A stretch of DNA of 64,000 bases from Shigella phage KNP5: sequence record KX452698. One strand, 5' to 3'. Each line of letters starts with the position of its first letter. Positions within the stretch are counted from its first letter, which is position 1. The translations under genes were made by a program, and so were the position numbers. The notes under the pieces are model-generated. The model had not been told where the DNA came from. It made no database searches and was given only the letters and a program-made list of their open reading frames with translations. Shown here piece after piece: positions 1 through 64,000 of the stretch.

Positions 1-774
1 TGCATATTTTGGTGCTAAAGCTCTGAGCTGTTTAACATCTTTATTTTTGAGAGACTCAAGAACATCATCAATAGCACCACGATCGTTAGTAACCAGTGAT
101 AAAATACCAGCATCCAAAACACCTTTAGATGAATAACTATCGAGCTCACCAATAGTTTTACGAAAATCAGGAAAATTCTTTTTAACCAAAGCTGCTACAA
201 CTTTCATATCAGCTATAGCAATTCCTTCATGCTTGCAGATTTCAGTCAATCGACGAATCATCTGCTTCATCATTTCAATTTTATCTTCATCGGTCGGTTG
301 ACCGAATGTAATAACTCGGCAGCGTGACTGAAGCGGTTTAATAATACCATCAATATTGTTAGCAGTAATAATAATACTACAGTTTGAACTATAAGCTTCC
401 ATAAAGGAACGAAGATGTCGCTGAGACTCTGCTAACCCTGAACGGTCAAATTCATCAATAACGATTACTTTTTGACGACCATCAAATGAAGCTGCACTAG
501 CAAAATTAGTCAAAGGACCACGAACGAAATCAATTTTACAATCTGATCCATTCACAAACATCATATCAGCATTTACATCATGACACAATGCTTTTGCTAC
601 AGTTGTTTTACCTGTTCCTGGAGAAGGAGAATGAAGAATAATATGTGGAATTTTACCTTTACTTGTAATAGATTTAAAGGTTTCTTTATCAAAGGCGGGA
701 AGAATACATTCATCGATAGTAGATGGACGATATTTCTGTTCAAGAATGTGTTCTTTTTCATTTACAGTAATCAT
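1..774 (-). CDS. 44: Clamp loader subunit gp44 (AAA+), first 258 codons; 3' end lies beyond window edge
   Basis: ATG at 772-774 with GAGG RBS; translation MITVNEKEHILEQKYRPS..., P-loop SPSPGTGKTT, Walker B VIVIDEFD; sits 3' of gene 45 as in T4. Confidence 0.9.
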   Translation of the reverse strand, partial: MITVNEKEHILEQKYRPSTIDECILPAFDKETFKSITSKGKIPHIILHSPSPGTGKTTVAKALCHDVNADMMFVNGSDCKIDFVRGPLTNFASAASFDGRQKVIVIDEFDRSGLAESQRHLRSFMEAYSSNCSIIITANNIDGIIKPLQSRCRVITFGQPTDEDKIEMMKQMIRRLTEICKHEGIAIADMKVVAALVKKNFPDFRKTIGELDSYSSKGVLDAGILSLVTNDRGAIDDVLESLKNKDVKQLRALAPKYA

Positions 775-805
775 AATTTCCTCATTCAAGTTTTAGTGTA
801 AATTT

Positions 806-821
806 AAGGGCCGAAGCCCTT
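806..821 (-). terminator. GC stem-loop (GGGC-UUCG-GCCC on transcript) directly 3' of gene 45 stop; likely RNA-stability or attenuating hairpin
   Basis: Inverted repeat aagggccgaagccctt; same motif recurs at 5993, 9634 and 37245. Confidence 0.35.
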
Positions 822-823
822 TA

Positions 824-1510
824 TTAAAAGTCGTGGGTAGAATCAGCTTCAAGAGCTACTACATAATTCGCGTGTTCACCTTCAAATTTAGCAGCACCCT
901 GTTTACCTTTTGCCCAGAGCAGAAGTTTATAATTTCCTGGTTGCATTTTCATATTTGCCATATTGATAATGAAATTAAATGTATTTTCACCATCATAATC
1001 ACCAAGAGTCAAAGAATATTTAACGCGAGTCAAAGCAGAATCTTCTACTTTATTAAAACCATTAATTACGATTTTACCTTCTTTTACTGTGATAGCAATT
1101 GTATCAATCTGCAGACCACGAGATACACGCAATAGCTGTTGAAGGTCTTCAGCTTTAATTTCGGTAACAACAGATGCTACCGGGAATGGAATTGGTTTAT
1201 TAGGAGCAACTACTGTACTCGGATCGGCTGCTGGCCAAAAAATCGTTGAACGGGCATCAGCAATTTTAATATTTCCATCTTCTGACTGGGAAATTTCTGC
1301 ATCGTCATTAACTAGAGACAGAATACCGAGAAAACCGTTCAAATCGTAAATTGCTACATCAAAATCAATGGTGTCGGAAATATTTGCTTCCGCATAAGTT
1401 GTACCATTAACTGCGCGAGTCATAATAAATTGACCGGATTTAAGCATAATACCAGAGTTAATAGTAGCGAAATTTTTAAGCAGAGCAGTAGTATCTTTAG
1501 ACAGTTTCAT
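824..1510 (-). CDS. 45: Sliding clamp gp45 (228 aa)
   Basis: ORF MKLSKDTTALLKNFATINSGIMLKSG...EADSTHDF, same length and near-identical to T4 gp45 as recalled. Confidence 0.95.
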   Translation of the reverse strand: MKLSKDTTALLKNFATINSGIMLKSGQFIMTRAVNGTTYAEANISDTIDFDVAIYDLNGFLGILSLVNDDAEISQSEDGNIKIADARSTIFWPAADPSTVVAPNKPIPFPVASVVTEIKAEDLQQLLRVSRGLQIDTIAITVKEGKIVINGFNKVEDSALTRVKYSLTLGDYDGENTFNFIINMANMKMQPGNYKLLLWAKGKQGAAKFEGEHANYVVALEADSTHDF

Positions 1511-1565
1511 GTAATTTCCTTCAATTCAAATGAGATTTAATTTTATAACTAATTTAATAAAGCAA
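1511..1565 (-). promoter_or_regulatory. Putative MotA-dependent middle promoter of gene 45
   Basis: MotA box TGCTTTA (plus-strand taaagca at 1558-1564) followed about 12 nt later by TAAAAT -10 on the minus strand. Confidence 0.4.
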
Positions 1566-1955
1566 TTAACGATTAAAATCAGCAGCAATTGTTTCTGCAA
1601 CAATTTGAGCAGCAACAATTAGACGTTCATCTGCATTACCGCAATAATCATCTTCAAGGCGTTCACCACATGAAGTCATAATAAATTTGGCACCAGCGTT
1701 TAGAGATTCTGCCGTATGTTTGCGCATTAGTTCAATCCATTTATCACTCACTTCACGATCGATAGCTTCATAATACGCATGACGAGCAGGTGCAGATTTA
1801 ATTTTGCTCTGAATAACTTCCATCGCGTTATCAGAAAGAGACAAAACCCATGCTCGACGAATTTTATTTTGGTTTTGCGGATTTGATTCAGAACGCACGT
1901 GTTTTGGCTGAATATCTTTTACATCAACAGTATAATTCACAGTAATTTTAGTCAT
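1566..1955 (-). CDS. rpbA: RNA polymerase-binding protein RpbA-like (129 aa)
   Basis: 129-aa ORF between genes 45 and 46, matching T4 rpbA in position and length. Confidence 0.65.
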
Positions 1956-1964
1956 AATACACCT

Positions 1965-2153
1965 TTAGTCATAATAATCAGTAACAGTCCAAGCTTCATT
2001 CCTGTTGGACATTATTTTCGTATATTCTGATTTAAATGCATTCTTAAGCATAGATTCAGTAACTATATGCTCTTCATTAGAAAAATTATTTCTCAGAATA
2101 TATCGTTTTATTTCAGGAATAGTTAATAGATGCTGTCCAGTTGAATATTCCAT
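1965..2153 (-). CDS. Hypothetical small protein (62 aa)
   Basis: Minus-strand ORF between rpbA and gene 46. Confidence 0.5.
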   Translation of the reverse strand: MEYSTGQHLLTIPEIKRYILRNNFSNEEHIVTESMLKNAFKSEYTKIMSNRNEAWTVTDYYD

Positions 2154-2208
2154 GTTTTTCCTCCATAGAGATTATACTCTAATAAATTAAAGCATAATCT
2201 CTTATAAA

Positions 2209-3891
2209 TTAAACCATTACAGTAAATCGACCAACTTTCTTCATTTGAAGATGCTGACCATATTCTTGCGGGTCATGGTCTTTATGCGAAATTATAAAAA
2301 CATTAGTATTTTTCATTGAATTTATAATATTAGCTACACCTTTAATACCTTCGGCATCAAATGACCCATCAAACACTTCATCGAGTATTAATGTACTAAT
2401 ACTAACACCAGATACAATAGAAGCAATATCACGCCAAGTAAATAAAAGAGCAATATCAATTCGTGCTTTTTCACCTTCACTAAATGAAGCATAACTAAAA
2501 TCTTCACGACCGCGGGATTTAATTGTCTCATTAAATTCTTCATCTAATGTAAACACATAATCCGCTTCCATTATTTTAAGATAATGGTTAATCTGCTTAT
2601 TAAATAATGGAATGTACTTTTTAATGATAGCACCTTTAATACCAGAATCTTTTAGCATATCAGTCAAAATTCCTCTATGGTATTTTTCCATTACTAAATT
2701 AGTTTTTGTCTTAACAATTTTATCAAGTTCTTCTTGAAGCAGTGCTATTTCATCAGCATGGTCAATAAACTCGGATGATGCTTTTTCTATAGCTGCTTTA
2801 ACTTTTTTAGCTTTATCTACCGTCGTGATTAGAGATTGCTTTTTATTGCGAATATCATTCGCCAACGTCTGCTGGGTTTTAATATTATCTCGGTATTCAT
2901 CAACGAGAACTTTTAAATTATCACGATGTGTTGAAAGCTGTTCAAACGAATGCGTGCATTCAGAAACTTTATCTTTAATTTTAGAAACAACTTTATCACC
3001 GGAACTTAATTGCGACAAACAGGTTGGACATAATCCACCTTCGTGATACATATTAATGACTTTATTATACGAGTCAATTTTTGATTTAATTAAAAATGCT
3101 TCTTGACCGATTTTATTAAATGCATCAGTCGGGTCTTCATCCAAAACAATATTAACTAGTCTTTCATTAGCTTCTTCTATTTCCGATTTTAGCGTTCTAG
3201 CTTCTTTTGCCAAATCATCATACATATTCTGTAGACGAGTAAGGTTGTCACCAGTTAATTTTTTCTGGCGTTCAACGTTATCATTATATATTTTAATTTG
3301 TTGGATAATACTATCTTTTTTAACATCAAGCACTTGGTTTTGTGAATTTAATTCACGTATTAGTGCTTTATTAAGCTTATCCATTTCAGCTAATGTTCCT
3401 ACCTCGAGCAGGTCTTCCACAAGCTTTCTTCGTGCAGGGGTCGACAAACCCATGAAAGGGGTATACCCTGCTGTACCAAGGACAACAATCTGCTTGAAAC
3501 TGGCATATGACATTCCGATAAGCTGTTCAAATTCTGCTTGGAAATCTTTACTGCTGGCAGATTCATTAAGACGTGTACCGTTAACGGTGATTTCGAAAAC
3601 ATTCGGTTTTTGTCCTCTTTTGATATAGTACTTTTTCTCATCATATTCCATCCACAGTTCAACTAAAAGTTCTTTCTTATTCGTGCTGTTTATTAATTGA
3701 CCTTTCTTTACATCACGGAATGGCTTGCCAAAAAGCCCAAACGTGATGGCTTCTAACATAGTAGACTTACCACCACCATTTCGGCCAGTAATAAGAGTTT
3801 TTTGAACCTTATCTAGTTGAATGTCAATAGGATTTCCACCTACTGACATTATATTTTGATACCTAACTCGGTTTAGTTTAAAATTCTTCAC
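2209..3891 (-). CDS. 46: Recombination endonuclease subunit gp46 (Rad50/SbcC-like ATPase, 560 aa)
   Basis: Walker A GRNGGGKST at N-terminus, long coiled-coil middle, C-terminal signature/Walker B region; length equals T4 gp46. Confidence 0.95.
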   Translation of the reverse strand: MKNFKLNRVRYQNIMSVGGNPIDIQLDKVQKTLITGRNGGGKSTMLEAITFGLFGKPFRDVKKGQLINSTNKKELLVELWMEYDEKKYYIKRGQKPNVFEITVNGTRLNESASSKDFQAEFEQLIGMSYASFKQIVVLGTAGYTPFMGLSTPARRKLVEDLLEVGTLAEMDKLNKALIRELNSQNQVLDVKKDSIIQQIKIYNDNVERQKKLTGDNLTRLQNMYDDLAKEARTLKSEIEEANERLVNIVLDEDPTDAFNKIGQEAFLIKSKIDSYNKVINMYHEGGLCPTCLSQLSSGDKVVSKIKDKVSECTHSFEQLSTHRDNLKVLVDEYRDNIKTQQTLANDIRNKKQSLITTVDKAKKVKAAIEKASSEFIDHADEIALLQEELDKIVKTKTNLVMEKYHRGILTDMLKDSGIKGAIIKKYIPLFNKQINHYLKIMEADYVFTLDEEFNETIKSRGREDFSYASFSEGEKARIDIALLFTWRDIASIVSGVSISTLILDEVFDGSFDAEGIKGVANIINSMKNTNVFIISHKDHDPQEYGQHLQMKKVGRFTVMV

Positions 3892-4151
3892 AAAAGGTTC
3901 CTTTTAATGTATCTTTTAGACCATTCTATCATATCATCATAATCTAAAAAGTATTCATCAAATTCAGCCATGCAAACAACACCTTGTGCTGCTTTTGATG
4001 TGATATAAATTATTCCAACATATCTAGAATCTTCTTCGGTGTAATCAATATTTGCTACGAATTCATCGTTAATGTCAAATGTCGAAAACTTCACAGTATG
4101 CATCCTTAATACAAGATACAGCCATATCTTGTAATGATTTAGGTGTGTCAT
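3888..4151 (-). CDS. Hypothetical protein (87 aa), start uncertain
   Basis: ORF between genes 47 and 46; overlaps next ORF by 77 nt in another frame. Confidence 0.4.
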   Translation of the reverse strand: MTHLNHYKIWLYLVLRMHTVKFSTFDINDEFVANIDYTEEDSRYVGIIYITSKAAQGVVCMAEFDEYFLDYDDMIEWSKRYIKRNLL

Positions 4152-4338
4152 TATCTAAAATGTTGAAGTTAAAAGATACAGCCCAGTCAGTGCAGACCGT
4201 AACCTTTTTAATACAATTATCTTCAACCTCTAGCGGTTCAAACCAATATTCAATAATTTCTTTATGCCCAATATCATCTTTTACTTCGCATTCAAAATGC
4301 TGACTCATCATAACATTTTTAAATTCATCAAAAGTCAT
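4075..4338 (-). CDS. Hypothetical protein (87 aa)
   Basis: ORF directly 3' of gene 47 with ATGA-type start/stop overlap. Confidence 0.45.
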   Translation of the reverse strand: MTFDEFKNVMMSQHFECEVKDDIGHKEIIEYWFEPLEVEDNCIKKVTVCTDWAVSFNFNILDNDTPKSLQDMAVSCIKDAYCEVFDI

Positions 4339-5354
4339 TGTGTTGCCTCTACATATAGCTGATTTGCATATTGAATAAGTGCTTCGCGGTCAGAATCAGT
4401 GATGTCTGGAATTGCATTAATGTATTCTTCCATCAACGTCTGAAGAGATTGAACTTCAACTTCTTCACTATCATCTGACTCGACAGAGTTATCAATCTTT
4501 GACACAACTCGTAATGAATGCACAACTTTTTCTAGTTCAGATTCAAACTTCGTTAGATTTTTGTCTACTTCAGTTACTATAACACGTACTGATAGATTTG
4601 TAAAATCTTTATAGTCAATTTTTCCCTTAAATGGATATTGAATTCGACGATGCCAGGTGGTGTTGTTTGGAATAAATTCCATTCGTTCTGTTTCTGTATC
4701 AAACATCCAGAACCCGCGAGGGTCATTCTCGTCACCTGCAGTTAGTGTCCATGGTGTCCCAATATATCTGACGTTAGCAGCCTCAGAGATAGTATGGAAG
4801 TGACCAGACCACACCTCTTTATAAGTCTTAAGGAAATCAGGTTCAAGACCGTGAGATTTCATTCCTTTATAAAAATAAAATCCATTCAGTTCCCAGTGAC
4901 CAACACAAAAAGAAGCAGATGAAGTTTTGATGTGTTCAAGAATTTCACCAGTATTTTCTTCACACATCCAAGGAATTAAATCAATCAAACATCCGTCAAA
5001 ATCTACTGTAGTAGGCTTATCATATACTTTAACATTAGGATATTTAGCCAAAAGCTCAGTAGAAGCATTTGGATGCATTACATTTTTGTAGTGGAGATCA
5101 TGATTTCCTACAACAGTATGTAGGGTAATACCAGCATCATCAAGCATTTGAACTATTTCACGGGCAAACTCCATAGTTTTATGCGTGATTGCTTTTCGCA
5201 CATCAAAAATATCACCATATTGAATCCATACAGTAATTCCATTTTTCTTAGAATATTCTATCGCTTGCTTAATTCCATCAATTTGAATACCGCGAATCCA
5301 CTCATCATCAGCTTTAACGCCTAAATGCCAATCACCCAAGTTTAGTATTTTCAT
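4335..5354 (-). CDS. 47: Recombination exonuclease subunit gp47 (Mre11/SbcD-like phosphoesterase, 339 aa)
   Basis: N-terminal LNLGDWHLG metallophosphatase motif, GNHD motif; length equals T4 gp47. Confidence 0.95.
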   Translation of the reverse strand: MKILNLGDWHLGVKADDEWIRGIQIDGIKQAIEYSKKNGITVWIQYGDIFDVRKAITHKTMEFAREIVQMLDDAGITLHTVVGNHDLHYKNVMHPNASTELLAKYPNVKVYDKPTTVDFDGCLIDLIPWMCEENTGEILEHIKTSSASFCVGHWELNGFYFYKGMKSHGLEPDFLKTYKEVWSGHFHTISEAANVRYIGTPWTLTAGDENDPRGFWMFDTETERMEFIPNNTTWHRRIQYPFKGKIDYKDFTNLSVRVIVTEVDKNLTKFESELEKVVHSLRVVSKIDNSVESDDSEEVEVQSLQTLMEEYINAIPDITDSDREALIQYANQLYVEATQ

Positions 5355-5831
5355 GGTGTCTTTTCCATCCTAATTTAGCTGCTTTTGAAACCAGTTCTTT
5401 AATTTTTCCTTTTGTCCATTCAGGACCAGGAGGTTCATGACATAACATTTGCTTAACTCCGTTATTATACCATTTTTTACCTTTATTATGTGATGAAGCT
5501 TTAAATTTATTTGACCTTCCTTTTACATAACCTTTTGGAATATAAGGCAAAAAGGNNNNNNNNNNNNNNNNNNNNNNNNNNNNNNNNNNNNNNNNNNNNN
5601 NNNNNNNNNNNNNNNNNNNNNNNNNNNNNNNNNNNNNNNNNNNNNNNNNNNNNNTGAATCAAATAAGTGAGGATTATCTGAAAGCTCTTTATTATAAATT
5701 TTCTTATACTTTTTAGATAAAACTGAACCATGATATCCAGCTAAATGCCTATCTAAAGACGTAGATCCAATATAAAAAGGAGGAAGTTTATCTCCACTAT
5801 ATATTGTTAAATAAGTTATATATTTTTTCAT
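5332..5831 (-). CDS. GIY-YIG-like ORF (possible seg-type free-standing homing endonuclease) broken by a 99-N gap
   Basis: N-terminal fragment KKYITYLTIYSGDKLPPFYIGSTSLDRHLAGYHG resembles the GIY...YIG...R...H nuclease motif; basic C-terminal fragment on other side of gap in a different frame. Confidence 0.35.
5556..5654. other. Run of 99 N (assembly gap or masked sequence)
   Basis: Direct observation; ORF calls crossing it are unreliable. Confidence 0.99.
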
Positions 5832-5992
5832 ATATCAAGAACCGTCATTGAAATGCAAAATAAAATTATTGAAATAAATCCATCTGGAGTGCTAAAGAAC
5901 CCAATCCAACATGCTCTAGTGAATAGATAAAACGCGAGAAAAAGTATCACATATCCAAGAAATATCATTATATCAAACTCCGTATAAAGCTA

Positions 5993-6008
5993 AAGGGCCG
6001 AAGCCCTT
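5993..6008 (-). terminator. GC stem-loop (GGGC-UUCG-GCCC) 3' of a-gt
   Basis: Inverted repeat gggccgaagccc followed on transcript by TTTAGCTTTAT. Confidence 0.45.
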
Positions 6009-7210
6009 TATTTTGTAATAATGTCAAACTGTTCTTTAAAGCAGAAGCTTGAATCTTGATGCTGATACAAAAATTCATAAGCTTTTTCGCGTTCACGGTC
6101 ATAAAGAGCTCGGTCAGATGACAGTTCTTTAATACGTTCAAATGTTGATTCCATGTCATTTTCATCAAACCAAACGATACCGCTATCATGTGAAATTAAC
6201 GGAGTATTATCAACACGGAATTTTAAATTTTCGCCAGTAGATTTCCAAAATACCGGAATTGTTCCGCACGCACCAAGCTCGAGATGAGTATATTCTAAAG
6301 AACGTTGTAGATATTTTTTGTCCAACTTACTCAACTGATAACCAAATCCGGATTTACTCATGCGTTCAAGCATTTCGCTATTTACATAACGGTCGAGAAT
6401 TTGCGTTGGCAAATTAGGAGCAATTTTAATTTGGTCTACTTGATGAAGACGATAATACTCGTATGGAATTCCTTTTTCTTTAATAGGAATGAACGCTGGA
6501 GAACGTTCCAGACCTTCCATAATAGTACTTAGTCCAGCAGGTTTAAGATGTTTTTCGTGAAAATCAAACATCTGATAAAAGCCTTTCCATGTAGTCGTAC
6601 GACCGATCCAACGGTTGACATTCATATTAATTTCAGAAACATCTTTCCAGTAGGTTGATCGAACCTTCGCAATATCCATAGGAGGCTGAAAGTTGTATAC
6701 GGTCGGTGCTTCTTCAATATCATCAAACAGAGAAACTATTTCTGGATACCATTCTTTCATCAAAACTTTATTAAAATCACCATTATCAGAATGGCTAAAA
6801 ATAACATCAGCACGACGAACAGTTTCTTCTAATCCCAAATTTCGACGTAAAGAAAGAGAAGAATGGTCATGTTGATAAACTACAACACGAACCGAAGGTT
6901 TAATGTTATCAATAATTTTTTTATAGTTATTAATAGTGTCTTCTTCTACTGAAGTAGCAGGAACTGAATTGATAATTAGAATATCACAATCATTTACCAG
7001 CTTAAGTGTTTTATCGTATTCTTTTGCCAATAAAACCGGAATTGAAAATGATTTATAATCATGCGCACAATTACGGGTAAATGATTTATCTTTAGCATAA
7101 ACCAAAGTTACTTCATGACCATTTTTAATAAACCAATCACGCTGCTCGAGAGAAAATTTAGTTACGCCGCAACCTTCAAGACCTCGAGCCATAAAAATAC
7201 ATACTTTCAT
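6008..7210 (-). CDS. a-gt: DNA alpha-glucosyltransferase (400 aa)
   Basis: ORF MKVCIFMARGLEGCGVTKFSLEQRDWFIKNGHEV...QFDIITK, same length and colinear with T4 a-gt as recalled. Confidence 0.95.
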   Translation of the reverse strand: MKVCIFMARGLEGCGVTKFSLEQRDWFIKNGHEVTLVYAKDKSFTRNCAHDYKSFSIPVLLAKEYDKTLKLVNDCDILIINSVPATSVEEDTINNYKKIIDNIKPSVRVVVYQHDHSSLSLRRNLGLEETVRRADVIFSHSDNGDFNKVLMKEWYPEIVSLFDDIEEAPTVYNFQPPMDIAKVRSTYWKDVSEINMNVNRWIGRTTTWKGFYQMFDFHEKHLKPAGLSTIMEGLERSPAFIPIKEKGIPYEYYRLHQVDQIKIAPNLPTQILDRYVNSEMLERMSKSGFGYQLSKLDKKYLQRSLEYTHLELGACGTIPVFWKSTGENLKFRVDNTPLISHDSGIVWFDENDMESTFERIKELSSDRALYDREREKAYEFLYQHQDSSFCFKEQFDIITK

Positions 7211-7258
7211 TTAATATCCTCATTGTTTTGGTTTATTTTACCAAAAATTTATAAAGCA
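7211..7258 (-). promoter_or_regulatory. Putative MotA-dependent middle promoter of a-gt
   Basis: TGCTTTA (plus-strand taaagca 7249-7255) followed by A/T-rich -10-like TAAAAT. Confidence 0.3.
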
Positions 7259-7453
7259 ATATAGGAGCCGAAGCTCCTATCCGCATAATACACCGTACAG
7301 AGGCTCATTAGAGCTTCTAAATTTTATACGCTTATATGTTATAGTTCCTTCTGCTTTAGCTTTATCATGAGACTCTTTAAAGCGTCTCATCATTTCTACT
7401 TTAGAGGAACGAATTTTATTATAATCTATTTCAGAAGTCTGGGTGTTCATCTT

Positions 7454-7660
7454 TCACAGTTGCCACCATTTTTTGACTTGATAGGAATCAACCCACACTT
7501 TCATATTAGGGTCTGCTCTTACAATAGGAGGATTAACTTCTTTAATTGAACTATCATGGTATTCTTTTTCAGAAATTTTCACACAAAGATGACCGTTCAA
7601 AGATTCAGTAAATCCTGCATTAATTTTAAGACGCTTGAATTTTACGTGTGTAAGCATCAA
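7454..7660 (-). CDS. Hypothetical protein (68 aa)
   Basis: Minus-strand ORF between gene 55 and a-gt. Confidence 0.45.
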   Translation of the reverse strand: MMLTHVKFKRLKINAGFTESLNGHLCVKISEKEYHDSSIKEVNPPIVRADPNMKVWVDSYQVKKWWQL

Positions 7661-7943
7661 TCATATCCTCAATCTGCGATCTAGTAGTCTTCCAAAGAAT
7701 ACTAATGAGTTCATCGTTATATGGCTGTTTTAGAATATCCCGACTTTTCTTGATAGCATATTCGTATTGAGCAAAATTATTGTTTTCAGCTGCAATCTGA
7801 GCGTGCTTATAAAGACGGTTCAGTTCGCGTTTGTTTTTAGACAATAACTTATTTGCTTTTCTTTCTGCTTCAAGACGGTTCTTTTCTTCAATAGAAGAAA
7901 TAAGCTTTTCCACTTCATCATTAATTTCGGGTTTATCAGTCAT
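7626..7943 (-). CDS. Hypothetical coiled-coil protein (105 aa)
   Basis: Minus-strand ORF, charged helical sequence. Confidence 0.5.
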   Translation of the reverse strand: MTDKPEINDEVEKLISSIEEKNRLEAERKANKLLSKNKRELNRLYKHAQIAAENNNFAQYEYAIKKSRDILKQPYNDELISILWKTTRSQIEDMIDAYTRKIQAS

Positions 7944-7944
7944 A

Positions 7945-8163
7945 TTATTTCTCTAATATAAAATAAAAATCATCATCTGTTAAATGATACCGATAGTTTA
8001 ATTCTACACCATTAGATTTAAAAGCGGTATCATACGGATTTTCTGGATCAATATCAATGTCAAGAGCTAAAACTTCCCTGAGATACATTTTAAGTAAATA
8101 GGGAATAGCTTCAACTTCAGGTATTTCTTCCAAGAATCCGGAGAGGTTAATCGTTAGCCTCAT
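7945..8163 (-). CDS. Hypothetical protein (72 aa)
   Basis: Minus-strand ORF immediately 3' of gene 55. Confidence 0.5.
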
Positions 8164-8704
8164 ATAAAAAATCCAAACTAGGAGAATCGTCTACAACACT
8201 TTTCTTTTCAGCCCCCGGTGTTCTATAGGTTGATTCTTCGTAATGCGTCATTTTATCGTAGATGTCTTGAATAAAAGTTTCATCTACTAACGCAACCATA
8301 TCGTCGTCACGACTGTCATAGACATTGTGAACGAAGTAACTGTATTTCTTTGCAACTTCCTTACGTTCTTTTTTAATACGTTGGACGAATGCATTAAAAC
8401 AAGCTTGAGTTATATATGCATGTGGGTTTTTATATTTCGTTTCATCAAAATTATGAAGCCCCTTAATAGAAGCTTCTATACCATCTGCAATCATTTCTTG
8501 TTTCCAGGATTGGGTGTATCCTGAAAAGTTGAAACGTTTAGATAAGCCTTCTGCAATAAGCATAATGGCCAATCCGATAGTATCATTCTGACGAACTACT
8601 TTATTTGGGTCTTTATTATTTGCTAATTCTGTTTTCCAATCAATAATAGCTTGTAAAAGCTCTTTATTGTTTACGTAATTATATTTAGGCTTAGTTTCTG
8701 ACAT
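8147..8704 (-). CDS. 55: Late-transcription sigma factor gp55 (185 aa)
   Basis: ATG at 8702-8704 with GAGGTG RBS; [24 protein letters not shown]...; ORF track extends 2 codons upstream from a GTG. Confidence 0.9.
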
Positions 8705-8782
8705 TTTCACCTCTTAGCTCAATTCATAGATCTATTATATCATAATATTTGAAGATCTATCTTAAAGCATAGAGGGTATCAG

Positions 8783-9052
8783 TTATCTAAGTAAGCAGTA
8801 TGCTTGGAATACTTTCTCCATCATCTTTTTAAATTCATGAATATCTATGTAATGACTAGTTAAATCAGCCTGATATAAAAAGTCTAAAAACTTTTCATGC
8901 GTGCTAACATATTCGCTTTCATTTAATTCAGAAACATGACTTTCCCAATATCCAACACCAGTCTTATTTGGGAAAAATGAAATTTTCATGTATTGGTCAA
9001 CATAGAAAATTCCATAATTTTCAATAGTAATAGAAATATTAATAAATTTCAT
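8783..9052 (-). CDS. Hypothetical protein (89 aa)
   Basis: Minus-strand ORF; ATGA overlap with upstream ORF. Confidence 0.5.
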   Translation of the reverse strand: MKFINISITIENYGIFYVDQYMKISFFPNKTGVGYWESHVSELNESEYVSTHEKFLDFLYQADLTSHYIDIHEFKKMMEKVFQAYCLLR

Positions 9053-9270
9053 ACATTCATCAACTTAGCCGCTTCAAGAGCTGCATCTAGTGAATCAAAC
9101 TGGTCAACATATTCAATCAATTCGCCATAATTAGCGTATAACCACCATTGGCTAAATTCATACTCAAGGATGAATCCATTTCCTTCAATTTGAGTTAAAC
9201 CAATGCCATTTGTATTTACTTCATATCCGGCAAGACGCAAATCGTTAATAAGAGCTTCGTTCATATTCAT
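9049..9270 (-). CDS. Hypothetical protein (73 aa)
   Basis: Minus-strand ORF; overlapping start/stop with neighbours. Confidence 0.5.
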   Translation of the reverse strand: MNMNEALINDLRLAGYEVNTNGIGLTQIEGNGFILEYEFSQWWLYANYGELIEYVDQFDSLDAALEAAKLMNV

Positions 9271-9593
9271 ACCTTAGCAATTTTCAGGTCAGCAAATTTT
9301 TTCTTGCGTTGATTTTTCATACGACGAATAGTTTTATCGGAAATTTCATGCTTTTGATAAGCTTTAGATTCTACACCAAAAGCTTTAACATCAAATTCTG
9401 ACAAGATATATTGAACCAACAATTCACGGACAGTATTGCGTCCAATCTTCTGATCGTTCTGTTTCATCGTCTGATGAAGCTCTTTTTCCCATTTATCCAA
9501 AATTTGAGGAGTTACAATATCGCCTTTTTCTAGCAAAGAAACCACTTTATCATATGCGTAAGAATTGATGGCGTTTTTAATTTGAATAGTCAT
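9267..9593 (-). CDS. Hypothetical protein (108 aa)
   Basis: Minus-strand ORF. Confidence 0.5.
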   Translation of the reverse strand: MTIQIKNAINSYAYDKVVSLLEKGDIVTPQILDKWEKELHQTMKQNDQKIGRNTVRELLVQYILSEFDVKAFGVESKAYQKHEISDKTIRRMKNQRKKKFADLKIAKV

Positions 9594-9628
9594 ACATTAT
9601 CCTCAATTGCGTTAAAATTTTATTATCC

Positions 9629-9648
9629 AAAAAGGGCCGAAGCCCTTA
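9629..9648 (-). terminator. Intrinsic terminator (GGGC-UUCG-GCCC + U-run)
   Basis: gggccgaagccc followed on minus strand by TTTTT. Confidence 0.5.
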
Positions 9649-9846
9649 GCTAAACTGTTTGGCGCCCTTCCAGCCTTCGTACATCATTGCGGCTGATATT
9701 AATATTGCTCCTGAGCAACTTGAATATTTGTGATTCCAAAACCAATTTAGAAAAACTTCGTCATCAATACCCTGGGCTATCATATTTTCAAAGAACTGAC
9801 GACGAGCTTCAGCAATTCGTTGTGATAATTTAGATTCAGGATTCAT
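9646..9846 (-). CDS. Hypothetical protein (66 aa)
   Basis: Minus-strand ORF ending at the terminator. Confidence 0.45.
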   Translation of the reverse strand: MNPESKLSQRIAEARRQFFENMIAQGIDDEVFLNWFWNHKYSSCSGAILISAAMMYEGWKGAKQFS

Positions 9847-9978
9847 TTAAATTTTCCAGTTACCATTTTCATCAATAAATTTAATCCAGTCATTTACTGA
9901 CCACTTGGTCGTATCGCCTTTTGGAGCAACATTTAAAGTGTATAATCCTTGTTTAAAAAGCATGCGTTTGATATTCAT
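9847..9978 (-). CDS. Hypothetical small protein (43 aa from internal ATG; track ORF extends to 10062)
   Basis: ATG 9976-9978 preceded by strong GAGGAA RBS and coupled to stop of upstream ORF. Confidence 0.4.
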   Translation of the reverse strand: MNIKRMLFKQGLYTLNVAPKGDTTKWSVNDWIKFIDENGNWKI

Positions 9979-9985
9979 ATTTTCC

Positions 9986-10279
9986 TCAGCTGTAACGATA
10001 GCACTCGTTTGATTTACGCTTAGCAACTCGTTGAGAAGTATTATAATCAAAATCATCGTCAATGTAAACTGATTTTTTCAACTTTCTTACTTCACCACGT
10101 AATTGGCGATTTAGCTCATCTTTAACTTCTGAATCGATGCCTTTCATTCTACGCCATTTATCAGAGCGAAAAATGTTTTCGACCATATCTTTATGACTTA
10201 CACCATCAGGAGCTTTACGCTTTCCGAAATAGTCATAATCACGTACTTTCAAGTCTTTACGACGATACGTTTTACCCAT
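9986..10279 (-). CDS. Hypothetical basic protein (97 aa)
   Basis: ATG 10277-10279 after AAGGAA RBS; Lys/Arg-rich. Confidence 0.45.
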   Translation of the reverse strand: MGKTYRRKDLKVRDYDYFGKRKAPDGVSHKDMVENIFRSDKWRRMKGIDSEVKDELNRQLRGEVRKLKKSVYIDDDFDYNTSQRVAKRKSNECYRYS

Positions 10280-10454
10280 GGAGTTTAATTTCCTTAGCAA
10301 CTGAACTAAATACAGCACGGTCACAAATCATCTGTTTATGTAACTTGAGTATAAGATAATAAACTTCAAAACCGTTTACATAAGTAACACGAACAACATT
10401 ACCATTAATAAAATAATATTGTCCCTTTTTAATTTCTTTATCAACCACAACCAT
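10272..10454 (-). CDS. Hypothetical protein (60 aa), first gene after early promoter
   Basis: Minus-strand ORF with GAGGA RBS just 3' of early promoter motif. Confidence 0.45.
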   Translation of the reverse strand: MVVVDKEIKKGQYYFINGNVVRVTYVNGFEVYYLILKLHKQMICDRAVFSSVAKEIKLHG

Positions 10455-10477
10455 ATCAAATCCTCAAAGGCAATTCA

Positions 10478-10520
10478 TGTGTTAATAATACCACAGTTTG
10501 AACTTCTTGTAAACAACTTT
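10478..10520 (-). promoter_or_regulatory. T4-type early (sigma70) promoter
   Basis: Minus-strand GTTTAC -35 (plus-strand gtaaac 10509-10514), 18-nt spacer, TATTAT -10. Confidence 0.5.
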
Positions 10521-10586
10521 GTGAAAATTATTTTAGGGAATGATAAGAAGGGAACGATAGCTTAGAATGGTAATATACAGAATGTG

Positions 10587-10606
10587 AGAAAGAAAGGCCC
10601 AGAGGG
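10587..10606 (-). terminator. Intrinsic terminator 3' of nrdH
   Basis: GGCCC-loop-GGGCC stem followed by T-rich tract on minus strand. Confidence 0.4.
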
Positions 10607-10612
10607 CCCGTC

Positions 10613-10936
10613 TTAGTCTTCTATGATATCTCTATCATATCCAAGTGAAATGAGAGTTTCTTTGAAGTGTTTAATGTTCTTTTGTCTAGAATCATTAATG
10701 AAAATGACTGGATAACGAATGTTAAGAGATGTAAATCCAGCGCGTTTAGCAAGAGATACAATCAGTGGACGATCATACTCGATCTTACCATTATTTGTAA
10801 GAACTTTATAGAAAGTAAAAGGAGCATTGAGCTCCTTTAGAAGTTTTGTAACTGATTGACATCCAGGACAACGACCAACTTCATCTGGAATTCCATAGAC
10901 TTCAATCTTATTCTTTAAGTTCGAGTTTTGTTCCAC
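10613..10936 (-). CDS. nrdH: NrdH-like glutaredoxin (about 107 aa; probable GTG start)
   Basis: KIEVYG...CPGCQ redoxin motif; no in-frame ATG near motif, GTG at 10934-10936 after AGGAA RBS; overlaps upstream ORF. Confidence 0.55.
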   Translation of the reverse strand: MEQNSNLKNKIEVYGIPDEVGRCPGCQSVTKLLKELNAPFTFYKVLTNNGKIEYDRPLIVSLAKRAGFTSLNIRYPVIFINDSRQKNIKHFKETLISLGYDRDIIED

Positions 10937-11219
10937 GAGAAATAATTCCTTGATAAGCCCAATATGGCGGGTTAACAGAATCATCGCCAGAATTTTCTTC
11001 AGGAAAATAAACCTGGATAACAAATCCAGATTCATCAAAGGTAAAATAAACCGTAGGTAATTCACCTAACAATTCAGCACGATTATTAATTTCTTCGAGT
11101 TCTCGTTCACGTCCGGCCCAAAAACTAGGATTTAGACTACATTCATAGAAATAATAGTCATTACCGAACATATCAAAACCATTCCAACTCTCTACCACAT
11201 ACCGCTCAAAACTAATCAT
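10908..11219 (-). CDS. Hypothetical protein (103 aa)
   Basis: Minus-strand ORF. Confidence 0.5.
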   Translation of the reverse strand: MISFERYVVESWNGFDMFGNDYYFYECSLNPSFWAGRERELEEINNRAELLGELPTVYFTFDESGFVIQVYFPEENSGDDSVNPPYWAYQGIISRGTKLELKE

Positions 11220-11221
11220 AA

Positions 11222-11437
11222 TTAAGCCTTTTTATCAAGAACAGCATTCAGTTTGTTAGTAATTTTATCCAGACGCTCATTGAACTCGCTAGAAGACAGT
11301 CCTTTTTCTGGAGAAATCAAACTAATCACGAAAAATATAGCAATAAAAGGAATAAGGAAAATAGCTCCAACTGCCATAAACAGAAAGAATGTTACGGTTG
11401 TAAGAAAATCAGCTAAACCTTTACGAAATTTATACAT
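11222..11437 (-). CDS. Small membrane protein (71 aa)
   Basis: Central hydrophobic helix FLTTVTFFLFMAVGAIFLIPFIAIFFVISLI. Confidence 0.5.
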   Translation of the reverse strand: MYKFRKGLADFLTTVTFFLFMAVGAIFLIPFIAIFFVISLISPEKGLSSSEFNERLDKITNKLNAVLDKKA

Positions 11438-11552
11438 ATTTTACCCTTAATTGATTAACCAAGCATTGATAAGCACTAAACTATATTGTGAATAAAATTC
11501 TGGACCAAAATGAAAAATCATATCATTTATAGTGTCCATGATATAATTCAAT

Positions 11553-12023
11553 TTAATCATGTTTCCACACCCCATCAGTATTTGACCAAAGTCGCTGATT
11601 ATCTGATCCTCGCCACAGCTTTTTGGTCGGAAGATTTTTCTCATACTTCCCATCAATAATAACATCAACATATTTAAGCATTTCTAGTTGTTTAATATCT
11701 TCAAACTTATATCCTGTCCACAACCAAATGCTTTTATTTGGATAAAGATTTTTTACTGTTTGAACAATGCAATGAACAGCATCTCGGTTATCAGGATAGA
11801 GAGGGTCTCCTCCAGTTATAGTTAATCCTTCTATATAATCATTATTCAAACATTCAATTAATTGTTCTAGTGTTTCACCAGTGAATGGAACGCCATTTCT
11901 AGCATTCCATGTTGATTTATTATAACACCCTTCGCATTTATGCAAACACCCCGTAACGAAAAGAACGACCCTGCATCCAGGGCCATTCACAAAATCGCAA
12001 GGATAAAATCTATCATAATTCAT
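11553..12023 (-). CDS. nrdG: Anaerobic ribonucleotide reductase activating protein NrdG (radical SAM, 156 aa)
   Basis: Radical-SAM cluster motif CLHKCEGCYN; immediately 3' of nrdD with ATGA overlap. Confidence 0.9.
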   Translation of the reverse strand: MNYDRFYPCDFVNGPGCRVVLFVTGCLHKCEGCYNKSTWNARNGVPFTGETLEQLIECLNNDYIEGLTITGGDPLYPDNRDAVHCIVQTVKNLYPNKSIWLWTGYKFEDIKQLEMLKYVDVIIDGKYEKNLPTKKLWRGSDNQRLWSNTDGVWKHD

Positions 12024-13837
12024 TGGTGTTTAACCCTATGCATGATTTCTTTATTTTTGCCGAGATTAAATCCGCGTTCATTCGGATTTCCCAAATAACC
12101 ACAAGTTCTTCTTATTGTGTTCATCTTTTTAGGATCAGTTTCTCCACAAATAGAACAAACAAATCCGTTTTCAGTAGGAGTCATTTCATGTGTACTTCCG
12201 CATGTAAAACACTTATCTACTGGCATATTAACGCCAAAATAATCTAAATGCTGTGCAGCATAATCCCATACAGCCTCAAGACCTTTTAGGTTATTTTTCA
12301 TATCAGGAAGTTCAACATAAGAAATGTGACCACCTGTCGCAATGAAATGATATGGTGCTTCACGAGAAATCTTTTCAAATGGAGTGATATTTTCTTCTAC
12401 TGAAACATGGAAACTATTAGTGTACCAGCCTTTATCAGTAACATCCTTTACACTTCCATATTTTTCAGTATCAAGTTTACAGAAGCGATAGCACAGGTTT
12501 TCAGCGGGAGTGGAATACAAGCTAAAAGCAAAACCAGTTCTTTCAGTCCACTGCTTAAGACGAGCATTCATTCTAGTTAAAATTTCCTGTCCAATATCAC
12601 GACCGATAAGAATATTCAATTCGTGAATACCAATGTATCCTAGGGACACTGAACTTCTACCGTTTTTAAATAACTCAATTATGTCGTCATCAGGTTTAAG
12701 ACGAACCCCGAATGCACCTTCTTGGTAAAGAATAGGAGCAACAGTCGCTTTAACTCCTTTTAAGGAACTAATTCTACACATCAAAGCTTCAAAACACAAA
12801 TCCATTCGTTCATTGAACAATTCGGCAAATTTCTGTTCATTGAATTGTGTTCCAATTTAAGAATCTAACGCAATGCGAGGAAGATTCAGTGTTACAACAC
12901 CAAGATTATTACGTCCATCAAGAATTTCATTACCAGTCGAATCTTTCCATACGCTTAAGAAACTGCGGCAACCCATTGGAGAAACAGGAATAGATGAACC
13001 GGTGATAGCTTTATTATTCTTAACTGAAATAATATCAGGATACATTCTTTTGCTTGCACACTCTAGAGCAAGCTGCTTAATATCATAGTTCGGATCGTCT
13101 TTATAAAGATTAACACCTTCTTCAACGAACATAACAAGCTTAGGGAAAATAGGAGTTATCCCATCGCGACCAAGGCCTTTAATACGATTTTTCAGAATTG
13201 CTTTCTGAATCATTCGTTCAGTCCAGTCAGTTCCCGTACCAAATGTAATTGTTACAAAAGGCGTTTGTCCGTTTGAACTAAAGAGAGTATTTACTTCATA
13301 TTCATAAGCTTGGAATGCATCGTATACGTCTTTTTCTGTTTTAGATTGGGCATAATTCAACGCATCAGCGATTTGCCATTTTTCTGCATCCTCAATATGT
13401 TTTGCATAGGTGCGTTTAACATAAGGAGAAAGTACTTTATCTACATTAGCAAAAGTCGTTCCGCCGTACTGATGTGAAGCAACCTGTGCGGTAATTTGTG
13501 CCATAATTGCAGTAGCAACACCGATTGATTTAGGAGTTTCAATCTGTGCATTACCGAGCTTAAATCCGTTCTCAAGCATTCCTTTTAAATCTACTAAACA
13601 GCAATTAGTAAATGGAAGAGCAGGGGAATAATCAATATCATGGAAATGAATAATTCCGCTTTCATGCGCTTTCATAATAAAAGACGGGACCATATTTTTG
13701 GCAATGTGTTTAGACACAATACCAGCCATAAGGTCCCGTTGAGTTGGAAAAACACGAGAATCTTTATTAGCATTCTCGTTCAAAAGGTCTTTATTAGTTT
13801 TATGAATCAATCCTTCAATTTCTTTTTCAATTGTCAT
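12020..13837 (-). CDS. nrdD: Anaerobic (class III) ribonucleotide reductase NrdD, 605 codons, intron-less, with an in-frame TAA at 12857-12859
   Basis: Two ORFs in one frame separated by one ochre codon; C-terminal glycyl-radical motif RRTCGYLG and Cys cluster; total length equals T4 NrdD. Confidence 0.85.
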
Positions 13838-14307
13838 TTTAAACTCTTTCTAAGCTGCTTCTTAAATGAAGCTATTAATTGTGTTTTAGTGTCAGATTCA
13901 TTATATTCAAATCCTCTTTGAAGCATCTCAGCCATCATTTCCTCTTTTCCTAAACGAGAAAATTCCTTTGATTTATCTCCAACGAAGTTAGGGTGAATAT
14001 TATTTTGGGTGTAATCGGATTTTAAATAAGTAAGTAAATTTTCCAACCATTCAAGATAATCAACACCTTGTCCCTTTAAGCCAGAACGATTAAATTTGTG
14101 CTTCATTTGACCTTCCGCAGCGTTGCAGAGATTACAGAGCAATCCACGCACCTTTCCTGCTTTTGGTCCATTTAATTCATGGTCATGGTCGAGGTGATTA
14201 GCTTGAACATCAGGATTTAGTTCTCGTTGGCAAATTAAGCATTTACCGTTTTGCGCATTATAAAATTTTTGTTTTTCTTCTTTGTATAATTTGCCAGTCA
14301 ATAACAT
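13834..14307 (-). CDS. 49: Endonuclease VII, Holliday junction resolvase gp49 (157 aa)
   Basis: MLLTGKLYKEEKQKF...CLICQRELNPD...HLDHDHELNG zinc/HNH-like motif; same length as T4 gp49. Confidence 0.95.
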   Translation of the reverse strand: MLLTGKLYKEEKQKFYNAQNGKCLICQRELNPDVQANHLDHDHELNGPKAGKVRGLLCNLCNAAEGQMKHKFNRSGLKGQGVDYLEWLENLLTYLKSDYTQNNIHPNFVGDKSKEFSRLGKEEMMAEMLQRGFEYNESDTKTQLIASFKKQLRKSLK

Positions 14308-14350
14308 AATAAAAACCCTTACCTTGAATAGATAAGGGTATTTATTATTT

Positions 14351-14527
14351 TCAAGTATTGTAAAACATTCGATGCAATCGCTTATATTGCCGAATCATCT
14401 TTTTAGTAGGTCGAACATAAGTTCCTACACAAGTGGTCATATTAGAGTCGGTAGGACTTCCTTTAATAAAAAGTTTCCAAACCTTACCACCATTTAACTT
14501 TTCAGTATAAATTAATTCGGTTTTCAT
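14351..14527 (-). CDS. Hypothetical small protein (58 aa; below ORF-track cutoff)
   Basis: ATG 14525-14527 overlaps upstream stop as TAATG; MKTELIYTEKLNGGKVWKLF... Confidence 0.35.
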   Translation of the reverse strand: MKTELIYTEKLNGGKVWKLFIKGSPTDSNMTTCVGTYVRPTKKMIRQYKRLHRMFYNT

Positions 14528-14991
14528 TAAAACGCTCGGTCAGAAAAAGAATTTTGAGTTTCAAGCCATTCAATATATTCTGCCGCAGCTTGCATTAAAT
14601 TTCCTTCATAACCATCGTTATTTTCTTGTGCAGCTAATTTAGCTAATGCGTATGAAATACGTTCACCTTGAAAAGCGGCTTCAGGCTTCCGAATAACTTG
14701 ACTAGTTCGTTCTACAACTTCTTCAATTTCGCCATTTTCTACTGATTCAGTATTCCACAAGCACCAATACGTAATTGGCTTATCGTAAATGTTAATAATC
14801 TTTCCATCAGAAAGTTCAATTTCAATAATTCCAGTATCAGGTTCTATATCATCTTCGCATTCTTTTGTAAGTTCACGAACTTTAAAGACAGTACCTGCAC
14901 TAAGTTCCGGCCAGTAATTACACAACCCTTTATCAGCACGATTAATTCTAAACCACTTATCTACTGTAATCATGTCCCATCTCCATATCAA
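14527..14991 (-). CDS. Hypothetical acidic protein (154 aa) at the position of T4 pin
   Basis: Minus-strand ORF; identity with pin not established. Confidence 0.5.
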   Translation of the reverse strand: MIWRWDMITVDKWFRINRADKGLCNYWPELSAGTVFKVRELTKECEDDIEPDTGIIEIELSDGKIINIYDKPITYWCLWNTESVENGEIEEVVERTSQVIRKPEAAFQGERISYALAKLAAQENNDGYEGNLMQAAAEYIEWLETQNSFSDRAF

Positions 14992-15096
14992 TTATGTCAT
15001 TTATCGTTAGTTCATTATATACTGTTTCTTCATCAGTGTAAACCGGTTCTTCCGGCTCTGGCTCTACAGTTTCCCATCTAGCCGCCCACCAAGGTT

Positions 15097-15417
15097 TTAT
15101 AGCGTAATCCATTCTCGTACTGTCTGAGTTACTACGCGTTCACGAGGCTCGACTAGTTCAACAGTCGGAACTGCATAATACCAGTCAGAATGGTAAGAAC
15201 CTGAGCGAGTTTCATTTACGGAAACATGTACATTGTGTTTTGGACTAAAATAAACACACTGACGATATTGGCATTTACCATCTTGCACCCAGTCTTCTAT
15301 TTCGATAGGTTTAAGATAATCTGAAAAATCGAAATCATAATTTTCTGAAAATGCATCATGGTCTTCGATGATTTCGCTCAGAACTGCATCAACATCTAAT
15401 TTATTTTCAATATTCAT
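15097..15417 (-). CDS. Hypothetical protein (106 aa)
   Basis: Minus-strand ORF. Confidence 0.5.
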   Translation of the reverse strand: MNIENKLDVDAVLSEIIEDHDAFSENYDFDFSDYLKPIEIEDWVQDGKCQYRQCVYFSPKHNVHVSVNETRSGSYHSDWYYAVPTVELVEPRERVVTQTVREWITL

Positions 15418-15427
15418 TTTTCACCAA

Positions 15428-15637
15428 TTAATTTCGCAATTTATTAAGTTCTTCATAATCAATCCAGGATTCTAATCCTGATGGCAAATCAGATTCAATT
15501 TCCCAAAGAAGCTCTTCAATTTTCTGAAGACGATCTAATTCTTCAGCTGGAATAGTAACCATCGACGGAGTTCTTGATACACTAATATCGTAAATCATAT
15601 TTACCCCAATTTGACCATACAATCGCCATATTTCCAT
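15428..15637 (-). CDS. Hypothetical protein (69 aa; start may be internal ATG at 15598)
   Basis: Minus-strand ORF overlapping neighbour. Confidence 0.4.
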   Translation of the reverse strand: MEIWRLYGQIGVNMIYDISVSRTPSMVTIPAEELDRLQKIEELLWEIESDLPSGLESWIDYEELNKLRN

Positions 15638-15816
15638 TTAGAAATAGACTTTTCACCATTAGAATAATAAACTTCGAGTTTAGCACGGTTATTTTTAATT
15701 TGAATAACCTTGGCTGTCATCAAAGTTCCATATCCATAATAAACTGCAACCTCATCACCTACATATACCGCGCTTCCGCGATAGTCATGGATATAATCAG
15801 TTCCTTCGAGCATCAT
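15601..15816 (-). CDS. Hypothetical protein (71 aa)
   Basis: Minus-strand ORF 3' of nrdC with ATGA overlap. Confidence 0.5.
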   Translation of the reverse strand: MMLEGTDYIHDYRGSAVYVGDEVAVYYGYGTLMTAKVIQIKNNRAKLEVYYSNGEKSISKWKYGDCMVKLG

Positions 15817-16076
15817 TTAAAGTATTCCCGCAATTGGTCAAATCCGCCAATATGACTTCCATCAGGAGCAAATACCTGAGGCATCGTCAAACCAATTTGA
15901 GTATCACGACCTAGTTTCGTCAGAAGCTCAGCGATTTTCTCATCATCAAAAACACCTTTTTCCGGCATAATATTGATAAATTCAAACGGCTGTTTCTTAA
16001 CAGTCAAAAGACGTTTTGCATTATCGCAATACACACATTTGTGGATGTTGCTATCATAACCATATACTTTAAACAT
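15813..16076 (-). CDS. nrdC: Phage thioredoxin/glutaredoxin NrdC (87 aa)
   Basis: MFKVYGYDSNIHKCVYCDNAKRLL... with CVYC active site; same length as T4 NrdC. Confidence 0.9.
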   Translation of the reverse strand: MFKVYGYDSNIHKCVYCDNAKRLLTVKKQPFEFINIMPEKGVFDDEKIAELLTKLGRDTQIGLTMPQVFAPDGSHIGGFDQLREYFK

Positions 16077-16077
16077 A

Positions 16078-16320
16078 TTATTCCTTAATTCCTAGTACTT
16101 GTTTAAAAGTCTCGTCGTAATCAAGACTTTGGCCCGTTTGTTCTTTATGTTTGTATATAATATCACTTACTTCTGATAGCATATTTTTATATGAACGAGT
16201 TAAAGCAGATTTAAGCACGCTGTATCTATCAGGAAATTTACCATGTTCATTATAATACGCTATTGCTAATTCACGGACTGCCTTTTCAGCAGTCTTCATA
16301 TATTCTTTACGCTTGGCCAT
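16078..16320 (-). CDS. Hypothetical protein (80 aa)
   Basis: Minus-strand ORF. Confidence 0.5.
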
Positions 16321-16624
16321 TTTCTTCTCGGTTAAATCGGTGTTTGCAATGACGGCATTTATAACGAAGAATACTAGTCTGCCAATGAATTAATTGAACC
16401 TGTTCAGTACCGCATTCAGGGCAATTAGGAACGTTTTTAGAAGCCCTTTCGCGACGTTCAACCATAGCCATAATAGCATCCCAGGCTGGAGGTTTAAAAT
16501 CTAAATCATCACAACCATGAATCTTTCCACGCATTTCCAGATCGTCTTCTTCACCAGCCATAATAATTTTAATTAGACTTGAATTACTTGAAGCTGCAAT
16601 GTCTTCTAATAGACGCTTTTTCAT
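16307..16624 (-). CDS. Zinc-ribbon protein (105 aa)
   Basis: CPECG...(x17)...CRHCKH four-Cys ribbon near C-terminus. Confidence 0.5.
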
Positions 16625-17550
16625 TTCAATACCTCAATGGCATTACGTAAACCATTTGCTTTTGCATTAAGAGCTTTTAACAATTTGGTGTGTTCGGCAA
16701 TCTGGGCTTCAACTTCAATCAAGCGAGCATTGAGATATTCACGTTCTTCGCTCAAGTTATCAGCCTTTTCTACTTTAGGTTCTTTTACGTTTGGCTTATA
16801 TGTATTAGGGTTCTTCAGTTTAATTAGAATACGTGAACTGTATAACATTGAACCATTATCTTCGGTTTCGTCATACATTTCTACTACGTCCATGATTTTT
16901 AACATCATGCGGAGTTTATAAGACAACGAACGAATAGTTTTGTTGTGCTTATTAATTTCTCTAGAGTTCATGGTGCCGAGATTACGTGAGTAATAATAAG
17001 GAACCTGGATATTAATTAACACTGATGAACCACCTGGCTTGTGTGTTACTTCATCAGCAATAACCCAATCCTTAACATGAACTGTATTTGTACGGTCATC
17101 GCCTGCGGTAAATAGTTTGCGAGCATGCTTAAAAAGCATATTCACTTGGGCATTGAATTGACAAGCAAATTTATCAGCAAATTTAGTTTCAGGAATGGTA
17201 GATAACCAATCAGCCAAATGGGTCTTTTTAACATCGTTAACAATAGTAAATTCAACCAAATCGGTTATAGATGTCGTAGATTTAATGAAGCTCGGCTTCA
17301 TAAAGTTTTTAATGTTATCGCGAGCTACAGTAGAAGATAACATACGAGAACGTTTAAACCATTCAAGCAAATTGCCTAACGAATGAGAATAAGCGTTTTG
17401 AGTATCTTTACAGATATGATTTTCCTGGCCAACATATTGAAGGAAATCACGAAGAATATTATTGATTACTGCTCTGTGTCCGATCTGATAATTACGGTGT
17501 TTAGTAATAAGACTGTCAAAATAATCAATATAATGTTTACGAGTTTTCAT
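16621..17550 (-). CDS. Hypothetical protein with C-terminal coiled coil (309 aa), family member 1
   Basis: Globular N-terminal region then about 50-aa heptad-rich tail starting PKVEKADNLSEE... Confidence 0.55.
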   Translation of the reverse strand: MKTRKHYIDYFDSLITKHRNYQIGHRAVINNILRDFLQYVGQENHICKDTQNAYSHSLGNLLEWFKRSRMLSSTVARDNIKNFMKPSFIKSTTSITDLVEFTIVNDVKKTHLADWLSTIPETKFADKFACQFNAQVNMLFKHARKLFTAGDDRTNTVHVKDWVIADEVTHKPGGSSVLINIQVPYYYSRNLGTMNSREINKHNKTIRSLSYKLRMMLKIMDVVEMYDETEDNGSMLYSSRILIKLKNPNTYKPNVKEPKVEKADNLSEEREYLNARLIEVEAQIAEHTKLLKALNAKANGLRNAIEVLK

Positions 17551-17602
17551 GTTCTTCTCACTTGGTTAATGATTTATACTCCGAGCCATCCTTGGCTTTA
17601 AA

Positions 17603-18604
17603 TTACTTAATTAACTGTAAAGCTTGTTCAAGACGATCCAGGCGATTAACAGATTCTTCCCAAATCCTTTTAGCCTGCTCATATTCTTTCTGTGCTTTAT
17701 TAGAAATTTCTAGAACTTCTTTATAAGCTTTTTCTAATGCAATAACTTCTGGACGAATTTCTACCGGTTCAGGTGAATCATCAAGATTATCCATTAGTTC
17801 CTCAAGGGTAGTTTCTTCTTTAGGAGTATTCACAATTTCTTCACATTTTTGTTGGTAAATTTCTTTATCAGTCGGTGAGTACGCACATTTCACTTCACGA
17901 AGGCTAATTATAATTTTATATCCTTCCCAACCACACATATTTTTGAAAGGATATGTATGAATACTTTTTACAGTTTCCATACAGCCCAAAGCCGCCTCTA
18001 ATTGATAAGTTATAGTGCTAGCAATTGAGAAAAATTTATTAATATTCTTTTGGTTAGCGTTTGGTGTAAAAAATCCATAATTCACAAAAATAGCTACTTT
18101 ATTTTTATCAAGCTCATTTTCTTTTACGATAATCATATCAGAAGCCAAAGGATGAATTTGACGATAATCGCCATAACATAATTTAGAAGCTGATTTTAGA
18201 ATTTGTCCTTTGAAAAGTCTGAAATTACTAATCCAACGACGAGTAAAAATATTCTCAGGATCTTCTTTATTATTAAGATGATAAGAATTAACATCACCGA
18301 ACCAATTATATCCTACTACATCTTTAGTTCGTTTAATTTCTTTCCCAAATTTACTAAGAATATCTCTGTTGACTAAGTATGAAAGAAGACGAGAACCTTT
18401 AAAGGTTTCCTTAATGTCATCTTTATATGTACGACTAGAAATTTCACAAACTTCATAAATAAATTTGTCGGAAGAAACAATACTTGCACTAGTATTATTG
18501 ATCCATTGATTGATAATAGAAATCACACTATTCTGACTAGACATAGGTTTAACTTTATCATCAATAACGCTATTGAACGATTTGATATATTCGTTACGAG
18601 TCAT
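17603..18604 (-). CDS. Hypothetical protein with C-terminal coiled coil (333 aa), family member 2
   Basis: ATG 18602-18604 after GGAG RBS; tail EPVEIRPEVIALEKAYKEVLE... Confidence 0.55.
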   Translation of the reverse strand: MTRNEYIKSFNSVIDDKVKPMSSQNSVISIINQWINNTSASIVSSDKFIYEVCEISSRTYKDDIKETFKGSRLLSYLVNRDILSKFGKEIKRTKDVVGYNWFGDVNSYHLNNKEDPENIFTRRWISNFRLFKGQILKSASKLCYGDYRQIHPLASDMIIVKENELDKNKVAIFVNYGFFTPNANQKNINKFFSIASTITYQLEAALGCMETVKSIHTYPFKNMCGWEGYKIIISLREVKCAYSPTDKEIYQQKCEEIVNTPKEETTLEELMDNLDDSPEPVEIRPEVIALEKAYKEVLEISNKAQKEYEQAKRIWEESVNRLDRLEQALQLIK

Positions 18605-18661
18605 ATTAATCTCCTCAGTAGAAAGTAAGAACATTATACCACATCCTTGTGGCAAAGTAAA

Positions 18662-19684
18662 CTAGTTTAGTGCATTTAGTGCATTGTTCAGTTTAGAACG
18701 TTGCTTTGTCAGATTTTGAACCCTTGACTGAGCTTGTTCTAACACCTTTTCAGCTTCTAGCACTTCATTGGTCGCTTTAACGAGTTCATCATCTACTGCC
18801 TTAAGAGACTTCTCAATCGCATCGGCGTGCCATTTTTCTACAGGTTTAAAATTTGAATTTTCAGTAGGAAGAAAACTCACTTTATTAAGTTTACATGCAT
18901 CTATATTGCTTGAGCTATACATCCAAAATTTAGGATCGTTTGATGAGTAATTGGATAAATTTAAGATATCTTGCACTTCCTGCTTTTTCTCTTGCGGGAC
19001 TTCGTCCTTTCTCAAAAAATCGTATTTAAATGAAACGAACATATCAAGTTCATACGTTGTTGTGTCTAATTTAAATCGCTCAAAACGAGGTAAAATCTTA
19101 GACTGAACAGCGGCAACAACATCCATATACTTAAATGCTTCTGTCAATTGCGATTTAAGGCATTCGCAAATTGAAAGAGAATTTTTTGTGTTAGGTTTAA
19201 AGCTAATTCGCGCAGTTCTGTTATTTTCTTTTAATGGTCTTACTTCCATCTGAAGAGTATAACCATCAAATTTCAGGTTCTTTAAGTTAATGTCAGAACC
19301 TTTTAATCGACTAGCCGTCGACAAAATTTGCTTTAATTGTTTACGGAACAGAGCAATAAATCTCCATTCAATACGATAATGATTTGGATTGAAAAATCCA
19401 GATGATAAATCGACCTTACTTTGACCAACGCCTTGAACAAATAGAGGATTTTTATAATCAATAGTTTTACAGAAATTGGTGAGTTGCTCACGAGCCGTCA
19501 TTTGTGTAATATACCCCGCTTTACTAAAATTACTCACCCATTCACTGCTATTTAGATATTTAAAGTGATGAATAGCACGATTAACTTTATCAGGGTCTAA
19601 ATTATTTTCGCACAAAAATGTCATAACATTACGAGTATCGCTGGCAGTACGAACCATATCTTCAATTTGAGAACGAGTTTTCAT
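18662..19684 (-). CDS. Hypothetical protein with C-terminal coiled coil (340 aa), family member 3
   Basis: AAGGAA RBS; tail KPVEKWHADAIEKSLKAVDDEL...NALNALN. Confidence 0.55.
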   Translation of the reverse strand: MKTRSQIEDMVRTASDTRNVMTFLCENNLDPDKVNRAIHHFKYLNSSEWVSNFSKAGYITQMTAREQLTNFCKTIDYKNPLFVQGVGQSKVDLSSGFFNPNHYRIEWRFIALFRKQLKQILSTASRLKGSDINLKNLKFDGYTLQMEVRPLKENNRTARISFKPNTKNSLSICECLKSQLTEAFKYMDVVAAVQSKILPRFERFKLDTTTYELDMFVSFKYDFLRKDEVPQEKKQEVQDILNLSNYSSNDPKFWMYSSSNIDACKLNKVSFLPTENSNFKPVEKWHADAIEKSLKAVDDELVKATNEVLEAEKVLEQAQSRVQNLTKQRSKLNNALNALN

Positions 19685-19692
19685 GGTATTCC

Positions 19693-20583
19693 TTAAGATT
19701 TAAGTAAATCGACAATTTTAATTAACTTTTCACGCTCAGATTTAGCTTTACTACTCAATCCAGATAGTCTGAAAATTTCATCATCATATTGTTGAATAGA
19801 AATATTCAGCTCTTCAATCTGTTTATTAAAATAATCAATTTGTTCAGAATGTTTTTCGTTACTATGAACTTGTACAGGTTTTGTAGGCAATTTAGTTGAA
19901 CTGGATTCATCCGGGCGATAAATTAAAATACAACTTGAACCAATAGGGCATTTTGCACCAGATGAATATTCTAATGTTTCAGCTTCTTTTAAAACTTCAA
20001 AAGCTAAACAGAGATGATGACCCATATTGACATAATCTGTAGAGTGAGCTCTGATATAATAATCATCGCCACGAGTACTAAATTTAAAGCATTTAAGGTC
20101 TTCTGTATTATTGGTCTTAAAAATCATTTGTTTATCTAGACCTTTAGCTAATCGAGCGCCTAATGCTAATAATCGTCGTTGATTTTCCCACAAATCCGCA
20201 ATCATTTGATCGAATGATAATTTTGGCATTAGTCGACCATAAAGGTCATATCCTTTATTATAATTACGAAGGATTTCACTCGCGTTAATACGAGACAATG
20301 CTCCAATTTTATTAAGGGCTTTCATAATGCGATTAGATAAACTCATTCCAGACCCGTTTGTTCGCTGCAAATGTTTTTCTAATCCAAATCCAATATCAAC
20401 TTTAAACTTATCTAAAATTTCTGCATGAACATCTCTGTCAATAACATTTAAATCCAAAGTTGGGTTAAATCTATGAAAAAATTTATCTGGCTCTGCACTG
20501 CGAAATACAGTCCATTCATTCATCATTTTTTTATTAACTAAAGATTTAATTACTGCATTGACATTATTAATTACTACTGACAT
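19693..20583 (-). CDS. Hypothetical protein with C-terminal coiled coil (296 aa), family member 4
   Basis: ATG 20581-20583 after GAGG RBS; tail KPVQVHSNEKHSEQIDYFNKQIEELN... Confidence 0.55.
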   Translation of the reverse strand: MSVVINNVNAVIKSLVNKKMMNEWTVFRSAEPDKFFHRFNPTLDLNVIDRDVHAEILDKFKVDIGFGLEKHLQRTNGSGMSLSNRIMKALNKIGALSRINASEILRNYNKGYDLYGRLMPKLSFDQMIADLWENQRRLLALGARLAKGLDKQMIFKTNNTEDLKCFKFSTRGDDYYIRAHSTDYVNMGHHLCLAFEVLKEAETLEYSSGAKCPIGSSCILIYRPDESSSTKLPTKPVQVHSNEKHSEQIDYFNKQIEELNISIQQYDDEIFRLSGLSSKAKSEREKLIKIVDLLKS

Positions 20584-20590
20584 ATTTTCC

Positions 20591-20998
20591 TCACTCAATT
20601 TCAATTTTACTAAATATACAGAATAAGATGGAACAGACTATATAAGCACCACACACAGATTGAACTAATACCATTCCAAAGAACCAAACAATATTATCAA
20701 ACAATGTCTGTTTTACGTCGAAAGGACGTAAACTTACAGTAATATTATCACCTTTTTCTATTGAAGAATACATCTCTGGGGAAATATATTCACTAAATCT
20801 ATAGCCGTCTTTAAGTTCATATACTGCAATAAACGATAAACTAGACCCTTTTCCTTGTGTTCCTGTAATGGTATTAACTACAGTAACATCATAATCTTTA
20901 TAATGCATATAATCATTAATTGCGTAATAACCATATGCAACTACTACACATAAACAACATATCAATAAATTCAATCTTTTAATTATCAACTGTTTCAT
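20591..20998 (-). CDS. Membrane protein (135 aa), two hydrophobic segments
   Basis: N-terminal LLICCLCVVVAYGYYAI and C-terminal WFFGMVLVQSVCGAYIVCSILFCIF helices. Confidence 0.5.
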   Translation of the reverse strand: MKQLIIKRLNLLICCLCVVVAYGYYAINDYMHYKDYDVTVVNTITGTQGKGSSLSFIAVYELKDGYRFSEYISPEMYSSIEKGDNITVSLRPFDVKQTLFDNIVWFFGMVLVQSVCGAYIVCSILFCIFSKIEIE

Positions 20999-21053
20999 AA
21001 TAATCTCAATTAAAAGGGCTTAGAACCATTATACCATCCTTGGTATAAAGCGG

Positions 21054-21581
21054 TTATGCGAGTACCGTCTTTAACCGTTCTTCAAACTTCCGAAGAGTAT
21101 TTTGGCGTTCAGCTCTTTGCTTTTTGTAAGTTTCAATACGCTCTGAAATGAGAGAGTATCGTTCATTTACTGATTCTTTCATAAAATCAGGAATTTCACG
21201 AGAAGCTTTAATCTCGTCAAATTTATCAATAACAGCTTGCTCTTCAGCAATTAAGTTATCATACATTAAAATATCTTTCTTGATGAACTCAATATCTTCT
21301 TGAGTTACACGAGATAATTTAGATGCTTTATCCTTTTTGTACTGTTCGTTAGTATCACGAGACCAGTGTAATGTACGATTTTTATTCGTATTCTTGTAAA
21401 TTTCTACAATACCGATCTCATCGATAATAACGATCCAATTCCAACGGGATTTGTAAATTTGTCCTCCATCAACAGTGATTTCACCTCCGATTGAGATGTC
21501 ATTAAAGAACTTGCTTTGTGCCTCAGATTTAAATTTACCATCGTTGTAATTTACCAAGTTGAAAATATCTTTAGCGTTCAT
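21054..21581 (-). CDS. Hypothetical protein with C-terminal coiled coil (175 aa)
   Basis: GGAGG RBS 3' of early promoter; charged helical tail. Confidence 0.5.
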   Translation of the reverse strand: MNAKDIFNLVNYNDGKFKSEAQSKFFNDISIGGEITVDGGQIYKSRWNWIVIIDEIGIVEIYKNTNKNRTLHWSRDTNEQYKKDKASKLSRVTQEDIEFIKKDILMYDNLIAEEQAVIDKFDEIKASREIPDFMKESVNERYSLISERIETYKKQRAERQNTLRKFEERLKTVLA

Positions 21582-21599
21582 TTTGTGTTCCTCCGTAGT

Positions 21600-21642
21600 T
21601 GATAGTTGTATAGTACCACAGAGGAACAGTCTTGTAAACCAC
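21600..21642 (-). promoter_or_regulatory. T4-type early promoter
   Basis: Repeat family: plus-strand gttgatagttgtatagtacc ... cttgtaaacc (= -10 TACTATACA and -35 GTTTAC on minus strand). Confidence 0.5.
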
Positions 21643-21956
21643 TAAAAGAAACTTCTTTCACAATTTTTTCCACTGAACCATGCACTTACCGCTTTCTTGG
21701 TCTCAGGAGCAGTGTTATCCATAAACCATTCAAAGGCAGCCTTTTTGTGATTCTGGAGGGCTTCTCGGGCTTTAATCTGCTCACGGTCTATTAACACTAA
21801 CATATGAGCCTTTCTTGTCACCATGGGCTTCTTATGATTTTTTGAATACTCCCAATCATTTGTCCATCGCATCGTTGTTGCGAACTGAAATACTGCTTCT
21901 TTAATTTTAGTTTCGTAAATTTCACGAGCCTTTGAGTATAACATCACTACCTCCAT
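21642..21956 (-). CDS. Hypothetical protein (104 aa; alternative start at M5 with GGAGGT RBS)
   Basis: Minus-strand ORF. Confidence 0.45.
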   Translation of the reverse strand: MEVVMLYSKAREIYETKIKEAVFQFATTMRWTNDWEYSKNHKKPMVTRKAHMLVLIDREQIKAREALQNHKKAAFEWFMDNTAPETKKAVSAWFSGKNCERSFF

Positions 21957-22045
21957 TCACCAGTTTAATTCTAGTCATCTTTTTAATGGCAGTCCATATA
22001 ATCTATTTCTGAACTGCCTTTTTGTCATAGAAGTCCTCTTATGAA

Positions 22046-23026
22046 TTATTTCAGAAGAGTAACCTCAGCAATTTCTTCCCAACCGTTTTTGTCGGTCATA
22101 ATAAAGTCAGCAAGATAAAGAGCAGTACGCAGTGAAACATTGCGTAAACGATTAACATTAACTTTCATCCATGATAATGCTTTATAAGTTTCTTCATCAG
22201 AAAGACCGCGCTTTTGCATCATGTCAGTTGAAAGAATAACATCTTCAACCCTGACCATAATTTCTTCATTAGTGTGAACACCCAAATCCAAATAAACCGA
22301 GCGGGACACTAATGCTTGTAAATGTGGAGCAAGTTTAGTACCACGGTCTAATTCGCGGTCAATGTCAACGTTTGTGATAAAAACAATCGTTCCTTTAAAT
22401 TCAAACTCACGCTCAATGCCTTTTTCTTCTAAGTAAGAAGACGCAGTGCTCCAGCAGACTTTACGGGTCTCTCCAGTGTCCAGAGCGGCTTTTAGAAGAT
22501 TAAGAATGTCCATATCAGAGAAAACATCTACATCATCAATCAAAAGGACAGAATTCTCTTCACGATTATTCCAAAGCTGCTCATAAAGACCAATACCAGA
22601 GATTTTACCATTAATGCTTTTATATTCAATGTATCCAATATCATTTGCTTTATTTAAAGCTTTATCTAAAGAATACGTTTTACCAATACCTGCTGCGCCA
22701 GAGATAATCAATGAACGAATATTTCCATTAATAATACCATTCGTCATCATTCCCATAACATTAAATCTTTTATTAATGCGGGTTTTCATATCTTCATATG
22801 ATTCTTTAACTTCTTCAACTTTTACACCATCATATGAAATATCTGATTTGTAAACCCAAACACCGCGACGTTTACCGTCAATTTCAACAAAAACTTTACC
22901 ATCTCCTTGTGCATCTACCGGAGCATTATCTGGGAACCATTCGCCTAAGAGCTCAAAAGTTCCAGAGATTTCTTTACCGAAGTAGATACCCTTATTGATA
23001 GTTACAGTTTTCATTTTATTCTCCAA
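22046..23026 (-). CDS. AAA+/P-loop ATPase of unknown function (326 aa)
   Basis: Walker A SGAAGIGKTY, Walker B VLLIDDVD, sensor-like FITNVD; GGAG RBS; first gene after early promoter. Confidence 0.7.
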   Translation of the reverse strand: MENKMKTVTINKGIYFGKEISGTFELLGEWFPDNAPVDAQGDGKVFVEIDGKRRGVWVYKSDISYDGVKVEEVKESYEDMKTRINKRFNVMGMMTNGIINGNIRSLIISGAAGIGKTYSLDKALNKANDIGYIEYKSINGKISGIGLYEQLWNNREENSVLLIDDVDVFSDMDILNLLKAALDTGETRKVCWSTASSYLEEKGIEREFEFKGTIVFITNVDIDRELDRGTKLAPHLQALVSRSVYLDLGVHTNEEIMVRVEDVILSTDMMQKRGLSDEETYKALSWMKVNVNRLRNVSLRTALYLADFIMTDKNGWEEIAEVTLLK

Positions 23027-23039
23027 ATCCGTATCAGTT

Positions 23040-23082
23040 GATAGTTGTATAGTACCATAAAGCTTTATGCTTGTAAACCGTT
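23040..23082 (-). promoter_or_regulatory. T4-type early promoter
   Basis: Same repeat family (gttgatagttgtatagtacc ... cttgtaaacc). Confidence 0.5.
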
Positions 23083-23106
23083 TTGTGAAAAAATTTTGAA
23101 ATAAAA

Positions 23107-23128
23107 AAGGGAGCCCGAAGGCTCCCTA
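23107..23128 (-). terminator. Intrinsic terminator 3' of nucleotidyltransferase gene
   Basis: GGGAGCC-UUCG-GGCUCCC stem-loop followed by UUUUUU on minus strand. Confidence 0.6.
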
Positions 23129-24142
23129 TCATTTATAATAACTTCGGTGGTTTTCAAGATAAACCCTCTCAAGGAAGTCATCCCAGAAACCCATGTCTAC
23201 TTTTTGCTGCATACCGTTCTTAGAAGCTTCAATGGATGCTGCTTCTACTTGATCGACCACATCTTCCAAAAACTCTTGAACAGTTTTAAATGGATGTTTA
23301 CCCAACTTCACGTCGAGAATAAATGGAGCGTCTTGAAGTGGATAGACTAAGTCACCAGTTTTGTAAATTTCCAATAGTTGGAGTCCACCACGGCAAGCAT
23401 GACTCAGAGCTTTCCAGTCAATGCCCTCATTCGCTTCAGCCTTACGAGCACGTTCGCCGTATTCAGCATCAAGTTTATTCAAAGACTGCTTAAGCTCAAT
23501 AAGAGAAAGCGTTGTTTGATATTTACGACCCAACACAGTGTAGAACGTTTGTGGACCTGTTTTCTCATGATTATGGAATACCCATTCACAGAATTCGTTC
23601 TCTGGAAGACGATGCTTAATATCTTCAACTTTAGTTCGACGCTGCTTAATGGAACCGTCTTCTTGGTAATCAACCCATTGCTCAGGGATTTGATTAACTA
23701 CTTTCAACACATCACGTAATGCGGCCAAACGAGAACCCTTAACACCGTATTTAGAAGCTTGCTTGCGAACATATCCTAAGTAGGATTTCATGTTGGTCGT
23801 ATAAAAACGAGAACGGTTGTCTTGAATAAACTTCCATACATCAGGCAAATCAGATTTAACTACTAGTTCCGGTGGAGTGTGGAGCATATCCAATGCTACA
23901 GTTTCACCATCTGCTGCTAATTTAAAGAAATACTTAAGACTGTATAGTTCATGGTCAATATCATCTTTAGTGTTTTTAGATGATGTGTTGTTAGTGTTTT
24001 TACTCATATGCTCTTTAACATTTCCAATAAGAATATCGCGAGCAGGAGGAACAAAGATTTCTTTAAAATCTACATCAGATTCTGGAGTAGAAGTTCCATA
24101 AAGATGACTACCAAAATAGCTTTTCATTACTGTTTTCATCAT
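23129..24142 (-). CDS. Pol-beta-superfamily nucleotidyltransferase-fold protein (337 aa)
   Basis: N-terminal GSHLYGTSTPESDVDF matches the hG[GS]x(9-13)DxD NTase signature; ATGA coupling to upstream membrane-protein gene. Confidence 0.6.
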   Translation of the reverse strand: MMKTVMKSYFGSHLYGTSTPESDVDFKEIFVPPARDILIGNVKEHMSKNTNNTSSKNTKDDIDHELYSLKYFFKLAADGETVALDMLHTPPELVVKSDLPDVWKFIQDNRSRFYTTNMKSYLGYVRKQASKYGVKGSRLAALRDVLKVVNQIPEQWVDYQEDGSIKQRRTKVEDIKHRLPENEFCEWVFHNHEKTGPQTFYTVLGRKYQTTLSLIELKQSLNKLDAEYGERARKAEANEGIDWKALSHACRGGLQLLEIYKTGDLVYPLQDAPFILDVKLGKHPFKTVQEFLEDVVDQVEAASIEASKNGMQQKVDMGFWDDFLERVYLENHRSYYK

Positions 24143-24600
24143 TCAGCCTTATATTCAATAACAGGACATACTTTAGCTTTACGCGCTTTTAAAAATTCGA
24201 CGATAATAGATTTCTTGGGTTGAATAGGAGGTAAACCTTTATACGCCCTATCAATATTTTCTACATGTAAAGCATAATCCTTTTTCCATTTATAATCTTT
24301 ATATTTTTCATGCAGTTGTGCAGGAATAACAAATGAACCAATAATAAGTAAAACAAGCAAAATGGCAAGTATAAATGCTGATGGAATAAGAGTCCATAAA
24401 CTACCAAAAATAAGCCATTTCTGCATGATTTCTGCACAGATAATAGTTAGACCTGCGAGTATAGTACATCCGAAAAAAGAAACGAAAAATGTAGGGATAA
24501 CAATAGACCAAAAGTATGCACACAGTGTCTTAGGTCGTTTCCATTCATCATTAAACAGTTTGAATAATTTATAGTGCCAAGAGTTTTCATTAATAATCAT
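24139..24600 (-). CDS. Integral membrane protein (153 aa)
   Basis: Several hydrophobic helices (FWSIVIPTFFVSFFGCTILAGL..., ILAILLVLLIIGSFVI). Confidence 0.55.
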   Translation of the reverse strand: MIINENSWHYKLFKLFNDEWKRPKTLCAYFWSIVIPTFFVSFFGCTILAGLTIICAEIMQKWLIFGSLWTLIPSAFILAILLVLLIIGSFVIPAQLHEKYKDYKWKKDYALHVENIDRAYKGLPPIQPKKSIIVEFLKARKAKVCPVIEYKAE

Positions 24601-24602
24601 AA

Positions 24603-25124
24603 TTATCCTTTCATTGAAGGTGTAACAGTTGTTAAATACTTAATCATAGCTTCAGCTTCTGATTTTGATAATGAAATTTCTCCATTGTTTTGACGAATAG
24701 AAATAAAATCCGGATGACGGTCACCACCAGCTTTTAAAACACACATATAAGTATCAGTTTCATCTTCAATATCTGAAATAATTGAAGCAGTTCCGCATGA
24801 ATGTGGTTTTTGATAAATCAATGCAGCTTTTCTTCCACCGTTTGACTGTTCATAAACTTTTAACACATCAAACAAATCGCTTCTTTTATCAATAGCTAAG
24901 ATGTTGTTTTCATCTTCAATGTTAAATCCTTCGGATACTTCATAAAGTGTCACCCATAAATCACCTATATCGATAGTAGCATTTCCTTTTCCACGACTTT
25001 CAAGAATGTGACAAATTTTCTTAATTTCATCATAACTCATTTTAATAATATCATCTCCTTGACTAAGGAAGATGTCATTTTTAAATTCAACACGAATTAA
25101 ACCACTTTCACTTGAAATAAACAT
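24603..25124 (-). CDS. Hypothetical protein (173 aa), paralogue pair member
   Basis: GAGGAA RBS; C-terminus ...SEAEAMIKYLTTVTPSMKG resembles next ORF. Confidence 0.5.
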   Translation of the reverse strand: MFISSESGLIRVEFKNDIFLSQGDDIIKMSYDEIKKICHILESRGKGNATIDIGDLWVTLYEVSEGFNIEDENNILAIDKRSDLFDVLKVYEQSNGGRKAALIYQKPHSCGTASIISDIEDETDTYMCVLKAGGDRHPDFISIRQNNGEISLSKSEAEAMIKYLTTVTPSMKG

Positions 25125-25130
25125 ATTTCC

Positions 25131-25664
25131 TCACTTTGAAATCATAGTTGGAATGACAGAATCAAGATAAGTCTTTAGCGCAATAGCTTCGTCTTTGGTA
25201 AATGTGACAATATGCGATCGAAAATCGTCAATTTGACGAATAGTTAAGACATCTCCATCTTCATAGCATTTTGACACATTTAAAACAGTTTCATCATTCT
25301 GATTACAAGCGTTAGTAATAATAGCATTGCAATTTTTAAACCATTTTAAACTATGTTTTCTTTCATTAGAATAATAAAAATATTTAATCTTATCTATAAA
25401 ACTGTCCCAATAAATAACTGATAGGCATATTGACTCGCTTTCAATATTAAATCCTGGGCATGAAGAATAAAAATGAATTTTATGCTCATCATTAATGCTT
25501 ACTATTTTATCAGTATAAGGATATTCAATTTGGGTTAAATGAATGATTTCACTGGGCGTAAAATATAGCATATCGTCTTCTTGCGTCAAACGATACATAT
25601 TATTTACTTTTTCTATAGCCAATTCGCCAAAAAGTGGACTAACTTCTAATACTAATCGTTTCAT
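25131..25664 (-). CDS. Hypothetical protein (177 aa), paralogue pair member
   Basis: ATG 25662-25664 after AAAGGA RBS; C-terminus ...DEAIALKTYLDSVIPTMISK. Confidence 0.5.
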   Translation of the reverse strand: MKRLVLEVSPLFGELAIEKVNNMYRLTQEDDMLYFTPSEIIHLTQIEYPYTDKIVSINDEHKIHFYSSCPGFNIESESICLSVIYWDSFIDKIKYFYYSNERKHSLKWFKNCNAIITNACNQNDETVLNVSKCYEDGDVLTIRQIDDFRSHIVTFTKDEAIALKTYLDSVIPTMISK

Positions 25665-25665
25665 A

Positions 25666-25944
25666 TTAATCCTTTTTACTGACATAAATTTGTTCTAAAA
25701 TTTTAGAGTATTCCTTTGTATCAGATTTACGTACAATCGATACACTATAAGGCATACTATCAGTGTCTTTTATAAAGCGTTCCAAATGACACTCTAACAA
25801 AATTTCTGGATTATAAATCGTGTACATCAAATTACCTGTTGCTCCACGATATTGACAGATTTCTACTGATTGAGCGTCATTCCACAATTTTGTTAAGACT
25901 AAATCACCTACTTCTAATTTCGGAAAGCTCACATTATTCACCAA
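25666..25944 (-). CDS. Hypothetical protein (about 92 aa; non-ATG start)
   Basis: ORF begins TTG/GTG; no internal ATG until codon 40. Confidence 0.4.
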   Translation of the reverse strand: MVNNVSFPKLEVGDLVLTKLWNDAQSVEICQYRGATGNLMYTIYNPEILLECHLERFIKDTDSMPYSVSIVRKSDTKEYSKILEQIYVSKKD

Positions 25945-26117
25945 TTAAAGTTTCAATTAATTCTCTTAACTTAAAAGCTTGTTCACTTGTCATTACATAC
26001 TCCTTTGAATAATATCAATAATATTGTTCACCAGATTATAAGTAAACATTGGGTAATTATATTGAATCATCGCATACACAACAAACAAAACTTTCATTCT
26101 CTTCTCCTTGGCAGTTG

Positions 26118-26160
26118 ACAAGATTACTATATCATAACCTTGCCAACTTGTAAACCATTA
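26118..26160 (-). promoter_or_regulatory. Possible early promoter inside the 25945-26320 intergenic region
   Basis: Minus-strand GTTTAC, 17-nt spacer, TATAGT, then AAGGAG and short ORFs. Confidence 0.3.
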
Positions 26161-26320
26161 AATGACGTTTTCAATAAAATTCTGAAGCTTTGTGTGAGCA
26201 TCAACCATAATTTTCATTTCTTCCTTTGCGAAAGCTGTACCTCTTTCCCGAGAAGAATACTCATAGTCAGAAACTGCATTAGCGTATTCTTCAATTAGCT
26301 TCATTAAAAACATCTGCTTT

Positions 26321-26515
26321 TCAGTTTTCATTATTCCACCTAATCATTTCAAGATATTGAACTAACTTAGCTTTGGATTTATCCAAATCCTTTTTAGCTG
26401 CTTCTATACCATCGTATGAATATCCTTCACAATGCTCAACTGCCAATTGATATGAATCTATTTCAACATCACGTGCTAATTTAATGATTTTTTCAAACTG
26501 TTCACGTGTTAGCAT
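26321..26515 (-). CDS. Small acidic protein (64 aa)
   Basis: Minus-strand ORF MLTREQFEKIIKLARDVEID... Confidence 0.5.
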   Translation of the reverse strand: MLTREQFEKIIKLARDVEIDSYQLAVEHCEGYSYDGIEAAKKDLDKSKAKLVQYLEMIRWNNEN

Positions 26516-26517
26516 AC

Positions 26518-26721
26518 TTAAACTCTCGTATTGTGATCGATAATTTCATCAAGAAACATATCTAAAGCTTCTACAGCATTATCAACTTTAGCTTCAAATT
26601 TTTCAATACCTTTATTTGCAATGCCTGACGAAAACCAAGCAAAGTCACTAAGTTCCTCATCTGCTTTGCGAATTAAAGCTACCAATTCTTTAATTTTATC
26701 TGCTTGTTCAATGCTAATCAT
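26518..26721 (-). CDS. Small acidic protein (67 aa)
   Basis: ATG 26719-26721 overlapping upstream stop (TAATG); [23 protein letters not shown]... Confidence 0.5.
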   Translation of the reverse strand: MISIEQADKIKELVALIRKADEELSDFAWFSSGIANKGIEKFEAKVDNAVEALDMFLDEIIDHNTRV

Positions 26722-26909
26722 TATTCCACCACATATGAAAGAGAGAATATTGCACACGCCATGTGAGTTGCAGCTTCATCACACATATCATAACGTTTCT
26801 TAAGAAGTTCTACAAGTTCTTCACTAGTAACTTCATCCATGTCGACGAAAAAATCACCATTAATGATGACGTAGATATTTCCTTCTTGATTGAGTGCTTC
26901 AATTTTCAT
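26721..26909 (-). CDS. Small acidic protein (62 aa)
   Basis: ATG 26907-26909 after GAGGAG RBS; track start at 26954 would lie upstream of the promoter -10. Confidence 0.5.
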
Positions 26910-26927
26910 GATGTTCTCCTCTTTATC

Positions 26928-26970
26928 CGATAGTTGTATAGTATCACAGCTCAAATGGAAAGTAAACCGG
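26928..26970 (-). promoter_or_regulatory. T4-type early promoter
   Basis: Plus-strand gatagttgtatagtatcac ... agtaaaccgg repeat family. Confidence 0.5.
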
Positions 26971-26982
26971 TAAAATGAAAAA

Positions 26983-27002
26983 AGTCTCCCGAAGGAGACT
27001 AA
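26983..27002 (-). terminator. Intrinsic terminator
   Basis: GUCUCC-UUCG-GGAGAC stem-loop followed by UUUUUU on minus strand. Confidence 0.6.
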
Positions 27003-27004
27003 TG

Positions 27005-27391
27005 TTATTCGAGGGAAAGAAGATATTTACTCTGGTAAAACATCCCAGTAATATCATCTATCGTGCTTTGAATGGCTGGAGGCATTTCTTTATAAATGCT
27101 GTTAGATTGGTCTAGTATGCGATCAATCATTTTAATTGTGTCGGTAGGAAGTTTACTGGCATCTGGAATAGAAGGCGTGTATTTTCTACCAGAATACCCC
27201 AAATATTGCTCACCAAATTTATCAATCAAATCTGGCAACTCAGAGAAAATAAAATCGTATGCTTTGTGTCTAGCATAACTTTTAGTTTCAAAATGTGCAG
27301 AATGAAAATAAGCTTGTGCAGCCATTAATAAACCTAAGTATTCATCTGCCTTTGAAGGTTTTCCACTTTGTGAAAAGTCGCTGAATTTCAT
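27005..27391 (-). CDS. Hypothetical protein (128 aa) directly 3' of rI
   Basis: Minus-strand ORF, ATGA overlap with rI. Confidence 0.5.
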
Positions 27392-27681
27392 TCAGTCTCC
27401 AATTTAATGTTCATAATTCTAGCGTATGATTGTGCCATCTCCGCGCCTCGCTCTATACATTCAAAATCGGAAGAGCACGGGTCATTTTTATAAGTCGTTC
27501 GCATAAAACTATAGAACTGTTCAGATGATTCTACGCTTTTATTTTCAAAAAGCATATAAACATGTCTAATACCAGATTCCATAAATTTATCAAAATGAGG
27601 ATCGACATTCGCTTCAATCGGTGGAGATAAAGCAAACGCTAATCCTAGCATGGCAAATAGTGCCGTTGCTTTTAAGGCCAT
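27388..27681 (-). CDS. rI: Lysis-inhibition regulator RI (97 aa)
   Basis: MALKATALFAMLGLAFALSPPIEANVDPHFDKF... signal-anchor then periplasmic domain; same length as T4 RI. Confidence 0.9.
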   Translation of the reverse strand: MALKATALFAMLGLAFALSPPIEANVDPHFDKFMESGIRHVYMLFENKSVESSEQFYSFMRTTYKNDPCSSDFECIERGAEMAQSYARIMNIKLETE

Positions 27682-27693
27682 AAAGGCCTCCTA

Positions 27694-27906
27694 TCATTTT
27701 TGTCCTGTATTTACTTTATGCCGATGCACGGCCTTAACTTTATCAAGGTATTTTTCAAAATTTCGCAATCTAGTATAGTCTGCCGGAGATTGGTTGAGTG
27801 ATACTTCTCGACGCAAAGCTGAAATGATATTTCCAACTTCCCTACGAATTTCATCTAATTGAAGAACAGTAAGATTGCGAAGTTGCTTTTCAGTTAATTG
27901 TAGCAT
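27694..27906 (-). CDS. Hypothetical protein (70 aa)
   Basis: Minus-strand ORF between tk and rI. Confidence 0.5.
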
Positions 27907-27948
27907 ATATACCCCTTTAGTTAGATAAACCTATTTATAACTTTTGCA

Positions 27949-28530
27949 CTAACCGAGCTTTTTAGTTAATTCATTCCACTGTTTTCTACACAAAGAAACA
28001 TAAATTTCATCACCAATACAGATTTGATTACCTTCTTTAACTGGTGTTCCATCTTCCATTAATCGAGCTGTCATAATAGCTTTTTTACCACAATGACAAA
28101 CTGCTTTTAGTTCAATAAGTTTATCTGCAATCGCCAAAAGTTCTTTAGAACCTTCAAATAATTTTCCAGCGAAATCAGTCCTTAGACCATAAGCCATAAC
28201 AGGAACATTATATGTATCAACAATTCGGCTTAATTGATGCACCTGTTCAGTTTTTAAAAACTGGGCTTCATCTACAAATACACAATGAATATCTTTTTGT
28301 GCTTCTGCCCATTTATAGAACTCAAAAATATCCATATCATCCGTAATAATATTCGCTTCCTGTTTAATTCCAATGCGAGAAACGACTTCACAGACAGAAT
28401 CGCGAGTATCAATAGCAGGCTTAAGAACTAATACACCCATTCCGCGTTCTTTATAATTGTGTGCAGCAGTCAAAAGAGAAGCAGATTTTCCAGCATTCAT
28501 TGCTGCATAAGTAAAAATTAAACTCGCCAT
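27949..28530 (-). CDS. tk: Thymidine kinase (193 aa)
   Basis: P-loop AAMNAGKSASLL, VDEAQF Walker B, C-terminal Cys zinc-ribbon pairs. Confidence 0.9.
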   Translation of the reverse strand: MASLIFTYAAMNAGKSASLLTAAHNYKERGMGVLVLKPAIDTRDSVCEVVSRIGIKQEANIITDDMDIFEFYKWAEAQKDIHCVFVDEAQFLKTEQVHQLSRIVDTYNVPVMAYGLRTDFAGKLFEGSKELLAIADKLIELKAVCHCGKKAIMTARLMEDGTPVKEGNQICIGDEIYVSLCRKQWNELTKKLG

Positions 28531-28531
28531 C

Positions 28532-28720
28532 TTAGTCCTTAGTTAAATTTTCTAAATATGTTTCTAAATCATTTTCAGCTTTATCGATAGATTTTACTAA
28601 TTCGTAGTATGTTTCAGCATCTCCATAATCAGAAGATATTTCAAAAGACAAATCTTGTTCTAAACTAATAATTTCACCAACTAAAAATAATATTTCGTTC
28701 TTTTGTTCGCGAGTAATCAT
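28532..28720 (-). CDS. Small acidic protein (62 aa)
   Basis: MITREQKNEILFLVGEIISLEQD...; paralogous to next ORF. Confidence 0.5.
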   Translation of the reverse strand: MITREQKNEILFLVGEIISLEQDLSFEISSDYGDAETYYELVKSIDKAENDLETYLENLTKD

Positions 28721-28902
28721 AAGGAATTTATATAATTAATAAGTTCTTGTTCTTTATCGTCGAAATCTTTACACAGTTCTTCGTATTCATCGGTATTAAA
28801 AGGACCGCATTCATCACAAACTTTTTCCAATTCGCTATTTTTATCCATAACTTCGTGAATAAGAGAAAATAGTCTGTCTTTTTGTTCTTTGCTTAGGCTC
28901 AT
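28717..28902 (-). CDS. Small acidic protein (61 aa)
   Basis: MSLSKEQKDRLFSLIHEVMDK... Confidence 0.5.
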   Translation of the reverse strand: MSLSKEQKDRLFSLIHEVMDKNSELEKVCDECGPFNTDEYEELCKDFDDKEQELINYINSL

Positions 28903-29072
28903 ATATTAATTTCCAAAAGTTTTAAAATAATTCGCTTTTGCTTAAATATTTCCATAGTTAAATGATCAGTATCTTTTTGACCGATTCCAATGGCAAAACC
29001 TTTATTAACAGCGAGTTCAATTAAATTATCAAGTTCACGTAACACTTCATATTGTAGCTCAGAACTATTCAT
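28899..29072 (-). CDS. Hypothetical small protein (57 aa; below ORF-track cutoff)
   Basis: ATGA overlaps at both ends fill the gap between annotated ORFs. Confidence 0.35.
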   Translation of the reverse strand: MNSSELQYEVLRELDNLIELAVNKGFAIGIGQKDTDHLTMEIFKQKRIILKLLEINI

Positions 29073-29296
29073 TTCGGTTTACCTTCTTTAACGAAATCAG
29101 GATAAGGATAAAATCCCGAATAAAATCCTTCACCTTTATGATTGATGCATCCTTTATTAGAACAATAGCACCAATAATCGAAATCACAAGCCATTTCATC
29201 ATTACATAAAGCAAAAACAACTGGCCATTCACACTTTTCGCAGTGTGCATTTTTAAGAATACTAGTTTGGCTCATAACCATGTAACCTTTAAGCAA
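29069..29296 (-). CDS. Cys-rich small protein (75 aa), possible zinc-binding
   Basis: HCEKCEW...C...C...CYC...C spacing. Confidence 0.45.
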   Translation of the reverse strand: MLKGYMVMSQTSILKNAHCEKCEWPVVFALCNDEMACDFDYWCYCSNKGCINHKGEGFYSGFYPYPDFVKEGKPK

Positions 29297-29484
29297 TATT
29301 CTTCTACGTGCTGTTTACGACCTTTCTTATCAATAAAGGTATATTCAACGAATGTTCCAATATAGTCTTTATTTACATCATGTGGACTATTAATTGGGCA
29401 TTTAGTACGGCAAATGCGTTCCCATTGACGAATAATTTCCACTCTGTTTTTAGGATCAAACGGATGCGGGTAATGTACTTTCAT
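29272..29484 (-). CDS. Hypothetical protein (70 aa)
   Basis: Minus-strand ORF. Confidence 0.45.
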   Translation of the reverse strand: MKVHYPHPFDPKNRVEIIRQWERICRTKCPINSPHDVNKDYIGTFVEYTFIDKKGRKQHVEEYCLKVTWL

Positions 29485-29935
29485 AATCCACCACTATTAA
29501 ATCAATATCAGGAGTAAACATGTCGATTAATTTAGAAACCTTGTCCCAATCACCACCAGCAATACCGCAACCTATGCGTGGAATGTAAATTACTGGTTTA
29601 AACAAAAGGGTTTCTGCCTGTAGATTTAATTCTATCATGCAGTTTACTAAAGCACCATAATCAAGATTAGGACCCGGTTCGTATTGCGTATACAAATTAT
29701 AGCATATACCAAATCCCGTAGGACTATGTTTAAAAACAATAGACATATCGCCTAATTTATCACGAGAACCGTACTCGGTAGTGGTTTTATCTATTTCTAA
29801 AATTTTGGGATAGGCTCTTGCTAATTGACCTGCTACGCCAGAGCCCATTGTGTGGAAGCAATTGCACCCGTGCGCAATAATATTACCTTGAAGAAATAGG
29901 GCGACAATATCGCCCTTGATATATTTTACAATCAT
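29456..29935 (-). CDS. Macro-domain (ADP-ribose binding/processing) protein (159 aa)
   Basis: NIIAHGCNCFHTMGSGVAGQLA and IPRIGCGIAGGDW match the two macro-domain glycine-rich loops. Confidence 0.6.
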   Translation of the reverse strand: MIVKYIKGDIVALFLQGNIIAHGCNCFHTMGSGVAGQLARAYPKILEIDKTTTEYGSRDKLGDMSIVFKHSPTGFGICYNLYTQYEPGPNLDYGALVNCMIELNLQAETLLFKPVIYIPRIGCGIAGGDWDKVSKLIDMFTPDIDLIVVDYESTLPASV

Positions 29936-30279
29936 CTAGTACTCAATCCTCGATTATAAGAATCTACCAAACGGTCAACCATTGAATGACAAGCGGCTTT
30001 ATCTTTCTCCTCCGCAACTGAACATTCTAAGGTATTCCATTTTTTAGCATATCGTTTTAACAATGTATCATTTTTGTATCTGCTTGATTTATCTCTTTCT
30101 CCGTCTTTATATGCATATATTAATTTCTGTGCAAATTCAGCTTGGCATGCTTTATTTTTCCCGCAATAATCCGCGGCAGTACGATTTACATACTCTCTAA
30201 TTTCAGTATATGATGTATCTGCTGATGCAGAAGCAGAAAATGAAATTAATCCTATACATAAAACCAAAATTTTAGTCAT
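29932..30279 (-). CDS. Secreted/periplasmic protein with signal peptide (115 aa)
   Basis: MTKILVLCIGLISFSASASA signal sequence; four Cys. Confidence 0.5.
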   Translation of the reverse strand: MTKILVLCIGLISFSASASADTSYTEIREYVNRTAADYCGKNKACQAEFAQKLIYAYKDGERDKSSRYKNDTLLKRYAKKWNTLECSVAEEKDKAACHSMVDRLVDSYNRGLSTR

Positions 30280-30817
30280 TTACTATTTCCAAAAGTTTAT
30301 TATTTTTAAGGTAATTAGCCTTTTCTAGGACTTCAGAAGCATATTTAGAACCTGCTTTAACATTCCATCCCGAATTATAAGAGGATATTGCTTTTCTTAT
30401 ATCGCCCTTATGTATATTTAACCAATAAGAAAGTTCAATGTACGCCCAGGAAGCTGAATTGGACCGTTTATTCAACATTCTTTTTATTTCAGCATCGGTC
30501 ATATTATAACCAAGTTCCTTAACTCTTGCTCGCATAGTTGGCAAATAATTTTGGAACATTCCATAGGCATGATGCTTTGGTTTAGATTTTAAATTAACTC
30601 CGGCAGAGCTTTCTTGCCACAAAATAGCAGCCATTATATGACCCAATCCGCTCTTGTGGATATTTTTGTGTGTTTTATATTTTCCATCCTTAGAAAATTG
30701 TTCCCCGAATTGATATGCGTAACGCATGTTATCGAGTTGGACATTACTGAAAGTATGCTCGGAGCTATGCGCCATCATTGAAATGGCCAATAGACCAGCG
30801 AGTAGTGCTTTTCTCAT
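30272..30817 (-). CDS. Periplasmic lytic-transglycosylase-like (SLT domain) protein (181 aa)
   Basis: Signal peptide MRKALLAGLLAISMMAHS; catalytic-type motif ILWQESS ... AYGMFQ. Confidence 0.55.
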   Translation of the reverse strand: MRKALLAGLLAISMMAHSSEHTFSNVQLDNMRYAYQFGEQFSKDGKYKTHKNIHKSGLGHIMAAILWQESSAGVNLKSKPKHHAYGMFQNYLPTMRARVKELGYNMTDAEIKRMLNKRSNSASWAYIELSYWLNIHKGDIRKAISSYNSGWNVKAGSKYASEVLEKANYLKNNKLLEIVND

Positions 30818-30824
30818 GCTTACC

Positions 30825-31286
30825 TCATTGAGTTTTAATTACTGCTTTAGAAGCCTTTCCTGGTAAACGACGACTGTTGATAATTGCCATCCTGCATTGA
30901 AGCGACGGGTCTTTGAACTTCGCATTAGGTTTACAAACTGTAAATCCAAGCCAAAGATTTCCATCTGTGATTTCTAAACGTCCAGGACGGTATTCAACCC
31001 CATCAATAAAATCCTCGTCAATATCAGGACGCGGAGGCATACTCAGGAATTCATTAACTTCTAAAACATGGTCTTTTATTTTGTGGAATAATTCAAAAAC
31101 ATATGTCTCATCAATCTCTCGTTGAATTGCACGATCAAGAAGATGCTGAGAATATTTTAGATGAAACGATGAGACCCCTGCTGCTTTTGATGCCTCACGA
31201 ATCTCATTGTTAATTTGACGAAACTCCGACTCAAAGTGACGACGAAGCTTATTTCGACGGATAAAAACTTCTGTGTTGATAGTCAT
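30825..31286 (-). CDS. regB: Sequence-specific endoribonuclease RegB (153 aa)
   Basis: MTINTEVFIRRNKLRRHFESEFRQINNEIREASKA...; same length as T4 RegB. Confidence 0.85.
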   Translation of the reverse strand: MTINTEVFIRRNKLRRHFESEFRQINNEIREASKAAGVSSFHLKYSQHLLDRAIQREIDETYVFELFHKIKDHVLEVNEFLSMPPRPDIDEDFIDGVEYRPGRLEITDGNLWLGFTVCKPNAKFKDPSLQCRMAIINSRRLPGKASKAVIKTQ

Positions 31287-31345
31287 GTTATTCTCCTCTT
31301 AACTGATAGAGAAATTATACCACAGTCAAGAGGAAAAGTAAACAG

Positions 31346-31624
31346 TTATTCTTTAAATCTAATCAATTTATTCATAGACTTTGTAACTTCTGCACGAACC
31401 TCATGTAGGTTTTTAAGCTGTTCAAGACGCTGCTCATAGTAAGCAATTTCATCTTCTTCTAGACAGTCCTGTGAATCTTCTTTAAGATAACGCGCATAGT
31501 CCTGGAAAGCTTTACGGACTACTTCCTGGAAGTCATCAAGACTTTGAATTTTCTTAGGAGCAACAGATACACGACGAGGGGCAGTATAATACTCATAACC
31601 AAACCCTGCGCTTAATTGAGCCAT
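31346..31624 (-). CDS. Hypothetical protein (92 aa from ATG 31622-31624)
   Basis: TAATG coupling to upstream ORF; acidic helical C-terminus. Confidence 0.45.
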
Positions 31625-31926
31625 TAATATTTTTCCTCTGGTTGGAACACAGCACGACAAGCCCACATACTGGCTTCTTTGAGTTTCGTTTTAGCAATAG
31701 TTAACTGATCGAGGCTTTCAGCATAATTCTTCGCGAATTCACAGTCTTCACAATTATCCAGTGCTTCCCAGAATTCATCGTATAAAGCGTCAAAGATAAG
31801 TCCTAAACGAACTTCAGCATCTTTGATAGCATTCACTTTACCGATTTTCTCTTCAGTATGTGGCTTATAACCTTTAATATCTTCAATCATATTTGACTTC
31901 CTCACCAGTACATAAATCATATTCAA
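31624..31926 (-). CDS. Hypothetical protein (100 aa; start may be internal)
   Basis: Minus-strand ORF. Confidence 0.45.
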
Positions 31927-32104
31927 CTAAACGAATAGGTTCATGAATGCCATATCCTTGAACAGAAATTTCTGTCGTAGGATAAATTCCATCAATATCA
32001 CCCATGGTCCACGCTTCATTAAATTGCTGTTCGCCTGAATTACTAAACCACTCGGCGAAAGCATTTAACACATCTTTAGAACCTTCAATAATTATCTTTG
32101 CCAT
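31883..32104 (-). CDS. Hypothetical protein (73 aa)
   Basis: Minus-strand ORF directly 3' of grcA-like gene. Confidence 0.45.
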   Translation of the reverse strand: MAKIIIEGSKDVLNAFAEWFSNSGEQQFNEAWTMGDIDGIYPTTEISVQGYGIHEPIRLVEYDLCTGEEVKYD

Positions 32105-32466
32105 TACAAGCTCTCAGTAAAGGTACGAGCGATAACGTCGCGCTGCTGTTCCGGAGTCAGAGAGTTAAAGCGAACTGCATAACCGGATACACGGATGGTC
32201 AGCTGCGGATATTTTTCCGGATGCTTAACTGCATCTTCCAGAGTTTCACGACGCAGAACGTTAACGTTCAGGTGTTGACCACCTTCAATTTTAACTGTAG
32301 GCTGTGGTTCAATTTCAATTTCACGGGTGTGCAAACCGTAGAAAATTTCTGGGTCTACAAAAGAGTCCTCTTTAAAGGTTTTAGAAACAATAATTCGTGC
32401 TTGAATACCATCTTCAAAATAAATAGTACCTTTATGTGTGCCTTCAAGAATTTGATATGCTTTCAT
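32104..32466 (-). CDS. Autonomous glycyl-radical cofactor GrcA/YfiD-like protein (120 aa)
   Basis: C-terminal ...[33 protein letters not shown] glycyl-radical motif; this half is much more GC-rich than surrounding phage DNA. Confidence 0.8.
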
Positions 32467-32472
32467 ATAACC

Positions 32473-32802
32473 TCAATTAGAAAATAAATTTATCCAAGAC
32501 TGTTCTTTAATTAAAAATGGCTCAGAATCATATGCCATTAAACTTTGGGTGATTAGTCCTTTAAAAGGTCCATCAATAAATTCCATGGTAAAATATGGAA
32601 TTTTATTCATTAATCTTGCATTAGGAGCAGTACACAAAACTCTGCATCCTTTGAATACACCTTTTTGTAATTTGTATTGCTTAGGATAAAATTCGCTCAA
32701 GACGTTGTTATTTGCCAAAATTTCAAAATGATTCACCAATTTATTTTTAATAGTTTTTGGCGAAAAATAAAGATATTCGAAAAGCTGTGTGTCTGTCATC
32801 AT
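32473..32802 (-). CDS. Hypothetical protein (109 aa from ATG 32800-32802)
   Basis: ATGA coupling to upstream P-loop gene. Confidence 0.45.
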   Translation of the reverse strand: MMTDTQLFEYLYFSPKTIKNKLVNHFEILANNNVLSEFYPKQYKLQKGVFKGCRVLCTAPNARLMNKIPYFTMEFIDGPFKGLITQSLMAYDSEPFLIKEQSWINLFSN

Positions 32803-33386
32803 TGCATTCCGATTACGAAAAACTGCGGACGAGTAATACCACCAGTGCAACATTTACTATTGCAACAGTATTGTACAGTTTCAATATGAATATCGTAAAT
32901 TTTATCCATATCGGGAGATTTAACCGGCTCATCGATTATATACAAAATCCGCGAAAGCGATAAACCTCTGAACTTGCTGCCTCTATTACCGATAAAACTA
33001 CGGACAGAATCAGTAAATAAACGAAAACGTATATCATCACTAGAATAACGAGAAAATTCTTTTTTAATGTGGCCTGCAGAAATTTTAGCGTAAGCTGAAG
33101 TATTAGAAAGAACAATAACTGTTCCACCGTCATACAGCCAATTAGCAGCAAAGTTAGTCACAGCAGTTGATTTACCGGATTGACGTCCACCATCTAGTCG
33201 AAGTGTGCAATACTGTTTGAGTAAGTCTTCAAATGGTAGGATATAATCGTTTTTACAAATTTCTTCTACTCTAGCATCAGAATGGTATGTAAAAGCATTC
33301 ATCAGGGATAGATAAGGACCAGTTAAAAATGTTCTCATTTTATTCTCTCTAAATTTGGGCCATTCCATGGCGCATGAATTGTCCAT
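32799..33386 (-). CDS. Small P-loop NTPase (195 aa)
   Basis: Walker A GGRQSGKST, Walker B ILYIIDEP. Confidence 0.55.
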   Translation of the reverse strand: MDNSCAMEWPKFRENKMRTFLTGPYLSLMNAFTYHSDARVEEICKNDYILPFEDLLKQYCTLRLDGGRQSGKSTAVTNFAANWLYDGGTVIVLSNTSAYAKISAGHIKKEFSRYSSDDIRFRLFTDSVRSFIGNRGSKFRGLSLSRILYIIDEPVKSPDMDKIYDIHIETVQYCCNSKCCTGGITRPQFFVIGMQ

Positions 33387-33491
33387 TTCTGTATTTACCC
33401 ATTACCGCACTTGGGCTCGACCTTATTACAGGTTGGCGGGAATCCCTCATAGAATCATGAGGTCCAGCTTGTTCCCATATTTCTTATTTGC

Positions 33492-33965
33492 TTATTTGAA
33501 TGATTTGACGTACTGAATAGAGCCTTTGCTATTCACGAAAGCGATTTTACCATTTTTGTTATACATGGTAGCAGTACGCTGATAACCATAAGTTTGTTTA
33601 CCAGATTGATAACCAACTAATGCAAAATTATCTTCACCCATTTTATTCTGCTTCGCGCGGATACGTTCATGACCATGTGCCATAAGAACCTTAGCGTCGC
33701 CAGTTGCAATGGATCTACGAGTTTTTTCATCTTCAACTGTATTAACAAAGTCGTCAAATGAATCAAATTTAGCGTGAGATTTATTATACAGTTTTCCATC
33801 TACTGCATAATTATATCCCTGTACATCCATCTCAACTTCTGTACCATCATCCAATACAGCAGTGATTTTTTGACCTTTTTTAAATTTCAAAAGATCAGTA
33901 AAAGATTCAGCGATAATTTGAGAATTAATAGCTGCTTCAGTGATAAATTCTTGATATGTTTTCAT
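33492..33965 (-). CDS. Internal-protein-like head protein with capsid-targeting leader (157 aa)
   Basis: N-terminus MKTYQEFITE-A matches T4 internal-protein CTS and prohead protease site. Confidence 0.6.
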   Translation of the reverse strand: MKTYQEFITEAAINSQIIAESFTDLLKFKKGQKITAVLDDGTEVEMDVQGYNYAVDGKLYNKSHAKFDSFDDFVNTVEDEKTRRSIATGDAKVLMAHGHERIRAKQNKMGEDNFALVGYQSGKQTYGYQRTATMYNKNGKIAFVNSKGSIQYVKSFK

Positions 33966-33974
33966 GTGTTTCCT

Positions 33975-34391
33975 TTAAATGTAAATAGTTTTACCGTAGT
34001 ATTTATACCAGTGTGGCTTCATTAAAATTTTTTCATCGAGTCGTTGTTGACTCAACTTAATAGCTGATTTGCATGGATTATAATCATTTTTCCATTCTGC
34101 TGGAATATCGCTGATGTCAGGAACTTCAGTATCTTTTATATTAAACCCACGTTTTAAGCATTCCGTTATAATGTCTGATTGACGCTTTCGCAAAAATTCT
34201 AACTTATCATAAAAGAACGTAACATGACCAGAGCCTAAAATAAACTCGGAAGATATTTTAAAATCTTTAACCCGCTTACCATTTGCAACATGTTTACGAA
34301 CTATACCAAAAACACGCGGCAGTTCACGGTATTCTGCGATTAAATGTTGATCAGCAAGTTCAGATACTAAAGTCAAATTAATACGAGTCAT
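33975..34391 (-). CDS. denV: Endonuclease V, pyrimidine-dimer DNA glycosylase (138 aa)
   Basis: [28 protein letters not shown]...; same length as T4 DenV. Confidence 0.9.
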
Positions 34392-34450
34392 TTTATCCCT
34401 CCAAGTAACTGTGAATATACTATCACAGTTCTAGAAGAAAGTAAACAACT

Positions 34451-34981
<531 letters not shown>

Positions 34982-35437
34982 TTAAAAGAGGCTGTTCATT
35001 ATTCGGTAAAGTGAAGGACCCATCACATATTGCCACTGAGTACGAGGAATAAGGGCAAAAGCATCCATCTCTGGAATCATAACACCATCTTTATTTTCAA
35101 AATAAGACTCGCAATGGCAATTTCTAAACATCTCATGCTCTACTGGAATCGTATAATAAAATAACTGTAAGTCTTTATTACTAGAATATTTAAATACACC
35201 TAGGTCTTCTAGAAGGTCTGAATTATAATCGATAAAACCAGTCTCTTCTGAGCATTCTCTTTTTGCAGCTTCCAGTGCATTCAAATCAGAACTTTCTACA
35301 CGGCCCTTTGGAATATCCCAGCGATGTGCCATCATTCCAGGTTTACGAGAACCAGTAACTCGTCCCATAAATAAATCTTTATCTTCTGTCATAAAGATAA
35401 TACCAGCTGATAATGTTTTCATTTTAATTTCCTGCAT
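34982..35437 (-). CDS. nudE: Nudix hydrolase (151 aa)
   Basis: Nudix box GRVESSDLNALEAAKRECSEETG. Confidence 0.8.
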   Translation of the reverse strand: MQEIKMKTLSAGIIFMTEDKDLFMGRVTGSRKPGMMAHRWDIPKGRVESSDLNALEAAKRECSEETGFIDYNSDLLEDLGVFKYSSNKDLQLFYYTIPVEHEMFRNCHCESYFENKDGVMIPEMDAFALIPRTQWQYVMGPSLYRIMNSLF

Positions 35438-35907
35438 TCAGTGATAAAGTTATTTAAATTTTGAGTATATTTCTTTTCATCAAAAATCTTTTGTTGTCTG
35501 CGTAGCCGCCATGGCATTTCAATGAACGTGTACCATATCCCAGATAATATTGCTGCTGTAAAAATATTAACAAGTATGGTTAAAAGAATCCAATCTCCTA
35601 TTCTGTCCATTGGATTTTTTATAAAAAAGTAAAATACGAATGATGTCACAGGAAGACTAATAATATACCACAGAATCATAATTTTATCTGTGAACCAATC
35701 AGCGTTCGTTAACTTAGCGCGACCATTATGAATACACACGAATTTATCGTCTGTTATAGTAGATGGCTTAACTGGTTGATATCCCATTCTAAACTCCCTA
35801 ATCAACAAATTTTTCATATCTTCGGAACAGCCATTCCAGTCAACTCTATCAACTGGAATGCCATCATCCCCATCATCTAAATCATACCAGCGAGTTTTTA
35901 AAATCAT
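35419..35907 (-). CDS. Membrane protein (162 aa)
   Basis: Two hydrophobic helices (IMILWYIISLPVTSFVFYFFI, ILLTILVNIFTAAILSGIWY). Confidence 0.5.
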   Translation of the reverse strand: MILKTRWYDLDDGDDGIPVDRVDWNGCSEDMKNLLIREFRMGYQPVKPSTITDDKFVCIHNGRAKLTNADWFTDKIMILWYIISLPVTSFVFYFFIKNPMDRIGDWILLTILVNIFTAAILSGIWYTFIEMPWRLRRQQKIFDEKKYTQNLNNFITECRKLK

Positions 35908-36266
35908 TTGATTTTCCTACAATCATTCACGAATTCTTTCATTGATTCATTTTCAATATAAGACATGTAGCTATTGTATTCTTTTAATTGTATTTTGTAA
36001 TCCTTTTTTCTTTGCCAATTTATTTTAAAATTATCATAATGAAAAAATAGCATGGTACCAAAGAATGAAAATAATGAAATCGCTATAGTAAAACGAAGTT
36101 CACTCCAAACATCTGTTATAATTGCTGAACTATCGATGTTTAAAATAATACAGTCAATCATTAATCCAATAAGACTACCAGCAAGAGCTGCAGCCAACGC
36201 CACAGCAAGAATTAATAGCGCCTCGGGAAACGAATATTTGACTTTATTTAGTTTTGGCTTTTGCAT
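35904..36266 (-). CDS. Membrane protein (120 aa)
   Basis: Two hydrophobic helices; ATGA coupling. Confidence 0.5.
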   Translation of the reverse strand: MQKPKLNKVKYSFPEALLILAVALAAALAGSLIGLMIDCIILNIDSSAIITDVWSELRFTIAISLFSFFGTMLFFHYDNFKINWQRKKDYKIQLKEYNSYMSYIENESMKEFVNDCRKIK

Positions 36267-36661
36267 CGTGATTCCTTAACAAATTTCATAATTTCATCAA
36301 ATTCATACGCAGCAAGTTTAAGCTGATGTTCTTTTTTAATCTTTTTGCACTGGGCTTTCCAATCACGTATACGTTTACGATAGTGTCTTCCTTGATACCA
36401 GTATCCTACCCAATTCACAGGTACTAATAAAAGCGGAACTACCAATGGAAAAATTAGTGTTGCTCCAAATATTACACCAGATTCAATATCAGTCATAACG
36501 TCTATAACCATTCCAGCAATCAGCAAAATCACAAATGATACAGCTACCACAGGACCTATTAACACATCAGTAGAAATTAGCTGACGCTTTGGTTCATACT
36601 TCACAGGTTTACTTGGAAGGTATAGTGATGGCTTTGACATATTCTCTACATTCCTTAACAA
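36248..36661 (-). CDS. Membrane protein (137 aa)
   Basis: Two hydrophobic helices (VLIGPVVAVSFVILLIAGMVI, IFGATLIFPLVVPLLLVPV). Confidence 0.5.
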   Translation of the reverse strand: MLRNVENMSKPSLYLPSKPVKYEPKRQLISTDVLIGPVVAVSFVILLIAGMVIDVMTDIESGVIFGATLIFPLVVPLLLVPVNWVGYWYQGRHYRKRIRDWKAQCKKIKKEHQLKLAAYEFDEIMKFVKESRCKSQN

Positions 36662-37223
36662 ATTTTTCTAATAATAAATCGCTTTCAAAATTGGGATTTT
36701 CTACGAATTTATCAAAAAGATCATCAACAATAGTTAAGATATTCTTTTTACTAAGAATACGTTTATTTTCATGCTTTGTTTCAGAATCAATTATAAGAGT
36801 AAAGAAATATTTCTTTCCCTGAAATTTTACCGTAGTATCAATATAAAATAAATTTGACTTTTGTAAATTACGTTTAAACCATGCGTCACTTAAACTATAA
36901 ACGCCAAGATAATCATAATCGTCGTTTAAATAACAAACCGTCCATTCAGGAGAAATGAAATCAGTAAATTCAACATCAAAATCACATGTCAATGAATGAA
37001 TTGATTCAATACTGTTAATGAGTATTCCAGGACGTATTAAAGACTTTTTACCTCTAGAAAATCTTCCGGAAAGGCTTTCATCAGTTTCATATGAAGACCC
37101 CCAATAGTAATTACGTCCTTCTGCCATACGTTTAAGAGCATTTAGTAATTGGTCTGGAACATCAACCTGTCTTTGGAACTCTTCAAACATTGAATTGAAA
37201 TCACTTTGCATTTTCATTTTCAT
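36609..37223 (-). CDS. Hypothetical protein (204 aa)
   Basis: Minus-strand ORF. Confidence 0.5.
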   Translation of the reverse strand: MKMKMQSDFNSMFEEFQRQVDVPDQLLNALKRMAEGRNYYWGSSYETDESLSGRFSRGKKSLIRPGILINSIESIHSLTCDFDVEFTDFISPEWTVCYLNDDYDYLGVYSLSDAWFKRNLQKSNLFYIDTTVKFQGKKYFFTLIIDSETKHENKRILSKKNILTIVDDLFDKFVENPNFESDLLLEKFVKECREYVKAITIPSK

Positions 37224-37264
37224 TCCTATTTACTCCAAGTATAAGGGGCCGAAGCCCCTTATCA

Positions 37265-37858
37265 TTATTTCAGAGAATTAATGTATTCCTGAACATCGGC
37301 AGAGGTAGTTTCAACCCCAGAAATATTACCGTTAAAGGTTTCAACTCGAGCAAGGGTATCTTCAATATCAACCTTAGTCAGTGCTGCAATTTCAACTACA
37401 TCATCGGCAGTACTAATTCCAAGGGCATTTGCTGCACGAGTTTCACGGATATATTCCAATTTAACCGCAAGTTCTTGACGAGCATCATCTAACTCAACTA
37501 CTTTCTTGGCGATTTCAATTCGCATTTCAGCATAACCGTCAGCCTTAGTAGTCAACTGCTCAGCTGTTCGACGATATAGCAAGCCGAGTTTAGCGTGCAT
37601 TGTTACATCTTGACCTTCGGAAAGAAGTTTACGAATTTCACGCTCTTTTGATTCGGCCTGTCGATTCTTTTCGACAATAAGTTCACGAATACGTTTTTCT
37701 TCATTAATAGATTTAACAGAAGCAGTTTTTAGATCTTTAATTTTATCAAGCAGTTTTGCTGCTGCAGCAGTATACTGTTCTTCAACAGATAGATTTTTAG
37801 CCATAGCAGAACCAAGTTTAGTGCGAATAAATTCAACAATTTTCTTCAGTGTGTTCAT
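37265..37858 (-). CDS. Hypothetical all-helical/coiled-coil protein (197 aa)
   Basis: Heptad-rich charged sequence; weak PspA/IM30-like pattern, not confirmed. Confidence 0.5.
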
Positions 37859-37900
37859 AGTATTTCCTTAGGTTGATTAAAAATAAAATCTGTGGAAGAA

Positions 37901-38446
37901 TTATATCATACTATTTAAGAGATGTAAACTATTTTTAATTTTACAAATTCGTTCAGCTTCTTCAACGGCGGCGGCGATAATGCTTTTAGCTATAGGAGTA
38001 CTAATACTAGTAGCTTTTACACTTAACACGATTTCTTTATCTTTACTAGGCCAACCCCATGATTTTTCACCATGAGTGCCTTTAATAACAGCAGACACCT
38101 CAAGTGAGCATCCACTGTCACATGTTTTTACATTAACAACCCAAGGGTCACTTTTCTCAACCGATTTCTCAGCCGGTTTATCCCAGTAAATATTAAGAAT
38201 ACGTGGGACATCAAATTTAGCAGGGCAAATCTTAACTGTAAGACCTTCGCTTTCTAGCCAATTAATAAGAGGGCGTTCATACATGCGGCGATGTGGGCTT
38301 TGGACTCGACAAGCCTTGTGCCCATTGCTTGCGGCTTCACTAAGCTGTTCTAATACCTGTTTTTGCATTATTGATAAGATATCATCAAAAGATTTTTCGG
38401 AAGTTTCATTCAGTTCGGTATAAAGAGACATAACGGTTTTCCTCAA
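37901..38446 (-). CDS. Hypothetical protein (181 aa)
   Basis: Minus-strand ORF. Confidence 0.5.
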   Translation of the reverse strand: MRKTVMSLYTELNETSEKSFDDILSIMQKQVLEQLSEAASNGHKACRVQSPHRRMYERPLINWLESEGLTVKICPAKFDVPRILNIYWDKPAEKSVEKSDPWVVNVKTCDSGCSLEVSAVIKGTHGEKSWGWPSKDKEIVLSVKATSISTPIAKSIIAAAVEEAERICKIKNSLHLLNSMI

Positions 38447-38487
38447 ATTGTAGGCTCATAATATCTCAATCATGAGCCTATGTAAAC

Positions 38488-38751
38488 TTATTTCATATTA
38501 TTGAAATATTCTTCTGCGATTTCGTCGTTATCGTGGTAAACTTTAGAAGACAGTTTAACATAACCTTCTGCTGTGAACATATTAATCACAACCTTTACAG
38601 TATACCACTGTCCGTCTTCATTACCCATTACTGCGTAAGTTTCAAACATCGGATGGTCAGGACCGATAACTTTAATATCATTCACTGTACGACCGAAATC
38701 TTCTGAAACGCATTTCATAAAGAAGTTGAACAGTTCGCCGTAATTATCCAT
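38488..38751 (-). CDS. Hypothetical protein (87 aa from ATG 38749-38751)
   Basis: GGAG RBS; track start at 38805 lies inside promoter -10 element. Confidence 0.5.
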   Translation of the reverse strand: MDNYGELFNFFMKCVSEDFGRTVNDIKVIGPDHPMFETYAVMGNEDGQWYTVKVVINMFTAEGYVKLSSKVYHDNDEIAEEYFNNMK

Positions 38752-38781
38752 TTCATTCTCCAAGTTGTTTTTCTGTATCAG

Positions 38782-38828
38782 TAGTTGATAGTTGTATAGT
38801 ACCATGGAAGAGCAGGGATGTAAATAGT
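38782..38828 (-). promoter_or_regulatory. T4-type early promoter
   Basis: Plus-strand gttgatagttgtatagtacc ... atgtaaatag repeat family. Confidence 0.5.
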
Positions 38829-38959
38829 TTTGTGAAAAAATTTTTAAAAATTTTTAGGGAATTCTAGGGCAGGGAGGGGCAATTAAAAGATAGGATAATA
38901 TATTATAAAGGGTAGAAACTAAATGATGTCTAGAGAGGTCCAGAAAGGCCTAGATACCA

Positions 38960-38990
38960 AAAAGCCCCAACCTTTTGGTCGGGGTTAAGA
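38960..38990 (-). terminator. Intrinsic terminator 3' of internal-protein-like gene
   Basis: CCCCGACC-AAAA-GGUUGGGG stem-loop followed by UUUUU; near-identical copy at 39519-39549. Confidence 0.6.
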
Positions 38991-38993
38991 ATG

Positions 38994-39467
38994 TTATTTG
39001 ATTTGTTTAGCAGACCAAATGCGGTCTTTAATAATTTTTTGAATGTCTTCAACATACTCAAGAGAGTGAACATGTGGATTATCTTTGAAACTATAAGCAC
39101 GGGCTAACTTTTGGCCTTCGGTTTTGATTACTAAAAGCTCTTTAAGGATAGCTTCATATTTAGAGATAATTCCTTTAACAATATTTTTTTCTTGTGCAAC
39201 TTTAGGATCTGCTTTAGGAGCAGGTTTACCCGAAGCCTTTGCAAAAGCAGCGCCAGTAGCAACTAGACTTTTCCAGGCCATACTAACCGCATTTCCCGTA
39301 AATCCTTCTGCTTTCATGTCGCGAGCAAATTGGAATCGTGATTCGTCAGAAGCATCTTTATAGGAATATTTACCCGCTGCAATGGCTGCTTTTGCGACAG
39401 CTTGAATTTCGGTGCTAGATGCTTCATTTAACACCGCTTCATTTAAAAATTGAGCATATGATTTCAT
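38994..39467 (-). CDS. Internal-protein-like head protein with capsid-targeting leader (157 aa)
   Basis: N-terminus MKSYAQFLNE-A; Ala/Lys-rich body; bracketed by repeated terminator hairpins. Confidence 0.55.
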   Translation of the reverse strand: MKSYAQFLNEAVLNEASSTEIQAVAKAAIAAGKYSYKDASDESRFQFARDMKAEGFTGNAVSMAWKSLVATGAAFAKASGKPAPKADPKVAQEKNIVKGIISKYEAILKELLVIKTEGQKLARAYSFKDNPHVHSLEYVEDIQKIIKDRIWSAKQIK

Positions 39468-39518
39468 CTTATTTCCTGTTTTAATTCGTGGATTTAATAT
39501 ACTACTATATTTATACTA

Positions 39519-39549
39519 AAAAGCCCCAACCTTTCGGTCGGGGCTAAGC
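39519..39549 (-). terminator. Intrinsic terminator, likely 3' end of stable RNA
   Basis: CCCCGACC-GAAA-GGUUGGGG followed by UUUUU on minus strand. Confidence 0.55.
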
Positions 39550-39550
39550 C

Positions 39551-39850
39551 TTGCGGCAACCTTGTCGGGGTTCCACCTGCTAAGGCAAGTGTTTGTACGA
39601 AACGCCGGGATTCGAACCCGGTTATTAAGCAGTTGACGCTACTCAATATTTTTAAAAGGCCATATCTCGACCATATCCGAACGTTCCGTCAAAAACGCTA
39701 CTCGGCTTACGGCAAAGATATTTCCTCGAATCGATAATTCGGTGCGCCGTTTCAGCTGTGATAGTAAAGAACCAGAACACAGTAAAACTGTGGGAGGAAC
39801 TATACTCCAGGGAACATCAGTCCGACGACTTACCGGTAGCGACCCGGTTT
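39551..39850 (-). ncRNA. Putative stable small RNA(s) with tRNA-like T-arm
   Basis: No credible ORF, locally elevated GC, CCGGGUUCGAAUCCCGG T-arm-like element, ends at terminator; boundaries uncertain. Confidence 0.35.
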
Positions 39851-39851
39851 C

Positions 39852-40202
39852 TTAATATTCTTTTAAAGTATCAATCTGTTCACGACGTTTACGCCATAAA
39901 TCAATTGCTTCATACGCAGATTCAGCATTTCGAATTAGTCGGCATTTGTGTAAAGACTTATGATTTTGATATTGTGTAGATAACGGAATTTTATCTAAAA
40001 GGTCTTTACGTTCAAAGTATTCGTAACCATCTAAGCCAAATGAACGATTTTTAAGAAATTGCCAATGACCATATTCGTTTTCGACATAAACATAATCCGC
40101 ATGTTGATAAAGCAAATTAATTACACGTTCAGAAATAACAGTGTCATTGTGATTAAAATAAAATGTTAAATCATGAACTACTAAATAAACATTACCTTTC
40201 AT
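39852..40202 (-). CDS. Hypothetical protein (116 aa) directly 3' of tRNA-Arg
   Basis: Minus-strand ORF. Confidence 0.5.
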   Translation of the reverse strand: MKGNVYLVVHDLTFYFNHNDTVISERVINLLYQHADYVYVENEYGHWQFLKNRSFGLDGYEYFERKDLLDKIPLSTQYQNHKSLHKCRLIRNAESAYEAIDLWRKRREQIDTLKEY

Positions 40203-40219
40203 ATTTTCCTCACTTAATT

Positions 40220-40295
40220 GGTCGAGACAGTAGGGATCGAACCTACGACCTAGGACTTAGAAGGTCCTTGCTCTTCCTTCTGAGCTATGCCTCGT
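40220..40295 (-). tRNA. tRNA-Arg (anticodon UCU), CCA encoded
   Basis: Cloverleaf folded by hand; anticodon loop CUUCUAA; T-arm GUAGGUUCGAUCCCUAC. Confidence 0.8.
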
Positions 40296-40299
40296 ATTT

Positions 40300-40374
40300 G
40301 GCGGACATGCATGGATTCGAACCATGGACCAATTGATTAACAGTCAACTGCTCTACCACTGAGCTACACATCCA
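40300..40374 (-). tRNA. tRNA-Asn (anticodon GUU), CCA encoded
   Basis: Acceptor GGAUGUG/CAUGUCC, anticodon loop CUGUUAA, T-loop GGUUCGAAUCC. Confidence 0.7.
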
Positions 40375-40378
40375 AATT

Positions 40379-40465
40379 GGTGGGGAGTGATGGAGTCGAA
40401 CCACCCGAGTCGCAATGACAATGGATTTACAGTCCACACCGCTACCTCTACGGGATAACTCCCCT
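40379..40465 (-). tRNA. tRNA-Tyr (anticodon GUA), long variable arm, CCA encoded
   Basis: Acceptor GGGGAGU/ACUCCCC, anticodon loop CUGUAAA, class II extra arm. Confidence 0.7.
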
Positions 40466-40477
40466 AATTCTTAATTT

Positions 40478-40552
40478 GGTGGCCCTGGGTGGAATTGAAC
40501 CACCATCTGGCGATTATGAGTCGCTTGCTTGAACCTTCCAGCTACAGGGCCT
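40478..40552 (-). tRNA. tRNA-Ile (anticodon CAU, probably lysidine-modified; tRNA-Met not excluded)
   Basis: Perfect acceptor GGCCCUG/CAGGGCC; anticodon loop CUCAUAA; adjacent to tRNA-Thr as in the T4 Thr-Ile dimer. Confidence 0.75.
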
Positions 40553-40553
40553 T

Positions 40554-40629
40554 GGTGCTGATTGACGGAATCGAACCGCCGACCTTCTCATTACAAGTGA
40601 GTTGCTCTACCTACTGAGCTAAATCAGCA
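40554..40629 (-). tRNA. tRNA-Thr (anticodon UGU)
   Basis: Acceptor GCUGAUU/AAUCAGC; anticodon loop CUUGUAA. Confidence 0.8.
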
Positions 40630-40634
40630 AAACT

Positions 40635-40724
40635 GGCGGAGGCGATAGGATTTGAACCTATGAGTCGCCGGAGCGACTGCCGGTTTTCAAGACCGGTGCA
40701 TTAAACCACTCTGCCACGCCTCCA
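40635..40724 (-). tRNA. tRNA-Ser (anticodon UGA), long variable arm
   Basis: Acceptor GGAGGCG/CGCCUCC; anticodon loop CUUGAAA. Confidence 0.8.
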
Positions 40725-40726
40725 GT

Positions 40727-40800
40727 CTCCATACAAGGATTTGAACCTTGGACCTCCTGATCCCAAATCAGGCGCTCTACCAAACTGAGCTACACGGAGT
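40727..40800 (-). tRNA. tRNA-Pro (anticodon UGG), CCA not encoded
   Basis: C1-G72 acceptor; anticodon loop UUUGGGA; 2 nt from tRNA-Ser (dimeric precursor arrangement). Confidence 0.75.
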
Positions 40801-40809
40801 AAATTAAAT

Positions 40810-40884
<75 letters not shown>

Positions 40885-40889
40885 AATTT

Positions 40890-40976
40890 GGTGCGAGAAG
40901 TGGGACTCGAACCCACAAGGAAATCATTCCGCAGCATTTTAAGTGCTGTGCCTTTACCAATTTGACCATTCTCGCG
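40890..40976 (-). tRNA. tRNA-Leu (anticodon UAA), long variable arm
   Basis: Acceptor GCGAGAA/UUCUCGC; anticodon loop CUUAAAA. Confidence 0.8.
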
Positions 40977-40977
40977 C

Positions 40978-41050
40978 TGGGAATAAAGGACTCGAACCTT
41001 TGCATCCTGGAATCAAAATCCAGTGCCTTACCAACTTGGCTAATTCCCAA
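40978..41050 (-). tRNA. tRNA-Gln (anticodon UUG), CCA not encoded
   Basis: U1-A72 acceptor UGGGAAU/AUUCCCA; anticodon loop UUUUGAU; 1 nt from tRNA-Leu. Confidence 0.75.
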
Positions 41051-41135
41051 TTATTAACAAAGGCTCTTAAGCAAGAACCCTTGATGATAGAGGGTATTAA
41101 TCAGTGCGATATGAGTTAATAATAACAAATAATTC

Positions 41136-41415
41136 TTAAAGCAAATTAAACATTTTAACGGTCGGCAAAACAATTTCTTCTTCTATATAAGAGTATTTAA
41201 CACTCTCAACTACACGCAAAAAATCATAATCATAATACTCAGAAGCATTACCTAAAATATTAATAAGTCCTTCAAGCACTTTATTACCATTCACAAAGAA
41301 TAAGTCAAATACACGTTCTTCATCTTCTTCAGATTTATTACCAAGATCAACTTCTATGCGAAAGACCTTTTTAATGAATTCTGGATAAAGCTGGTCTGAG
41401 AACAGTCCTTCAACC
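41136..41415 (-). CDS. Hypothetical protein, C-terminal fragment (N-terminus lost in N-run)
   Basis: ORF runs into gap at 41416. Confidence 0.4.
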
Positions 41416-41514
41416 NNNNNNNNNNNNNNNNNNNNNNNNNNNNNNNNNNNNNNNNNNNNNNNNNNNNNNNNNNNNNNNNNNNNNNNNNNNNNNNNNNNNN
41501 NNNNNNNNNNNNNN
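41416..41514. other. Run of 99 N (assembly gap or masked sequence)
   Basis: Direct observation; identical length to the gap at 5556-5654. Confidence 0.99.
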
Positions 41515-41715
41515 ACCACAATAGCGCTCAATTTTAGTACTAGAATATCTGCTTTTAAACTTCTTCAAAAGATACTGAAATTGTAAGATTTCATGCTCTT
41601 CTACGCCAAACAATGTTTTGGTTTTATTGTTGTCGCCATCATTTTCCCAGGTAGTGACATCAATTACGTAGCCCTGCGGAATTGTAGTACCTAAACAAAT
41701 ATTCATTTTCACCAC
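41515..41715 (-). CDS. Hypothetical protein, N-terminal fragment (3' part lost in N-run)
   Basis: ORF MVKMNICLGTTIPQGYVIDVTTWENDGDNN... runs into gap. Confidence 0.35.
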
Positions 41716-42005
41716 GCTGCATTAATGTAAGTATATTTAATACATTCAAGACCCAAAGGATTCTTGAAAATATCATATTCAAGAGGACCTTTTTCTGTTT
41801 CAATAAAGAAATCAAAATTTACTGTATTAAATGTACGGTCTTCCTTTACTAATTTAACTTGAGAAGATGAACGGCCAATGTAAACCTTTTCAACTTCAAA
41901 ATATGTTAAAACGCCATAATCATCAATCAAGGCTTTAGCTGCTTCTTGATCATATTTATATCCATTTTCAATGGATGATACTTTCGCATAAAGAATCACT
42001 ATCAA
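41709..42005 (-). CDS. Hypothetical protein (98 aa)
   Basis: Minus-strand ORF. Confidence 0.5.
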   Translation of the reverse strand: MIVILYAKVSSIENGYKYDQEAAKALIDDYGVLTYFEVEKVYIGRSSSQVKLVKEDRTFNTVNFDFFIETEKGPLEYDIFKNPLGLECIKYTYINAAW

Positions 42006-42412
42006 CCTCTATCAACAATAACATGAGTATGAGCATTTACAATTTGCCACCAATCGAAACGATTGGAACCATAATCTGGTTTATTTTCATTTTCTTTAAT
42101 GATATCACGCAGTTTATCTTCTGTTTCAGCATACGCAATTAAATCATCATATCCACCACAAGGATAATAATTATCACCTGCGAATAAAAGAAAATTTACC
42201 TTAGATGGATTTACGTAATAATGGTCTTTAGGATATTTAGTTCCTCTCCAATCAGTTACTTCAACATAACGATAAGAAAATCCATTTTTACTTTCAATCC
42301 AACTCCACGCTTCAAAAGGAGTATTAAAAACTTTATCAGGTATTAAATTACCTTCAAAATGAGAAGGATTTGCATAATCCCCAGCATAAACATAGTATTC
42401 GTTAATACTCAT
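42002..42412 (-). CDS. Hypothetical protein (136 aa)
   Basis: Minus-strand ORF, Tyr/Trp-rich. Confidence 0.5.
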   Translation of the reverse strand: MSINEYYVYAGDYANPSHFEGNLIPDKVFNTPFEAWSWIESKNGFSYRYVEVTDWRGTKYPKDHYYVNPSKVNFLLFAGDNYYPCGGYDDLIAYAETEDKLRDIIKENENKPDYGSNRFDWWQIVNAHTHVIVDRG

Positions 42413-42598
42413 CTATTCACCTTTAGAAATTTTATCCATAACGATAGCAATTAAACCAATTAAAAATGCTACTACAAGTGAAAAAACATTTTCTGCTGTA
42501 GTCAATAATCCGCAAATAAATCCAACAAACATTGAAAAACTAAAAGCGGAAGCAGAAATTGCAATAGCAACATTTCGAATTAATTCACAACGTTTCAT
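42413..42598 (-). CDS. Small membrane protein (61 aa)
   Basis: Two hydrophobic helices; GAGGAG RBS 3' of early promoter. Confidence 0.5.
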   Translation of the reverse strand: MKRCELIRNVAIAISASAFSFSMFVGFICGLLTTAENVFSLVVAFLIGLIAIVMDKISKGE

Positions 42599-42611
42599 TT
42601 TATTCTCCTCG

Positions 42612-42660
42612 GTAGTTGATAGGGTAATAGTATCACAACTAAAACCCTATGTAAACAACT
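42612..42660 (-). promoter_or_regulatory. T4-type early promoter
   Basis: Plus-strand ...tatgtaaacaactttgtgaaattattttaaatc repeat family. Confidence 0.5.
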
Positions 42661-42668
42661 TTGTGAAA

Positions 42669-42926
42669 TTATTTTAAATCTTCTAATCGTTTCTTCATCT
42701 TAGAACCATTTTTAGCAATTTCTCCTGCATCGGAGCATAATGCTAAAAGTGCTTTAACTTTAGTTTGGTCTCCTTTAAAAGATGAAGGATCGACTGCAGC
42801 AGCAAGTTCTTTAATACGAGAGAAAAGACGCTCAGCTTCAGCTAAAGCCATTCCAAGCTTTACTTCCATACCGTGAGAAGATTCAGTGATAGTGGTTTTT
42901 GTAGCAAACTCTTTGAAAGTTTTCAT
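42669..42926 (-). CDS. Internal-protein-like head protein with capsid-targeting leader (85 aa), at the T4 ipI position
   Basis: N-terminus MKTFKEFATK...; directly 3' of 57B and its own early promoter. Confidence 0.55.
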   Translation of the reverse strand: MKTFKEFATKTTITESSHGMEVKLGMALAEAERLFSRIKELAAAVDPSSFKGDQTKVKALLALCSDAGEIAKNGSKMKKRLEDLK

Positions 42927-42947
42927 TTTATTTTCCTAATTAATTTT

Positions 42948-42990
42948 GATGAGATAATAGTATCACTACCTCATCAGCATGTAAACAACT
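42948..42990 (-). promoter_or_regulatory. T4-type early promoter
   Basis: Plus-strand ...catgtaaacaactttgtgaaattattttaaatc, nearly identical to the copy at 42640-42670. Confidence 0.5.
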
Positions 42991-42998
42991 TTGTGAAA

Positions 42999-43695
<697 letters not shown>

Positions 43696-43696
<1 letters not shown>

Positions 43697-44421
43697 TATA
43701 GTACCTTTAGTGTATTTTTAATTTTAGAAAAAAGTTCTTCAAGAGAACCATCGTTTGTAATTACTAAATCGCCATCACGAATTGGCAATCCAGCTTCTGT
43801 AATATGAGTATCATTGGATTTTTGACCAGGACGAACTACATGAATTACTGTAGCACCCATCGCCCTAGCCGCATCCATTTCATGATCTTGACGAGTATCA
43901 GGAACGATATAATAATCATAGCCTGAGTTAAATTTATCAAGATAATCTAAAGCAAATAATTTTACCCAATACATGCGGTCGAAGTTATTAACAATCAAAT
44001 CCGTACCTAGGGCTTGCATCAGACGACGGACTGACCATTGATCTTCAATATTATTTATAACGTCAGCAATCTTATTAAATGCTACGAAAGTAACTGATTC
44101 TTTTCCTTCGTCATCAAAAACAAACACGCCTTTAATTGGGCTTTTACTATTAAGATAGCAAAATGCTTGTTCCATAATCGTAATTACTTCTAATTTAGTC
44201 AAATTCAAATTAGTCTCACGATCATAGTCAATTCCTTCAAACTCTTTACGAGTTAAGCAAGGATAGTCAGTGTTTGCTGCAAATACGCCCCATGCATAAG
44301 CCAATGCATCTTTAATAGGACCAGCAAGTTGATATTTAGCTGCAGAATAATTATTCATGATAAAATCTGCAGTAGTATCTTTTCCACTACGCTTTACACC
44401 ACTTAAAAAGATTAGTTTCAT
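43696..44421 (-). CDS. 1: Deoxynucleoside monophosphate kinase gp1 (241 aa)
   Basis: P-loop LSGVKRSGKDT; same length as T4 gp1. Confidence 0.9.
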
Positions 44422-44470
44422 ATGTTTCTCCTCAAATTTAGTTAAGATTATAACACATGAAACTGAAGCA

Positions 44471-45001
44471 TTAAACTTCTGCTATAATTTTGCCATCTTT
44501 TTCTACTTGAAAATACGTATAAGGAATCGTTGCTGTGCATACTAAAGCTGGGTCTGAATCTTCTGTGTAGCTAAATTCTACTTCAGACAGGTCAGAAACC
44601 CAAGGCTTATAAAAATTTATTGACATCACAATTTCAGTTTTACTATTATCTAAAATGTAAAGCGTAATGTATTCAGGACCTGTTTTTTGGGCAGTATTTT
44701 CACCTGTAAGATAGTTACTAGTTCCTAGCATCCATTCATACATTCCTATCCACGACTTAAGCTCTTCATCAACTATAAATCTCACGATGAGTGGATCGTA
44801 CTCAAATGTAACTCCTGGACGCTGTGCTCTACCTAGTCCAAACGGCCCAGTCACGGTATCAGTAACAGGTATTCTAATTCCCGGAATAGGAACTGATTGA
44901 GCATTTAAAGTAAAAGCAGATGTAGTATTACTATGTGGTATTGATACTACAAAGTTAGTTGTATTTGCTTGGTTAAAAATTTGTTGCAGTGCTTGCGACA
45001 T
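44471..45001 (-). CDS. 3: Tail completion and sheath stabiliser gp3 (176 aa)
   Basis: ATG 44999-45001 after GAGGAA RBS (MSQALQQIFNQ...); ORF track extends 27 codons upstream. Confidence 0.85.
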   Translation of the reverse strand: MSQALQQIFNQANTTNFVVSIPHSNTTSAFTLNAQSVPIPGIRIPVTDTVTGPFGLGRAQRPGVTFEYDPLIVRFIVDEELKSWIGMYEWMLGTSNYLTGENTAQKTGPEYITLYILDNSKTEIVMSINFYKPWVSDLSEVEFSYTEDSDPALVCTATIPYTYFQVEKDGKIIAEV

Positions 45002-45107
45002 ATATTCCTCATAATGCTTTATAAATGTTGGTGGTATAATGGGTCTAAGTCCCTTCCATTCAATTCCAATTAGAACAAACAATAGAAAAGAATGGAAGAT
45101 AATAGAA

Positions 45108-45932
45108 TTAGATATTTGACCAGACTTTGTTTGCAGAGAAACGTTTTCCTTTTGAAACGAACTGCTGAAGTGGCATTAACACAACGTTCGCCCAGTCTTT
45201 CGGGGCGATTTCAACAAGGCTACCCATAATATTACCAGGTATATATGCCTTAATCATTTGGTCTGCACCTCTAAATCCTTTCACTTGACTCCAATCAATT
45301 TTTAATTTCGTTTTATTAGTAATAGTAGGTGTATTTGAATATTGCTTTAAAAGCTCTTCTAGAAATTGCTGACGAGCTTTAGGTGGAATATAGTGCAAGT
45401 TCAATCCGTACATTAAATTATGTTTACCTAAACCAAGATAAATTATCAAAGGAAATTTATCCCAGTAAGGAAGAGTTTCCTTGTGTTTAGCATCATAAGC
45501 AAAAGCATATATTCGTCCCGGCTGCGGGCGAACAACCTTATGTCCTTTTACTTGCTTAATAGTTTCAGCAAACCACTTTCTGGTTTTATTATTAATTGCT
45601 GCGCCTTCATTACGAATTTTATCACGTAATGTTTGCCTGAATGAATTTATCATAAGCAGTTGTCTTTCTTGCTTATTGAGTTTATTCATTGGTTTTGATT
45701 CAAGCTTTTGAATCTTTTCAGCTGTTTTAATTCCTGAAGCATATTTTGACATTGCTGAAGTAAACGTAGAGTATTTGATTCCTCTTTCTTCGGCAAATTG
45801 CTTTCCTGTCATTCCTTTTGCTTTGGCCTTTCTGTATTCAAGACCTATCTGAATCCATTTCTTTTCGTTTAATGATTGCTTAACCTTTGGAACTTGGGGA
45901 GTGCTTTCATTAATTATTTGAAAAATAGCCAT
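45108..45932 (-). CDS. 2: DNA end-protector protein gp2 (274 aa)
   Basis: Length and order 4-2-3-1 as in T4. Confidence 0.85.
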
Positions 45933-46384
45933 TATGCCCCCTTAAAGCCAAGAGCTCGTAATCCATCTTCTGTTAGAATTCTAAATTTTATTCCACGCTT
46001 TTCAGCTAAAGCTTGCGCTGCTTTCCATTTGTCAGTATTAACGGAATATGTATAAATTTCATTCATAAATCTTTTCTTCGCTGCAGTTGTTAGATGTGCT
46101 GGTTTAACTGGTGGTTGTGTTTCTTTTTTAGGTTTTATTTCAATAAAAAATTCTTGTCCAGAAGAATCTTTCATCCAAATATCCATGAAGTATCTACGTT
46201 TTTTCCCTTCTGCATTACAAAAATAAGGAATTACTGCTGTTTCACTACCCCATGCAATAATTTCTGGATTTTTATCTAACCATTCAAAAAAGAATTTTTC
46301 CCAATTTGATCTATACGTAATTTTTTTAGGGTCACCTCTATATTTTGATATATTTTTAGGAACCCATTTTCCAGAATATGCCAT
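45932..46384 (-). CDS. 4: Head completion protein gp4 (150 aa)
   Basis: AAGGAG RBS; length and position match T4 gp4. Confidence 0.85.
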
Positions 46385-46395
46385 TGGATTCTCCT

Positions 46396-46403
46396 TATAA
46401 ATA
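46396..46403 (+). promoter_or_regulatory. Late promoter (TATAAATA) for gene 53
   Basis: Exact TATAAATA 29 nt before gene 53 ATG; divergent with the gene 4 late promoter. Confidence 0.55.
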
Positions 46404-46410
46404 GATAATA

Positions 46411-46418
46411 TATTTATA
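46411..46418 (-). promoter_or_regulatory. Late promoter (TATAAATA) for gene 4
   Basis: Plus-strand tatttata = minus-strand TATAAATA about 27 nt before the gene 4 ATG. Confidence 0.55.
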
Positions 46419-46431
46419 AACAGGAGGGCCC

Positions 46432-47022
46432 ATGCTCTTTACATTTTTTGATCCGATTGAATATGCGGCCAAAACGGTGAATAAAAACGCGCCGACTATT
46501 CCTATGACAGATATTTTTAGAAACTATAAAGACTATTTCAAACGTGCTCTTGCGGGATACCGCTTACGTACTTATTATATTAAAGGTTCACCACGCCCGG
46601 AAGAATTAGCAAATGCTATATATGGAAATCCGCAGTTGTATTGGGTTTTATTGATGTGTAATGATAATTATGATCCGTATTATGGATGGATTACTTCGCA
46701 AGAAGCTGCTTATCAAGCATCTATACAAAAATACAAAAACGTAGGTGGAGACCAAATAGTATATCATGTGAATGAAAACGGTGAAAAATTTTATAATTTA
46801 ATATCATACGATGATAATCCATATGTTTGGTATGACAAAGGTGATAAAGCTAGAAAATATCCTCAATATGAAGGAGCACTTGCTGCGGTCGATACGTATG
46901 AAGCTGCTGTTCTTGAAAATGAAAAACTTCGTCAAATAAAAATAATAGCAAAATCAGACATCAATTCATTTATGAACGACCTTATACGTATAATGGAGAA
47001 ATCTTATGGAAATGATAAGTAA
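46432..47022 (+). CDS. 53: Baseplate wedge protein gp53 (196 aa)
   Basis: GGAGGG RBS; length and position match T4 gp53. Confidence 0.9.
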   Translation: MLFTFFDPIEYAAKTVNKNAPTIPMTDIFRNYKDYFKRALAGYRLRTYYIKGSPRPEELANAIYGNPQLYWVLLMCNDNYDPYYGWITSQEAAYQASIQKYKNVGGDQIVYHVNENGEKFYNLISYDDNPYVWYDKGDKARKYPQYEGALAAVDTYEAAVLENEKLRQIKIIAKSDINSFMNDLIRIMEKSYGNDK

Positions 47023-48733
47023 TAACCTTAATTGGTTTGTTGGTGTTGTTGAAGATAGAATGGACCCATTAAAATTAGGTCGTGTTCGTGTTCGTGTGGT
47101 TGGTCTGCATCCACCTCAAAGAGCACAAGGCGACGTAATGGGTATTCCAACTGATAAATTACCATGGATGTCAGTTATTCAACCTATAACTTCTGCAGCA
47201 ATGTCTGGAATTGGAGGCTCCGTTACTGGTCCAGTAGAAGGAACTAGAGTTTATGGTCATTTTTTAGACAAATGGAAAACTAACGGAATTGTCCTTGGCA
47301 CGTATGGTGGAATAGTTCGCGAAAAGCCTAATAGACTTGAAGGATTTTCTGACCCAACTGGACAGTATCCTAGACGTCTAGGAAATGATACTAACGTATT
47401 AAACCAAGGCGGAGAAGTAGGATATGATTCGTCTTCTAATATTATTCAAGATAGCAATCTAGACACTGCGATAAATCCTGATGATAGACCGCTATCAGAG
47501 ATTCCAACTGATGATAATCCAAATATGTCAATGGCTGAAATGCTTCGCCGTGATGAAGGATTAAGACTAAAAGTTTATTGGGATACCGAAGGATATCCGA
47601 CAATTGGTATTGGTCATCTTATCATGAAGCATCCAGTTCGTGATATGACTCAAATTAATAAAGTTTTATCAAAACAAGTTGGTCGTGAAATTACCGGAAA
47701 TCCGGGTTCTATTACAATGGAAGAAGCGGTAACTTTATTTGAACGTGATTTGGCTGATATGCAACGTGACATTAAATCACATTCTAAAGTTGGCCCAGTT
47801 TGGCAAGCAGTTAATCGTTCTCGTCAAATGGCATTAGAAAATATGGCATTTCAGATGGGCGTTGGCGGTGTAGCTAAATTTAACACAATGTTAACTGCTA
47901 TGTTAGCCGGAGATTGGGAAAAAGCATATAAAGCTGGTCGTGATTCATTGTGGTATCAACAAACAAAAGGCCGTGCATCCCGTGTTACCATGATTATTCT
48001 TACCGGGAATTTAGAATCATACGGTATTGAAGTGAAAACACCGACTAGGTCTTTGTCAGCAATGGCTGCTACTGTAGCAAAGTCTTCTGATCCAGCTGAT
48101 CCTCCTATTCCGAATGATTCGAGAATTTTATTTAAAGAACCTGTTTCTTCATATAAAGGTGAATATCCATATGTTCACACAATGGAAACTGAAAGCGGTC
48201 ATATTCAGGAATTTGATGATACTCCTGGGCAAGAACGATACAGATTAGTTCATCCGACTGGAACGTATGAGGAAGTATCACCGTCAGGAAGAAGAACAAG
48301 AAAAACTGTTGATAATTTGTATGATATAACAAATGCTGATGGTAATTTTTTGGTAGCTGGCGATAAAAAGACTAACGTCGGTGGATCAGAAATTTATTAC
48401 AACATGGATAATCGTCTCCACCAAATAGATGGAAGCAATACAATATTTGTGCGTGGCGATGAAACTAAGACGGTTGAAGGTAATGGAACTATCCTAGTAA
48501 AAGGTAATGTTACTATTGTAGTTGAAGGTAATGCTGACATTACAGTTAAAGGAGATGCTACCACTTTAGTTGAAGGAAATCAGACTAATACAGTAAATGG
48601 AAATCTTTCTTGGAAAGTTGCTGGGACAGTTGATTGGGACGTTGGTGGTGATTGGACGGAAAAAATGGCATCTATGAGTTCTATTTCATCTGGTCAATAC
48701 ACAATTGATGGATCGAGGATTGACATTGGCTAA
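47006..48733 (+). CDS. 5: Baseplate hub/cell-puncturing protein with lysozyme domain gp5 (575 aa)
   Basis: N-terminal OB domain, central lysozyme domain (MAEMLRRDEGLRLKVYWDTEGYPTIGIGHL), C-terminal VxGxxxxx beta-helix repeats. Confidence 0.95.
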   Translation: MEMISNNLNWFVGVVEDRMDPLKLGRVRVRVVGLHPPQRAQGDVMGIPTDKLPWMSVIQPITSAAMSGIGGSVTGPVEGTRVYGHFLDKWKTNGIVLGTYGGIVREKPNRLEGFSDPTGQYPRRLGNDTNVLNQGGEVGYDSSSNIIQDSNLDTAINPDDRPLSEIPTDDNPNMSMAEMLRRDEGLRLKVYWDTEGYPTIGIGHLIMKHPVRDMTQINKVLSKQVGREITGNPGSITMEEAVTLFERDLADMQRDIKSHSKVGPVWQAVNRSRQMALENMAFQMGVGGVAKFNTMLTAMLAGDWEKAYKAGRDSLWYQQTKGRASRVTMIILTGNLESYGIEVKTPTRSLSAMAATVAKSSDPADPPIPNDSRILFKEPVSSYKGEYPYVHTMETESGHIQEFDDTPGQERYRLVHPTGTYEEVSPSGRRTRKTVDNLYDITNADGNFLVAGDKKTNVGGSEIYYNMDNRLHQIDGSNTIFVRGDETKTVEGNGTILVKGNVTIVVEGNADITVKGDATTLVEGNQTNTVNGNLSWKVAGTVDWDVGGDWTEKMASMSSISSGQYTIDGSRIDIG

Positions 48734-49262
48734 TATACTTCCAATGAGCGCTGATTTAGGAGAATCCATGGAAGGTTCTTCTATCGACGTCACCTTTACC
48801 GCTCAATTAGAAACAGGTGAAACGTTAGTATCTATAAATATAACTAGTTACGAAGAAACTCCTGGGGTTTTAGTAGAAGAAAATCGTTTATATGGAACGT
48901 ATGAATCTGTATTTGGATTTGGAAATGATGCGTTGAAATATCGTTTAGATAATGAATTTAAAACTGCTGCTTCATGGGAAGACCTTCCAACTGATTCTAA
49001 TACTCAGTTATATTTATGGAAAGCTCCTCAGAACCTCCAGAAGACATTCACTTACGAAGTAACATTAATATATGACTACCAAGAACAAAGTGAATCTGGA
49101 GGTTCTGGCAGTAATTCTAGGTCATCTTCTGATACCACTGAACCAACGAATCCTCCAGCTCCAATAAGAAAAACTCTCGTTAAAAATTACACAAAAACTA
49201 TAGTTGGAAATTGGAGTCGTTGGGCTAATAAACTGAGAAGCTACGTGTATGAGAGGCCATAA
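48708..49262 (+). CDS. Hypothetical protein 5.1 (about 184 aa; start uncertain)
   Basis: Plus-strand ORF between genes 5 and 5.4; Ser/Gly-rich linker. Confidence 0.55.
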
Positions 49263-49556
49263 ATGTCAGGATTAAGTTATGATAAGTGTGTTACTGCTGG
49301 CCATGAAGCGTGGCCTCCAACAGTCGTGAATGCTACACAAAGTAAAGTATTCACTGGAGGAATTGCTGTTCTCGTAGCAGGTGATCCAATTACAGAACAT
49401 ACAGAAATTAAAAAGCCATATGAAACACATGGCGGAGTGACACAACCTAGAACTTCTAAGGTATATGTCACTGGAAAGAAAGCTGTTCAAATGGCTGATC
49501 CAATATCATGCGGTGATACAGTGGCTCAGGCATCATCTAAAGTATTCATTAAATAG
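49263..49556 (+). CDS. 5.4: PAAR-repeat spike-tip protein gp5.4 (97 aa)
   Basis: PAAR-like motifs with conserved His/Cys metal ligands; same length as T4 gp5.4. Confidence 0.85.
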
Positions 49557-49564
49557 GATTTAAA

Positions 49565-51547
49565 ATGGCAAATACCCCTGTAAATTATCAATTAACAAGA
49601 ACAGCAAATGCTATTCCCGAGATATTCGTCGGGGGTACATTTGCTGAAATAAAACAAAACCTCATTGAATGGCTTAATGGTCAAAATGAATTTTTGGATT
49701 ATGATTTTGAAGGCTCAAGATTAAACGTTCTGTGCGACCTTTTGGCTTATAATACATTATACATTCAGCAGTTTGGTAATGCTGCCTTGTACGAAAGCTT
49801 TATGCGTACTGCTAATTTGCGTAGTTCAGTAGTTCAAGCTGCACAAGATAATGGATATTTACCTACTTCAAAATCAGCTGCTCAAACTGAAATTATGCTA
49901 ACTTGTACAGATGCATTGAATAGAAATTACATTACTATTCCTCGCGGTACTCGCTTTTTAGCATATGCAAAAGATACTTCCGTTAATCCTTACAACTTTG
50001 TATCTACCGAAGATGTTATTGCTATTCGCGATAAAAATAACCAATATTTTCCACGTTTAAAATTAGCCCAGGGGCGTATAGTAAGAACTGAAATCATTTA
50101 TGATAAATTAACACCTATTATCATTTATGACAAAAATATAGATAGAAACCAAGTTAAACTATACGTTGATGGAGCAGAATGGATTAACTGGACAAGAAAG
50201 TCAATGGTTCATGCTGGTTCTACATCGACAATTTACTACATGCGTGAAACTATTGATGGGAATACCGAATTTTATTTTGGTGAAGGTGAGATTTCTGTTA
50301 ATGCCGCAGAAGGAGCATTAACCGCTAATTATATTGGAGGTCTTAAACCTACCCAGAACTCTACGATTGTTATTGAGTACATCAGTACTAACGGCGCAGA
50401 TGCGAATGGCGCAGTCGGATTTTCATATGCAGATACATTAACAAATATAACTGTCATCAACATTAATGAAAATCCAAACGATGACCCAGATTTTGTTGGG
50501 GCAGATGGCGGCGGTGATCCAGAAGATATTGAACGTATTCGTGAATTGGGTACTATTAAACGCGAGACCCAGCAACGCTGCGTAACTGCGACGGATTATG
50601 ATACATTCGTTTCAGAGAGATTTGGTTCTATTATTCAAGCAGTTCAGACTTTCACTGATTCTACTAAACCTGGTTATGCATTTATTGCTGCTAAACCTAA
50701 ATCAGGGCTATATTTAACTACTGTACAGCGCGAAGATATTAAAAATTATCTCAAAGACTATAATTTAGCTCCTATTACACCGTCAATTATTTCTCCTAAT
50801 TATCTTTTTATTAAGACTAATTTAAAAGTCACATATGCTTTAAATAAGCTGCAAGAATCCGAACAGTGGCTCGAAGGTCAAATAATTGATAAAATTGATC
50901 GTTATTATACCGAAGATGTAGAAATTTTTAACTCATCTTTCGCTAAATCTAAGATGTTGACATATGTAGATGATGCAGACCATTCTATCATTGGTTCATC
51001 AGCGACAATTCAAATTGTTCGTGAAGTACAAAACTTCTATAAAACGCCTGAAGCAGGTATTAAATACAATAATCAAATAAAAGATCGTTCTATGGAATCT
51101 AATACGTTTTCATTTAATTCCGGACGAAAGGTTGTAAATCCTGACACTGGTTTAGAAGAAGATGTATTATATGACGTTCGCATAGTATCAACAGACCGAG
51201 ATTCTAAAGGAATTGGTAAAGTTATTATTGGTCCATTTGCTTCTGGCGATGTTACAGAAAATGAAAACATTCAGCCATATTCAGGCAACGATTTTAACAA
51301 ATTAGCAAATTCTGATGGACGCGACAAATACTATGTTATCGGTGAAATAAATTATCCAGCTGATGTGATTTATTGGAATATCGCTAAAATTAATTTAACA
51401 TCTGAAAAATTTGAAGTTCAGACTATTGAATTATATTCTGATCCAACCGATGATGTTATCTTTACTCGCGATGGTTCACTGATTGTATTTGAAAATGACT
51501 TACGTCCACAATACTTAACTATCGATTTGGAGCCTATATCACAATGA
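49565..51547 (+). CDS. 6: Baseplate wedge protein gp6 (660 aa)
   Basis: Length and order match T4 gp6. Confidence 0.9.
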   Translation: MANTPVNYQLTRTANAIPEIFVGGTFAEIKQNLIEWLNGQNEFLDYDFEGSRLNVLCDLLAYNTLYIQQFGNAALYESFMRTANLRSSVVQAAQDNGYLPTSKSAAQTEIMLTCTDALNRNYITIPRGTRFLAYAKDTSVNPYNFVSTEDVIAIRDKNNQYFPRLKLAQGRIVRTEIIYDKLTPIIIYDKNIDRNQVKLYVDGAEWINWTRKSMVHAGSTSTIYYMRETIDGNTEFYFGEGEISVNAAEGALTANYIGGLKPTQNSTIVIEYISTNGADANGAVGFSYADTLTNITVININENPNDDPDFVGADGGGDPEDIERIRELGTIKRETQQRCVTATDYDTFVSERFGSIIQAVQTFTDSTKPGYAFIAAKPKSGLYLTTVQREDIKNYLKDYNLAPITPSIISPNYLFIKTNLKVTYALNKLQESEQWLEGQIIDKIDRYYTEDVEIFNSSFAKSKMLTYVDDADHSIIGSSATIQIVREVQNFYKTPEAGIKYNNQIKDRSMESNTFSFNSGRKVVNPDTGLEEDVLYDVRIVSTDRDSKGIGKVIIGPFASGDVTENENIQPYSGNDFNKLANSDGRDKYYVIGEINYPADVIYWNIAKINLTSEKFEVQTIELYSDPTDDVIFTRDGSLIVFENDLRPQYLTIDLEPISQ

Positions 51548-54500
51548 CAGTAAAAGCACCTTCAGTCACTAGTCTCAGAATTTCCAAGTTATCCGCAAAT
51601 CAGGTGCAAGTACGCTGGGATGACGTTGGTGCTAATTTCTACTATTTTGTAGAAATCGCTGAGACAAAAACAAACTCGGGGGAAAATCTCCCGAGTAATC
51701 AATACAGATGGATTAACTTAGGATATACTGCAAATAACAGCTTCTTTTTTGATGATGCTGACCCGTTGACATCATACGTTATTAGAGTAGCTACAGCTGC
51801 ACAAGATTTTGAGCAGTCTGATTGGATTTATACCGAAGAGTTTGAAACTTTTGCTACAAATGCTTATACATTTCAAAACATGATTAAAATGCAATTAGCC
51901 AATAAATTCATTCAGGAAAAATTTACTCTTAATAATTCTGATTATGTTAATTTTAACAATGACACTATAATGGCTGCATTGATGAATGAATCATTCCAAT
52001 TCAGCCCATCATATGTTGACGTTTCATCAATAAGTAATTTTATTATTGGTGAAAATGAGTATCATGAAATACAGGGTTCTATTCAGCAAGTATGTAAGGA
52101 TATTAACCGAGTTTATTTGATGGAATCAGAAGGGGTTCTATATCTTTTTGAGCGCTATCAGCCTGTAGTTAAAGTATCCAATGATAAAGGACAAACCTGG
52201 AAAGCTGTAAAGCTCTTCAATGACCGCGTAGGATATCCTTTATCTAAGACGGTATATTACCAATCTGCAAACACAACATACGTTCTAGGATACGACAAGA
52301 TTTTCTATGGCCGCAAATCTACTGATGTTAGATGGTCAGCCGATGATGTCAGATTTAGTTCTCAGGATATAACATTCGCTAAACTTGGCGACCAATTGCA
52401 TTTAGGATTTGATGTAGAAATTTTTGCCACTTACGCGACTTTACCGGCGAATGTATACCGCATTGCAGAAGCTATTACTTGCACCGATGATTACATTTAC
52501 GTTGTTGCCAGAGACAAAGTTAGATACATAAAAACAAGTAATGCACCTATAGATTCTGATCCATTATCTCCAACATATTCGGAAAGGCTTTTTGAACCTG
52601 ATACAATGACTATAACTGGAAATCCTAAAGCAGTATGCTATAAAATGGATTCTATCGGTGATAAAGTTTTTGCTCTTATTATTGGTGAAGTTGAAACATT
52701 AAATGCTAATCCTAGAACATCAAAAATAATTGATTCTGCTGATAAAGGAATATATGTTTTAAATCATGACACAAAAACGTGGAAAAGAGTTTTTGGCAAT
52801 ACTGAAGAAGAAAGAAGACGTATTCAACCGGGGTATGCGAATATGTCAACTGATGGTAAATTAGTTTCTCTATCATCGAGTAATTTTAAATTTTTAAGTG
52901 ATAACGTTGTTAATGACCCTGAAACTGCAGCAAAATATCAGTTAATCGGTGCTGTTAAATATGAATTTCCTCGTGAATGGTTAGCTGATAAGCATTATCA
53001 TATGATGGCATTTATAGCAGATGAAAAGTCTGATTGGGAAACTTTTACGCCTCAGCCGATGAAATACTATGCAGAACCATTCTTTAACTGGTCTAAAAAA
53101 TCTAACACACGGTGTTGGATAAACAACTCTGATAGAGCTGTAGTAGTTTATGCTGATTTAAAATACACTAAAGTTATTGAAAATTTTCCAGAAACATCTC
53201 CAGATAGATTAGTTCATGAATACTGGGATGACGGCGATTGCACTATAGTAATGCCAAATGTTAAATTCACTGGATTTAAAAAATATGCATCTGGGATGCT
53301 TTTCTATAAATCCTCCGGTGAAATAATTTCTTACTATGATTTTAACTATCGTGTTAGAGACACTGTCGAAATTATTTGGAAGCCAACTGGAGTATTTTTA
53401 AAGGCATTTTTACAAAACCAAGAACATGAAACTCCTTGGTCGCCTGAAGAAGAGCGTGGATTAGCTGACCCTGATTTAAGACCATTAATTGGCACAATGA
53501 TGCCTGATTCTTATTTGTTGCAGGATTCGAATTTTGAGGCATTTTGCGAAGCATATATTCAGTATCTTTCTGATGGATATGGAACTCAGTATAACAATTT
53601 ACGAAATTTAATTCGTAACAAATATCCACGAGAAGAGCATGCGTGGGAGTATTTGTGGTCAGAGATATATAAAAGAAACATTTATTTAAATGCTGACAAA
53701 CGTGATGCTGTTGCAAGATTTTTCGAATCACGTAGCTATGATTTTTATTCTACTAAAGGAATTGAAGCATCATACAAATTTCTTTTTAAAGTTCTTTATA
53801 ATGAAGAGGTTGAAATTGAAATTGAATCTGGGGCTGGTACTGAATATGATATAATCGTTCAATCTGATTCTTTGACCGAAGACTTAGTAGGACAAACGAT
53901 TTATACAGCTACAGGAAGATGTAATGTTACTTATATAGAAAGAAGCTATTCTAATGGTAAATTGCAATGGACCGTAACTATTCATAATCTTTTGGGAAGA
54001 TTGATTGCCGGTCAAGAAGTTAAAGCAGAAAGACTTCCGAGTTTTGAAGGCGAAATTATTCGTGGGGTTAAAGGAAAGGATTTGCTTCAAAATAATATAG
54101 ACTATATTAATAGAAGTCGATCATATTATGTAATGAAAATTAAATCCAATTTGCCTTCTTCCCGCTGGAAATCTGACGTTATTCGTTTTGTTCATCCAGT
54201 AGGATTTGGATTTATAGCAATTACCCTTTTAACGATGTTTATTAATGTTGGTTTAACTCTTAAACACACAGAGACTATAATTAATAAATACAAAAACTAT
54301 AAATGGGATTCTGGATTGCCTACTGAATATGCTGATAGAGTAGCTAAATTGACTCCGACTGGTGAAATTGAGCATGATTCGGTAACAGGCGAAGCAATTT
54401 ATGAACCTGGCCCAATGGCTGGCGTAGAATATCCTCTTCCTGATGACTATAATGCTGAAAATAACAATTCAATATTTCAAGGTCAATTGCCGTCTGAACG

Positions 54501-54642
54501 ACGCAAATTAATGAGTCCTCTATTTGACGCATCTGGAACAACATTTGCGCAATTTAGAGATTTAGTTAATAAACGTCTAAAAGATAATATAGGAAATCCA
54601 AGAGACCCTGAAAATCCAACACAGGTTAAAATAGATGAATGA
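51544..54642 (+). CDS. 7: Baseplate wedge protein gp7 (1032 aa)
   Basis: Length and order match T4 gp7; ATGA overlap with gene 6. Confidence 0.9.
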   Translation: MTVKAPSVTSLRISKLSANQVQVRWDDVGANFYYFVEIAETKTNSGENLPSNQYRWINLGYTANNSFFFDDADPLTSYVIRVATAAQDFEQSDWIYTEEFETFATNAYTFQNMIKMQLANKFIQEKFTLNNSDYVNFNNDTIMAALMNESFQFSPSYVDVSSISNFIIGENEYHEIQGSIQQVCKDINRVYLMESEGVLYLFERYQPVVKVSNDKGQTWKAVKLFNDRVGYPLSKTVYYQSANTTYVLGYDKIFYGRKSTDVRWSADDVRFSSQDITFAKLGDQLHLGFDVEIFATYATLPANVYRIAEAITCTDDYIYVVARDKVRYIKTSNAPIDSDPLSPTYSERLFEPDTMTITGNPKAVCYKMDSIGDKVFALIIGEVETLNANPRTSKIIDSADKGIYVLNHDTKTWKRVFGNTEEERRRIQPGYANMSTDGKLVSLSSSNFKFLSDNVVNDPETAAKYQLIGAVKYEFPREWLADKHYHMMAFIADEKSDWETFTPQPMKYYAEPFFNWSKKSNTRCWINNSDRAVVVYADLKYTKVIENFPETSPDRLVHEYWDDGDCTIVMPNVKFTGFKKYASGMLFYKSSGEIISYYDFNYRVRDTVEIIWKPTGVFLKAFLQNQEHETPWSPEEERGLADPDLRPLIGTMMPDSYLLQDSNFEAFCEAYIQYLSDGYGTQYNNLRNLIRNKYPREEHAWEYLWSEIYKRNIYLNADKRDAVARFFESRSYDFYSTKGIEASYKFLFKVLYNEEVEIEIESGAGTEYDIIVQSDSLTEDLVGQTIYTATGRCNVTYIERSYSNGKLQWTVTIHNLLGRLIAGQEVKAERLPSFEGEIIRGVKGKDLLQNNIDYINRSRSYYVMKIKSNLPSSRWKSDVIRFVHPVGFGFIAITLLTMFINVGLTLKHTETIINKYKNYKWDSGLPTEYADRVAKLTPTGEIEHDSVTGEAIYEPGPMAGVEYPLPDDYNAENNNSIFQGQLPSERRKLMSPLFDASGTTFAQFRDLVNKRLKDNIGNPRDPENPTQVKIDE

Positions 54643-55639
54643 TTCAAGTGTTATCTATCGTGCGATAGTTACTTCAAAATTTAGAACAGAAAAAATGCTG
54701 AATTTTTATAATTCAATTGGAAGTGGTCCGGATAAAAACACTATCTTTATCACATTTGGAAGATCAGAACCGTGGTCATCAAATGAAAATGAGGTGGGCT
54801 TTGCTCCACCTTATCCAACTGATTCTGTATTGGGTGTAACTGACATGTGGACTCATATGATGGGAACTGTAAAGGTTCTTCCATCTATGCTTGATGCAGT
54901 TATTCCTCGTAGAGATTGGGGAGATACTAGATATCCGGATCCATACACATTTAGAATTAACGATATTGTAGTGTGTAACTCAGCTCCTTACAATGCTACT
55001 GAATCAGGCGCAGGCTGGTTAGTATATCGTTGTTTAGATGTTCCTGATACCGGAACGTGTTCAATAGCATCTTTAACTAATAAGGATGAATGTCTTAAGT
55101 TAGGTGGAAAATGGACTCCTTCTGTTAGGTCAATGACTCCTCCTGAAGGTCGAGGAGACGCTGAAGGAACAATCGAACCCGGCGACGGTTATGTTTGGGA
55201 ATATCTTTTTGAGATTCCGCCTGATGTATCTATAAATAGATGCACGAATGAATATATCGTAGTTCCTTGGCCTGAGGAATTAAAAGAAGACCCGGCTAGA
55301 TGGGGGTATGAAGATAATCTCACTTGGCAACAAGATGATTTTGGATTAATTTACCGTGTTAAGGCAAATACTATCCGTTTTAAAGCATATTTAGATTCAG
55401 TTTACTTTCCTGATGCTGCATTACCGGGAAATAAAGGATTTAGACAAATATCAATAATCACCAATCCTCTTGAAGCTAAAGTTCATCCAAATGACCCAAA
55501 CGTTAAAGCTGAAAAGGATTATTATGATCCGGAAGATTTAATGAGGCATTCGGGCGAAATGATTTATATGGAAAATAGGCCACCTATTATCATGGCAATG
55601 GATCAAACAGAAGAAATCAATATTCTGTTTACATTTTAA
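54635..55639 (+). CDS. 8: Baseplate wedge protein gp8 (334 aa)
   Basis: Length and order match T4 gp8. Confidence 0.9.
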   Translation: MNDSSVIYRAIVTSKFRTEKMLNFYNSIGSGPDKNTIFITFGRSEPWSSNENEVGFAPPYPTDSVLGVTDMWTHMMGTVKVLPSMLDAVIPRRDWGDTRYPDPYTFRINDIVVCNSAPYNATESGAGWLVYRCLDVPDTGTCSIASLTNKDECLKLGGKWTPSVRSMTPPEGRGDAEGTIEPGDGYVWEYLFEIPPDVSINRCTNEYIVVPWPEELKEDPARWGYEDNLTWQQDDFGLIYRVKANTIRFKAYLDSVYFPDAALPGNKGFRQISIITNPLEAKVHPNDPNVKAEKDYYDPEDLMRHSGEMIYMENRPPIIMAMDQTEEINILFTF

Positions 55640-55644
55640 CTTAA

Positions 55645-55662
55645 GGGAGCCCATGGGCTCCC
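55645..55662 (+). terminator. Intrinsic terminator 3' of gene 8
   Basis: GGGAGCCC-AUGGGCUCCC palindrome followed by UUUUUCUU. Confidence 0.6.
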
Positions 55663-55670
55663 TTTTTCTT

Positions 55671-55678
55671 TATAAATA
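55671..55678 (+). promoter_or_regulatory. Late promoter (TATAAATA) for gene 9
   Basis: Exact TATAAATA 25 nt before gene 9 ATG. Confidence 0.55.
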
Positions 55679-55702
55679 CTATAAACTCATAAGGAAACCG
55701 CT

Positions 55703-56569
55703 ATGTTCATTCAAGAACCAAAGAAATTGATTGATACCGGCGAAATTGGTAACGCTTCTACTGGTGATATCTTATTCGACGGTGGTAATAAAATTAATAG
55801 TGATTTTAACGCAATTTATAATGCGTTTGGCGATCAGCGTAAAATGGCAGTAGCAAATGGCACTGGAGCAGATGGCCAAATTATTCATGCTACTGGATAT
55901 TATCAAAAACACTCTATTGCAGAGTACGCAACTCCAGTAAAAGTTGGCACTAGGCATGATATTGATACCTCTACTGTAGGTGTTAAAGTTATCATTGAAA
56001 GAGGCGAACTTGGTGACTGCGTTGAATTTATTAACTCAAATGGATCTATATCAGTTACTAATCCTTTAACGATTCAAGCGATTGATTCAATAAAAGGTGT
56101 TTCAGGTAATTTAGTAGTAACTAGTCCATATAGTAAAGTAACTTTACGCTGTATTTCATCTGATAATTCTACGTCTGTTTGGAATTATTCTATTGAAAGT
56201 ATGTTTGGACAAAAGGAATCACCAGCTGAAGGTACATGGAATATTTCTACATCCGGGTCAGTTGATATTCCACTATTTCATCGTACTGAATACAATATGG
56301 CTAAATTGCTAGTTACATGCCAATCGGTAGATGGAAGAAAAATTAAAACAGCAGAAATAAATATTCTTGTAGATACTGTTAATTCAGAGGTAATTTCTTC
56401 TGAATATGCTGTCATGCGGGTTGGAAATGAAACCGAAGAAGACGAAATCGCTAATATTGCATTTAGTATTAAAACAAATTATGTAACAGCGACTGTAAGT
56501 TCTTCTATTGTTGGCATGAGAGCGGCAGTTAAAGTTATCGCTACGCAGAAAATCGGGGTGGCTCAATAA
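55703..56569 (+). CDS. 9: Baseplate protein gp9, long-tail-fibre socket (288 aa)
   Basis: Length and order match T4 gp9. Confidence 0.9.
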   Translation: MFIQEPKKLIDTGEIGNASTGDILFDGGNKINSDFNAIYNAFGDQRKMAVANGTGADGQIIHATGYYQKHSIAEYATPVKVGTRHDIDTSTVGVKVIIERGELGDCVEFINSNGSISVTNPLTIQAIDSIKGVSGNLVVTSPYSKVTLRCISSDNSTSVWNYSIESMFGQKESPAEGTWNISTSGSVDIPLFHRTEYNMAKLLVTCQSVDGRKIKTAEINILVDTVNSEVISSEYAVMRVGNETEEDEIANIAFSIKTNYVTATVSSSIVGMRAAVKVIATQKIGVAQ

Positions 56570-58374
56570 TGAAACAAAATATTAATATCGGTAATGTTGT
56601 AGATGATGGTACCGGTGACTACCTGCGTAAAGGTGGTATAAAAATAAATGAAAACTTTGATGAGCTTTATTATGAACTCGGTGATGGTGATGTTCCATAT
56701 TCAGCCGGTGCCTGGAAAACTTATAACGCTTCATCTGGGCAAACATTAACAGCAGAATGGGGAAAATCATACGCTATTAATACTTCGTCTGGGAGAGTAA
56801 CACTACAACTTCCTAAAGGAACTGTTAATGATTACAACAAGGTAATTAGAGCTAGAGACGTATTCGCTACATGGAACATCAATCCAGTTACGCTAGTAGC
56901 TGCTTCTGGTGATACGATTAAAGGATCGTCATCATCTGTTGAAATTAATATTCAATTTAGTGATTTGGAGCTAGTTTATTGTGCTCCAGGACGTTGGGAA
57001 TATGTCAAAAATAAGCAAATTGACAAAATTACCAGTTCAGACATTAGTAATGTAGCTCGTAAAGAATTTTTAGTTGAAGTTCAAGGACAAACTGACTTTT
57101 TAGATATTTTCCATGGAACTAGTTATAATGTCAATAACATCAGAGTAAAACATCGTGGTAACGAATTGTATTACGGCGATGTATTTAGCGAAAACAGTGA
57201 CTTTGGTTCTCCAGGGGAAAATGAAGGAGAATTAATTCCTCTCGATGGATTTAATATTAGGCTAAGACAGCCTTGTAATATTGGTGATACTGTTCAAATT
57301 GAAACATTTATGGATGGTGTATCACAATGGAGAAGTTCATATACAAGACGCCAAATAAAAGTACTAGATTCAAAACTAACATCAAAGACTTCTTTAGAAG
57401 GAAGCATTTATGTTACTGATTTATCGGCGATGAAATCAATTCCATTCTCCGCATTTGGATTAATTCCTGGCGAACCCATTAATCCTAATTCTCTTGAGGT
57501 TCGTTTTAATGGAATTTTACAGCAGCAGGCTGGAACAGCTGGATATCCTCTGTTTTTGTGTGAAGGTGCTAATTCAGATACGCAAGAAGGATGTATATCT
57601 CTTGGTGGCGAATGGAAAGAATCAAACACCGATTATTCTATAGAATATGAAGACGGAAAACCTATCAGTCTTTTATTTGATAGAAAATTTGAATCCGGTG
57701 ACATTATCGTTATAACATGGTTCAATAATGATTTAGGAACTCTTTTAGAAAAAGATGACATCATTGAATTGACTGATGACCGTTATGTTAGTAAAGGATC
57801 ATCTACTGAAGTTACTGGTGATGTGGCCTTAACAGATTTTGATAAAATCGGTTGGCCAAATGTTGAAAAAGTTGATTCTTATACTAGAACGTATAATTCA
57901 ATATCATCTATTTTCGACAGCATTTATCCTGTTGGTTCAATTTATGAAAATGCTATAAACCCAAATAATCCGGTGACTTATATGGGATTTGGTTCATGGA
58001 AATTATTTGGTAAAGGACAAGTTTTAGTAGGATGGAATGATGATGTTACGGATCCAAACTTTGCTTTAAACAATAATGATTTAGATTCTAGCGGAAATCC
58101 TTCACATACGGCAGGTGGAACGGTTGGAACAACATCAGTAACGCTTGAAAACGCAAATCTTCCTGCAACTAAAACCGACGAAAGAGTTTTAATTGAAGAC
58201 GAAAATGGATCGGTTATTATTGGAGGTTGCCAATATGACCCAGATGAAACTGGTCCTATATATACAAAATATCGTGAAGATTACGCAACAACAAACTCTT
58301 CACATACTCCTCCTGCTAATATTAGTAATATTCAACCGTCTATTACTGTATACCGTTGGATAAGGATTGCATAA
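56569..58374 (+). CDS. 10: Baseplate wedge protein gp10 (601 aa)
   Basis: Length (T4 about 602) and order. Confidence 0.9.
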
Positions 58375-59033
58375 TGAGTTTACTTAATAATAAAGCGGGA
58401 GTTATTTCCCGCTTAGCAGATTTTCTTGGTTTTAGAACTAAGAAAAATGATATTTCGGTTATGAATAATCAGCCAGTAGGTGCTGTAACAATTTCACAAA
58501 TAGCAAAAGGGTTTTATGACCCAAATGTAGAATCTGCTATTAATGATGTTAGAAATATGGCAGAGCAACAGGTTGGAGCTGTATTAGTTAATATAAGTGG
58601 CGTATCTCCTACTGGCGTGCAGCAAACAGACTATTGGTCATTTGAAGGAACTGTCAATGATACTTCAGCCAAACCAGGTGACCCGGTTATTGTTAACATG
58701 TTTGGCATTCCTGTTAAAGCTACTAATGGAATGACTTCAATCGAATTTACCAGTGCCGTTAGAACAGCTCTGCAGGAAATGGTTGCAAAATTTATTGCAA
58801 TTGATTCATTTGAAGACCATCCTACCATAGGAAATAAAATACAAGTTAAGTATTTAGATAATCAAGAACATATCTTAGAACAATACTCTGATAAAGGAAT
58901 TACTTTCAAACAAGAAATAATTTCTCCTTCTAAACCTGGGTATGGAACTTGGCAATTATTAGGTGCGCAAACTGTTACGCTAGATAGTCACACACAACCT
59001 ACAGTATTTTATTATTTTGAGAGAATAGCATGA
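58374..59033 (+). CDS. 11: Baseplate wedge protein gp11, short-tail-fibre attachment (219 aa)
   Basis: ATG 58374-58376 overlapping gene 10 stop (TAATG); [17 protein letters not shown]... Confidence 0.9.
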
Positions 59034-60580
59034 GTAACAATACATATCAGCACGTATCAAATGAATCAAAATATGTTAAATTCGATCCTACTGGATCGAA
59101 TTTTCCTGACACTGTCACGACAGTGCAGTCTGCATTATCAAAAATAAGTAATATCGGCGTAAATGGTATTCCTGATGCAACTATGGAAGTTAAAGGAATA
59201 GCAATGATTGCGTCAGAGCAAGAGGTTTTAGATGGAACTAATAATTCTAAAATCGTTACACCCGCTACATTAGCAACAAGATTATTGTATCCAAATGCTA
59301 CTGAAACTAAATATGGTTTAACGCGCTATTCAACAAATGAAGAAACATTAGAAGGCTCAGATAATAATTCATCAATAACGCCGCAAAAACTGAAATACCA
59401 TACCGACGATGTGTTCCAAAATAGATATTCGTCTGAGTCATCAAATGGAGTTATTAAAATATCATCTACACCTGCAGCTTTAGCTGGAGTTGATGATACT
59501 ACGGCAATGACTCCATTAAAAACGCAAAAACTTGCAATAAAATTAATTTCACAAATAGCTCCTTCCGAAGATACTGCATCAGAATCTGTGAGAGGCGTAG
59601 TTCAATTATCTACTGTTGCGCAAACTCGTCAAGGAACTCTCCGCGAAGGATATGCAATTTCTCCGTATACCTTTATGAATTCTGTTGCAACACAAGAATA
59701 TAAGGGTGTTATACGTTTAGGAACACAATCGGAAATTAACAGTAATTTAGGAGATGTTGCAGTAACAGGTGAAACATTAAATGGTCGAGGAGCTACTGGT
59801 TCTATGCGCGGTGTAGTAAAATTAACGACGCAAGCCGGTATTGCCCCCGAGGGTGATGGCTCTGGAGCATTAGCATGGAACGCAGATGTAATTAATACAC
59901 GCGGTGGACAAACTATTAATGGTTCTTTAAATTTAGACCATCTTACAGCAAATGGAATTTGGTCGCGCGGCGGTATGTGGAAAAATGGTGATCAACCTGT
60001 TGCCACTGAAAGATATGCGTCTGAAAGGGTTCCAGTTGGAACTATTATGATGTTTGCGGGTGATTCTGCACCTCCAGGTTGGATTATGTGCCATGGTGGA
60101 ACCGTGTCAGGAGATCAATATCCTGATTATAGAAACACAGTTGGAACAAGATTTGGTGGTGATTGGAATAACCCTGGCATTCCTGATATGCGAGGTCTTT
60201 TCGTCAGAGGAGCTGGCACAGGAGGTCATATTTTAAATCAACGAGGACAAGATGGTTATGGAAAGGATAGACTTGGCGTAGGATGTGACGGAATGCATGT
60301 TGGCGGTGTTCAAGCACAACAAATGTCATACCATAAACATGCTGGTGGCTGGGGAGAATACCAAAGACATGAAGCTCCATTTGGCGCGTCCGTTTATCAA
60401 GGATATCTTGGAACTAGAAAATATGCCGACTGGGATAACGCTTCATACTTCACTAATGATGGATTTGAATTAGGTGGACCGAGAGATGCCCTTGGTACAC
60501 TTAATCGTGAAGGATTAATTGGTTATGAAACTAGACCATGGAATATATCATTAAACTATATTATTAAAATTCATTACTAA
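59030..60580 (+). CDS. 12: Short tail fibre protein gp12 (516 aa)
   Basis: Repetitive beta-structure middle, C-terminal receptor-binding region; position after gene 11. Confidence 0.9.
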
Positions 60581-60589
60581 GGATTACAA

Positions 60590-62047
60590 ATGATTGAATT
60601 AAAAGAGTTACCTTTTGTTGATAGCGTTCCTGGCGAAGGTCAGGAACGTATTTCATGGATTAAAAATGGTGAAGAAATATTAGGAGCTAGTACTAAGTAT
60701 GGAAACGATGGGTCAATGAATAGACCAACTGTTTCCGTGTTTAAAAACGTCGAGGTTCTCGACGAAAATGTAGGAATTCTTAAAACTGCCATTGAAACAT
60801 CTCAGGAAGATATTAAAACTATTCAAGGCATTTTAGATGTATCAGGAGATATAGAAGCGCTATCACAGATCAGCGTTAATAAAAATGATATATCAAGTTT
60901 AAAGACGCTCACAAGTGAACATACTGATATATTAAATGGTACAAATACTACGGTTGATAATATTCTTTCTGATATTGGTCCATTTAATTCGCAAGCAAAT
61001 TCAGTTTATAGAACGATTAGAAATGATTTGCTGTGGATTAAAAGGGAACTAGGACAATATGCTGGACAAGATATTAATGGTCTTCCTGTTGTAGGAAATA
61101 GCAGCACGGGGATGAAGCACCGTATCATTAATAATACAGATGCTATAACTTCCCAAGGAATACGTCTAAGTGATTTGGAAGAAAAATTTATTGAATCTGA
61201 TGTAGGTTCGCTTACAATCGAAGTAGGAAATCTTAGACAGGAATTAGGACAAAGACCGCCTTCATTTAGTGAAAGTATATATTCACGTGTGCATAATTTA
61301 GATCAATCACAAATTAATCTTAATTCCGAAATTAAATCTATCAAAACTTCTATTGGATATCCAGGAAATACTTCAATAATCACAGATGTTAACACTAATA
61401 CACGAGAAATTTCAGCTTTAACTGATGAGCTAAATAAAAGCGGAGGTGTTAAACAGCGATTAACTGTCATTGAAACATCAATTGGCTCAGATGATATTCC
61501 TTCTAGTATTAAAGGTAAAATTAAAGATAATACAACATCTATTGAGTTTTTAAATGGAATTGTTGGTGAAAACACTTCATCTGGACTACGAGCAAACGTT
61601 TCGTGGTTAAACCAAATTGTTGGAACTGATTCTAGCGGTGGACAACCTTCTCCTCCTGGGTCTCTTTTAAATAGAGTTTCAACTGTTGAAACTTCCGTTA
61701 ATAGACTGAATAATGATGTTCAAAACTTGCAAGTTGAAATTGGTAATAACAATTCCGGAATTAAAGGACAGGTTGTAACATTAAATAAATTAGTAAATGG
61801 AACAAATCCAAATGGTTCAACTGTCGAAGAACGTGGATTAACTAATTCAATAAAAGCTAATGAAACTAACATTTCTTCTATTAATCAAGAAATGCGTAGT
61901 ATTAAAAGTAATGTATCTTCATTACAGGCGGATGTTCAGACTTTACAGGAAGCAGGTTATATTCCTGAAGCTCCAAAAGATGGTCAAGCTTACGTTCGTA
62001 AAGACGGCGAATGGGTATTACTTTCTACCTTTTTATCACCAGCATAA
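60590..62047 (+). CDS. wac: Fibritin, whisker/neck protein (485 aa)
   Basis: Long coiled-coil with C-terminal foldon [27 protein letters not shown]. Confidence 0.95.
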
Positions 62048-62050
62048 CAT

Positions 62051-62066
62051 GGGGCCGCAAGGCCCC
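62051..62066 (+). terminator. GC stem-loop (GGGGCC-GCAA-GGCCCC) 3' of wac
   Basis: Perfect 6-bp stem with GNRA loop; weak U-run. Confidence 0.45.
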
Positions 62067-62079
62067 AAAGGATTTTTAA

Positions 62080-63781
<1,702 letters not shown>

Positions 63782-63822
63782 TAAATATTATAAACTAATT
63801 AAAGCCCAGATTAGGAGAAATC

Positions 63823-64000
63823 ATGTTTGGTTATTTTTATAATTCGTCTTTTAGACGATATGCTACCTTGATGGGCGATTTGTTTTCAAATATCCAAATC
63901 AAACGTCAGTTAGAATCTGGTGATAAGTTTATACGTGTTCCTATTACGTATGCATCAAAGGAACACTTCATGATGAAATTAAATAAATGGACATCGATAA
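63823..64000 (+). CDS. 15: Tail sheath stabiliser/terminator gp15, first 59 codons; continues beyond window
   Basis: ATG 63823 after AGGAG RBS; MFGYFYNSSFRRYATLMGDLFSNIQ... Confidence 0.85.
   Translation, partial: MFGYFYNSSFRRYATLMGDLFSNIQIKRQLESGDKFIRVPITYASKEHFMMKLNKWTSI

What the first reader, a model, noticed from the sequence alone, without database searches (positions are those of the whole stretch)
5332..5831. GIY-YIG-like ORF between genes 47 and a-gt, truncated by a 99-N gap
Upstream of the gap the minus strand encodes KKYITYLTIYSGDKLPPFYIGSTSLDRHLAGYHG, resembling the GIY...YIG...R...H core of GIY-YIG nucleases such as seg-type free-standing homing endonucleases. Downstream of the gap a basic 72-aa ORF in a different frame could be its DNA-binding tail. 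The gap of exactly 99 N hides the join, so the true length and frame are unknown.
Basis: partly seen in the sequence, partly recalled or inferred. Interest (0 to 1): 0.5.

Follow-up and report, generated by a model that had tools for sequence, protein, structure and literature searches.

The report
Seg-like GIY-YIG homing endonuclease gene
The two ORF fragments either side of the N-run are one ordinary 207-codon gene for a Seg-type GIY-YIG homing endonuclease, a selfish mobile gene found in about one in eight T4-like phages just upstream of gene 47; it only looks broken because a draft assembly put a 99-N placeholder where about 223 bases belong.

The parts
5332..5831 (-). Whole Seg-like GIY-YIG endonuclease gene as it appears in the window: ATG at 5831-5829, TGA at 5334-5332, interrupted by the N-run. 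The true length in relatives is 624 nt (207 codons plus stop).
   Evidence: REP2 and G28 carry one uninterrupted 207-aa CDS here. In the visible parts the window differs from REP2 at only one nucleotide.
5655..5831 (-). Visible N-terminal part, codons 1-59. It holds the 'GIY' equivalent I5-T6-Y7, 'YIG' Y20-I21-G22 and the Seg-type G32-Y33-x-G35-S36, and forms strands beta1 and beta2 and the first helices of the nuclease domain.
   Evidence: near-invariant Y7, Y20, I21, G22, S23, G35; invariant Y33, S39; strands 4-11 and 19-25; Pfam GIY-YIG alignment begins at residue 4.
5556..5654 (.). 99-N scaffolding placeholder standing for about 223 nt (CDS nt 178-400, residues 60-134). The hidden part includes strand beta3, catalytic E75, N92, the G-x-N-H-P-L-Y-G linker and the first beta-hairpin of the C-terminal region.
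   Evidence: A second 99-N run at 41416..41514 shows the length is arbitrary.
5332..5555 (-). Visible C-terminal part (residues 135-207 plus stop): the basic putative DNA-binding tail with P-x-G-Y-V-K-G-R, K-K-W-Y-N-N-G ... P-E-W-T-K-G-K and a terminal helix. It carries E141K (window 5535) relative to all orthologs.
   Evidence: hairpin 161-172 and helix 186-204, pLDDT about 90; alignment to the SegE C-terminus.
5332..5354 (-). 23-nt overlap between the 3' end of the endonuclease gene (..HHENTKLG*) and the start of gene 47. It contains the four carrier-specific changes, all synonymous in gene 47, at window 5346, 5345, 5340 and 5337 (gene 47 nt 9, 10, 15, 18). This is the cassette boundary and a candidate self-protection or target site.
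   Evidence: 7 of 7 carriers read ATGAAAATACTAAACTTGGGT and 13 of 13 non-carriers read ATGAAAATTTTAAATTTAGGT. There are no other fixed differences within 440 nt on either side.
5828..5968 (-). Gene 47.1 (46-aa predicted membrane protein). Its TGA overlaps the endonuclease ATG (ATGA at 5831-5828). In insert-less phages the same ATGA joins 47.1 to gene 47.
4335..5354 (-). Gene 47 (SbcD/Mre11-like recombination nuclease subunit), the downstream neighbour and the probable target gene.
   Evidence: Orthologs of the endonuclease in other genera also abut gene 47.
5967..6010 (-). The a-gt terminator hairpin (5991-6010), followed by a GCTT-N14-TATAAT motif (5990-5967) that another group annotated as a T4 middle promoter in phage SA20RB. 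The endonuclease gene has no promoter match of its own.
   Evidence: No late-promoter TATAAATA was found in 4 kb. The promoter's function was not tested.

Best explanation
This is a free-standing, Seg-type GIY-YIG homing endonuclease gene. It forms a 601-nt cassette inserted exactly between gene 47.1 and gene 47 of a T4-like phage.

Shown here:
- It is one 207-aa protein with an N-terminal GIY-YIG nuclease domain (residues about 1-95) and a basic C-terminal region.
- That C-terminal region is built from two beta-hairpin 'P-x-G-(W/Y)-x-K-G' modules and a helix, and is related to the C-terminus of T4 SegE.
- The gene is present or absent with base-precise boundaries among closely related phages, and it is under purifying selection.
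- It sits inside the 47.1-to-47 transcription unit, overlapping both neighbours.

Inferred by analogy with SegA-G:
- In a mixed infection the enzyme makes a double-strand break in the insert-less allele, in or near the 5' end of gene 47.
- The break is resected and repaired from the carrier genome, which copies in the cassette and the flanking markers (intronless homing, or marker exclusion).
- The carrier's own copy is probably protected by the insertion itself together with the four synonymous changes in gene 47 codons 3-6.

The apparent truncation and frame change in this window are assembly artefacts.
For: - **One ORF.** Relatives 99% identical over the flanks have an uninterrupted 624-nt CDS, and the 99 N replace 223 nt.
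- **Conserved residues.** E75 and N92 are invariant in 53 relatives, and hhalign places E75 on I-TevI E75.
- **Pfam.** GIY-YIG matches 16 of 53 family members and NUMOD3 matches 26 of 53.
- **T4 relatives.** The family HMM scores SegE at 37 bits, SegG 22.7, SegC 19.1 and SegD 17.4. MobB, MobC and MobD (HNH) score 7.5 bits or less.
- **Mobility signature.** The 601-nt block is absent from T4, with a duplicated ATGAAAA at its ends. The near-identical insert is in 67 records, while about 556 records hold the junction. Within the window's allele, inserts differ by 1-3 of 615 nt while flanks differ by up to 20 of 440 nt. One carrier's upstream flank is identical to T4's.
- **Linked changes.** Four synonymous gene 47 changes are perfectly linked to carriage, in 7 carriers against 13 non-carriers.
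- **Function retained.** dN/dS is 0.05 between the two alleles and 0.09 against the Gelderlandvirus ortholog.
- **Tracks gene 47.** Orthologs in Gelderlandvirus SEA1 and Marfavirus EI, which have no a-gt, also abut and overlap gene 47.
- **Known behaviour of Seg enzymes.** See the review PMC2988022.
Against: - No cleavage, target site or preferential inheritance has been shown for this protein, and no paper on it was found.
- The Pfam GIY-YIG score of 21.4 bits is just below the curated cut-off of 22.6.
- PDB sequence and profile searches found nothing, and hhalign against a single I-TevI sequence is weak (E = 0.31).
- The arginine that is catalytic in I-TevI (R27) has no clearly conserved counterpart; position 28 is R here but K in most relatives.
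- NUMOD3 is not detected in this protein itself.
- Free-standing endonucleases often cut hundreds of bp from their gene (PMC2988022). The four linked changes may therefore only mark the cassette's end, since they fall inside the endonuclease's own last codons.
- The 7 versus 13 comparison is not phylogenetically independent.
- In KNP1 itself residues 60-134, including E75 and N92, are unseen, and E141K affects a conserved motif.
Confidence: 0.8

Rival explanations
1. It is an HNH-family endonuclease, as RefSeq and PHROG 10820 label it.
For: The product name 'HNH endonuclease' appears in many RefSeq records and in phrog_10820. One relative matches the I-HmuI NUMOD-like domain, PF22083. That is a DNA-binding module shared between HNH and GIY-YIG homing enzymes, which probably explains how the label spread.
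Confidence: 0.02
2. In KNP1 the two fragments are not one working gene. The gap hides a rearrangement, frameshift or deletion, so this copy is a pseudogene or two separate short ORFs.
For: Residues 60-134 are unseen. The record is UNVERIFIED. There is one non-synonymous change (E141K) in a conserved motif, 21 nt from the gap. Some database members of the cluster are shorter, at 194, 188 or 141 aa.
Against: The visible 401 nt differ from REP2 at one position only. All 67 near-identical carriers hold the block at full length, 599-602 nt. The apparent frame change is exactly what 223 versus 99 nt predicts. A second 99-N run shows the spacer length is arbitrary.
Confidence: 0.08
3. The nuclease is real but is retained mainly for a benefit to the phage rather than for selfish homing. 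Possible benefits are excluding the markers of co-infecting relatives or promoting local recombination or amplification, as recently reported for SegB.
For: Purifying selection is strong (dN/dS 0.05-0.29), and orthologs stay at the same locus across at least three genera. The gene overlaps gene 47's start and supplies its upstream sequence. A 2026 paper reports that SegB drives amplification of anti-defence loci (PMC13096335, listed; only the abstract was seen).
Against: The distribution is sporadic (about 12% of records) and the presence/absence boundaries are clean. The insert is much more uniform than its flanks. These are the classic signs of a selfish mobile gene. The two readings are not mutually exclusive.
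Confidence: 0.1

Closest known systems
T4 SegE (GIY-YIG free-standing homing endonuclease between inh/hoc and uvsW)
   Same: It is the best-scoring characterised relative: 37 bits with the family HMM, aligned over residues 2-199 of 205. It shares the layout Y-x-x-x-Y ... YIG ... G-Y-x-G-S ... E ... Y-x-N-M in the N-terminal half and W-x-NNG ... P-x-G-(W/F)-x-KGR in the C-terminal half. It is similar in size (205 vs 207 aa) and is also free-standing between phage genes.
   Different: Direct pairwise similarity is marginal (phmmer 13 bits). The insertion site and presumed target differ (47.1/47 rather than hoc/uvsW). The loop between 'GIY' and 'YIG' is two residues longer, with a conserved K-L-P-P. 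The function of this protein has not been tested.
T4 SegG (between genes 32 and 59)
   Same: It is the second-best T4 relative in the nuclease domain (22.7 bits). It shares the unusual P-P-(F/Y)-Y-I-G-S motif and the E ... F-N ... G-x-F-G ... H-P linker. SegG is the textbook case of marker exclusion with co-conversion from a distant cut site (PMC2988022).
   Different: Only the N-terminal 100 or so residues align, and the C-terminal regions are unrelated.
I-TevI (td intron GIY-YIG endonuclease; PDB 1LN0/1MK0)
   Different: I-TevI is intron-encoded. Sequence identity is only 17-21%. I-TevI's zinc finger and helix-turn-helix DNA-binding domain were not detected here, and I-TevI's R27 and H31 have no clear counterparts.
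Paralogs upstream of the topoisomerase large-subunit gene (Yersinia phage TG1 gp009, Escherichia phage HX01 gp190)
   Same: The catalytic half is about 67% identical over residues 3-110. They are also free-standing and overlap the 5' end of the downstream essential gene.
   Different: The C-terminal half is unrelated and consists of NUMOD3 repeats, and the locus is different. This is the usual pattern of one nuclease module joined to different DNA-binding tails at different targets.

Membership tests
GIY-YIG nuclease superfamily (Pfam PF01541) | 'GIY' and 'YIG' motifs on the first two beta-strands | tested here: met
   I5-T6-Y7 and Y20-I21-G22 are visible in the window itself (5831-5655). Y7, Y20, I21 and G22 are near-invariant in 53 relatives. 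They lie on strands 4-11 and 19-25 of the model. The Tyr-to-Tyr spacing is 13, against 11 in I-TevI.
GIY-YIG nuclease superfamily (Pfam PF01541) | Catalytic glutamate (I-TevI E75) and conserved asparagine (I-TevI N90) | tested here: met
   E75 and N92 are invariant in 53 relatives, and hhalign puts E75 on I-TevI E75. Caveat: in this window both residues lie inside the N-run, so the test is met for the gene family and unseen for KNP1's own copy.
GIY-YIG nuclease superfamily (Pfam PF01541) | Conserved arginine shortly after 'YIG' (I-TevI R27) | tested here: inconclusive
   R28 is present in this protein, but the position is K in most relatives and is not among the conserved columns. No residue-level structural superposition was available.
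GIY-YIG nuclease superfamily (Pfam PF01541) | Three-stranded antiparallel sheet flanked by helices (the GIY-YIG fold) | tested here: met
GIY-YIG nuclease superfamily (Pfam PF01541) | Score above Pfam's curated gathering threshold | tested here: not met
   The score is 21.4 bits against a cut-off of 22.6 (E = 3e-4) for the full-length protein, and there is no hit for the window's 58-aa fragment. Sixteen of 53 relatives match at E <= 0.01. This is a near miss on a sequence threshold, and the fold evidence outweighs it.
[quoted passage not shown]
   It lies between 47.1 and 47 and overlaps both. The neighbouring genes are intact with or without it.
Seg-type free-standing homing endonucleases of T-even phages | Sequence relationship to SegA-G | tested here: met
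   Family HMM scores: SegE 37.0 bits, SegG 22.7, SegC 19.1, SegD 17.4; SegA and SegB are marginal and SegF gives nothing. E-values were computed for a nominal database of 1000 sequences.
Seg-type free-standing homing endonucleases of T-even phages | Sporadic presence among close relatives with precise boundaries | tested here: met
   Sixty-seven records carry the insert at >= 95% identity, and about 556 records hold the junction. The 601-nt block has identical boundaries in all 7 carriers examined.
Seg-type free-standing homing endonucleases of T-even phages | Site-specific cleavage of the endonuclease-less allele and biased inheritance in mixed infection | not testable with these tools
   There is only indirect support: the insert is more uniform than its flanks, and four linked synonymous changes lie next to the insertion.
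Seg-type free-standing homing endonucleases of T-even phages | C-terminal NUMOD-type DNA-binding region | tested here: inconclusive
   NUMOD3 (PF07460) is found in 26 of 53 relatives but not in this protein at E <= 1. The tail does align with SegE's C-terminus and is modelled as two beta-hairpins plus a helix.
HNH endonucleases (the database label) | HNH / beta-beta-alpha-metal motif detectable by profile or fold | tested here: not met
   No HNH Pfam family matched the protein or its 53 relatives. No HNH structure appeared among the hits. There is no similarity to T4 MobB, MobC or MobD.

The most novel reading that the evidence does not exclude
The enzyme's target may be the translation-start region of gene 47 itself. 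Gene 47 encodes a subunit of the gp46/47 nuclease that T4 is known to need for resecting double-strand breaks. The cassette replaces gene 47's ribosome-binding region and recodes its codons 3-6. If so, this would be a homing endonuclease that is physically and translationally interlocked with part of the machinery its own homing depends on. Losing the cassette would then be costly, because a clean deletion would remove gene 47's start context. That could explain why orthologs stay at this one locus across several genera under strong purifying selection.
Probability: 0.12. Interest if true: 0.4.

Novelty: new member of a known kind. Interest (0 to 1): 0.2.

Why it matters
The result mostly clears up bookkeeping. 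It shows that an apparently truncated, frame-shifted ORF in a draft phage genome is an intact, ordinary mobile gene. It also shows that the widespread RefSeq/PHROG label "HNH endonuclease" for this protein family is wrong, because the protein has a GIY-YIG fold and is related to the Seg enzymes.

Beyond that, it adds an uncharacterised Seg-like lineage with a defined insertion site (47.1/47), a candidate target or self-protection site (gene 47 nt 9-18), and natural carrier and non-carrier phage pairs. Some of these are in the public BASEL collection, so homing could be tested directly. It does not open a new biological question.

Tried and rejected
- **PDB sequence searches.** Searches with the single protein and with a 53-sequence profile found no relative. 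Fold comparison was needed instead.
- **hhalign.** The family alignment against the single I-TevI catalytic-domain sequence was weak (E = 0.31). I used it only for the E75 correspondence.
- **NCBIfam.** It gave only a chance match.
- **IMG/VR scan.** An exact gene 47 pattern returned only 4 contigs, all without the insert, so the annotated phage collection was used.
- **Paralog in the window as the cause of the assembly break.** None was found. tblastn of T4 SegA-G, I-TevI/II and MobB-D against the window found nothing. A weak HMM hit at 45111-45941 was not significant.
- **Own promoter or regulatory hairpin.** Sigma-70-like matches were at or below the number expected by chance. No T4 late-promoter TATAAATA occurs in 4 kb. 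There is no RNA structure around the start codon (z = +1.3).
- **Literature.** Three searches found no paper naming or testing a gene at the 47.1/47 junction, and the 2010 review of T4 mobile elements does not list it.
It is not conserved in the family.

Full report
**What is in the sequence**

The window is a T4-like phage. Over 5200-6100 it is 100% identical to GenBank KX452694, 'UNVERIFIED: Escherichia phage KNP1 genomic sequence'. That record is unannotated and carries the same N-run.

On the minus strand the gene order is a-gt (6008-7210), a terminator hairpin (5991-6010), 47.1 (5828-5968), the ORF in question, then gene 47 (4335-5354). The ORF starts at 5831 with ATG and overlaps the 47.1 stop as ATGA. 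It reads MKKYITYLTIYSGDKLPPFYIGSTSLDRHLAGYHGS...PHLFDS and then runs into exactly 99 N at 5556-5654. After the N-run a basic 72-aa ORF in another frame ends at 5332, 23 nt inside gene 47.

**The gap**

A second run of exactly 99 N at 41416-41514 also cuts a coding region. The number is therefore a scaffolding placeholder and not a measurement.

Phages REP2 and G28 are 99.1-99.6% identical over the flanks, and they have 223 nt where the window has 99 N. One search printed 224 because it omitted the real base at 5655. With that base counted, the hidden stretch is CDS nt 178-400. Because 223 mod 3 = 1 and 99 mod 3 = 0, the 'different frame' is an artefact.

In those phages a single 624-nt CDS of 207 aa spans the whole region. 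The window's visible 401 nt differ from REP2 at one base, CDS nt 421 G>A. This gives E141K at window 5535, 21 nt from the gap edge. All 67 near-identical copies in the phage collection are full length. The gap hides residues 60-134.

**What the protein is**

Sequence evidence alone is borderline:
- Pfam GIY-YIG scores E = 3e-4 and 21.4 bits, against a cut-off of 22.6. The window's 58-aa fragment alone gets nothing.
- PHROGs places the protein in phrog_10820, labelled 'HNH endonuclease', and more weakly in phrog_314, 'homing endonuclease'.
- PDB sequence and profile searches were empty.

I collected homologs: 170 at E <= 1e-3. Many carry NUMOD3, and P0001 differs from the REP2 protein only at D66N. 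I aligned 53 of them and predicted the structure, which has mean pLDDT 86.7 and 93-98 over residues 1-100. The fold evidence is clear:
- Foldseek's only credible PDB matches are the I-TevI catalytic domain (1MK0 and 1LN0, probability 0.97-1.00). All other hits have E >= 1.
- BFVD matches are named GIY-YIG, Seg-like or NUMOD proteins.

In the family alignment E75 and N92 are invariant. Y7, Y20, I21 and G22 are near-invariant. After I verified my recalled I-TevI sequence against PDB, hhalign placed E75 on I-TevI's E75, although the overall score is weak.

Scanning the 53 members individually against Pfam gave NUMOD3 in 26, GIY-YIG in 16, and SegE_GIY-YIG, I-TevI_ZnF and I-HmuI_NUMOD-like in one each. 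No HNH family matched.

**Relation to the characterised T4 enzymes**

I extracted SegA-G, I-TevI, I-TevII and MobB, MobC and MobD from the T4 record and scored them with an HMM of the family:

| T4 protein | Score (bits) |
|---|---|
| SegE | 37.0 (residues 2-199 of 205) |
| SegG | 22.7 |
| SegC | 19.1 |
| SegD | 17.4 |
| MobB, MobC, MobD (HNH) | 7.5 or less |

The SegE alignment covers both halves. The N-terminal half shows Y-x-x-x-Y...YIG...G-Y-x-G-S...E...Y-x-N-M, and the C-terminal half shows W-x-NNG...P-x-G-(W/F)-x-KGR.

The conserved element after 'YIG' is therefore G32-Y33-x-G35-S36, as in Seg 'DGYMGSG'. R28 is K in most relatives. Whether any residue substitutes for I-TevI R27 remains open.

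The 'HNH endonuclease' label is not supported. The identical protein is called 'HNH endonuclease' in RefSeq and 'GIY-YIG domain-containing protein' in UniRef.

**Is it a mobile element?**

- *Precise insertion.* T4 lacks the gene. In T4, 47.1 and 47 are joined by ATGA. In carriers a 601-nt block sits exactly there, bounded by a duplicated ATGAAAA.
- *Sporadic distribution.* The near-identical block (>= 95% identity) is in 67 phage records, while about 556 records hold the junction.
- *Linked changes.* I compared 7 carriers with 13 non-carriers. Within 440 nt on either side, the only fixed differences are four changes at gene 47 nt 9, 10, 15 and 18: ATT>ATA, TTA>CTA, AAT>AAC and TTA>TTG. All four are synonymous for gp47 and all lie in the 23-nt overlap.
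- *Uniform insert in varied flanks.* Two insert alleles about 3.5% apart exist. Within the window's allele, inserts differ by 1-3 of 615 nt while flanks differ by up to 20 of 440 nt. One carrier's upstream 466 nt are identical to T4's.
- *Purifying selection.* dN/dS is 0.05 between the two alleles (19 synonymous against 4 non-synonymous changes), 0.09 against the Gelderlandvirus ortholog and 0.27-0.29 against the Marfavirus ortholog.
- *Association with gene 47.* Both of those orthologs also abut and overlap gene 47, in phages that have no a-gt. The association is with gene 47, not with '47/a-gt'.
- *Module shuffling.* Paralogs with a catalytic half about 67% identical but an unrelated, NUMOD3-rich C-terminal half sit directly upstream of the topoisomerase large-subunit gene in Yersinia phage TG1 and Escherichia phage HX01.

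**How it most likely works**

I infer the mechanism by analogy with the Seg enzymes as reviewed in PMC2988022. In a mixed infection the enzyme cuts the insert-less allele. The break is resected and repaired from the carrier genome, and the cassette and nearby markers are copied in.

The four linked changes are a candidate for self-protection or the target site. However, they also fall in the endonuclease's own last codons. The review notes that free-standing enzymes can cut hundreds of bp from their gene. The changes may therefore only mark the cassette's end.

Expression appears to come from the 47.1-47 transcription unit. I found no promoter of the gene's own, no late-promoter consensus and no masking RNA structure. 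A GCTT-N14-TATAAT motif upstream is annotated as a middle promoter in phage SA20RB.

**Verdict**

This is an ordinary, uncharacterised member of a well-known class. I found no paper on it. Interest is low. The useful by-products are a corrected annotation and a ready-made test system.

What cannot be said from this window is whether KNP1's own copy is intact, because the catalytic Glu and Asn lie under the N-run.

Noticed in passing
window 41416-41514: There is a second run of exactly 99 N, also inside minus-strand coding sequence, with ORF fragments on both sides. It is the same placeholder artefact, so the gene there is likewise only apparently broken and its true length is unknown.
   Followed up: partly
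window 5535 (CDS nt 421 of the endonuclease gene): G>A relative to REP2 gives E141K in the P-E-G-(Y/W/F) motif, which is conserved in all orthologs examined. It lies 21 nt from the gap edge and may be a contig-end sequencing error in this unverified draft.
   Followed up: partly
window 7210-7280 (between a-gt and the a-gt.2-like ORF): T4 carries the HNH gene mobB between a-gt and a-gt.2, and this phage does not. tblastn of T4 MobB, MobC, MobD and SegA-G against the whole 64-kb window found nothing. The Seg-like gene studied here is therefore the only T4-type homing endonuclease detected in the window.
   Followed up: partly
L001 (phage G28) 1-192, next to gene 46.1: G28 has an extra CDS annotated 'homing endonuclease' between genes 46 and 46.1. 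REP2 and the window lack it. This is another variable endonuclease insertion in the same gene cluster.
   Followed up: no
L024 1498-2181 (Yersinia phage TG1) and L025 1498-2181 (Escherichia phage HX01): These paralogs share the catalytic half (about 67% identity) but have an unrelated NUMOD3-rich tail. They sit directly upstream of, and overlap, the topoisomerase large-subunit gene. T4 carries the defective HNH gene mobA nearby, between 60.1 and gene 39.
   Followed up: partly
database annotation of the 207-aa protein (P0126 and cluster members): The same sequence is named 'HNH endonuclease' (RefSeq, PHROG 10820), 'GIY-YIG domain-containing protein' (UniRef), 'putative homing endonuclease', 'SegE homing endonuclease' (for an ortholog) or 'hypothetical protein'. 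The HNH label appears to be a propagated error.
   Followed up: yes
window 5967-5990, minus strand: A GCTT-N14-TATAAT motif is annotated as a T4 middle promoter in phage SA20RB. Its -10 element overlaps the 47.1 start codon. Transcripts from it would therefore begin inside 47.1 and serve the endonuclease gene and gene 47 rather than 47.1.
   Followed up: no

What the first reader, a model, noticed from the sequence alone, without database searches (positions are those of the whole stretch)
12020..13837. Intron-less nrdD interrupted by a single in-frame ochre codon
The minus-strand frame from 13837 to 12020 is 605 codons, equal to the spliced T4 NrdD length as recalled, and carries the C-terminal glycyl-radical motif RRTCGYLG. 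Codon 327 (12857-12859) is TAA. The 12 codons after it (IGTQFNEQKFAE) are open and in frame with the 266-codon downstream ORF, so the two ORFs are one gene split by one stop, not two exons. No roughly 1 kb group I intron or I-TevII ORF is present, unlike reference T4. This is either a real nonsense allele (NrdD is only needed anaerobically), a consensus error, or a readthrough site.
Basis: partly seen in the sequence, partly recalled or inferred. Interest (0 to 1): 0.7.

Follow-up and report, generated by a model that had tools for sequence, protein, structure and literature searches.

The report
Nonsense mutation in phage nrdD gene
A T4-like phage carries an otherwise well-preserved anaerobic ribonucleotide reductase gene (nrdD) cut short by one T-to-A change that turns a tyrosine codon into a stop; this is most likely a recent knockout of a gene the phage needs only without oxygen, and is an ordinary finding.

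Summary
On the minus strand, 13837..12020 is a 605-codon, intron-less nrdD that is colinear with T4 NrdD. Codon 327 (12857-12859) is TAA.

Five close relatives compared directly, and the T4 crystal-structure sequence, have TAT (Tyr) there. The lesion is therefore a single T>A transversion.

The stop is in the reads. An independent Logan assembly of run SRR3547481 matches the window 100% over 5.5 kb and has TAA. The sibling GenBank record KNP1 (KX452694.1) also has it, although that record differs from the window at 54 sites elsewhere. The 326-aa fragment is already in RefSeq as YP_010278203.1 of Shigella phage KNP5, which is probably the window's source.

None of the other 686 matching phage records contains the exact 61-mer with TAA. 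It is also absent from IMG/VR, JGI metagenome and GTDB genome contigs.

No other real gene in the 64 kb window is broken. I found no suppressor tRNA, no structure after the stop, and no ribosome-binding site for a restart. Lineage-specific changes in nrdD are 12 synonymous and 3 conservative missense, so the gene has not decayed.

Verdict: a recent, genuine ochre allele in a conditionally dispensable gene. It inactivates class III RNR, because Gly580 and the zinc site are lost. Low interest.

The parts
12020..13837 (-). Intron-less nrdD (class III anaerobic ribonucleotide reductase large subunit), 605 codons, interrupted at codon 327
   Evidence: aligns 1-605 without gaps to T4 NrdD (PDB 1H78). 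Pfam NRDD and Gly_radical match. Cys290, Cys543/546/561/564 and Gly580 are all encoded.
12857..12859 (-). Premature ochre codon TAA at codon 327. The ancestral codon is TAT (Tyr327), so the change is a single T>A at CDS nt 981 (window 12857).
   Evidence: ECP2301, vB_SsoM_113, ime09, pSs-1 and T4 all have TAT; only 1 of 687 phage records holds the exact 61-mer with TAA; all 4 IMG/VR contigs matching with a wildcard at that base have TAT.
12860..13837 (-). The N-terminal 326-aa fragment, the product expected to be translated. It keeps Cys79/80 and Cys290 but lacks the C-terminal half.
   Evidence: It is an exact match to RefSeq YP_010278203.1 (Shigella phage KNP5) and to a gene called on Logan contig SRR3547481_2.
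12020..12856 (-). The untranslated C-terminal 278 codons, which encode the zinc-ribbon cysteines and the glycyl-radical domain. They remain open and conserved. In-frame candidate starts are TTG340 (12820) and ATG345 (12805), with no Shine-Dalgarno motif upstream of either.
   Evidence: Lineage-specific changes downstream of the stop are 5 synonymous and 2 conservative missense.
13299..13300 (-). The position that corresponds to the T4 nrdD group I intron / I-TevII insertion site. It is empty here.
   Evidence: T4 exon 1 ends at CDS nt 538 and the intron is 1033 nt; no Intron_gpI in the window, with a positive control in T4.
11553..12023 (-). nrdG (the radical-SAM activase). Its ATG overlaps the nrdD TGA (ATGA). 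No mobC homing-endonuclease gene lies between nrdD and nrdG, unlike T4.
   Evidence: T4 annotation.
13834..14307 (-). Gene 49 (endonuclease VII), immediately upstream and overlapping the nrdD start.

Best explanation
This is a genuine, recent ochre nonsense mutation (TAT to TAA, Tyr327 to stop) in the intron-less nrdD of the KNP1/KNP5 lineage of T4-like phages (Tequatrovirus). Translation stops after residue 326. The product keeps the N-terminal part of the barrel and Cys290. It lacks the zinc-binding cysteines (543, 546, 561, 564) and the glycyl-radical loop (Gly580). The phage's class III ribonucleotide reductase is therefore inactive. The phage remains viable because its aerobic NrdAB is intact and because nrdD matters only under anaerobiosis, when the host's own NrdDG can still supply dNTPs. 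Translation of nrdG, which is coupled to the nrdD stop by an ATGA overlap, is probably reduced as well. Shown here: the base change, its presence in the reads, its uniqueness to this lineage, and the absence of any rescue signal. Inferred: loss of enzyme activity, viability through NrdAB, and the polar effect on nrdG.
For: (1) Every relative compared has TAT at codon 327, as does the T4 crystal-structure sequence. (2) Logan's independent assembly of SRA run SRR3547481 (contig 8623 bp) is 100% identical to the window over 5516 bp and has TAA. (3) GenBank KX452694.1 (KNP1) has an nrdD identical in all 1818 nt. Yet it differs from the window at 54 clustered substitutions and in its N gaps. At those sites ECP2301 shares the KNP1 base 23 times and the window base 26 times, so these look like real polymorphisms rather than noise. 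The stop is thus shared by two non-identical deposited genomes. (4) No reference genome has TAA, so reference-guided filling cannot have introduced it. (5) The assembly is otherwise clean in this window. Of about 112 ECP2301 ORFs of at least 70 aa with a match in the window, only nrdD is a real gene with an internal stop. The other flagged cases are antisense ORFs, or a frameshift upstream of an annotated start. (6) Lineage-specific changes in nrdD are 12 synonymous, 3 conservative missense and 1 nonsense, so the gene was under purifying selection until very recently. (7) nrdA and nrdB are intact in the KNP1 record. That T4 nrdD is dispensable aerobically, and that Gly580 and the C-terminal zinc site are required, is established knowledge (Young et al. 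1994 and 1996 J Biol Chem; Logan et al. 1999 Science), cited from memory.
Against: I could not inspect a read pileup. Whether KNP1, the window and SRR3547481 come from independent sequencing runs is not documented. If all three derive from one read set, the agreement rules out assembler or editing errors but not a read-level artefact or a subpopulation variant. The KNP1 record is flagged UNVERIFIED and both assemblies contain N gaps, so these are draft-quality genomes. The complete lack of decay downstream of the stop fits a sequencing error as well as it fits a very young mutation.
Confidence: 0.82

Rival explanations
1. Sequencing or consensus error: the phage really has TAT (Tyr) and an intact nrdD.
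For: The nearest GenBank record is tagged UNVERIFIED and unannotated. Both assemblies contain N gaps. The gene shows no decay downstream of the stop.
Against: TAA is reproduced by Logan's independent k-mer assembly of the raw reads and is present in two non-identical records. It is a substitution outside any long homopolymer, not an indel. No other real gene in the 64 kb is broken. No reference carries TAA, so it cannot have been copied in from one.
Confidence: 0.11
2. The stop is read through, by a host ochre suppressor or by near-cognate decoding with the phage's own tRNA-Tyr(GUA), so that some full-length active NrdD is still made.
For: The phage encodes a tRNA-Tyr with anticodon GTA, which is near-cognate to UAA. 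The downstream frame is perfectly preserved. The isolation host is recorded only as 'Escherichia sp.'.
Against: None of the 10 window tRNAs has a UUA anticodon, and the parts of the KNP1 record outside the window contain no tRNA genes at all. The stop is not shared by any relative, so no recoding signal can have evolved there. The 111 nt around and after the stop fold no better than shuffled sequence (z = 0.32). From general knowledge, UAA is the most efficiently terminated stop codon in E. coli.
Confidence: 0.04
3. A two-piece enzyme: the 326-aa fragment, together with a C-terminal fragment restarted at TTG340 or ATG345, reassembles into an active reductase, as in the split NrdA of Aeromonas phage Aeh1.
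For: A gene caller does call a 261-aa ORF from Met345, with NRDD and Gly_radical Pfam hits, in the Logan contig. A split ribonucleotide reductase that keeps its function is a known precedent (Friedrich et al. 2007 PNAS, from memory).
Against: No Shine-Dalgarno-like motif precedes TTG340 or ATG345 (sequence). Residues 327-339 or 327-344 would be lost from the middle of the fold. No relative has this arrangement. Nothing is inserted between the pieces.
Confidence: 0.02

Closest known systems
Bacteriophage T4 NrdD (sunY), class III anaerobic ribonucleotide reductase; PDB 1H78/1H79/1H7A/1H7B/1HK8
   Same: Both are 605 codons long and align without gaps, with 9 amino-acid differences including the stop. 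Cys290, the four zinc-site cysteines and the RRTCGYLG glycyl-radical motif are all encoded. The neighbours are the same: gene 49 upstream and nrdG downstream.
   Different: T4 carries a 1033-nt group I intron with I-TevII after CDS nt 538, and a mobC gene between nrdD and nrdG. This window has neither. T4 has Tyr327 where this window has TAA.
Intron-less nrdD of close Tequatrovirus relatives (pSs-1 NC_025829, ECP2301 OR880646, ime09 NC_019503, vB_SsoM_113 LR746311)
   Same: DNA identity is 97-98%. The length is the same at 1818 nt, there is no intron, and the overlaps with gene 49 and nrdG are the same.
   Different: Their nrdD genes are uninterrupted, with TAT at codon 327. The KNP lineage also has A272V, V411I and K422R.
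Shigella phage KNP5 RefSeq protein YP_010278203.1 and Escherichia phage KNP1 KX452694.1
   Same: The 326-aa fragment is an exact match to YP_010278203.1. The KNP1 nrdD is identical in all 1818 nt, TAA included.
   Different: KNP1 differs from the window at 54 substitutions and in its N gaps elsewhere. The KNP5 record itself could not be fetched, so naming KNP5 as the window's source is an inference.
Genes-in-pieces NrdA of Aeromonas phage Aeh1 (split by the mobE homing endonuclease)
   Same: A phage ribonucleotide reductase large subunit encoded as two consecutive ORFs.
   Different: In Aeh1 an endonuclease gene is inserted and both pieces have their own translation signals. Here there is only a point nonsense mutation, with nothing inserted and no start signal for the second piece.

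Membership tests
Class III (anaerobic) ribonucleotide reductase NrdD | Sequence membership in Pfam NRDD (PF13597) plus the Gly_radical domain (PF01228) | tested here: met
   N-terminal half matches NRDD at 5.4e-88 (profile 1-292). C-terminal half matches NRDD at 1.3e-78 (profile 296-562) and Gly_radical at 4.4e-26.
Class III (anaerobic) ribonucleotide reductase NrdD | Catalytic Cys290, C-terminal four-cysteine zinc site, and the glycyl-radical motif RxxCGYxG with Gly580 | tested here: met
   Cys290, Cys543/546/561/564 and RRTCGYLG at 576-583 are all encoded. All but Cys290 lie downstream of the stop.
Class III (anaerobic) ribonucleotide reductase NrdD | A single uninterrupted reading frame that gives a full-length catalytic subunit | tested here: not met
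   TAA at codon 327. The locus is an nrdD gene carrying a nonsense allele. It is not expected to yield an active NrdD.
Class III (anaerobic) ribonucleotide reductase NrdD | An adjacent radical-SAM activase, NrdG | tested here: met
   the ORF at 11553..12023 matches Fer4_12 and Radical_SAM. ATGA overlap with the nrdD stop.
T4-type intron-containing nrdD (group I intron with I-TevII) | A group I intron within the coding sequence | tested here: not met
   no Intron_gpI in the 64 kb window; positive control in T4 at 105 bits; colinear with spliced T4.
T4-type intron-containing nrdD (group I intron with I-TevII) | An I-TevII GIY-YIG endonuclease ORF | tested here: not met
   no extra about 1 kb of sequence and no additional ORF inside nrdD.
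Programmed stop-codon readthrough / recoding site | The stop codon is conserved among relatives at the same position | tested here: not met
   every relative examined has TAT.
Programmed stop-codon readthrough / recoding site | A cognate suppressor tRNA or a stimulatory downstream RNA structure | tested here: not met
   no tRNA with a UUA anticodon; z-score 0.32 against shuffles.
Genes-in-pieces split ribonucleotide reductase (Aeh1 NrdA type) | Inserted DNA (a homing endonuclease gene) between the pieces, and an independent start with a ribosome-binding site for the downstream piece | tested here: not met
   no insertion, and no Shine-Dalgarno-like motif before TTG340 or ATG345.
Genes-in-pieces split ribonucleotide reductase (Aeh1 NrdA type) | The two polypeptides reassemble into an active enzyme | not testable with these tools
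   This needs co-expression and an anaerobic activity assay.

The most novel reading that the evidence does not exclude
The ochre codon is tolerated because the phage still makes functional NrdD. This could happen through low-level Tyr insertion at UAA by its own tRNA-Tyr(GUA), or through reassembly of the 326-aa fragment with a restarted C-terminal fragment. Either would make this a naturally occurring leaky or split class III ribonucleotide reductase.
Probability: 0.04. Interest if true: 0.5.

Novelty: already known. Interest (0 to 1): 0.1.

Why it matters
It matters little beyond annotation. It shows that the KNP1/KNP5 phage lineage carries a null allele of its anaerobic ribonucleotide reductase. 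That could lower its yield in oxygen-free settings such as the gut, which is worth knowing if these Shigella/E. coli phages are considered for therapy. For annotators, the two ORFs should be recorded as one nrdD pseudogene or nonsense allele, not as a 326-aa 'NrdD-like' protein plus an unnamed fragment. No new mechanism is involved.

Tried and rejected
(1) A link to the T4 intron or I-TevII homing site. Rejected: the insertion site is at CDS nt 538, 440 nt upstream of the stop.

(2) A generally error-ridden assembly. Rejected for this window: no other real gene of at least 70 aa is broken relative to ECP2301. Genome-wide in KNP1, the few other anomalies sit next to N gaps.

(3) Suppressor tRNA. 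None is present in the window or in the rest of KNP1.

(4) A readthrough-promoting structure. None found.

(5) The same allele elsewhere. It is absent from the other 686 matching phage records and from IMG/VR, JGI metagenome and GTDB genome contigs. A wildcard control shows the search works.

(6) 'Phage Ec2-ASingh' as a close sister. Rejected: only 93% identical, with 16 gaps.

(7) Literature on KNP1, KNP5 or SRR3547481. No paper describes their sequencing. They appear only in BLAST tables and trees.

(8) Fetching NC_055713.1 (KNP5). It is not in the collection.

(9) Confirming the window's source with a second exact-protein look-up. The protein I chose is too widely conserved to be informative.

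(10) An exact-pattern control with the TAT allele.

Full report
**The observation**

Translating window 13837..12020 on the minus strand gives 605 codons and a terminal TGA, with one internal stop: TAA at codon 327 (12857-12859). The ORF list shows a 326-aa ATG ORF (12857..13837) and a 266-aa TTG ORF (12020..12820). Twelve open in-frame codons, IGTQFNEQKFAE, lie between them.

The N-terminal piece matches Pfam NRDD profile positions 1-292. The C-terminal piece matches positions 296-562 and also Gly_radical. With X at position 327, the protein aligns 1-605 to 1-605 without gaps to the T4 NrdD crystal-structure sequence (PDB 1H78 and others), which has Tyr327. Cys290, Cys543/546/561/564 and RRTCGYLG (Gly580) are all encoded.

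**Source of the window**

The nearest phage record is 'UNVERIFIED: Escherichia phage KNP1' (KX452694.1; India; unannotated). It is 100% identical across nrdD. All other relatives are 98% identical or less.

The window is not that record, however. Over 48.5 kb the two differ at 54 clustered substitutions and in the number and placement of N gaps. At those sites the relative ECP2301 shares the KNP1 base 23 times and the window base 26 times, and never has a third base. The differences therefore look like real polymorphism, not noise.

The 326-aa fragment is an exact match to RefSeq YP_010278203.1, 'NrdD-like anaerobic ribonucleotide reductase large subunit [Shigella phage KNP5]', on a 193,624-bp contig. 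That is the published length of NC_055713.1 (PMC10253784). I infer that the window comes from KNP5, a sibling of KNP1. I could not fetch that record to confirm it.

**The ancestral codon**

ECP2301, vB_SsoM_113, ime09, pSs-1 and T4 all have TAT at codon 327. The lesion is a single T>A transversion at CDS nt 981.

Among 687 phage records that match a 61-mer centred on the site, only KNP1 holds the exact sequence with TAA. A 23-mer with TAA is absent from IMG/VR, JGI metagenome contigs and GTDB genomes. With a wildcard at the variable base, four IMG/VR contigs match and all have TAT.

**Is the stop real or an error?**

Its 8623-bp contig is 100% identical to the window over 5516 bp (window 16837..11322) and carries TAA. 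It also agrees with the window at the five positions in that stretch where KNP1 differs.

The stop is therefore present in raw-read k-mers and in two non-identical deposited genomes. It cannot have come from a reference genome, because none has it.

The assembly is otherwise sound here. Of about 112 ECP2301 ORFs of at least 70 aa that find a match in the window, nrdD is the only real gene with an internal stop. The other flagged cases are antisense ORFs, plus one frameshift upstream of an annotated start. Genome-wide in KNP1, the few other anomalies sit beside N gaps.

I put the probability of a genuine allele in the sequenced DNA at about 0.8. The main caveat is that the independence of the read sets is undocumented.

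**Age and selection**

Against the five-genome panel, the KNP lineage has 16 private changes in nrdD. Twelve are synonymous, three are conservative missense (A272V, V411I, K422R), and one is the nonsense change. Downstream of the stop there are five synonymous and two missense changes. The gene was under strong purifying selection until very recently and has not begun to decay. The mutation is young. It may have arisen during aerobic laboratory propagation, but that is inference.

**Alternatives**

- *Intron relationship.* T4's 1033-nt intron follows CDS nt 538 (window 13300|13299), 440 nt upstream of the stop. Rfam finds no group I intron in the window but finds one in the T4 control. Intron-less nrdD is the norm: 747 of 1020 matching records are colinear over at least 80% of the query. 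This fits the known variable occurrence of T4 introns (PMC2988022). The mobC gene that T4 carries between nrdD and nrdG is also absent.
- *Readthrough.* The ten tRNAs in the window (Arg, Asn, Tyr, Met, Thr, Ser, Pro, Gly, Leu, Gln) include no UUA anticodon, and the rest of KNP1 has no tRNAs. The stop is not conserved in any relative. The RNA after it folds no better than shuffles (z = 0.32).
- *Two-piece enzyme.* No Shine-Dalgarno-like motif precedes TTG340 or ATG345. Residues 327-339 or 327-344 would be missing, and nothing is inserted between the pieces.

**Mechanism and consequence**

Translation ends after residue 326. The product lacks the zinc site and Gly580, which are required for class III activity (established knowledge: Young et al. 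1996 JBC; Logan et al. 1999 Science; cited from memory). The phage's anaerobic reductase is therefore null. Translation of nrdG, which is coupled through an ATGA overlap, is probably reduced.

nrdA and nrdB are intact in KNP1. Growth in air should be unaffected, and under anaerobiosis the host's NrdDG can partly compensate. These consequences are inferred, not shown.

**Novelty**

This is a point nonsense allele of a well-characterised, conditionally dispensable T4 gene, and RefSeq already holds the truncated product. It is ordinary. Its only practical use is to correct the annotation (one nrdD pseudogene, not two ORFs) and to flag a possible anaerobic fitness defect in a candidate therapeutic phage. 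Interest is about 0.1.

Noticed in passing
window 5556-5654 and 41416-41514: There are two runs of exactly 99 N, so the window comes from a scaffolded draft assembly. The second run lies about 370 nt beyond the end of the tRNA cluster.
   Followed up: partly
window 16789-17291, 22709-29783, 38915-40865, 42515-62376 versus KX452694.1 (L017): The window is not identical to its best GenBank match, KNP1. There are 54 substitutions in tight clusters, several next to KNP1's N gaps, and the gap placement differs. Both alleles occur in relatives (23 versus 26 in ECP2301). This suggests two sibling genotypes or a mixed stock, not random error. The window is probably Shigella phage KNP5 (NC_055713.1, 193,624 bp), which is oddly long for a Tequatrovirus of about 166 kb.
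   Followed up: partly
L017 (KX452694.1) around record 50244-50435: In the KNP1 record, the 72 nt on either side of the 49-N gap both align to the same window stretch (29720-29791). The gap therefore appears to separate two overlapping contig ends that were never merged.
   Followed up: no
window 40219-41049 (minus strand): The cluster holds 10 tRNAs: Arg-TCT, Asn-GTT, Tyr-GTA, Met-CAT, Thr-TGT, Ser-TGA, Pro-TGG, Gly-TCC, Leu-TAA and Gln-TTG. The relative ECP2301 has an eleventh, His-GTG, between Arg and Asn that is missing here.
   Followed up: no
window 23089-23181 (minus strand): There is a frameshift relative to ECP2301 in the upstream extension of a 378-aa ORF. It lies before the annotated 322-aa CDS start in ECP2301, so it probably falls outside the real gene.
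   Followed up: partly
KX452694.1 record 6551-7040 (L010), outside the window: An mrh-like gene (161 aa in ECP2301 and pSs-1) is split across two frames exactly at a 10-N gap (6659-6668). This is an assembly artefact in the sibling record. Similar breaks sit at the N gaps near 113-114 kb and 123 kb.
   Followed up: partly
window 12020-12023: nrdD and nrdG overlap directly (ATGA). The mobC HNH homing-endonuclease gene that T4 carries between them is absent. The DUF7279 58-aa ORF between gene 49 and pin is present here and in vB_SsoM_113 and pSs-1, but not in ECP2301 or ime09.
   Followed up: no
protein cluster of the N-terminal fragment: Most members of the 90% cluster are 181-aa products. That is the length expected if gene callers stop just inside the intron of T4-type nrdD, since exon 1 ends at codon 179-180. 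A 442-aa NrdD is annotated in Salmonella phage Lv5cm, so truncated nrdD annotations occur in other deposited T4-like genomes too.
   Followed up: no

Follow-up and report, generated by a model that had tools for sequence, protein, structure and literature searches.

The NrdC.11 locus and its transcription unit

The DNA analysed is a stretch of 64,000 nt from Shigella phage KNP5 (KX452698), referred to below as the window. The gene under study is the orthologue of T4 nrdC.11. This gene and the surrounding features are as follows.

22046..23026, minus strand: NrdC.10 orthologue, a 326-aa P-loop AAA/STAND-like ATPase (PHROG 1250; Pfam matches sub-threshold only)
23098..23127, minus strand: intrinsic-terminator-like hairpin AGGGAGCC-UUCG-GGCUCCCU with a T-run, from folding and comparison with shuffles
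23129..24142, minus strand: NrdC.11 orthologue CDS, 337 aa from the first ATG, TGA stop at 23131-23129
24139..24142, minus strand: ATGA start/stop overlap of the first ATG of the NrdC.11 ORF with the TGA of the 153-aa ORF
24139-24600, minus strand: upstream membrane-protein ORF, 153 aa, matching PHROG 944 ('membrane protein')
24603-25124 and 25131-25685, minus strand: two tandem paralogues of the T4 y05I/MobD.1 type ('putative transcription factor'; PF24449 and PF24448)
40219-41049, minus strand: cluster of 10 tRNA genes (Arg, Asn, Tyr, Met with a CAT anticodon, Thr, Ser, Pro, Gly, Leu, Gln)

An earlier note on this DNA had reported an ORF with a nucleotidyltransferase (NTase)-like motif at 23129-24142. 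The ORF is real, it encodes 337 aa and its N-terminus reads MMKTVMKSYFGSHLYGTSTPESDVDFKEIFV. A second in-frame ATG at 24139-24137, 3 nt past the first, would give a protein of 336 aa and is the start annotated for T4 NrdC.11 and most relatives. Among the 96 open frames in the window that reach 100 codons, the pattern h-G-[GS]-x(9-13)-D-x-D appears a single time. Taken alone the motif is weak evidence; the profile, conservation and structure results given below add support.

The strong terminator ascribed to the gene was confirmed. The hairpin at 23108-23127 lies 1 nt beyond the NrdC.11 stop codon and consists of an 8-bp, GC-rich stem with a UUCG loop, followed by T6; its folding energy is −17.7 kcal/mol (z = −4.6 against shuffled sequences). 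The transcription unit ends at this hairpin. Further upstream, a second UUCG-loop terminator-like hairpin (26983-27000, minus strand) and a site that strongly resembles a promoter, TTTACA-17-TATAGT with TG (26126-26154, minus strand), probably bound the unit that ends at the NrdC.11 terminator. The NrdC.10 orthologue has a promoter-like site of its own at 23049-23077.

The 153-aa protein encoded upstream of NrdC.11 has two long hydrophobic stretches (residues ∼27–58 and ∼62–95), and the two y05I/MobD.1-type paralogues lie directly upstream of its gene. Translational coupling of NrdC.11 to this membrane-protein gene had been proposed. The ATGA overlap is present, but the pairing is not conserved: in T4, the HNH homing endonuclease gene mobD occupies the position of the membrane-protein gene. 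A membrane-protein homologue upstream together with NrdC.10 downstream is kept in phages down to ∼64% NTase identity, and these flanks are also found in some Acinetobacter phages at ∼54%. NrdC.10 stays downstream of NrdC.11 in phages down to ∼54% identity. In more distant T4-like phages, genes often intervene between NrdC.11 and its flanking genes. The membrane-protein homologues diverge much faster (26–33% identity) than NrdC.11 (65–85%) and NrdC.10 (75–78%). Neither a membrane-protein nor an NrdC.10 neighbour was found beside the bacterial relatives in the flanks of 80 prokaryotic loci. To us the ATGA overlap reflects the local packing of genes and is not evidence for a two-component system. 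A connection of NrdC.10 to the AAA_5 ATPase of a Nitrosospira RNA-repair operon was considered and rejected, as the similarity is confined to the P-loop.

The T4 orthologue and distribution in phages

The DNA of the NrdC.11 region is 97–99.8% identical to many Tequatrovirus (T4-like) genomes. At the protein level, 330 of 336 residues (98%) are identical to T4 NrdC.11 (NP_049709.1; COG3541 / PHA02603), which RefSeq names 'nucleotidyltransferase'. The T4 reference sequence (L086, 136-1146) has one ambiguous residue (X) in NrdC.11. In Shigella phage pSs-1 (L001, 7130-8139) the annotation splits the orthologue into CDS of 244 and 81 aa, owing to a frameshift or a sequencing error. Many GenBank and UniRef entries of NrdC.11 homologues bear the name 'thioredoxin', apparently copied from the gene name nrdC.11, and one entry is called 'HNH homing endonuclease'.

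Using tblastn, relatives of NrdC.11 were found in 1563 phage records. Most belong to Straboviridae, in phages of Escherichia, Klebsiella, Shigella, Aeromonas, Acinetobacter and Vibrio; Sinorhizobium phage phiM12 and some jumbo phages also carry one. HMMER recovered 3421 protein clusters (50% identity) at E≤1e-3 and 830 at E≤1e-30, and most of the cluster members listed are full-length proteins of 310–350 aa.

Neither the gene nor the RlaP family is new to annotation or to the literature. The match of nrdC.11 to the COG3541 nucleotidyltransferase domain was published in 2006 (PMC1524935). The block from nrdC.11 to mobD.3 was lost spontaneously from a viable genome-reduced T4 (PMC9825161), so nrdC.11 is non-essential in laboratory hosts.

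RlaP family membership and conserved residues

The protein matched Pfam RlaP/PF10127 ('RNA repair pathway DNA polymerase beta family') with a score of 43.8 bits (cut-off 23; E = 3.3e-11). The match covers residues 7–135 only, corresponding to profile positions 23–142 of 249. The match to PHROG 388 'nucleotidyltransferase' runs end to end (E = 7e-137). For conservation analysis, the query was aligned with 138 relatives at 35–55% identity, and 138 of these 139 sequences matched RlaP in Pfam. The Pol-beta pattern hG[GS]...DxD...third Asp, with three conserved carboxylates, is present at the following positions.

24107..24112, minus strand: G11-S12, the hG[GS] motif, present in 139/139 sequences
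24068..24076, minus strand: D23-V24-D25, the metal-binding DxD at the start of strand 2, with D23 and D25 in 138/139
23954..23956, minus strand: D63, the putative third catalytic carboxylate, at the start of the strand 62–68, with 135 D and 4 E among 139

Variable motif residues among homologues, which the earlier note had said would count against an NTase, were not found: G11, S12, D23, D25 and D63 (as D or E in 139/139) are conserved across the alignment. D61, beside D63, is under looser constraint and is N in T4. Further downstream, Y132, H248, R251 and P268 are invariant in the 139 sequences, as are G11 and S12, while S68, D85, Q128, K131, R138, R231, D242, W243, K244 and K279 are conserved in at least 90%.

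The Pol-beta-type fold proposed for this protein thus stands, on the RlaP and PHROG 388 matches and on a confident NTase-like model (below), and the results support sharpening the assignment to the RlaP family, NrdC.11 subfamily. The subfamily had been left unplaced, with second-messenger enzymes and CCA-adding enzymes among the candidates. It is now RlaP. Of the functions that had been suggested, the evidence favours RNA-end repair, and these other candidates gained no profile or fold support. No match to CD-NTase/cGAS/OAS or Mab21-type proteins was found by profile or among the top fold matches. For the CCA-adding/poly(A) polymerase class (PolyA_pol head with an RNA-binding body/tail), there was no Pfam match, and the only structural match was Cid1 at a Foldseek probability of 0.08. 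The Pfam NTP_transf_2 score was below the cut-off (13.9 bits against 21), and NCBIfam and PADLOC returned no match to the NrdC.11 protein. As for a minimal NTase of the MNT-HEPN type, which has an NTP_transf_2 domain of about 100–150 aa beside a HEPN gene, no HEPN partner is present, the protein is 337 aa long and its neighbours are the membrane protein and the AAA ATPase.

Predicted structure

An AlphaFold2 model was built on the 139-sequence alignment (mean pLDDT 94.5, pTM 0.85). The model has three parts.

23798..24142, minus strand: N-terminal Pol-beta NTase domain with the helices that follow, residues ∼1–115 (model, RlaP match)
23516..23680, minus strand: beta-rich insert, residues ∼155–209, where the alignment has most gaps and varies most
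23132..23503, minus strand: C-terminal helical domain, residues ∼214–337, carrying K244-x3-H248-x2-R251, P268 and K279

Strands of the modelled NTase domain are at residues 3–10, 24–31, 45–49 and 62–68, and the connecting helices extend to about residue 150. Searched by sequence, neither the protein nor the 139-sequence profile had a meaningful relative in a PDB copy lacking the PfRlaP crystal structure. In the same copy, Foldseek matched the model to distant NTases, namely 3c18, kanamycin NTase, ANT(4′), Hailong HalB, Tam41 and LinB, all with E≥6e-3; HalB, 3c18 and kanamycin NTase are the closest solved folds. DrrA and HEPN-like helical bundles are also among the fold neighbours, while cGAS/CD-NTase, OAS and CCA-adding enzymes were not found among the top fold matches. 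In a viral structure library, many phage 'nucleotidyltransferases' were matched.

Comparison with canonical RlaP proteins

A profile of canonical RlaP was made from 17 sequences of ∼260 aa, each a full-length match to PF10127 (e.g. 1e-81), and aligned with the NrdC.11-clade profile using hhalign. The two profiles align with a probability of 94% (E = 1.2e-7), over the N-terminal 129 columns only. In this profile-profile alignment D23/D25/D63 correspond to the invariant D39/D41/D72 of canonical RlaP. The Pfam and hhalign matches to RlaP both stop by residue ∼143. When the C-terminal halves alone were aligned, the result was non-significant (E = 0.08, probability 0.7%); within that same non-significant alignment, K244/H248/R251/P268/K279 are collinear with K149/Y153/R156/P172/K199. 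The C-terminal half looks like a distinct module.

By the Pfam criterion NrdC.11 is a member of PF10127, and at the level of sequence it falls in a distinct, longer subfamily. The beta insert of the NrdC.11 clade has no equivalent in the canonical 260-aa RlaPs, and this insert together with the divergent C-terminal domain accounts for the length of 337 aa against ∼260 aa. Given the insert and the non-significant C-terminal similarity, substrate recognition could differ from that of RlaP.

Bacterial and archaeal gene neighbourhoods

One genome per prokaryotic species was scanned, which gave 80 loci with full-length relatives at 32–54% identity. ORFs were called, neighbours were clustered and representatives were checked against Pfam. 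The hosts are Desulfobacterales, Nitrospirota, many Alphaproteobacteria, Bacteroidota, Clostridia and some archaea.

Canonical RlaP is encoded in 25 of the 80 loci. In 23 its gene comes immediately after the NrdC.11-like gene in the same orientation, and the stop codon of one often overlaps the start codon of the next (for example L042, 8004-9746; L057, 8001-9802; L081, 2956-4895). RtcB was found in 9 loci, Pnkp (kinase-phosphatase-ligase) in 8, Hen1 in 6, T4-type PNK in 3 and Ro60/TROVE in 4. At least one of these five is present in 18/80 loci from diverse phyla. This is far above the frequency of a random gene, since each repair gene is at most single-copy in a genome, a baseline that we infer. 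Representative gene orders are as follows.

L042: Ro60-RtcB-RtcA-NrdC.11like-RlaP-Hen1-AAA_5-DUF2201/VWA-Pnkp
L057: Hen1-Pnkp-NrdC.11like-RlaP
L080: Ro60-PNK-Hen1-Pnkp-NrdC.11like
L081: RtcB-NrdC.11like-RlaP
L052: Pnkp-NrdC.11like
L015 and L058: Ro60-NrdC.11like
L008: NrdC.11like-NT5C-PNK

An apparent 601-aa fusion of an NrdC.11-like protein with RlaP at L082 was an artefact of ORF calling, as the long ORF and the NrdC.11-like sequence are in different frames, and no Rosetta-stone claim is therefore made.

That members of the NrdC.11 subfamily lie within bacterial RNA-repair operons, often paired with canonical RlaP, is a new observation. As their genes are adjacent in bacteria, the NrdC.11-type and canonical RlaP proteins are paralogous subfamilies. 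The arrangement suggests that in bacteria NTases of both subfamilies act together, with a division of labour between two enzymes.

RNA-repair genes in phages

In phages, the linkage of NrdC.11 to RNA-repair genes is loose. Canonical RlaP, RtcB, Pnkp, Hen1, PNK and Ro60 were not detected in the window by tblastn at E≤1, and in T4 the pseT and rnlA genes are ∼80 kb from nrdC.11. RtcB, Pnk or Rnl1 was found within 10 kb in 7/80 IMG/VR loci, all at ≤47% NTase identity. In phiM12, RNA ligase genes lie 3.3 kb upstream and 4.5 kb downstream of the NrdC.11 relative. Near the NrdC.11 relatives of Vibrio phage nt-1 and Aeromonas phage 31, neither a conserved partner nor any other relevant gene was seen.

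The numbers of records with NrdC.11 and with Rnl1 are nearly equal in phages of each host genus: 641 and 639 for Escherichia, 286 and 287 for Klebsiella, 81 and 81 for Shigella, and 69 and 69 for Acinetobacter. These counts are consistent with co-inheritance of the two genes, and are equally explained by the shared conserved gene set of T4-like phages.

Canonical RlaP is present in 86 phage records, from phiKZ-like phages and others, none of them T4-like. Since the NrdC.11-type and canonical RlaP proteins are paired in bacteria and T4-like phages carry no canonical RlaP, the two are apparently not interchangeable.

Proposed function and alternatives

The textbook example of a phage counter-defence against the anticodon nuclease PrrC is the T4 pair of Pnk and Rnl1. 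RloC-type nucleases excise the wobble nucleotide, and this has been proposed to render repair by Pnk and Rnl1 futile.

According to PMC12776372 and PMC7824862, PF10127 was named RlaP by Burroughs & Aravind in 2016. RlaP was predicted to restore the nucleotides taken by RloC-type nucleases ahead of ligation (PMC7824862). A December 2025 preprint describes two Pseudomonas RlaPs, PfRlaP and PaRlaP, which add 1–2 NMPs or dNMPs to an RNA 3′-OH (PMC12776372). They prefer Mn2+ and the 5′ half of nicked tRNA, partly rescue the aminoacylation of tRNA minus one nucleotide, and can use any NTP to label RNAs in the size range of rRNA, tRNA and fragments; DNA and proteins are not substrates (PMC12776372). 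In that work T4 NrdC.11 is placed in PF10127 cluster 5, with function unknown, and the characterised RlaPs belong to another cluster (PMC12776372).

On family membership, gene context and the activity of the Pseudomonas proteins, NrdC.11, an RlaP-family Pol-beta NTase, probably adds 1–2 NMPs to the 3′-OH of broken RNA for tRNA repair. What we infer in this reading is which RNA is the substrate, how many nucleotides are added and what the enzyme does in the phage in vivo. The pathway would run as follows. A host anticodon nuclease would cut a tRNA in the anticodon loop, an RloC-type enzyme also trimming a nucleotide. The phage Pnk would then turn the 2′,3′-cyclic or 3′-phosphate into a 3′-OH and phosphorylate the 5′ end. 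NrdC.11 would add 1–2 NMPs from NTPs to this 3′-OH through a two-metal site formed by D23/D25/D63, its most likely substrate being the 5′ half of the tRNA cut in the anticodon loop. The conserved basic residues K131, R138, R231, K244, H248, R251 and K279 may hold the NTP and the RNA. Finally, the phage Rnl1 would seal the break and a full-length loop would be restored.

Clade-specific operons such as Ro60-RtcB-RtcA-NrdC.11like-RlaP-Hen1-Pnkp make the restoration of nucleotides by NrdC.11 a well-motivated subject for testing. The position of NrdC.11 away from RNA-repair genes, in the window as in T4, weakens the tRNA-repair reading. If NrdC.11 does restore the missing nucleotide, T4-like phages would be equipped with a counter-counter-measure already, and a role would be found for a gene that more than 1500 phage genomes conserve. 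We raise, tentatively, a more specific form of this proposal, in which NrdC.11-type proteins would differ in function from their canonical RlaP partner and have a substrate-recognition module of their own. NrdC.11 would then complete the T4 Pnk-Rnl1 pathway, as its missing third enzyme, against anticodon nucleases that excise nucleotides.

The separation from pseT and rnlA in phages also speaks for a broader role, in which NrdC.11 would tail RNA 3′ ends or repair trimmed ones in general, on tRNAs of the phage or the host, on other stable RNAs or as a tag for decay, and would not be tied to anticodon-nuclease damage. The labelling of varied RNAs with any NTP by the Pseudomonas RlaPs and the cluster of 10 tRNA genes in the window fit such a role. 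The bacterial context of the clade, however, consists specifically of end-healing and sealing enzymes and Ro60. Maturation of T4 tRNAs depends on the CCA-adding enzyme of the host, which we also count against general tailing, and we regard this role as rather unlikely.

Signalling is a still weaker candidate. NrdC.11 could be a HalB-like NTase that makes an oligonucleotide or nucleotide messenger, possibly protein-primed and perhaps together with the membrane protein, as an anti-defence or Hailong-type module. The resemblance to HalB is at a generic NTase-fold level (15% identity), and PADLOC gave no match. T4 has mobD in place of the membrane gene, other genes intervene in many phages, and the bacterial relatives lie within RNA-repair operons with no membrane partner, all of which makes signalling improbable. 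Its more elaborate form, in which NrdC.11 would take no part in tRNA repair and would be a HalB-like synthase, with or without the membrane protein, making a signal or a decoy such as oligo-dA that keeps a host Hailong-type channel closed, seems to us more improbable again.

Hardly more probable is a protein or small-molecule nucleotidylyltransferase, with AMPylation as by MNT antitoxins, DrrA or the aminoglycoside NTases. The kanamycin, ANT and LinB NTases, DrrA and HEPN-like bundles among the fold neighbours point in this direction. Against it, NTP_transf_2 scored 13.9 bits where 21 are required, the HEPN partner is absent, the Pseudomonas RlaPs left proteins unmodified and the gene context is that of RNA repair.

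The dispensability in laboratory T4 and the split pSs-1 orthologue might be cited for a chance ORF or for a relic without catalytic activity. Conservation already refutes this for practical purposes: the frame is open over 337 codons in a genome of 35% GC, and the gene, its catalytic residues invariant, is conserved across 1563 phage records and over 3400 protein clusters.

Comparison with known systems

The present analysis adds to the existing annotation a confident model, D63 as the putative third carboxylate, the apparently distinct C-terminal module and the RNA-repair operon context of the clade. T4 NrdC.11 shares with the KNP5 gene its position between nrdC.10 and the mobD/rI/tk block, its strand and its terminator context. 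The two proteins differ by six substitutions, with N in T4 at the position of D61, and the upstream neighbour is the 153-aa membrane protein here and the HNH endonuclease MobD in T4.

Hailong HalB (PDB 9dbh), whose product is a protein-primed oligo-dA, has 15% identity to NrdC.11, no profile match and another operon logic. With the kanamycin/aminoglycoside NTases and the 'NTase-like protein' 3c18, NrdC.11 shares no sequence family (7–12% identity, TM ∼0.25–0.3). Canonical RlaP has an invariant Asp in a GWD motif, at which position the NrdC.11 clade has S68. With canonical RlaP, NrdC.11 shares the GS...DxD...D pattern and the order of an NTase domain followed by a helical domain, and its clade, like RlaP, occurs in operons with RtcB and Pnkp/Hen1.

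What the first reader, a model, noticed from the sequence alone, without database searches (positions are those of the whole stretch)
29456..29935. Macro-domain protein in the tk-regB accessory segment
The 159-aa ORF contains NIIAHGCNCFHTMGSGVAGQLA and IPRIGCGIAGGDW, which match the two glycine-rich ADP-ribose-binding loops of macro domains (YmdB/MacroD-like). T-even phages heavily use ADP-ribosylation (Alt, ModA, ModB), and hosts use ADP-ribosylating toxins such as DarT and ADP-ribose-derived immune signals. A phage macro domain could erase host-imposed ADP-ribosylation or degrade such signals.
Basis: partly seen in the sequence, partly recalled or inferred. Interest (0 to 1): 0.65.

Follow-up and report, generated by a model that had tools for sequence, protein, structure and literature searches.

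The report
T4-type phage Tk.4 (AdfM) macrodomain
This is the already known T4-family gene tk.4, a small ADP-ribose-removing (macrodomain) enzyme whose T4 counterpart was recently shown to protect the phage from the bacterial DarTG2 defence that ADP-ribosylates phage DNA; the copy here is a divergent, untested allele of it.

Summary

The window is a Tequatrovirus (T4-like phage). The ORF is gene tk.4, between tk.3 and vs. T4's copy has long been annotated as an 'A1pp phosphatase'.

A 2025 preprint found tk.4 to be the only T4 gene needed on a DarTG2 host and renamed it adfM.

Three corrections and additions:
- **Class.** It is not YmdB/MacroD-like. It belongs to the TARG1/ALC1-like class.
- **Active site.** An invariant Gln84 replaces the catalytic lysine of DarG and TARG1. 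SCO6735, a proven thymidine-ADP-ribose DNA hydrolase, has the same Gln. So do phage Adpp-like proteins, whose family includes a proven ADPR-1''-phosphate phosphatase.
- **Allele.** This copy is only 58% identical to the tested T4/T2 protein, although the flanking DNA is 95-100% identical. It is an old allele swapped in as a gene-sized cassette, and it is the commoner of the two in sequenced phages.

Its activity has not been tested. The Thoeris idea has no support.

Verdict: already known, low interest.

The parts
29456..29935 (-). tk.4 (adfM) coding sequence, 159 aa, a single macrodomain
   Evidence: ORF listing. Pfam Macro above cut-off. AF2 pLDDT 94. Synteny with tk.4 of Shigella phage vB_SsoM_113 and of T4.
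29819..29884 (-). Residues 18-39, NIIAHGCNCFHTMGSGVAGQLA: the first ADP-ribose-binding loop. It holds the invariant H22, G23, N25, C26, G33 and A35. N25 corresponds to SCO6735 Asn27.
   Evidence: Invariant columns of the 103-sequence alignment. hhalign to SCO6735. Role of Asn27 from PMC9411070.
29684..29698 (-). Residues 80-84, NLYTQ. The invariant Gln84 (codon CAA at 29686-29684) sits where DarG has Lys80 and TARG1 has Lys84, and equals SCO6735 Gln85.
   Evidence: hhalign alignments. Alignment A3. Codon read.
29546..29584 (-). Residues 118-130, IPRIGCGIAGGDW: the second glycine-rich (phosphate-binding) loop. It is near-identical to PRIGCGLAGGTW of SCO6735 and PRIGCGLAGGKW of BT1257. A126 sits where TARG1 has Asp125.
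29932..29935 (-). ATGA overlap: the stop codon of vs overlaps the start codon of tk.4, which suggests translational coupling (inferred).
   Evidence: ORF coordinates and sequence.
29456..29484 (-). 29-nt overlap between the 3' end of tk.4 and the 5' end of tk.3 (DUF7202). T4 has only a 4-nt overlap here.
29391..29883 (.). Gene-sized island of low DNA identity to T4 (42-75%) inside flanks that are 95-100% identical: the allele-replacement cassette.
   Evidence: Sliding identity. dS about 2.0 inside against 0.09-0.15 in vs, vs.1 and regB.
31314..31342 (-). Best sigma-70-like promoter match (TTTACT-17-TATAAT with TG), just upstream of regB. It is the candidate early promoter for the co-oriented regB-vs.1-vs-tk.4 run (inferred).
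   Evidence: This is a consensus match only; the region holds no more such sites than shuffled sequence does.

Best explanation
The ORF is the Tequatrovirus gene tk.4, recently renamed adfM. It is a stand-alone macrodomain of the TARG1/ALC1-like class.

Proposed mechanism:
1. The gene is probably expressed early, together with regB, vs.1 and vs.
2. The protein most likely binds the ADP-ribose that host DarT2-type toxins attach to thymidine in single-stranded phage DNA.
3. It hydrolyses the ribose-thymine bond, which restores replicable DNA.
4. Catalysis probably follows the SCO6735 mode. The invariant Gln84, held in place by Asn25, positions the distal ribose, and an activated water does the chemistry. 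This differs from the lysine-based chemistry of DarG and TARG1.

Shown here: macrodomain identity, class, active-site residues, synteny and allele structure.
Shown by others: tk.4 is required for T4 to grow on a DarTG2 host; Gln-type macrodomains can cleave thymidine-linked ADP-ribose.
Inferred: that this 58%-identical allele does the same, and that it acts by direct hydrolysis.
For: **Identity and fold.**

**Orthology by position.** The gene lies between tk.3 and vs, as in T4.

**Genetics in T4.** tk.4 was the only hit on a DarTG2 host, and the clean knockout was sensitised. T4 lacking adfA and adfN remained DarTG2-resistant, which had predicted an additional factor.

**Active site.**
- Q84 and N25 are invariant in 103 homologues.
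- Q84 aligns with DarG K80, TARG1 K84 and SCO6735 Q85.
- SCO6735 cleaves DarT-made thymidine-ADPr on DNA. Its Q85A mutant is dead and N27S nearly dead (PMC9411070). The activity was confirmed on synthetic substrates (PMC12879935).
- Loop 2, PRIGCGIAGGDW, almost matches that of SCO6735 and BT1257.

**Arms-race signature.** tk.4 has the lowest identity to T4 of any segment in about 54 kb of synteny. The other low-identity islands lie in a-gt, nrdG, nrdC.3 and the baseplate/fibre genes 10-12 and wac.

**Parallel case.** An unrelated phage macrodomain, PhiKZ gp104, removes DarT2 marks in vitro.
Against: - No biochemistry exists for any Tk.4 protein. The T4 evidence is a knockout phenotype plus fold similarity, with no complementation reported.
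- The tested T4/T2 allele is only 58% identical to this one. It also differs in loop 2: GAGIGKGNW against GCGIAGGDW.
- The catalytic lysine of DarG/TARG1 and the TARG1 aspartate are both absent.
- The extended lysine-bearing mobile loop that helps SCO6735 bind DNA is about five residues shorter here and has no lysine.
- Vibrio phage Quinn gp175, which lies between the NARP1 genes Adps and Namat, shares the same active-site motifs. Its family's characterised member, Vibrio phage Gary Adpp, is an ADPR-1''-phosphate phosphatase. Sequence therefore cannot tell the two activities apart.
Confidence: 0.65

Rival explanations
1. It is mainly an ADP-ribose-1''-phosphate phosphatase, like yeast Poa1p and phage Adpp. 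It would act on a soluble NAD-derived product such as the ADPR-1''-P made by RES-domain (aRES) defence proteins or by RNA repair, not on DNA.
For: - T4 Tk.4 has long been annotated 'phosphatase; A1pp phosphatase motif', and PHROG 335 is named 'phosphatase'.
- Poa1p is among the best sequence and structure matches. Its H23 and S30, which the depositors mutated, correspond to H22 and T29 here.
- Purified Adpp of Vibrio phage Gary converts ADPR-1''-P to ADPR and is needed to beat aRES.
- The Quinn homologue lies between Adps and Namat. It is 36-41% identical to this protein and has the same HxCNC, YxQ and GCGxAGGDW motifs.
Against: - Adpp is only useful as part of a NARP1 operon, which rebuilds NAD+ from ADPR. 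tblastn finds no Adps or Namat homologue in the 64-kb window, and the gene's neighbours are tk.3 and vs.
- The only phenotype recorded for a Tk.4 protein is against DarTG2, a DNA-modifying system.
- The two activities are not exclusive, since macrodomains are often promiscuous.
Confidence: 0.2
2. It neutralises DarT2 chiefly by binding: either by inhibiting the toxin directly or by shielding or sequestering ADP-ribosylated sites. Catalytic hydrolysis would not be the main route.
For: - Catalytically dead SCO6735 Q85A still inhibited DarT in vitro, more strongly than DarG K80A or TARG1 K84A.
- Other phage anti-DarT factors (AdfA, AdfB) are described as counter-defences found through escape mutants, not as hydrolases.
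Against: - The catalytic-type residues H22, N25 and Q84 and both Gly loops are invariant across very divergent homologues. That pattern is expected for an enzyme, not a toxin-specific binder.
- There is no DarG-like C-terminal toxin-binding domain. The protein is a single 159-aa domain.
Confidence: 0.08
3. It degrades ADP-ribose-derived immune signals (Thoeris-type cyclic ADPR isomers) or reverses protein ADP-ribosylation, including that made by T4's own Alt/ModA/ModB.
For: - Macrodomains are versatile. A comparative-genomics survey argued that phage macrodomains might mostly target soluble ADPr derivatives (PMC9503650).
- SCO6735 and TARG1 also remove glutamate-linked protein ADP-ribose.
Against: - No experiment links Tk.4 to Thoeris.
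- Alt and Mod modify arginine. That linkage is handled by ARH/DraG-type enzymes, not by this macrodomain class (and my own knowledge).
Confidence: 0.05

Closest known systems
T4 Tk.4 / AdfM (NP_049723; bioRxiv 10.1101/2025.11.20.689424)
   Same: - Same locus, between tk.3 and vs, with the same orientation and a similar length (155 against 159 aa).
- Same invariant H22, N25 and Q84 and both Gly loops.
- The first 48 residues are nearly identical.
   Different: - Only 58% identical overall.
- dS is about 2 against about 0.1 in the flanking genes.
- Loop 2 is GCGIAGGDW here and GAGIGKGNW in T4.
- There is a 4-residue C-terminal extension.
- The DarTG2 phenotype is known only for the T4-type allele; T2's protein is 100% identical to T4's.
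Streptomyces coelicolor SCO6735 (PDB 5E3B) and Bacteroides BT1257 (2AFC/2FG1)
   Same: - Stand-alone ALC1/TARG1-like macrodomains.
- Gln replaces the catalytic Lys, with the same supporting Asn and the PRIGCGxAGGxW loop.
- SCO6735 cleaves thymidine-linked ADP-ribose on DNA.
   Different: - 26-29% identity.
- The mobile loop after the Gln is about five residues shorter here and lacks the lysines (Lys89, Lys94) that aid DNA processing in SCO6735.
- Tk.4 has HGCNC where SCO6735 has HVCND.
DarG antitoxin macrodomain (PDB 5M31, 5M3E, 5M3I) and PhiKZ gp104, which is also called 'AdfM' (PMC13309987)
   Different: - DarG and PhiKZ gp104 carry the FPTK catalytic lysine and a GNGGL loop; Tk.4 has LYTQ and IAGGD.
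- The PADLOC DarG model gives 132.9 bits for PhiKZ gp104 but 27.5 for Tk.4.
- The NCBIfam DarG equivalog gives 27.7 bits against a cut-off of 250.
- BLASTP of Tk.4 against gp104 gives only E=0.001 over 23 residues.
- There is no C-terminal DarT-binding domain and no adjacent darT.
Phage Adpp (NARP1-AP ADPR-1''-phosphate phosphatase; bioRxiv 10.64898/2026.01.28.702374) and yeast Poa1p (6LFQ)
   Same: - Vibrio phage Quinn gp175 is homologous at 36-41% identity and shares the HxCNC, YxQ and GCGLAGGDW motifs.
   Different: - Adpp sits between Adps and Namat and works with them. This gene has no NARP1 neighbours.
- By my alignment, Poa1p has Ser where Tk.4 has Q84 and Phe152 where Tk.4 has A126. 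The central part of the Poa1p sequence I used came from memory.
Human TARG1 / OARD1 (4J5R)
   Same: Top Foldseek hit (E=8e-10). Same class, and it also cleaves thymidine-ADPr DNA.
   Different: The catalytic dyad Lys84/Asp125 is replaced by Gln84/Ala126.

Membership tests
Macrodomain superfamily (Pfam PF01661) | Profile score above the curated cut-off | tested here: met
   32 bits against a cut-off of 22, E=1.3e-7, covering nearly the whole profile.
Macrodomain superfamily (Pfam PF01661) | Three-layer alpha/beta/alpha macro fold | tested here: met
Macrodomain superfamily (Pfam PF01661) | Two glycine-rich ADP-ribose/phosphate-binding loops, conserved in homologues | tested here: met
   G33, G122 and G124 are invariant; A126, G127 and G128 are at least 90% conserved in 103 sequences.
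ALC1/TARG1-like macrodomain class | Nearest structures and sequences are TARG1, DarG, Poa1p and SCO6735/BT1257, not MacroD, PARG or macroH2A types | tested here: met
TARG1 family | Catalytic Lys84/Asp125 dyad | tested here: not met
   hhalign places Q84 and A126 at those positions. The TARG1 sequence I used was verified against the PDB.
DarG antitoxin (NCBIfam NF048014, PADLOC DarG) | Model score at family level | tested here: not met
   27.7 bits against a cut-off of 250. PADLOC gives 27.5 bits against 132.9 for the DarG-type PhiKZ gp104.
DarG antitoxin (NCBIfam NF048014, PADLOC DarG) | Catalytic lysine (Taq Lys80) in an FPTK motif | tested here: not met
   Gln84 aligns to that lysine.
DarG antitoxin (NCBIfam NF048014, PADLOC DarG) | C-terminal DarT-binding domain and an adjacent darT toxin gene | tested here: not met
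   The protein is a single 159-aa domain that matches only positions 2-142 of the 338-position model. Its neighbours are vs and tk.3.
SCO6735/BT1257 Gln-type subgroup | Gln at the catalytic-lysine position, supported by the conserved Asn | tested here: met
   Q84 = Q85 and N25 = N27 by hhalign (E=4.7e-16). Both are invariant in the family.
SCO6735/BT1257 Gln-type subgroup | Extended mobile loop with Lys89 and Lys94 that aids DNA processing | tested here: not met
   There are 8 residues between Q84 and the conserved Tyr, against 13-14 in SCO6735 and BT1257, and no lysine among them (loop role).
SCO6735/BT1257 Gln-type subgroup | Hydrolysis of thymidine-linked ADP-ribose on ssDNA | not testable with these tools
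   Needs an enzyme assay.
T4 Tk.4 / AdfM orthologue | Same genomic position and homology to T4 Tk.4 | tested here: met
   It lies between tk.3 and vs. BLASTP gives E=1e-70 and 58% identity over 155 residues with no gaps.
T4 Tk.4 / AdfM orthologue | Required for growth on a DarTG2-expressing host | not testable with these tools
   Shown only for the T4 allele. T2, which is also DarTG2-resistant, has the identical T4-type protein.
Adpp (NARP1-AP phosphatase) | Homology to NARP1-embedded macro proteins | tested here: met
   36-41% identity to Vibrio phage Quinn gp175, with shared motifs.
Adpp (NARP1-AP phosphatase) | Encoded within or next to an Adps-Namat (NARP1) operon | tested here: not met
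   tblastn with Quinn Adps and Namat finds nothing better than E=0.15 in the window.

The most novel reading that the evidence does not exclude
The two deeply diverged tk.4 alleles that circulate in Tequatroviruses may be functionally different counter-defence variants. The window-type has a canonical GCGIAGGDW loop and occurs in about 347 phage records. The T4/T2-type has GAGIGKGNW and occurs in about 235. They could be tuned to different DarT2 variants or ADP-ribose linkages. Alternatively, the window-type enzyme could be bifunctional, acting as both a thymidine-ADPr DNA glycohydrolase and an ADPR-1''-P phosphatase, which would link the DarTG2 and RES/NAD-depletion arms races in one small protein.
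Probability: 0.2. Interest if true: 0.5.

Novelty: already known. Interest (0 to 1): 0.22.

Why it matters
Taken alone, this is a routine annotation. tk.4 is a catalogued T4-family gene, identical proteins are already in GenBank, macrodomains occur in about 41% of myoviruses, and the anti-DarTG2 role of the T4 copy is published.

Three modest points may help people working on ADP-ribosylation-based phage defence:
- T4-type 'AdfM' is not a DarG-type macrodomain. It is a Gln-type (SCO6735-like) enzyme, so the lysine-based mechanism should not be assumed. The name AdfM now covers two different subfamilies.
- The same active-site signature is found in Adpp-like proteins, whose family includes a proven ADPR-1''-P phosphatase. 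Substrate specificity in this family therefore cannot be read from sequence.
- The allele tested so far is the rarer of two old alleles that are swapped as gene-sized cassettes. Phage-host range predictions for DarTG2 should not yet be extended to window-type phages.

Tried and rejected
- **YmdB/MacroD-like class.** Rejected on the structure and sequence ranking and on the motifs.
- **Membership of DarG.** Rejected. Model scores fall far below the cut-offs, and there is no catalytic Lys, no C-terminal domain and no darT gene.
- **Membership of TARG1.** Rejected, because the K/D dyad is absent.
- **NARP1-associated Adpp.** Homology is real, but no Adps or Namat gene is in the window.
- **Rapid local hypermutation as the cause of the divergence from T4.** Rejected. 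dS is about 2 with dN/dS about 0.2, and the boundaries are sharp, which indicates replacement by an old allele under purifying selection.
- **A regulatory RNA hairpin at the 5' end of tk.4** (29898-29916, plus a stem covering the AUG). It is the same in T4, but the folding z-score is only -1.8 to -2.0, so it is not significant.
- **The promoter scan.** It found no more sites than shuffled sequence does, so only the site upstream of regB is mentioned, as a candidate.
- **Literature search for 'AdfM'.** It was swamped by unrelated uses of the string, but it did return the PhiKZ paper.
- **Active-site geometry.** I could not read the model coordinates, so no active-site geometry was measured.

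Full report
**1. The observation**

The ORF at 29456-29935 on the minus strand exists. It encodes 159 aa from an ATG start. Both quoted peptides are present, at residues 18-39 and 118-130.

It is a macrodomain beyond reasonable doubt:
- Pfam Macro scores 32 bits against a cut-off of 22 and covers almost the whole profile.
- PHROG 335 matches at E=1e-71.
- Single-sequence hits to solved macrodomains reach E=4e-10. A profile of 103 homologues reaches E=6e-19.
- An AlphaFold2 model built from that alignment has mean pLDDT 94.2 and pTM 0.89.
- The glycine-rich loops are conserved in the homologues: G33, G122 and G124 are invariant.

**2. What and where it is**

The window is a Tequatrovirus (T4-like phage). 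A 2-kb stretch around the ORF is 99.6% identical to Escherichia phage KNP1 and 98% identical to many Escherichia and Shigella phages. The whole window is collinear with T4 from gene 44 to gene 15.

In annotated relatives and in T4 the gene is tk.4, flanked by tk.3 and vs in the run regB - vs.1 - vs - tk.4 - tk.3 ... tk. T4's RefSeq record already calls it 'phosphatase; contains A1pp phosphatase motif'.

The vs stop codon and the tk.4 start codon overlap as ATGA. The best promoter-like site lies just upstream of regB. Co-transcription as an early unit is plausible but not shown here.

**3. What is already published**

A November 2025 preprint (HIDEN-SEQ, 10.1101/2025.11.20.689424) challenged a saturated T4 transposon library with a DarTG2-expressing host.
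- tk.4 was the single significant hit.
- A clean deletion sensitised T4 to DarTG2.
- The authors renamed the gene adfM and proposed, from fold similarity to M. tuberculosis DarG, that it removes ADP-ribose from DNA.

This fills a gap left by earlier work, which showed that T4 and T2 lacking adfN, and T4 also lacking adfA, remain DarTG2-resistant.

Independently, a chimallivirus macrodomain (PhiKZ gp104, also named AdfM) was shown biochemically to remove DarT2-made ADP-ribose from DNA.

**4. Which kind of macrodomain**

Within that class, the key residue differs from what the DarG analogy suggests.
- hhalign places the family-invariant Gln84 on the catalytic Lys80 of T. aquaticus DarG and on Lys84 of TARG1.
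- It places Ala126 on TARG1 Asp125.
- The same Gln occurs in BT1257 and in SCO6735, as Gln85.

SCO6735 is informative. It lacks the Lys/Asp residues yet cleaves DarT-made thymidine-ADP-ribose on DNA. Its Q85A mutant is inactive and N27S nearly so, and a water-mediated mechanism has been proposed (PMC9411070; activity confirmed in PMC12879935).

Tk.4 keeps Gln84, Asn25 (the equivalent of Asn27) and a near-identical PRIGCGIAGGDW loop. Loss of the lysine is therefore no argument against DNA de-ADP-ribosylation. It points to SCO6735-type chemistry.

Tk.4 does lack the longer, lysine-bearing mobile loop that SCO6735 uses for DNA.

By contrast, PhiKZ gp104 is a true DarG-type protein. It has the FPTK motif, matches Mtb DarG at E=9e-25 and scores 132.9 bits on the PADLOC DarG model, against 27.5 bits for Tk.4. 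Tk.4 and gp104 barely match each other by BLASTP. The name AdfM now covers two distinct subfamilies.

**5. A real rival**

A January 2026 preprint describes Adpp, a Poa1p-like macrodomain inside phage NARP1 operons. Adpp dephosphorylates ADPR-1''-phosphate, the product of aRES NAD+ cleavage, so that NARP1 can rebuild NAD+.

One of the tblastn hits, Vibrio phage Quinn gp175, sits exactly between an Adps-like gene (annotated ribose-phosphate pyrophosphokinase) and a Namat-like gene (annotated nicotinate phosphoribosyltransferase). It is 36-41% identical to the window protein and has the same HxCNC, YxQ and GCGLAGGDW motifs.

Two activities are therefore demonstrated in proteins that carry this active-site signature, and sequence cannot separate them.

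Three things favour the DarT2 reading here:
- No NARP1 gene is in the window.
- The genomic position is that of T4 tk.4.
- The only phenotype known for a Tk.4 protein is against DarTG2.

A secondary phosphatase activity remains quite possible.

**6. The allele**

The window protein is only 58% identical to T4 Tk.4. The surrounding DNA is 95-100% identical to T4. Identity collapses to 42-75% almost exactly over the ORF.

| Comparison with T4 | dN | dS |
|---|---|---|
| tk.4 | 0.38 | about 2.0 |
| vs, vs.1, regB (flanking genes) | 0.003 or less | 0.09-0.15 |

These values indicate an anciently diverged allele under purifying selection, exchanged as a gene-sized cassette. They do not indicate local rapid evolution.

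Across about 54 kb of synteny, the only other islands this divergent are part of a-gt, nrdG, nrdC.3 and the baseplate/fibre genes 10, 11, 12 and wac.

Both alleles are common. The window-type core matches 347 phage records and the T4-type core matches 235. T2 carries a protein 100% identical to T4's. Every published DarTG2 observation on T-even phages therefore concerns the T4-type allele, and the window-type allele is untested.

The window-type is the more canonical of the two. Its loop 2 matches the family consensus, whereas T4's has Gly-Lys at positions that are at least 90% Ala-Gly in the family.

**7. Verdict**

The gene and the function of its T4 counterpart are already known.

My estimates:
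- About 0.65 that this allele counters DarT2-type DNA ADP-ribosylation by direct hydrolysis with Gln-type chemistry.
- About 0.2 that its main role is as an ADPR-1''-P phosphatase.
- Smaller shares for binding or inhibition and for other substrates.

Interest is low. The residual value lies in the mechanistic correction (Gln-type, not DarG-type), the overlap with Adpp, and the untested allele dimorphism.

Noticed in passing
window 28904-29270: A 367-bp insertion relative to T4, between tk.2 and tk.3. It carries two small ORFs: 28899-29072 (57 aa, no Pfam hit) and 29069-29296 (Pfam 'Phage zinc binding domain' PF23895, Cys-rich). Going by the gene layout and its RB32-based annotation (sequences not compared), T2 appears to carry the same two ORFs together with the T4-type tk.4. 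If so, the insertion and the tk.4 allele assort independently.
   Followed up: partly
window 16649-17415 (T4 nrdC.3), 11684-11973 (nrdG), 6395-6541 (a-gt): Besides tk.4, these are the only early-region islands below 72% DNA identity to T4 within otherwise 90-97% identical synteny. nrdC.3, a protein of unknown function, falls to 55% over about 770 bp. It may be another swapped allele worth a look.
   Followed up: no
window 57479-61435: Baseplate and fibre genes 10, 11, 12 and wac show the expected mosaic divergence from T4 (58-64% in places). These are host-range determinants.
   Followed up: no
window-wide, relative to T4: The window lacks DNA at the T4 positions of several mobile-endonuclease genes and one intron: mobB, mobC, the nrdD intron with I-TevII, mobD, segB and segC. 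The ipII/ipIII region is replaced. This was inferred from gaps in the blastn tiling set against the T4 annotation.
   Followed up: partly
window 28532-28720 and 28717-28902: tk.1 and tk.2 are tandem paralogues of one small family (Pfam DUF7438). tk.3 is DUF7202. vs.1 has an SLT lytic transglycosylase domain.
   Followed up: no
window 29885-29960 (minus strand): The first roughly 60 nt of tk.4 and its upstream junction are nearly identical between the two otherwise divergent alleles. They can fold into a stem that covers the AUG, plus an 8-bp GC-rich hairpin at codons 8-13. The folding z-score is only about -1.9, so this may just mark the recombination boundary.
   Followed up: partly
database records for this protein: Annotation is inconsistent: 'hypothetical protein', 'phosphatase', 'macro domain protein' and 'O-acetyl-ADP-ribose deacetylase'. 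One cluster (P0002, 130 aa, named after Shigella phages SHFML-26 and SHFML-11) covers only 82% of the protein. It probably starts at the internal Met30, which would cut off strand 1 and part of the first binding loop.
   Followed up: no
literature: The name AdfM was given independently to two non-orthologous macrodomains: T4 Tk.4 (Gln-type) and PhiKZ gp104 (DarG-type with the catalytic Lys).
   Followed up: yes
window about 43000-43460 (by synteny with T4 57B) and the nudE homologue downstream of e: By collinearity with T4, the window should also carry 57B/acb1 (anti-CBASS) and the NudE Nudix hydrolase, which is active on ADP-ribose. The exact coordinates were not checked.
   Followed up: no
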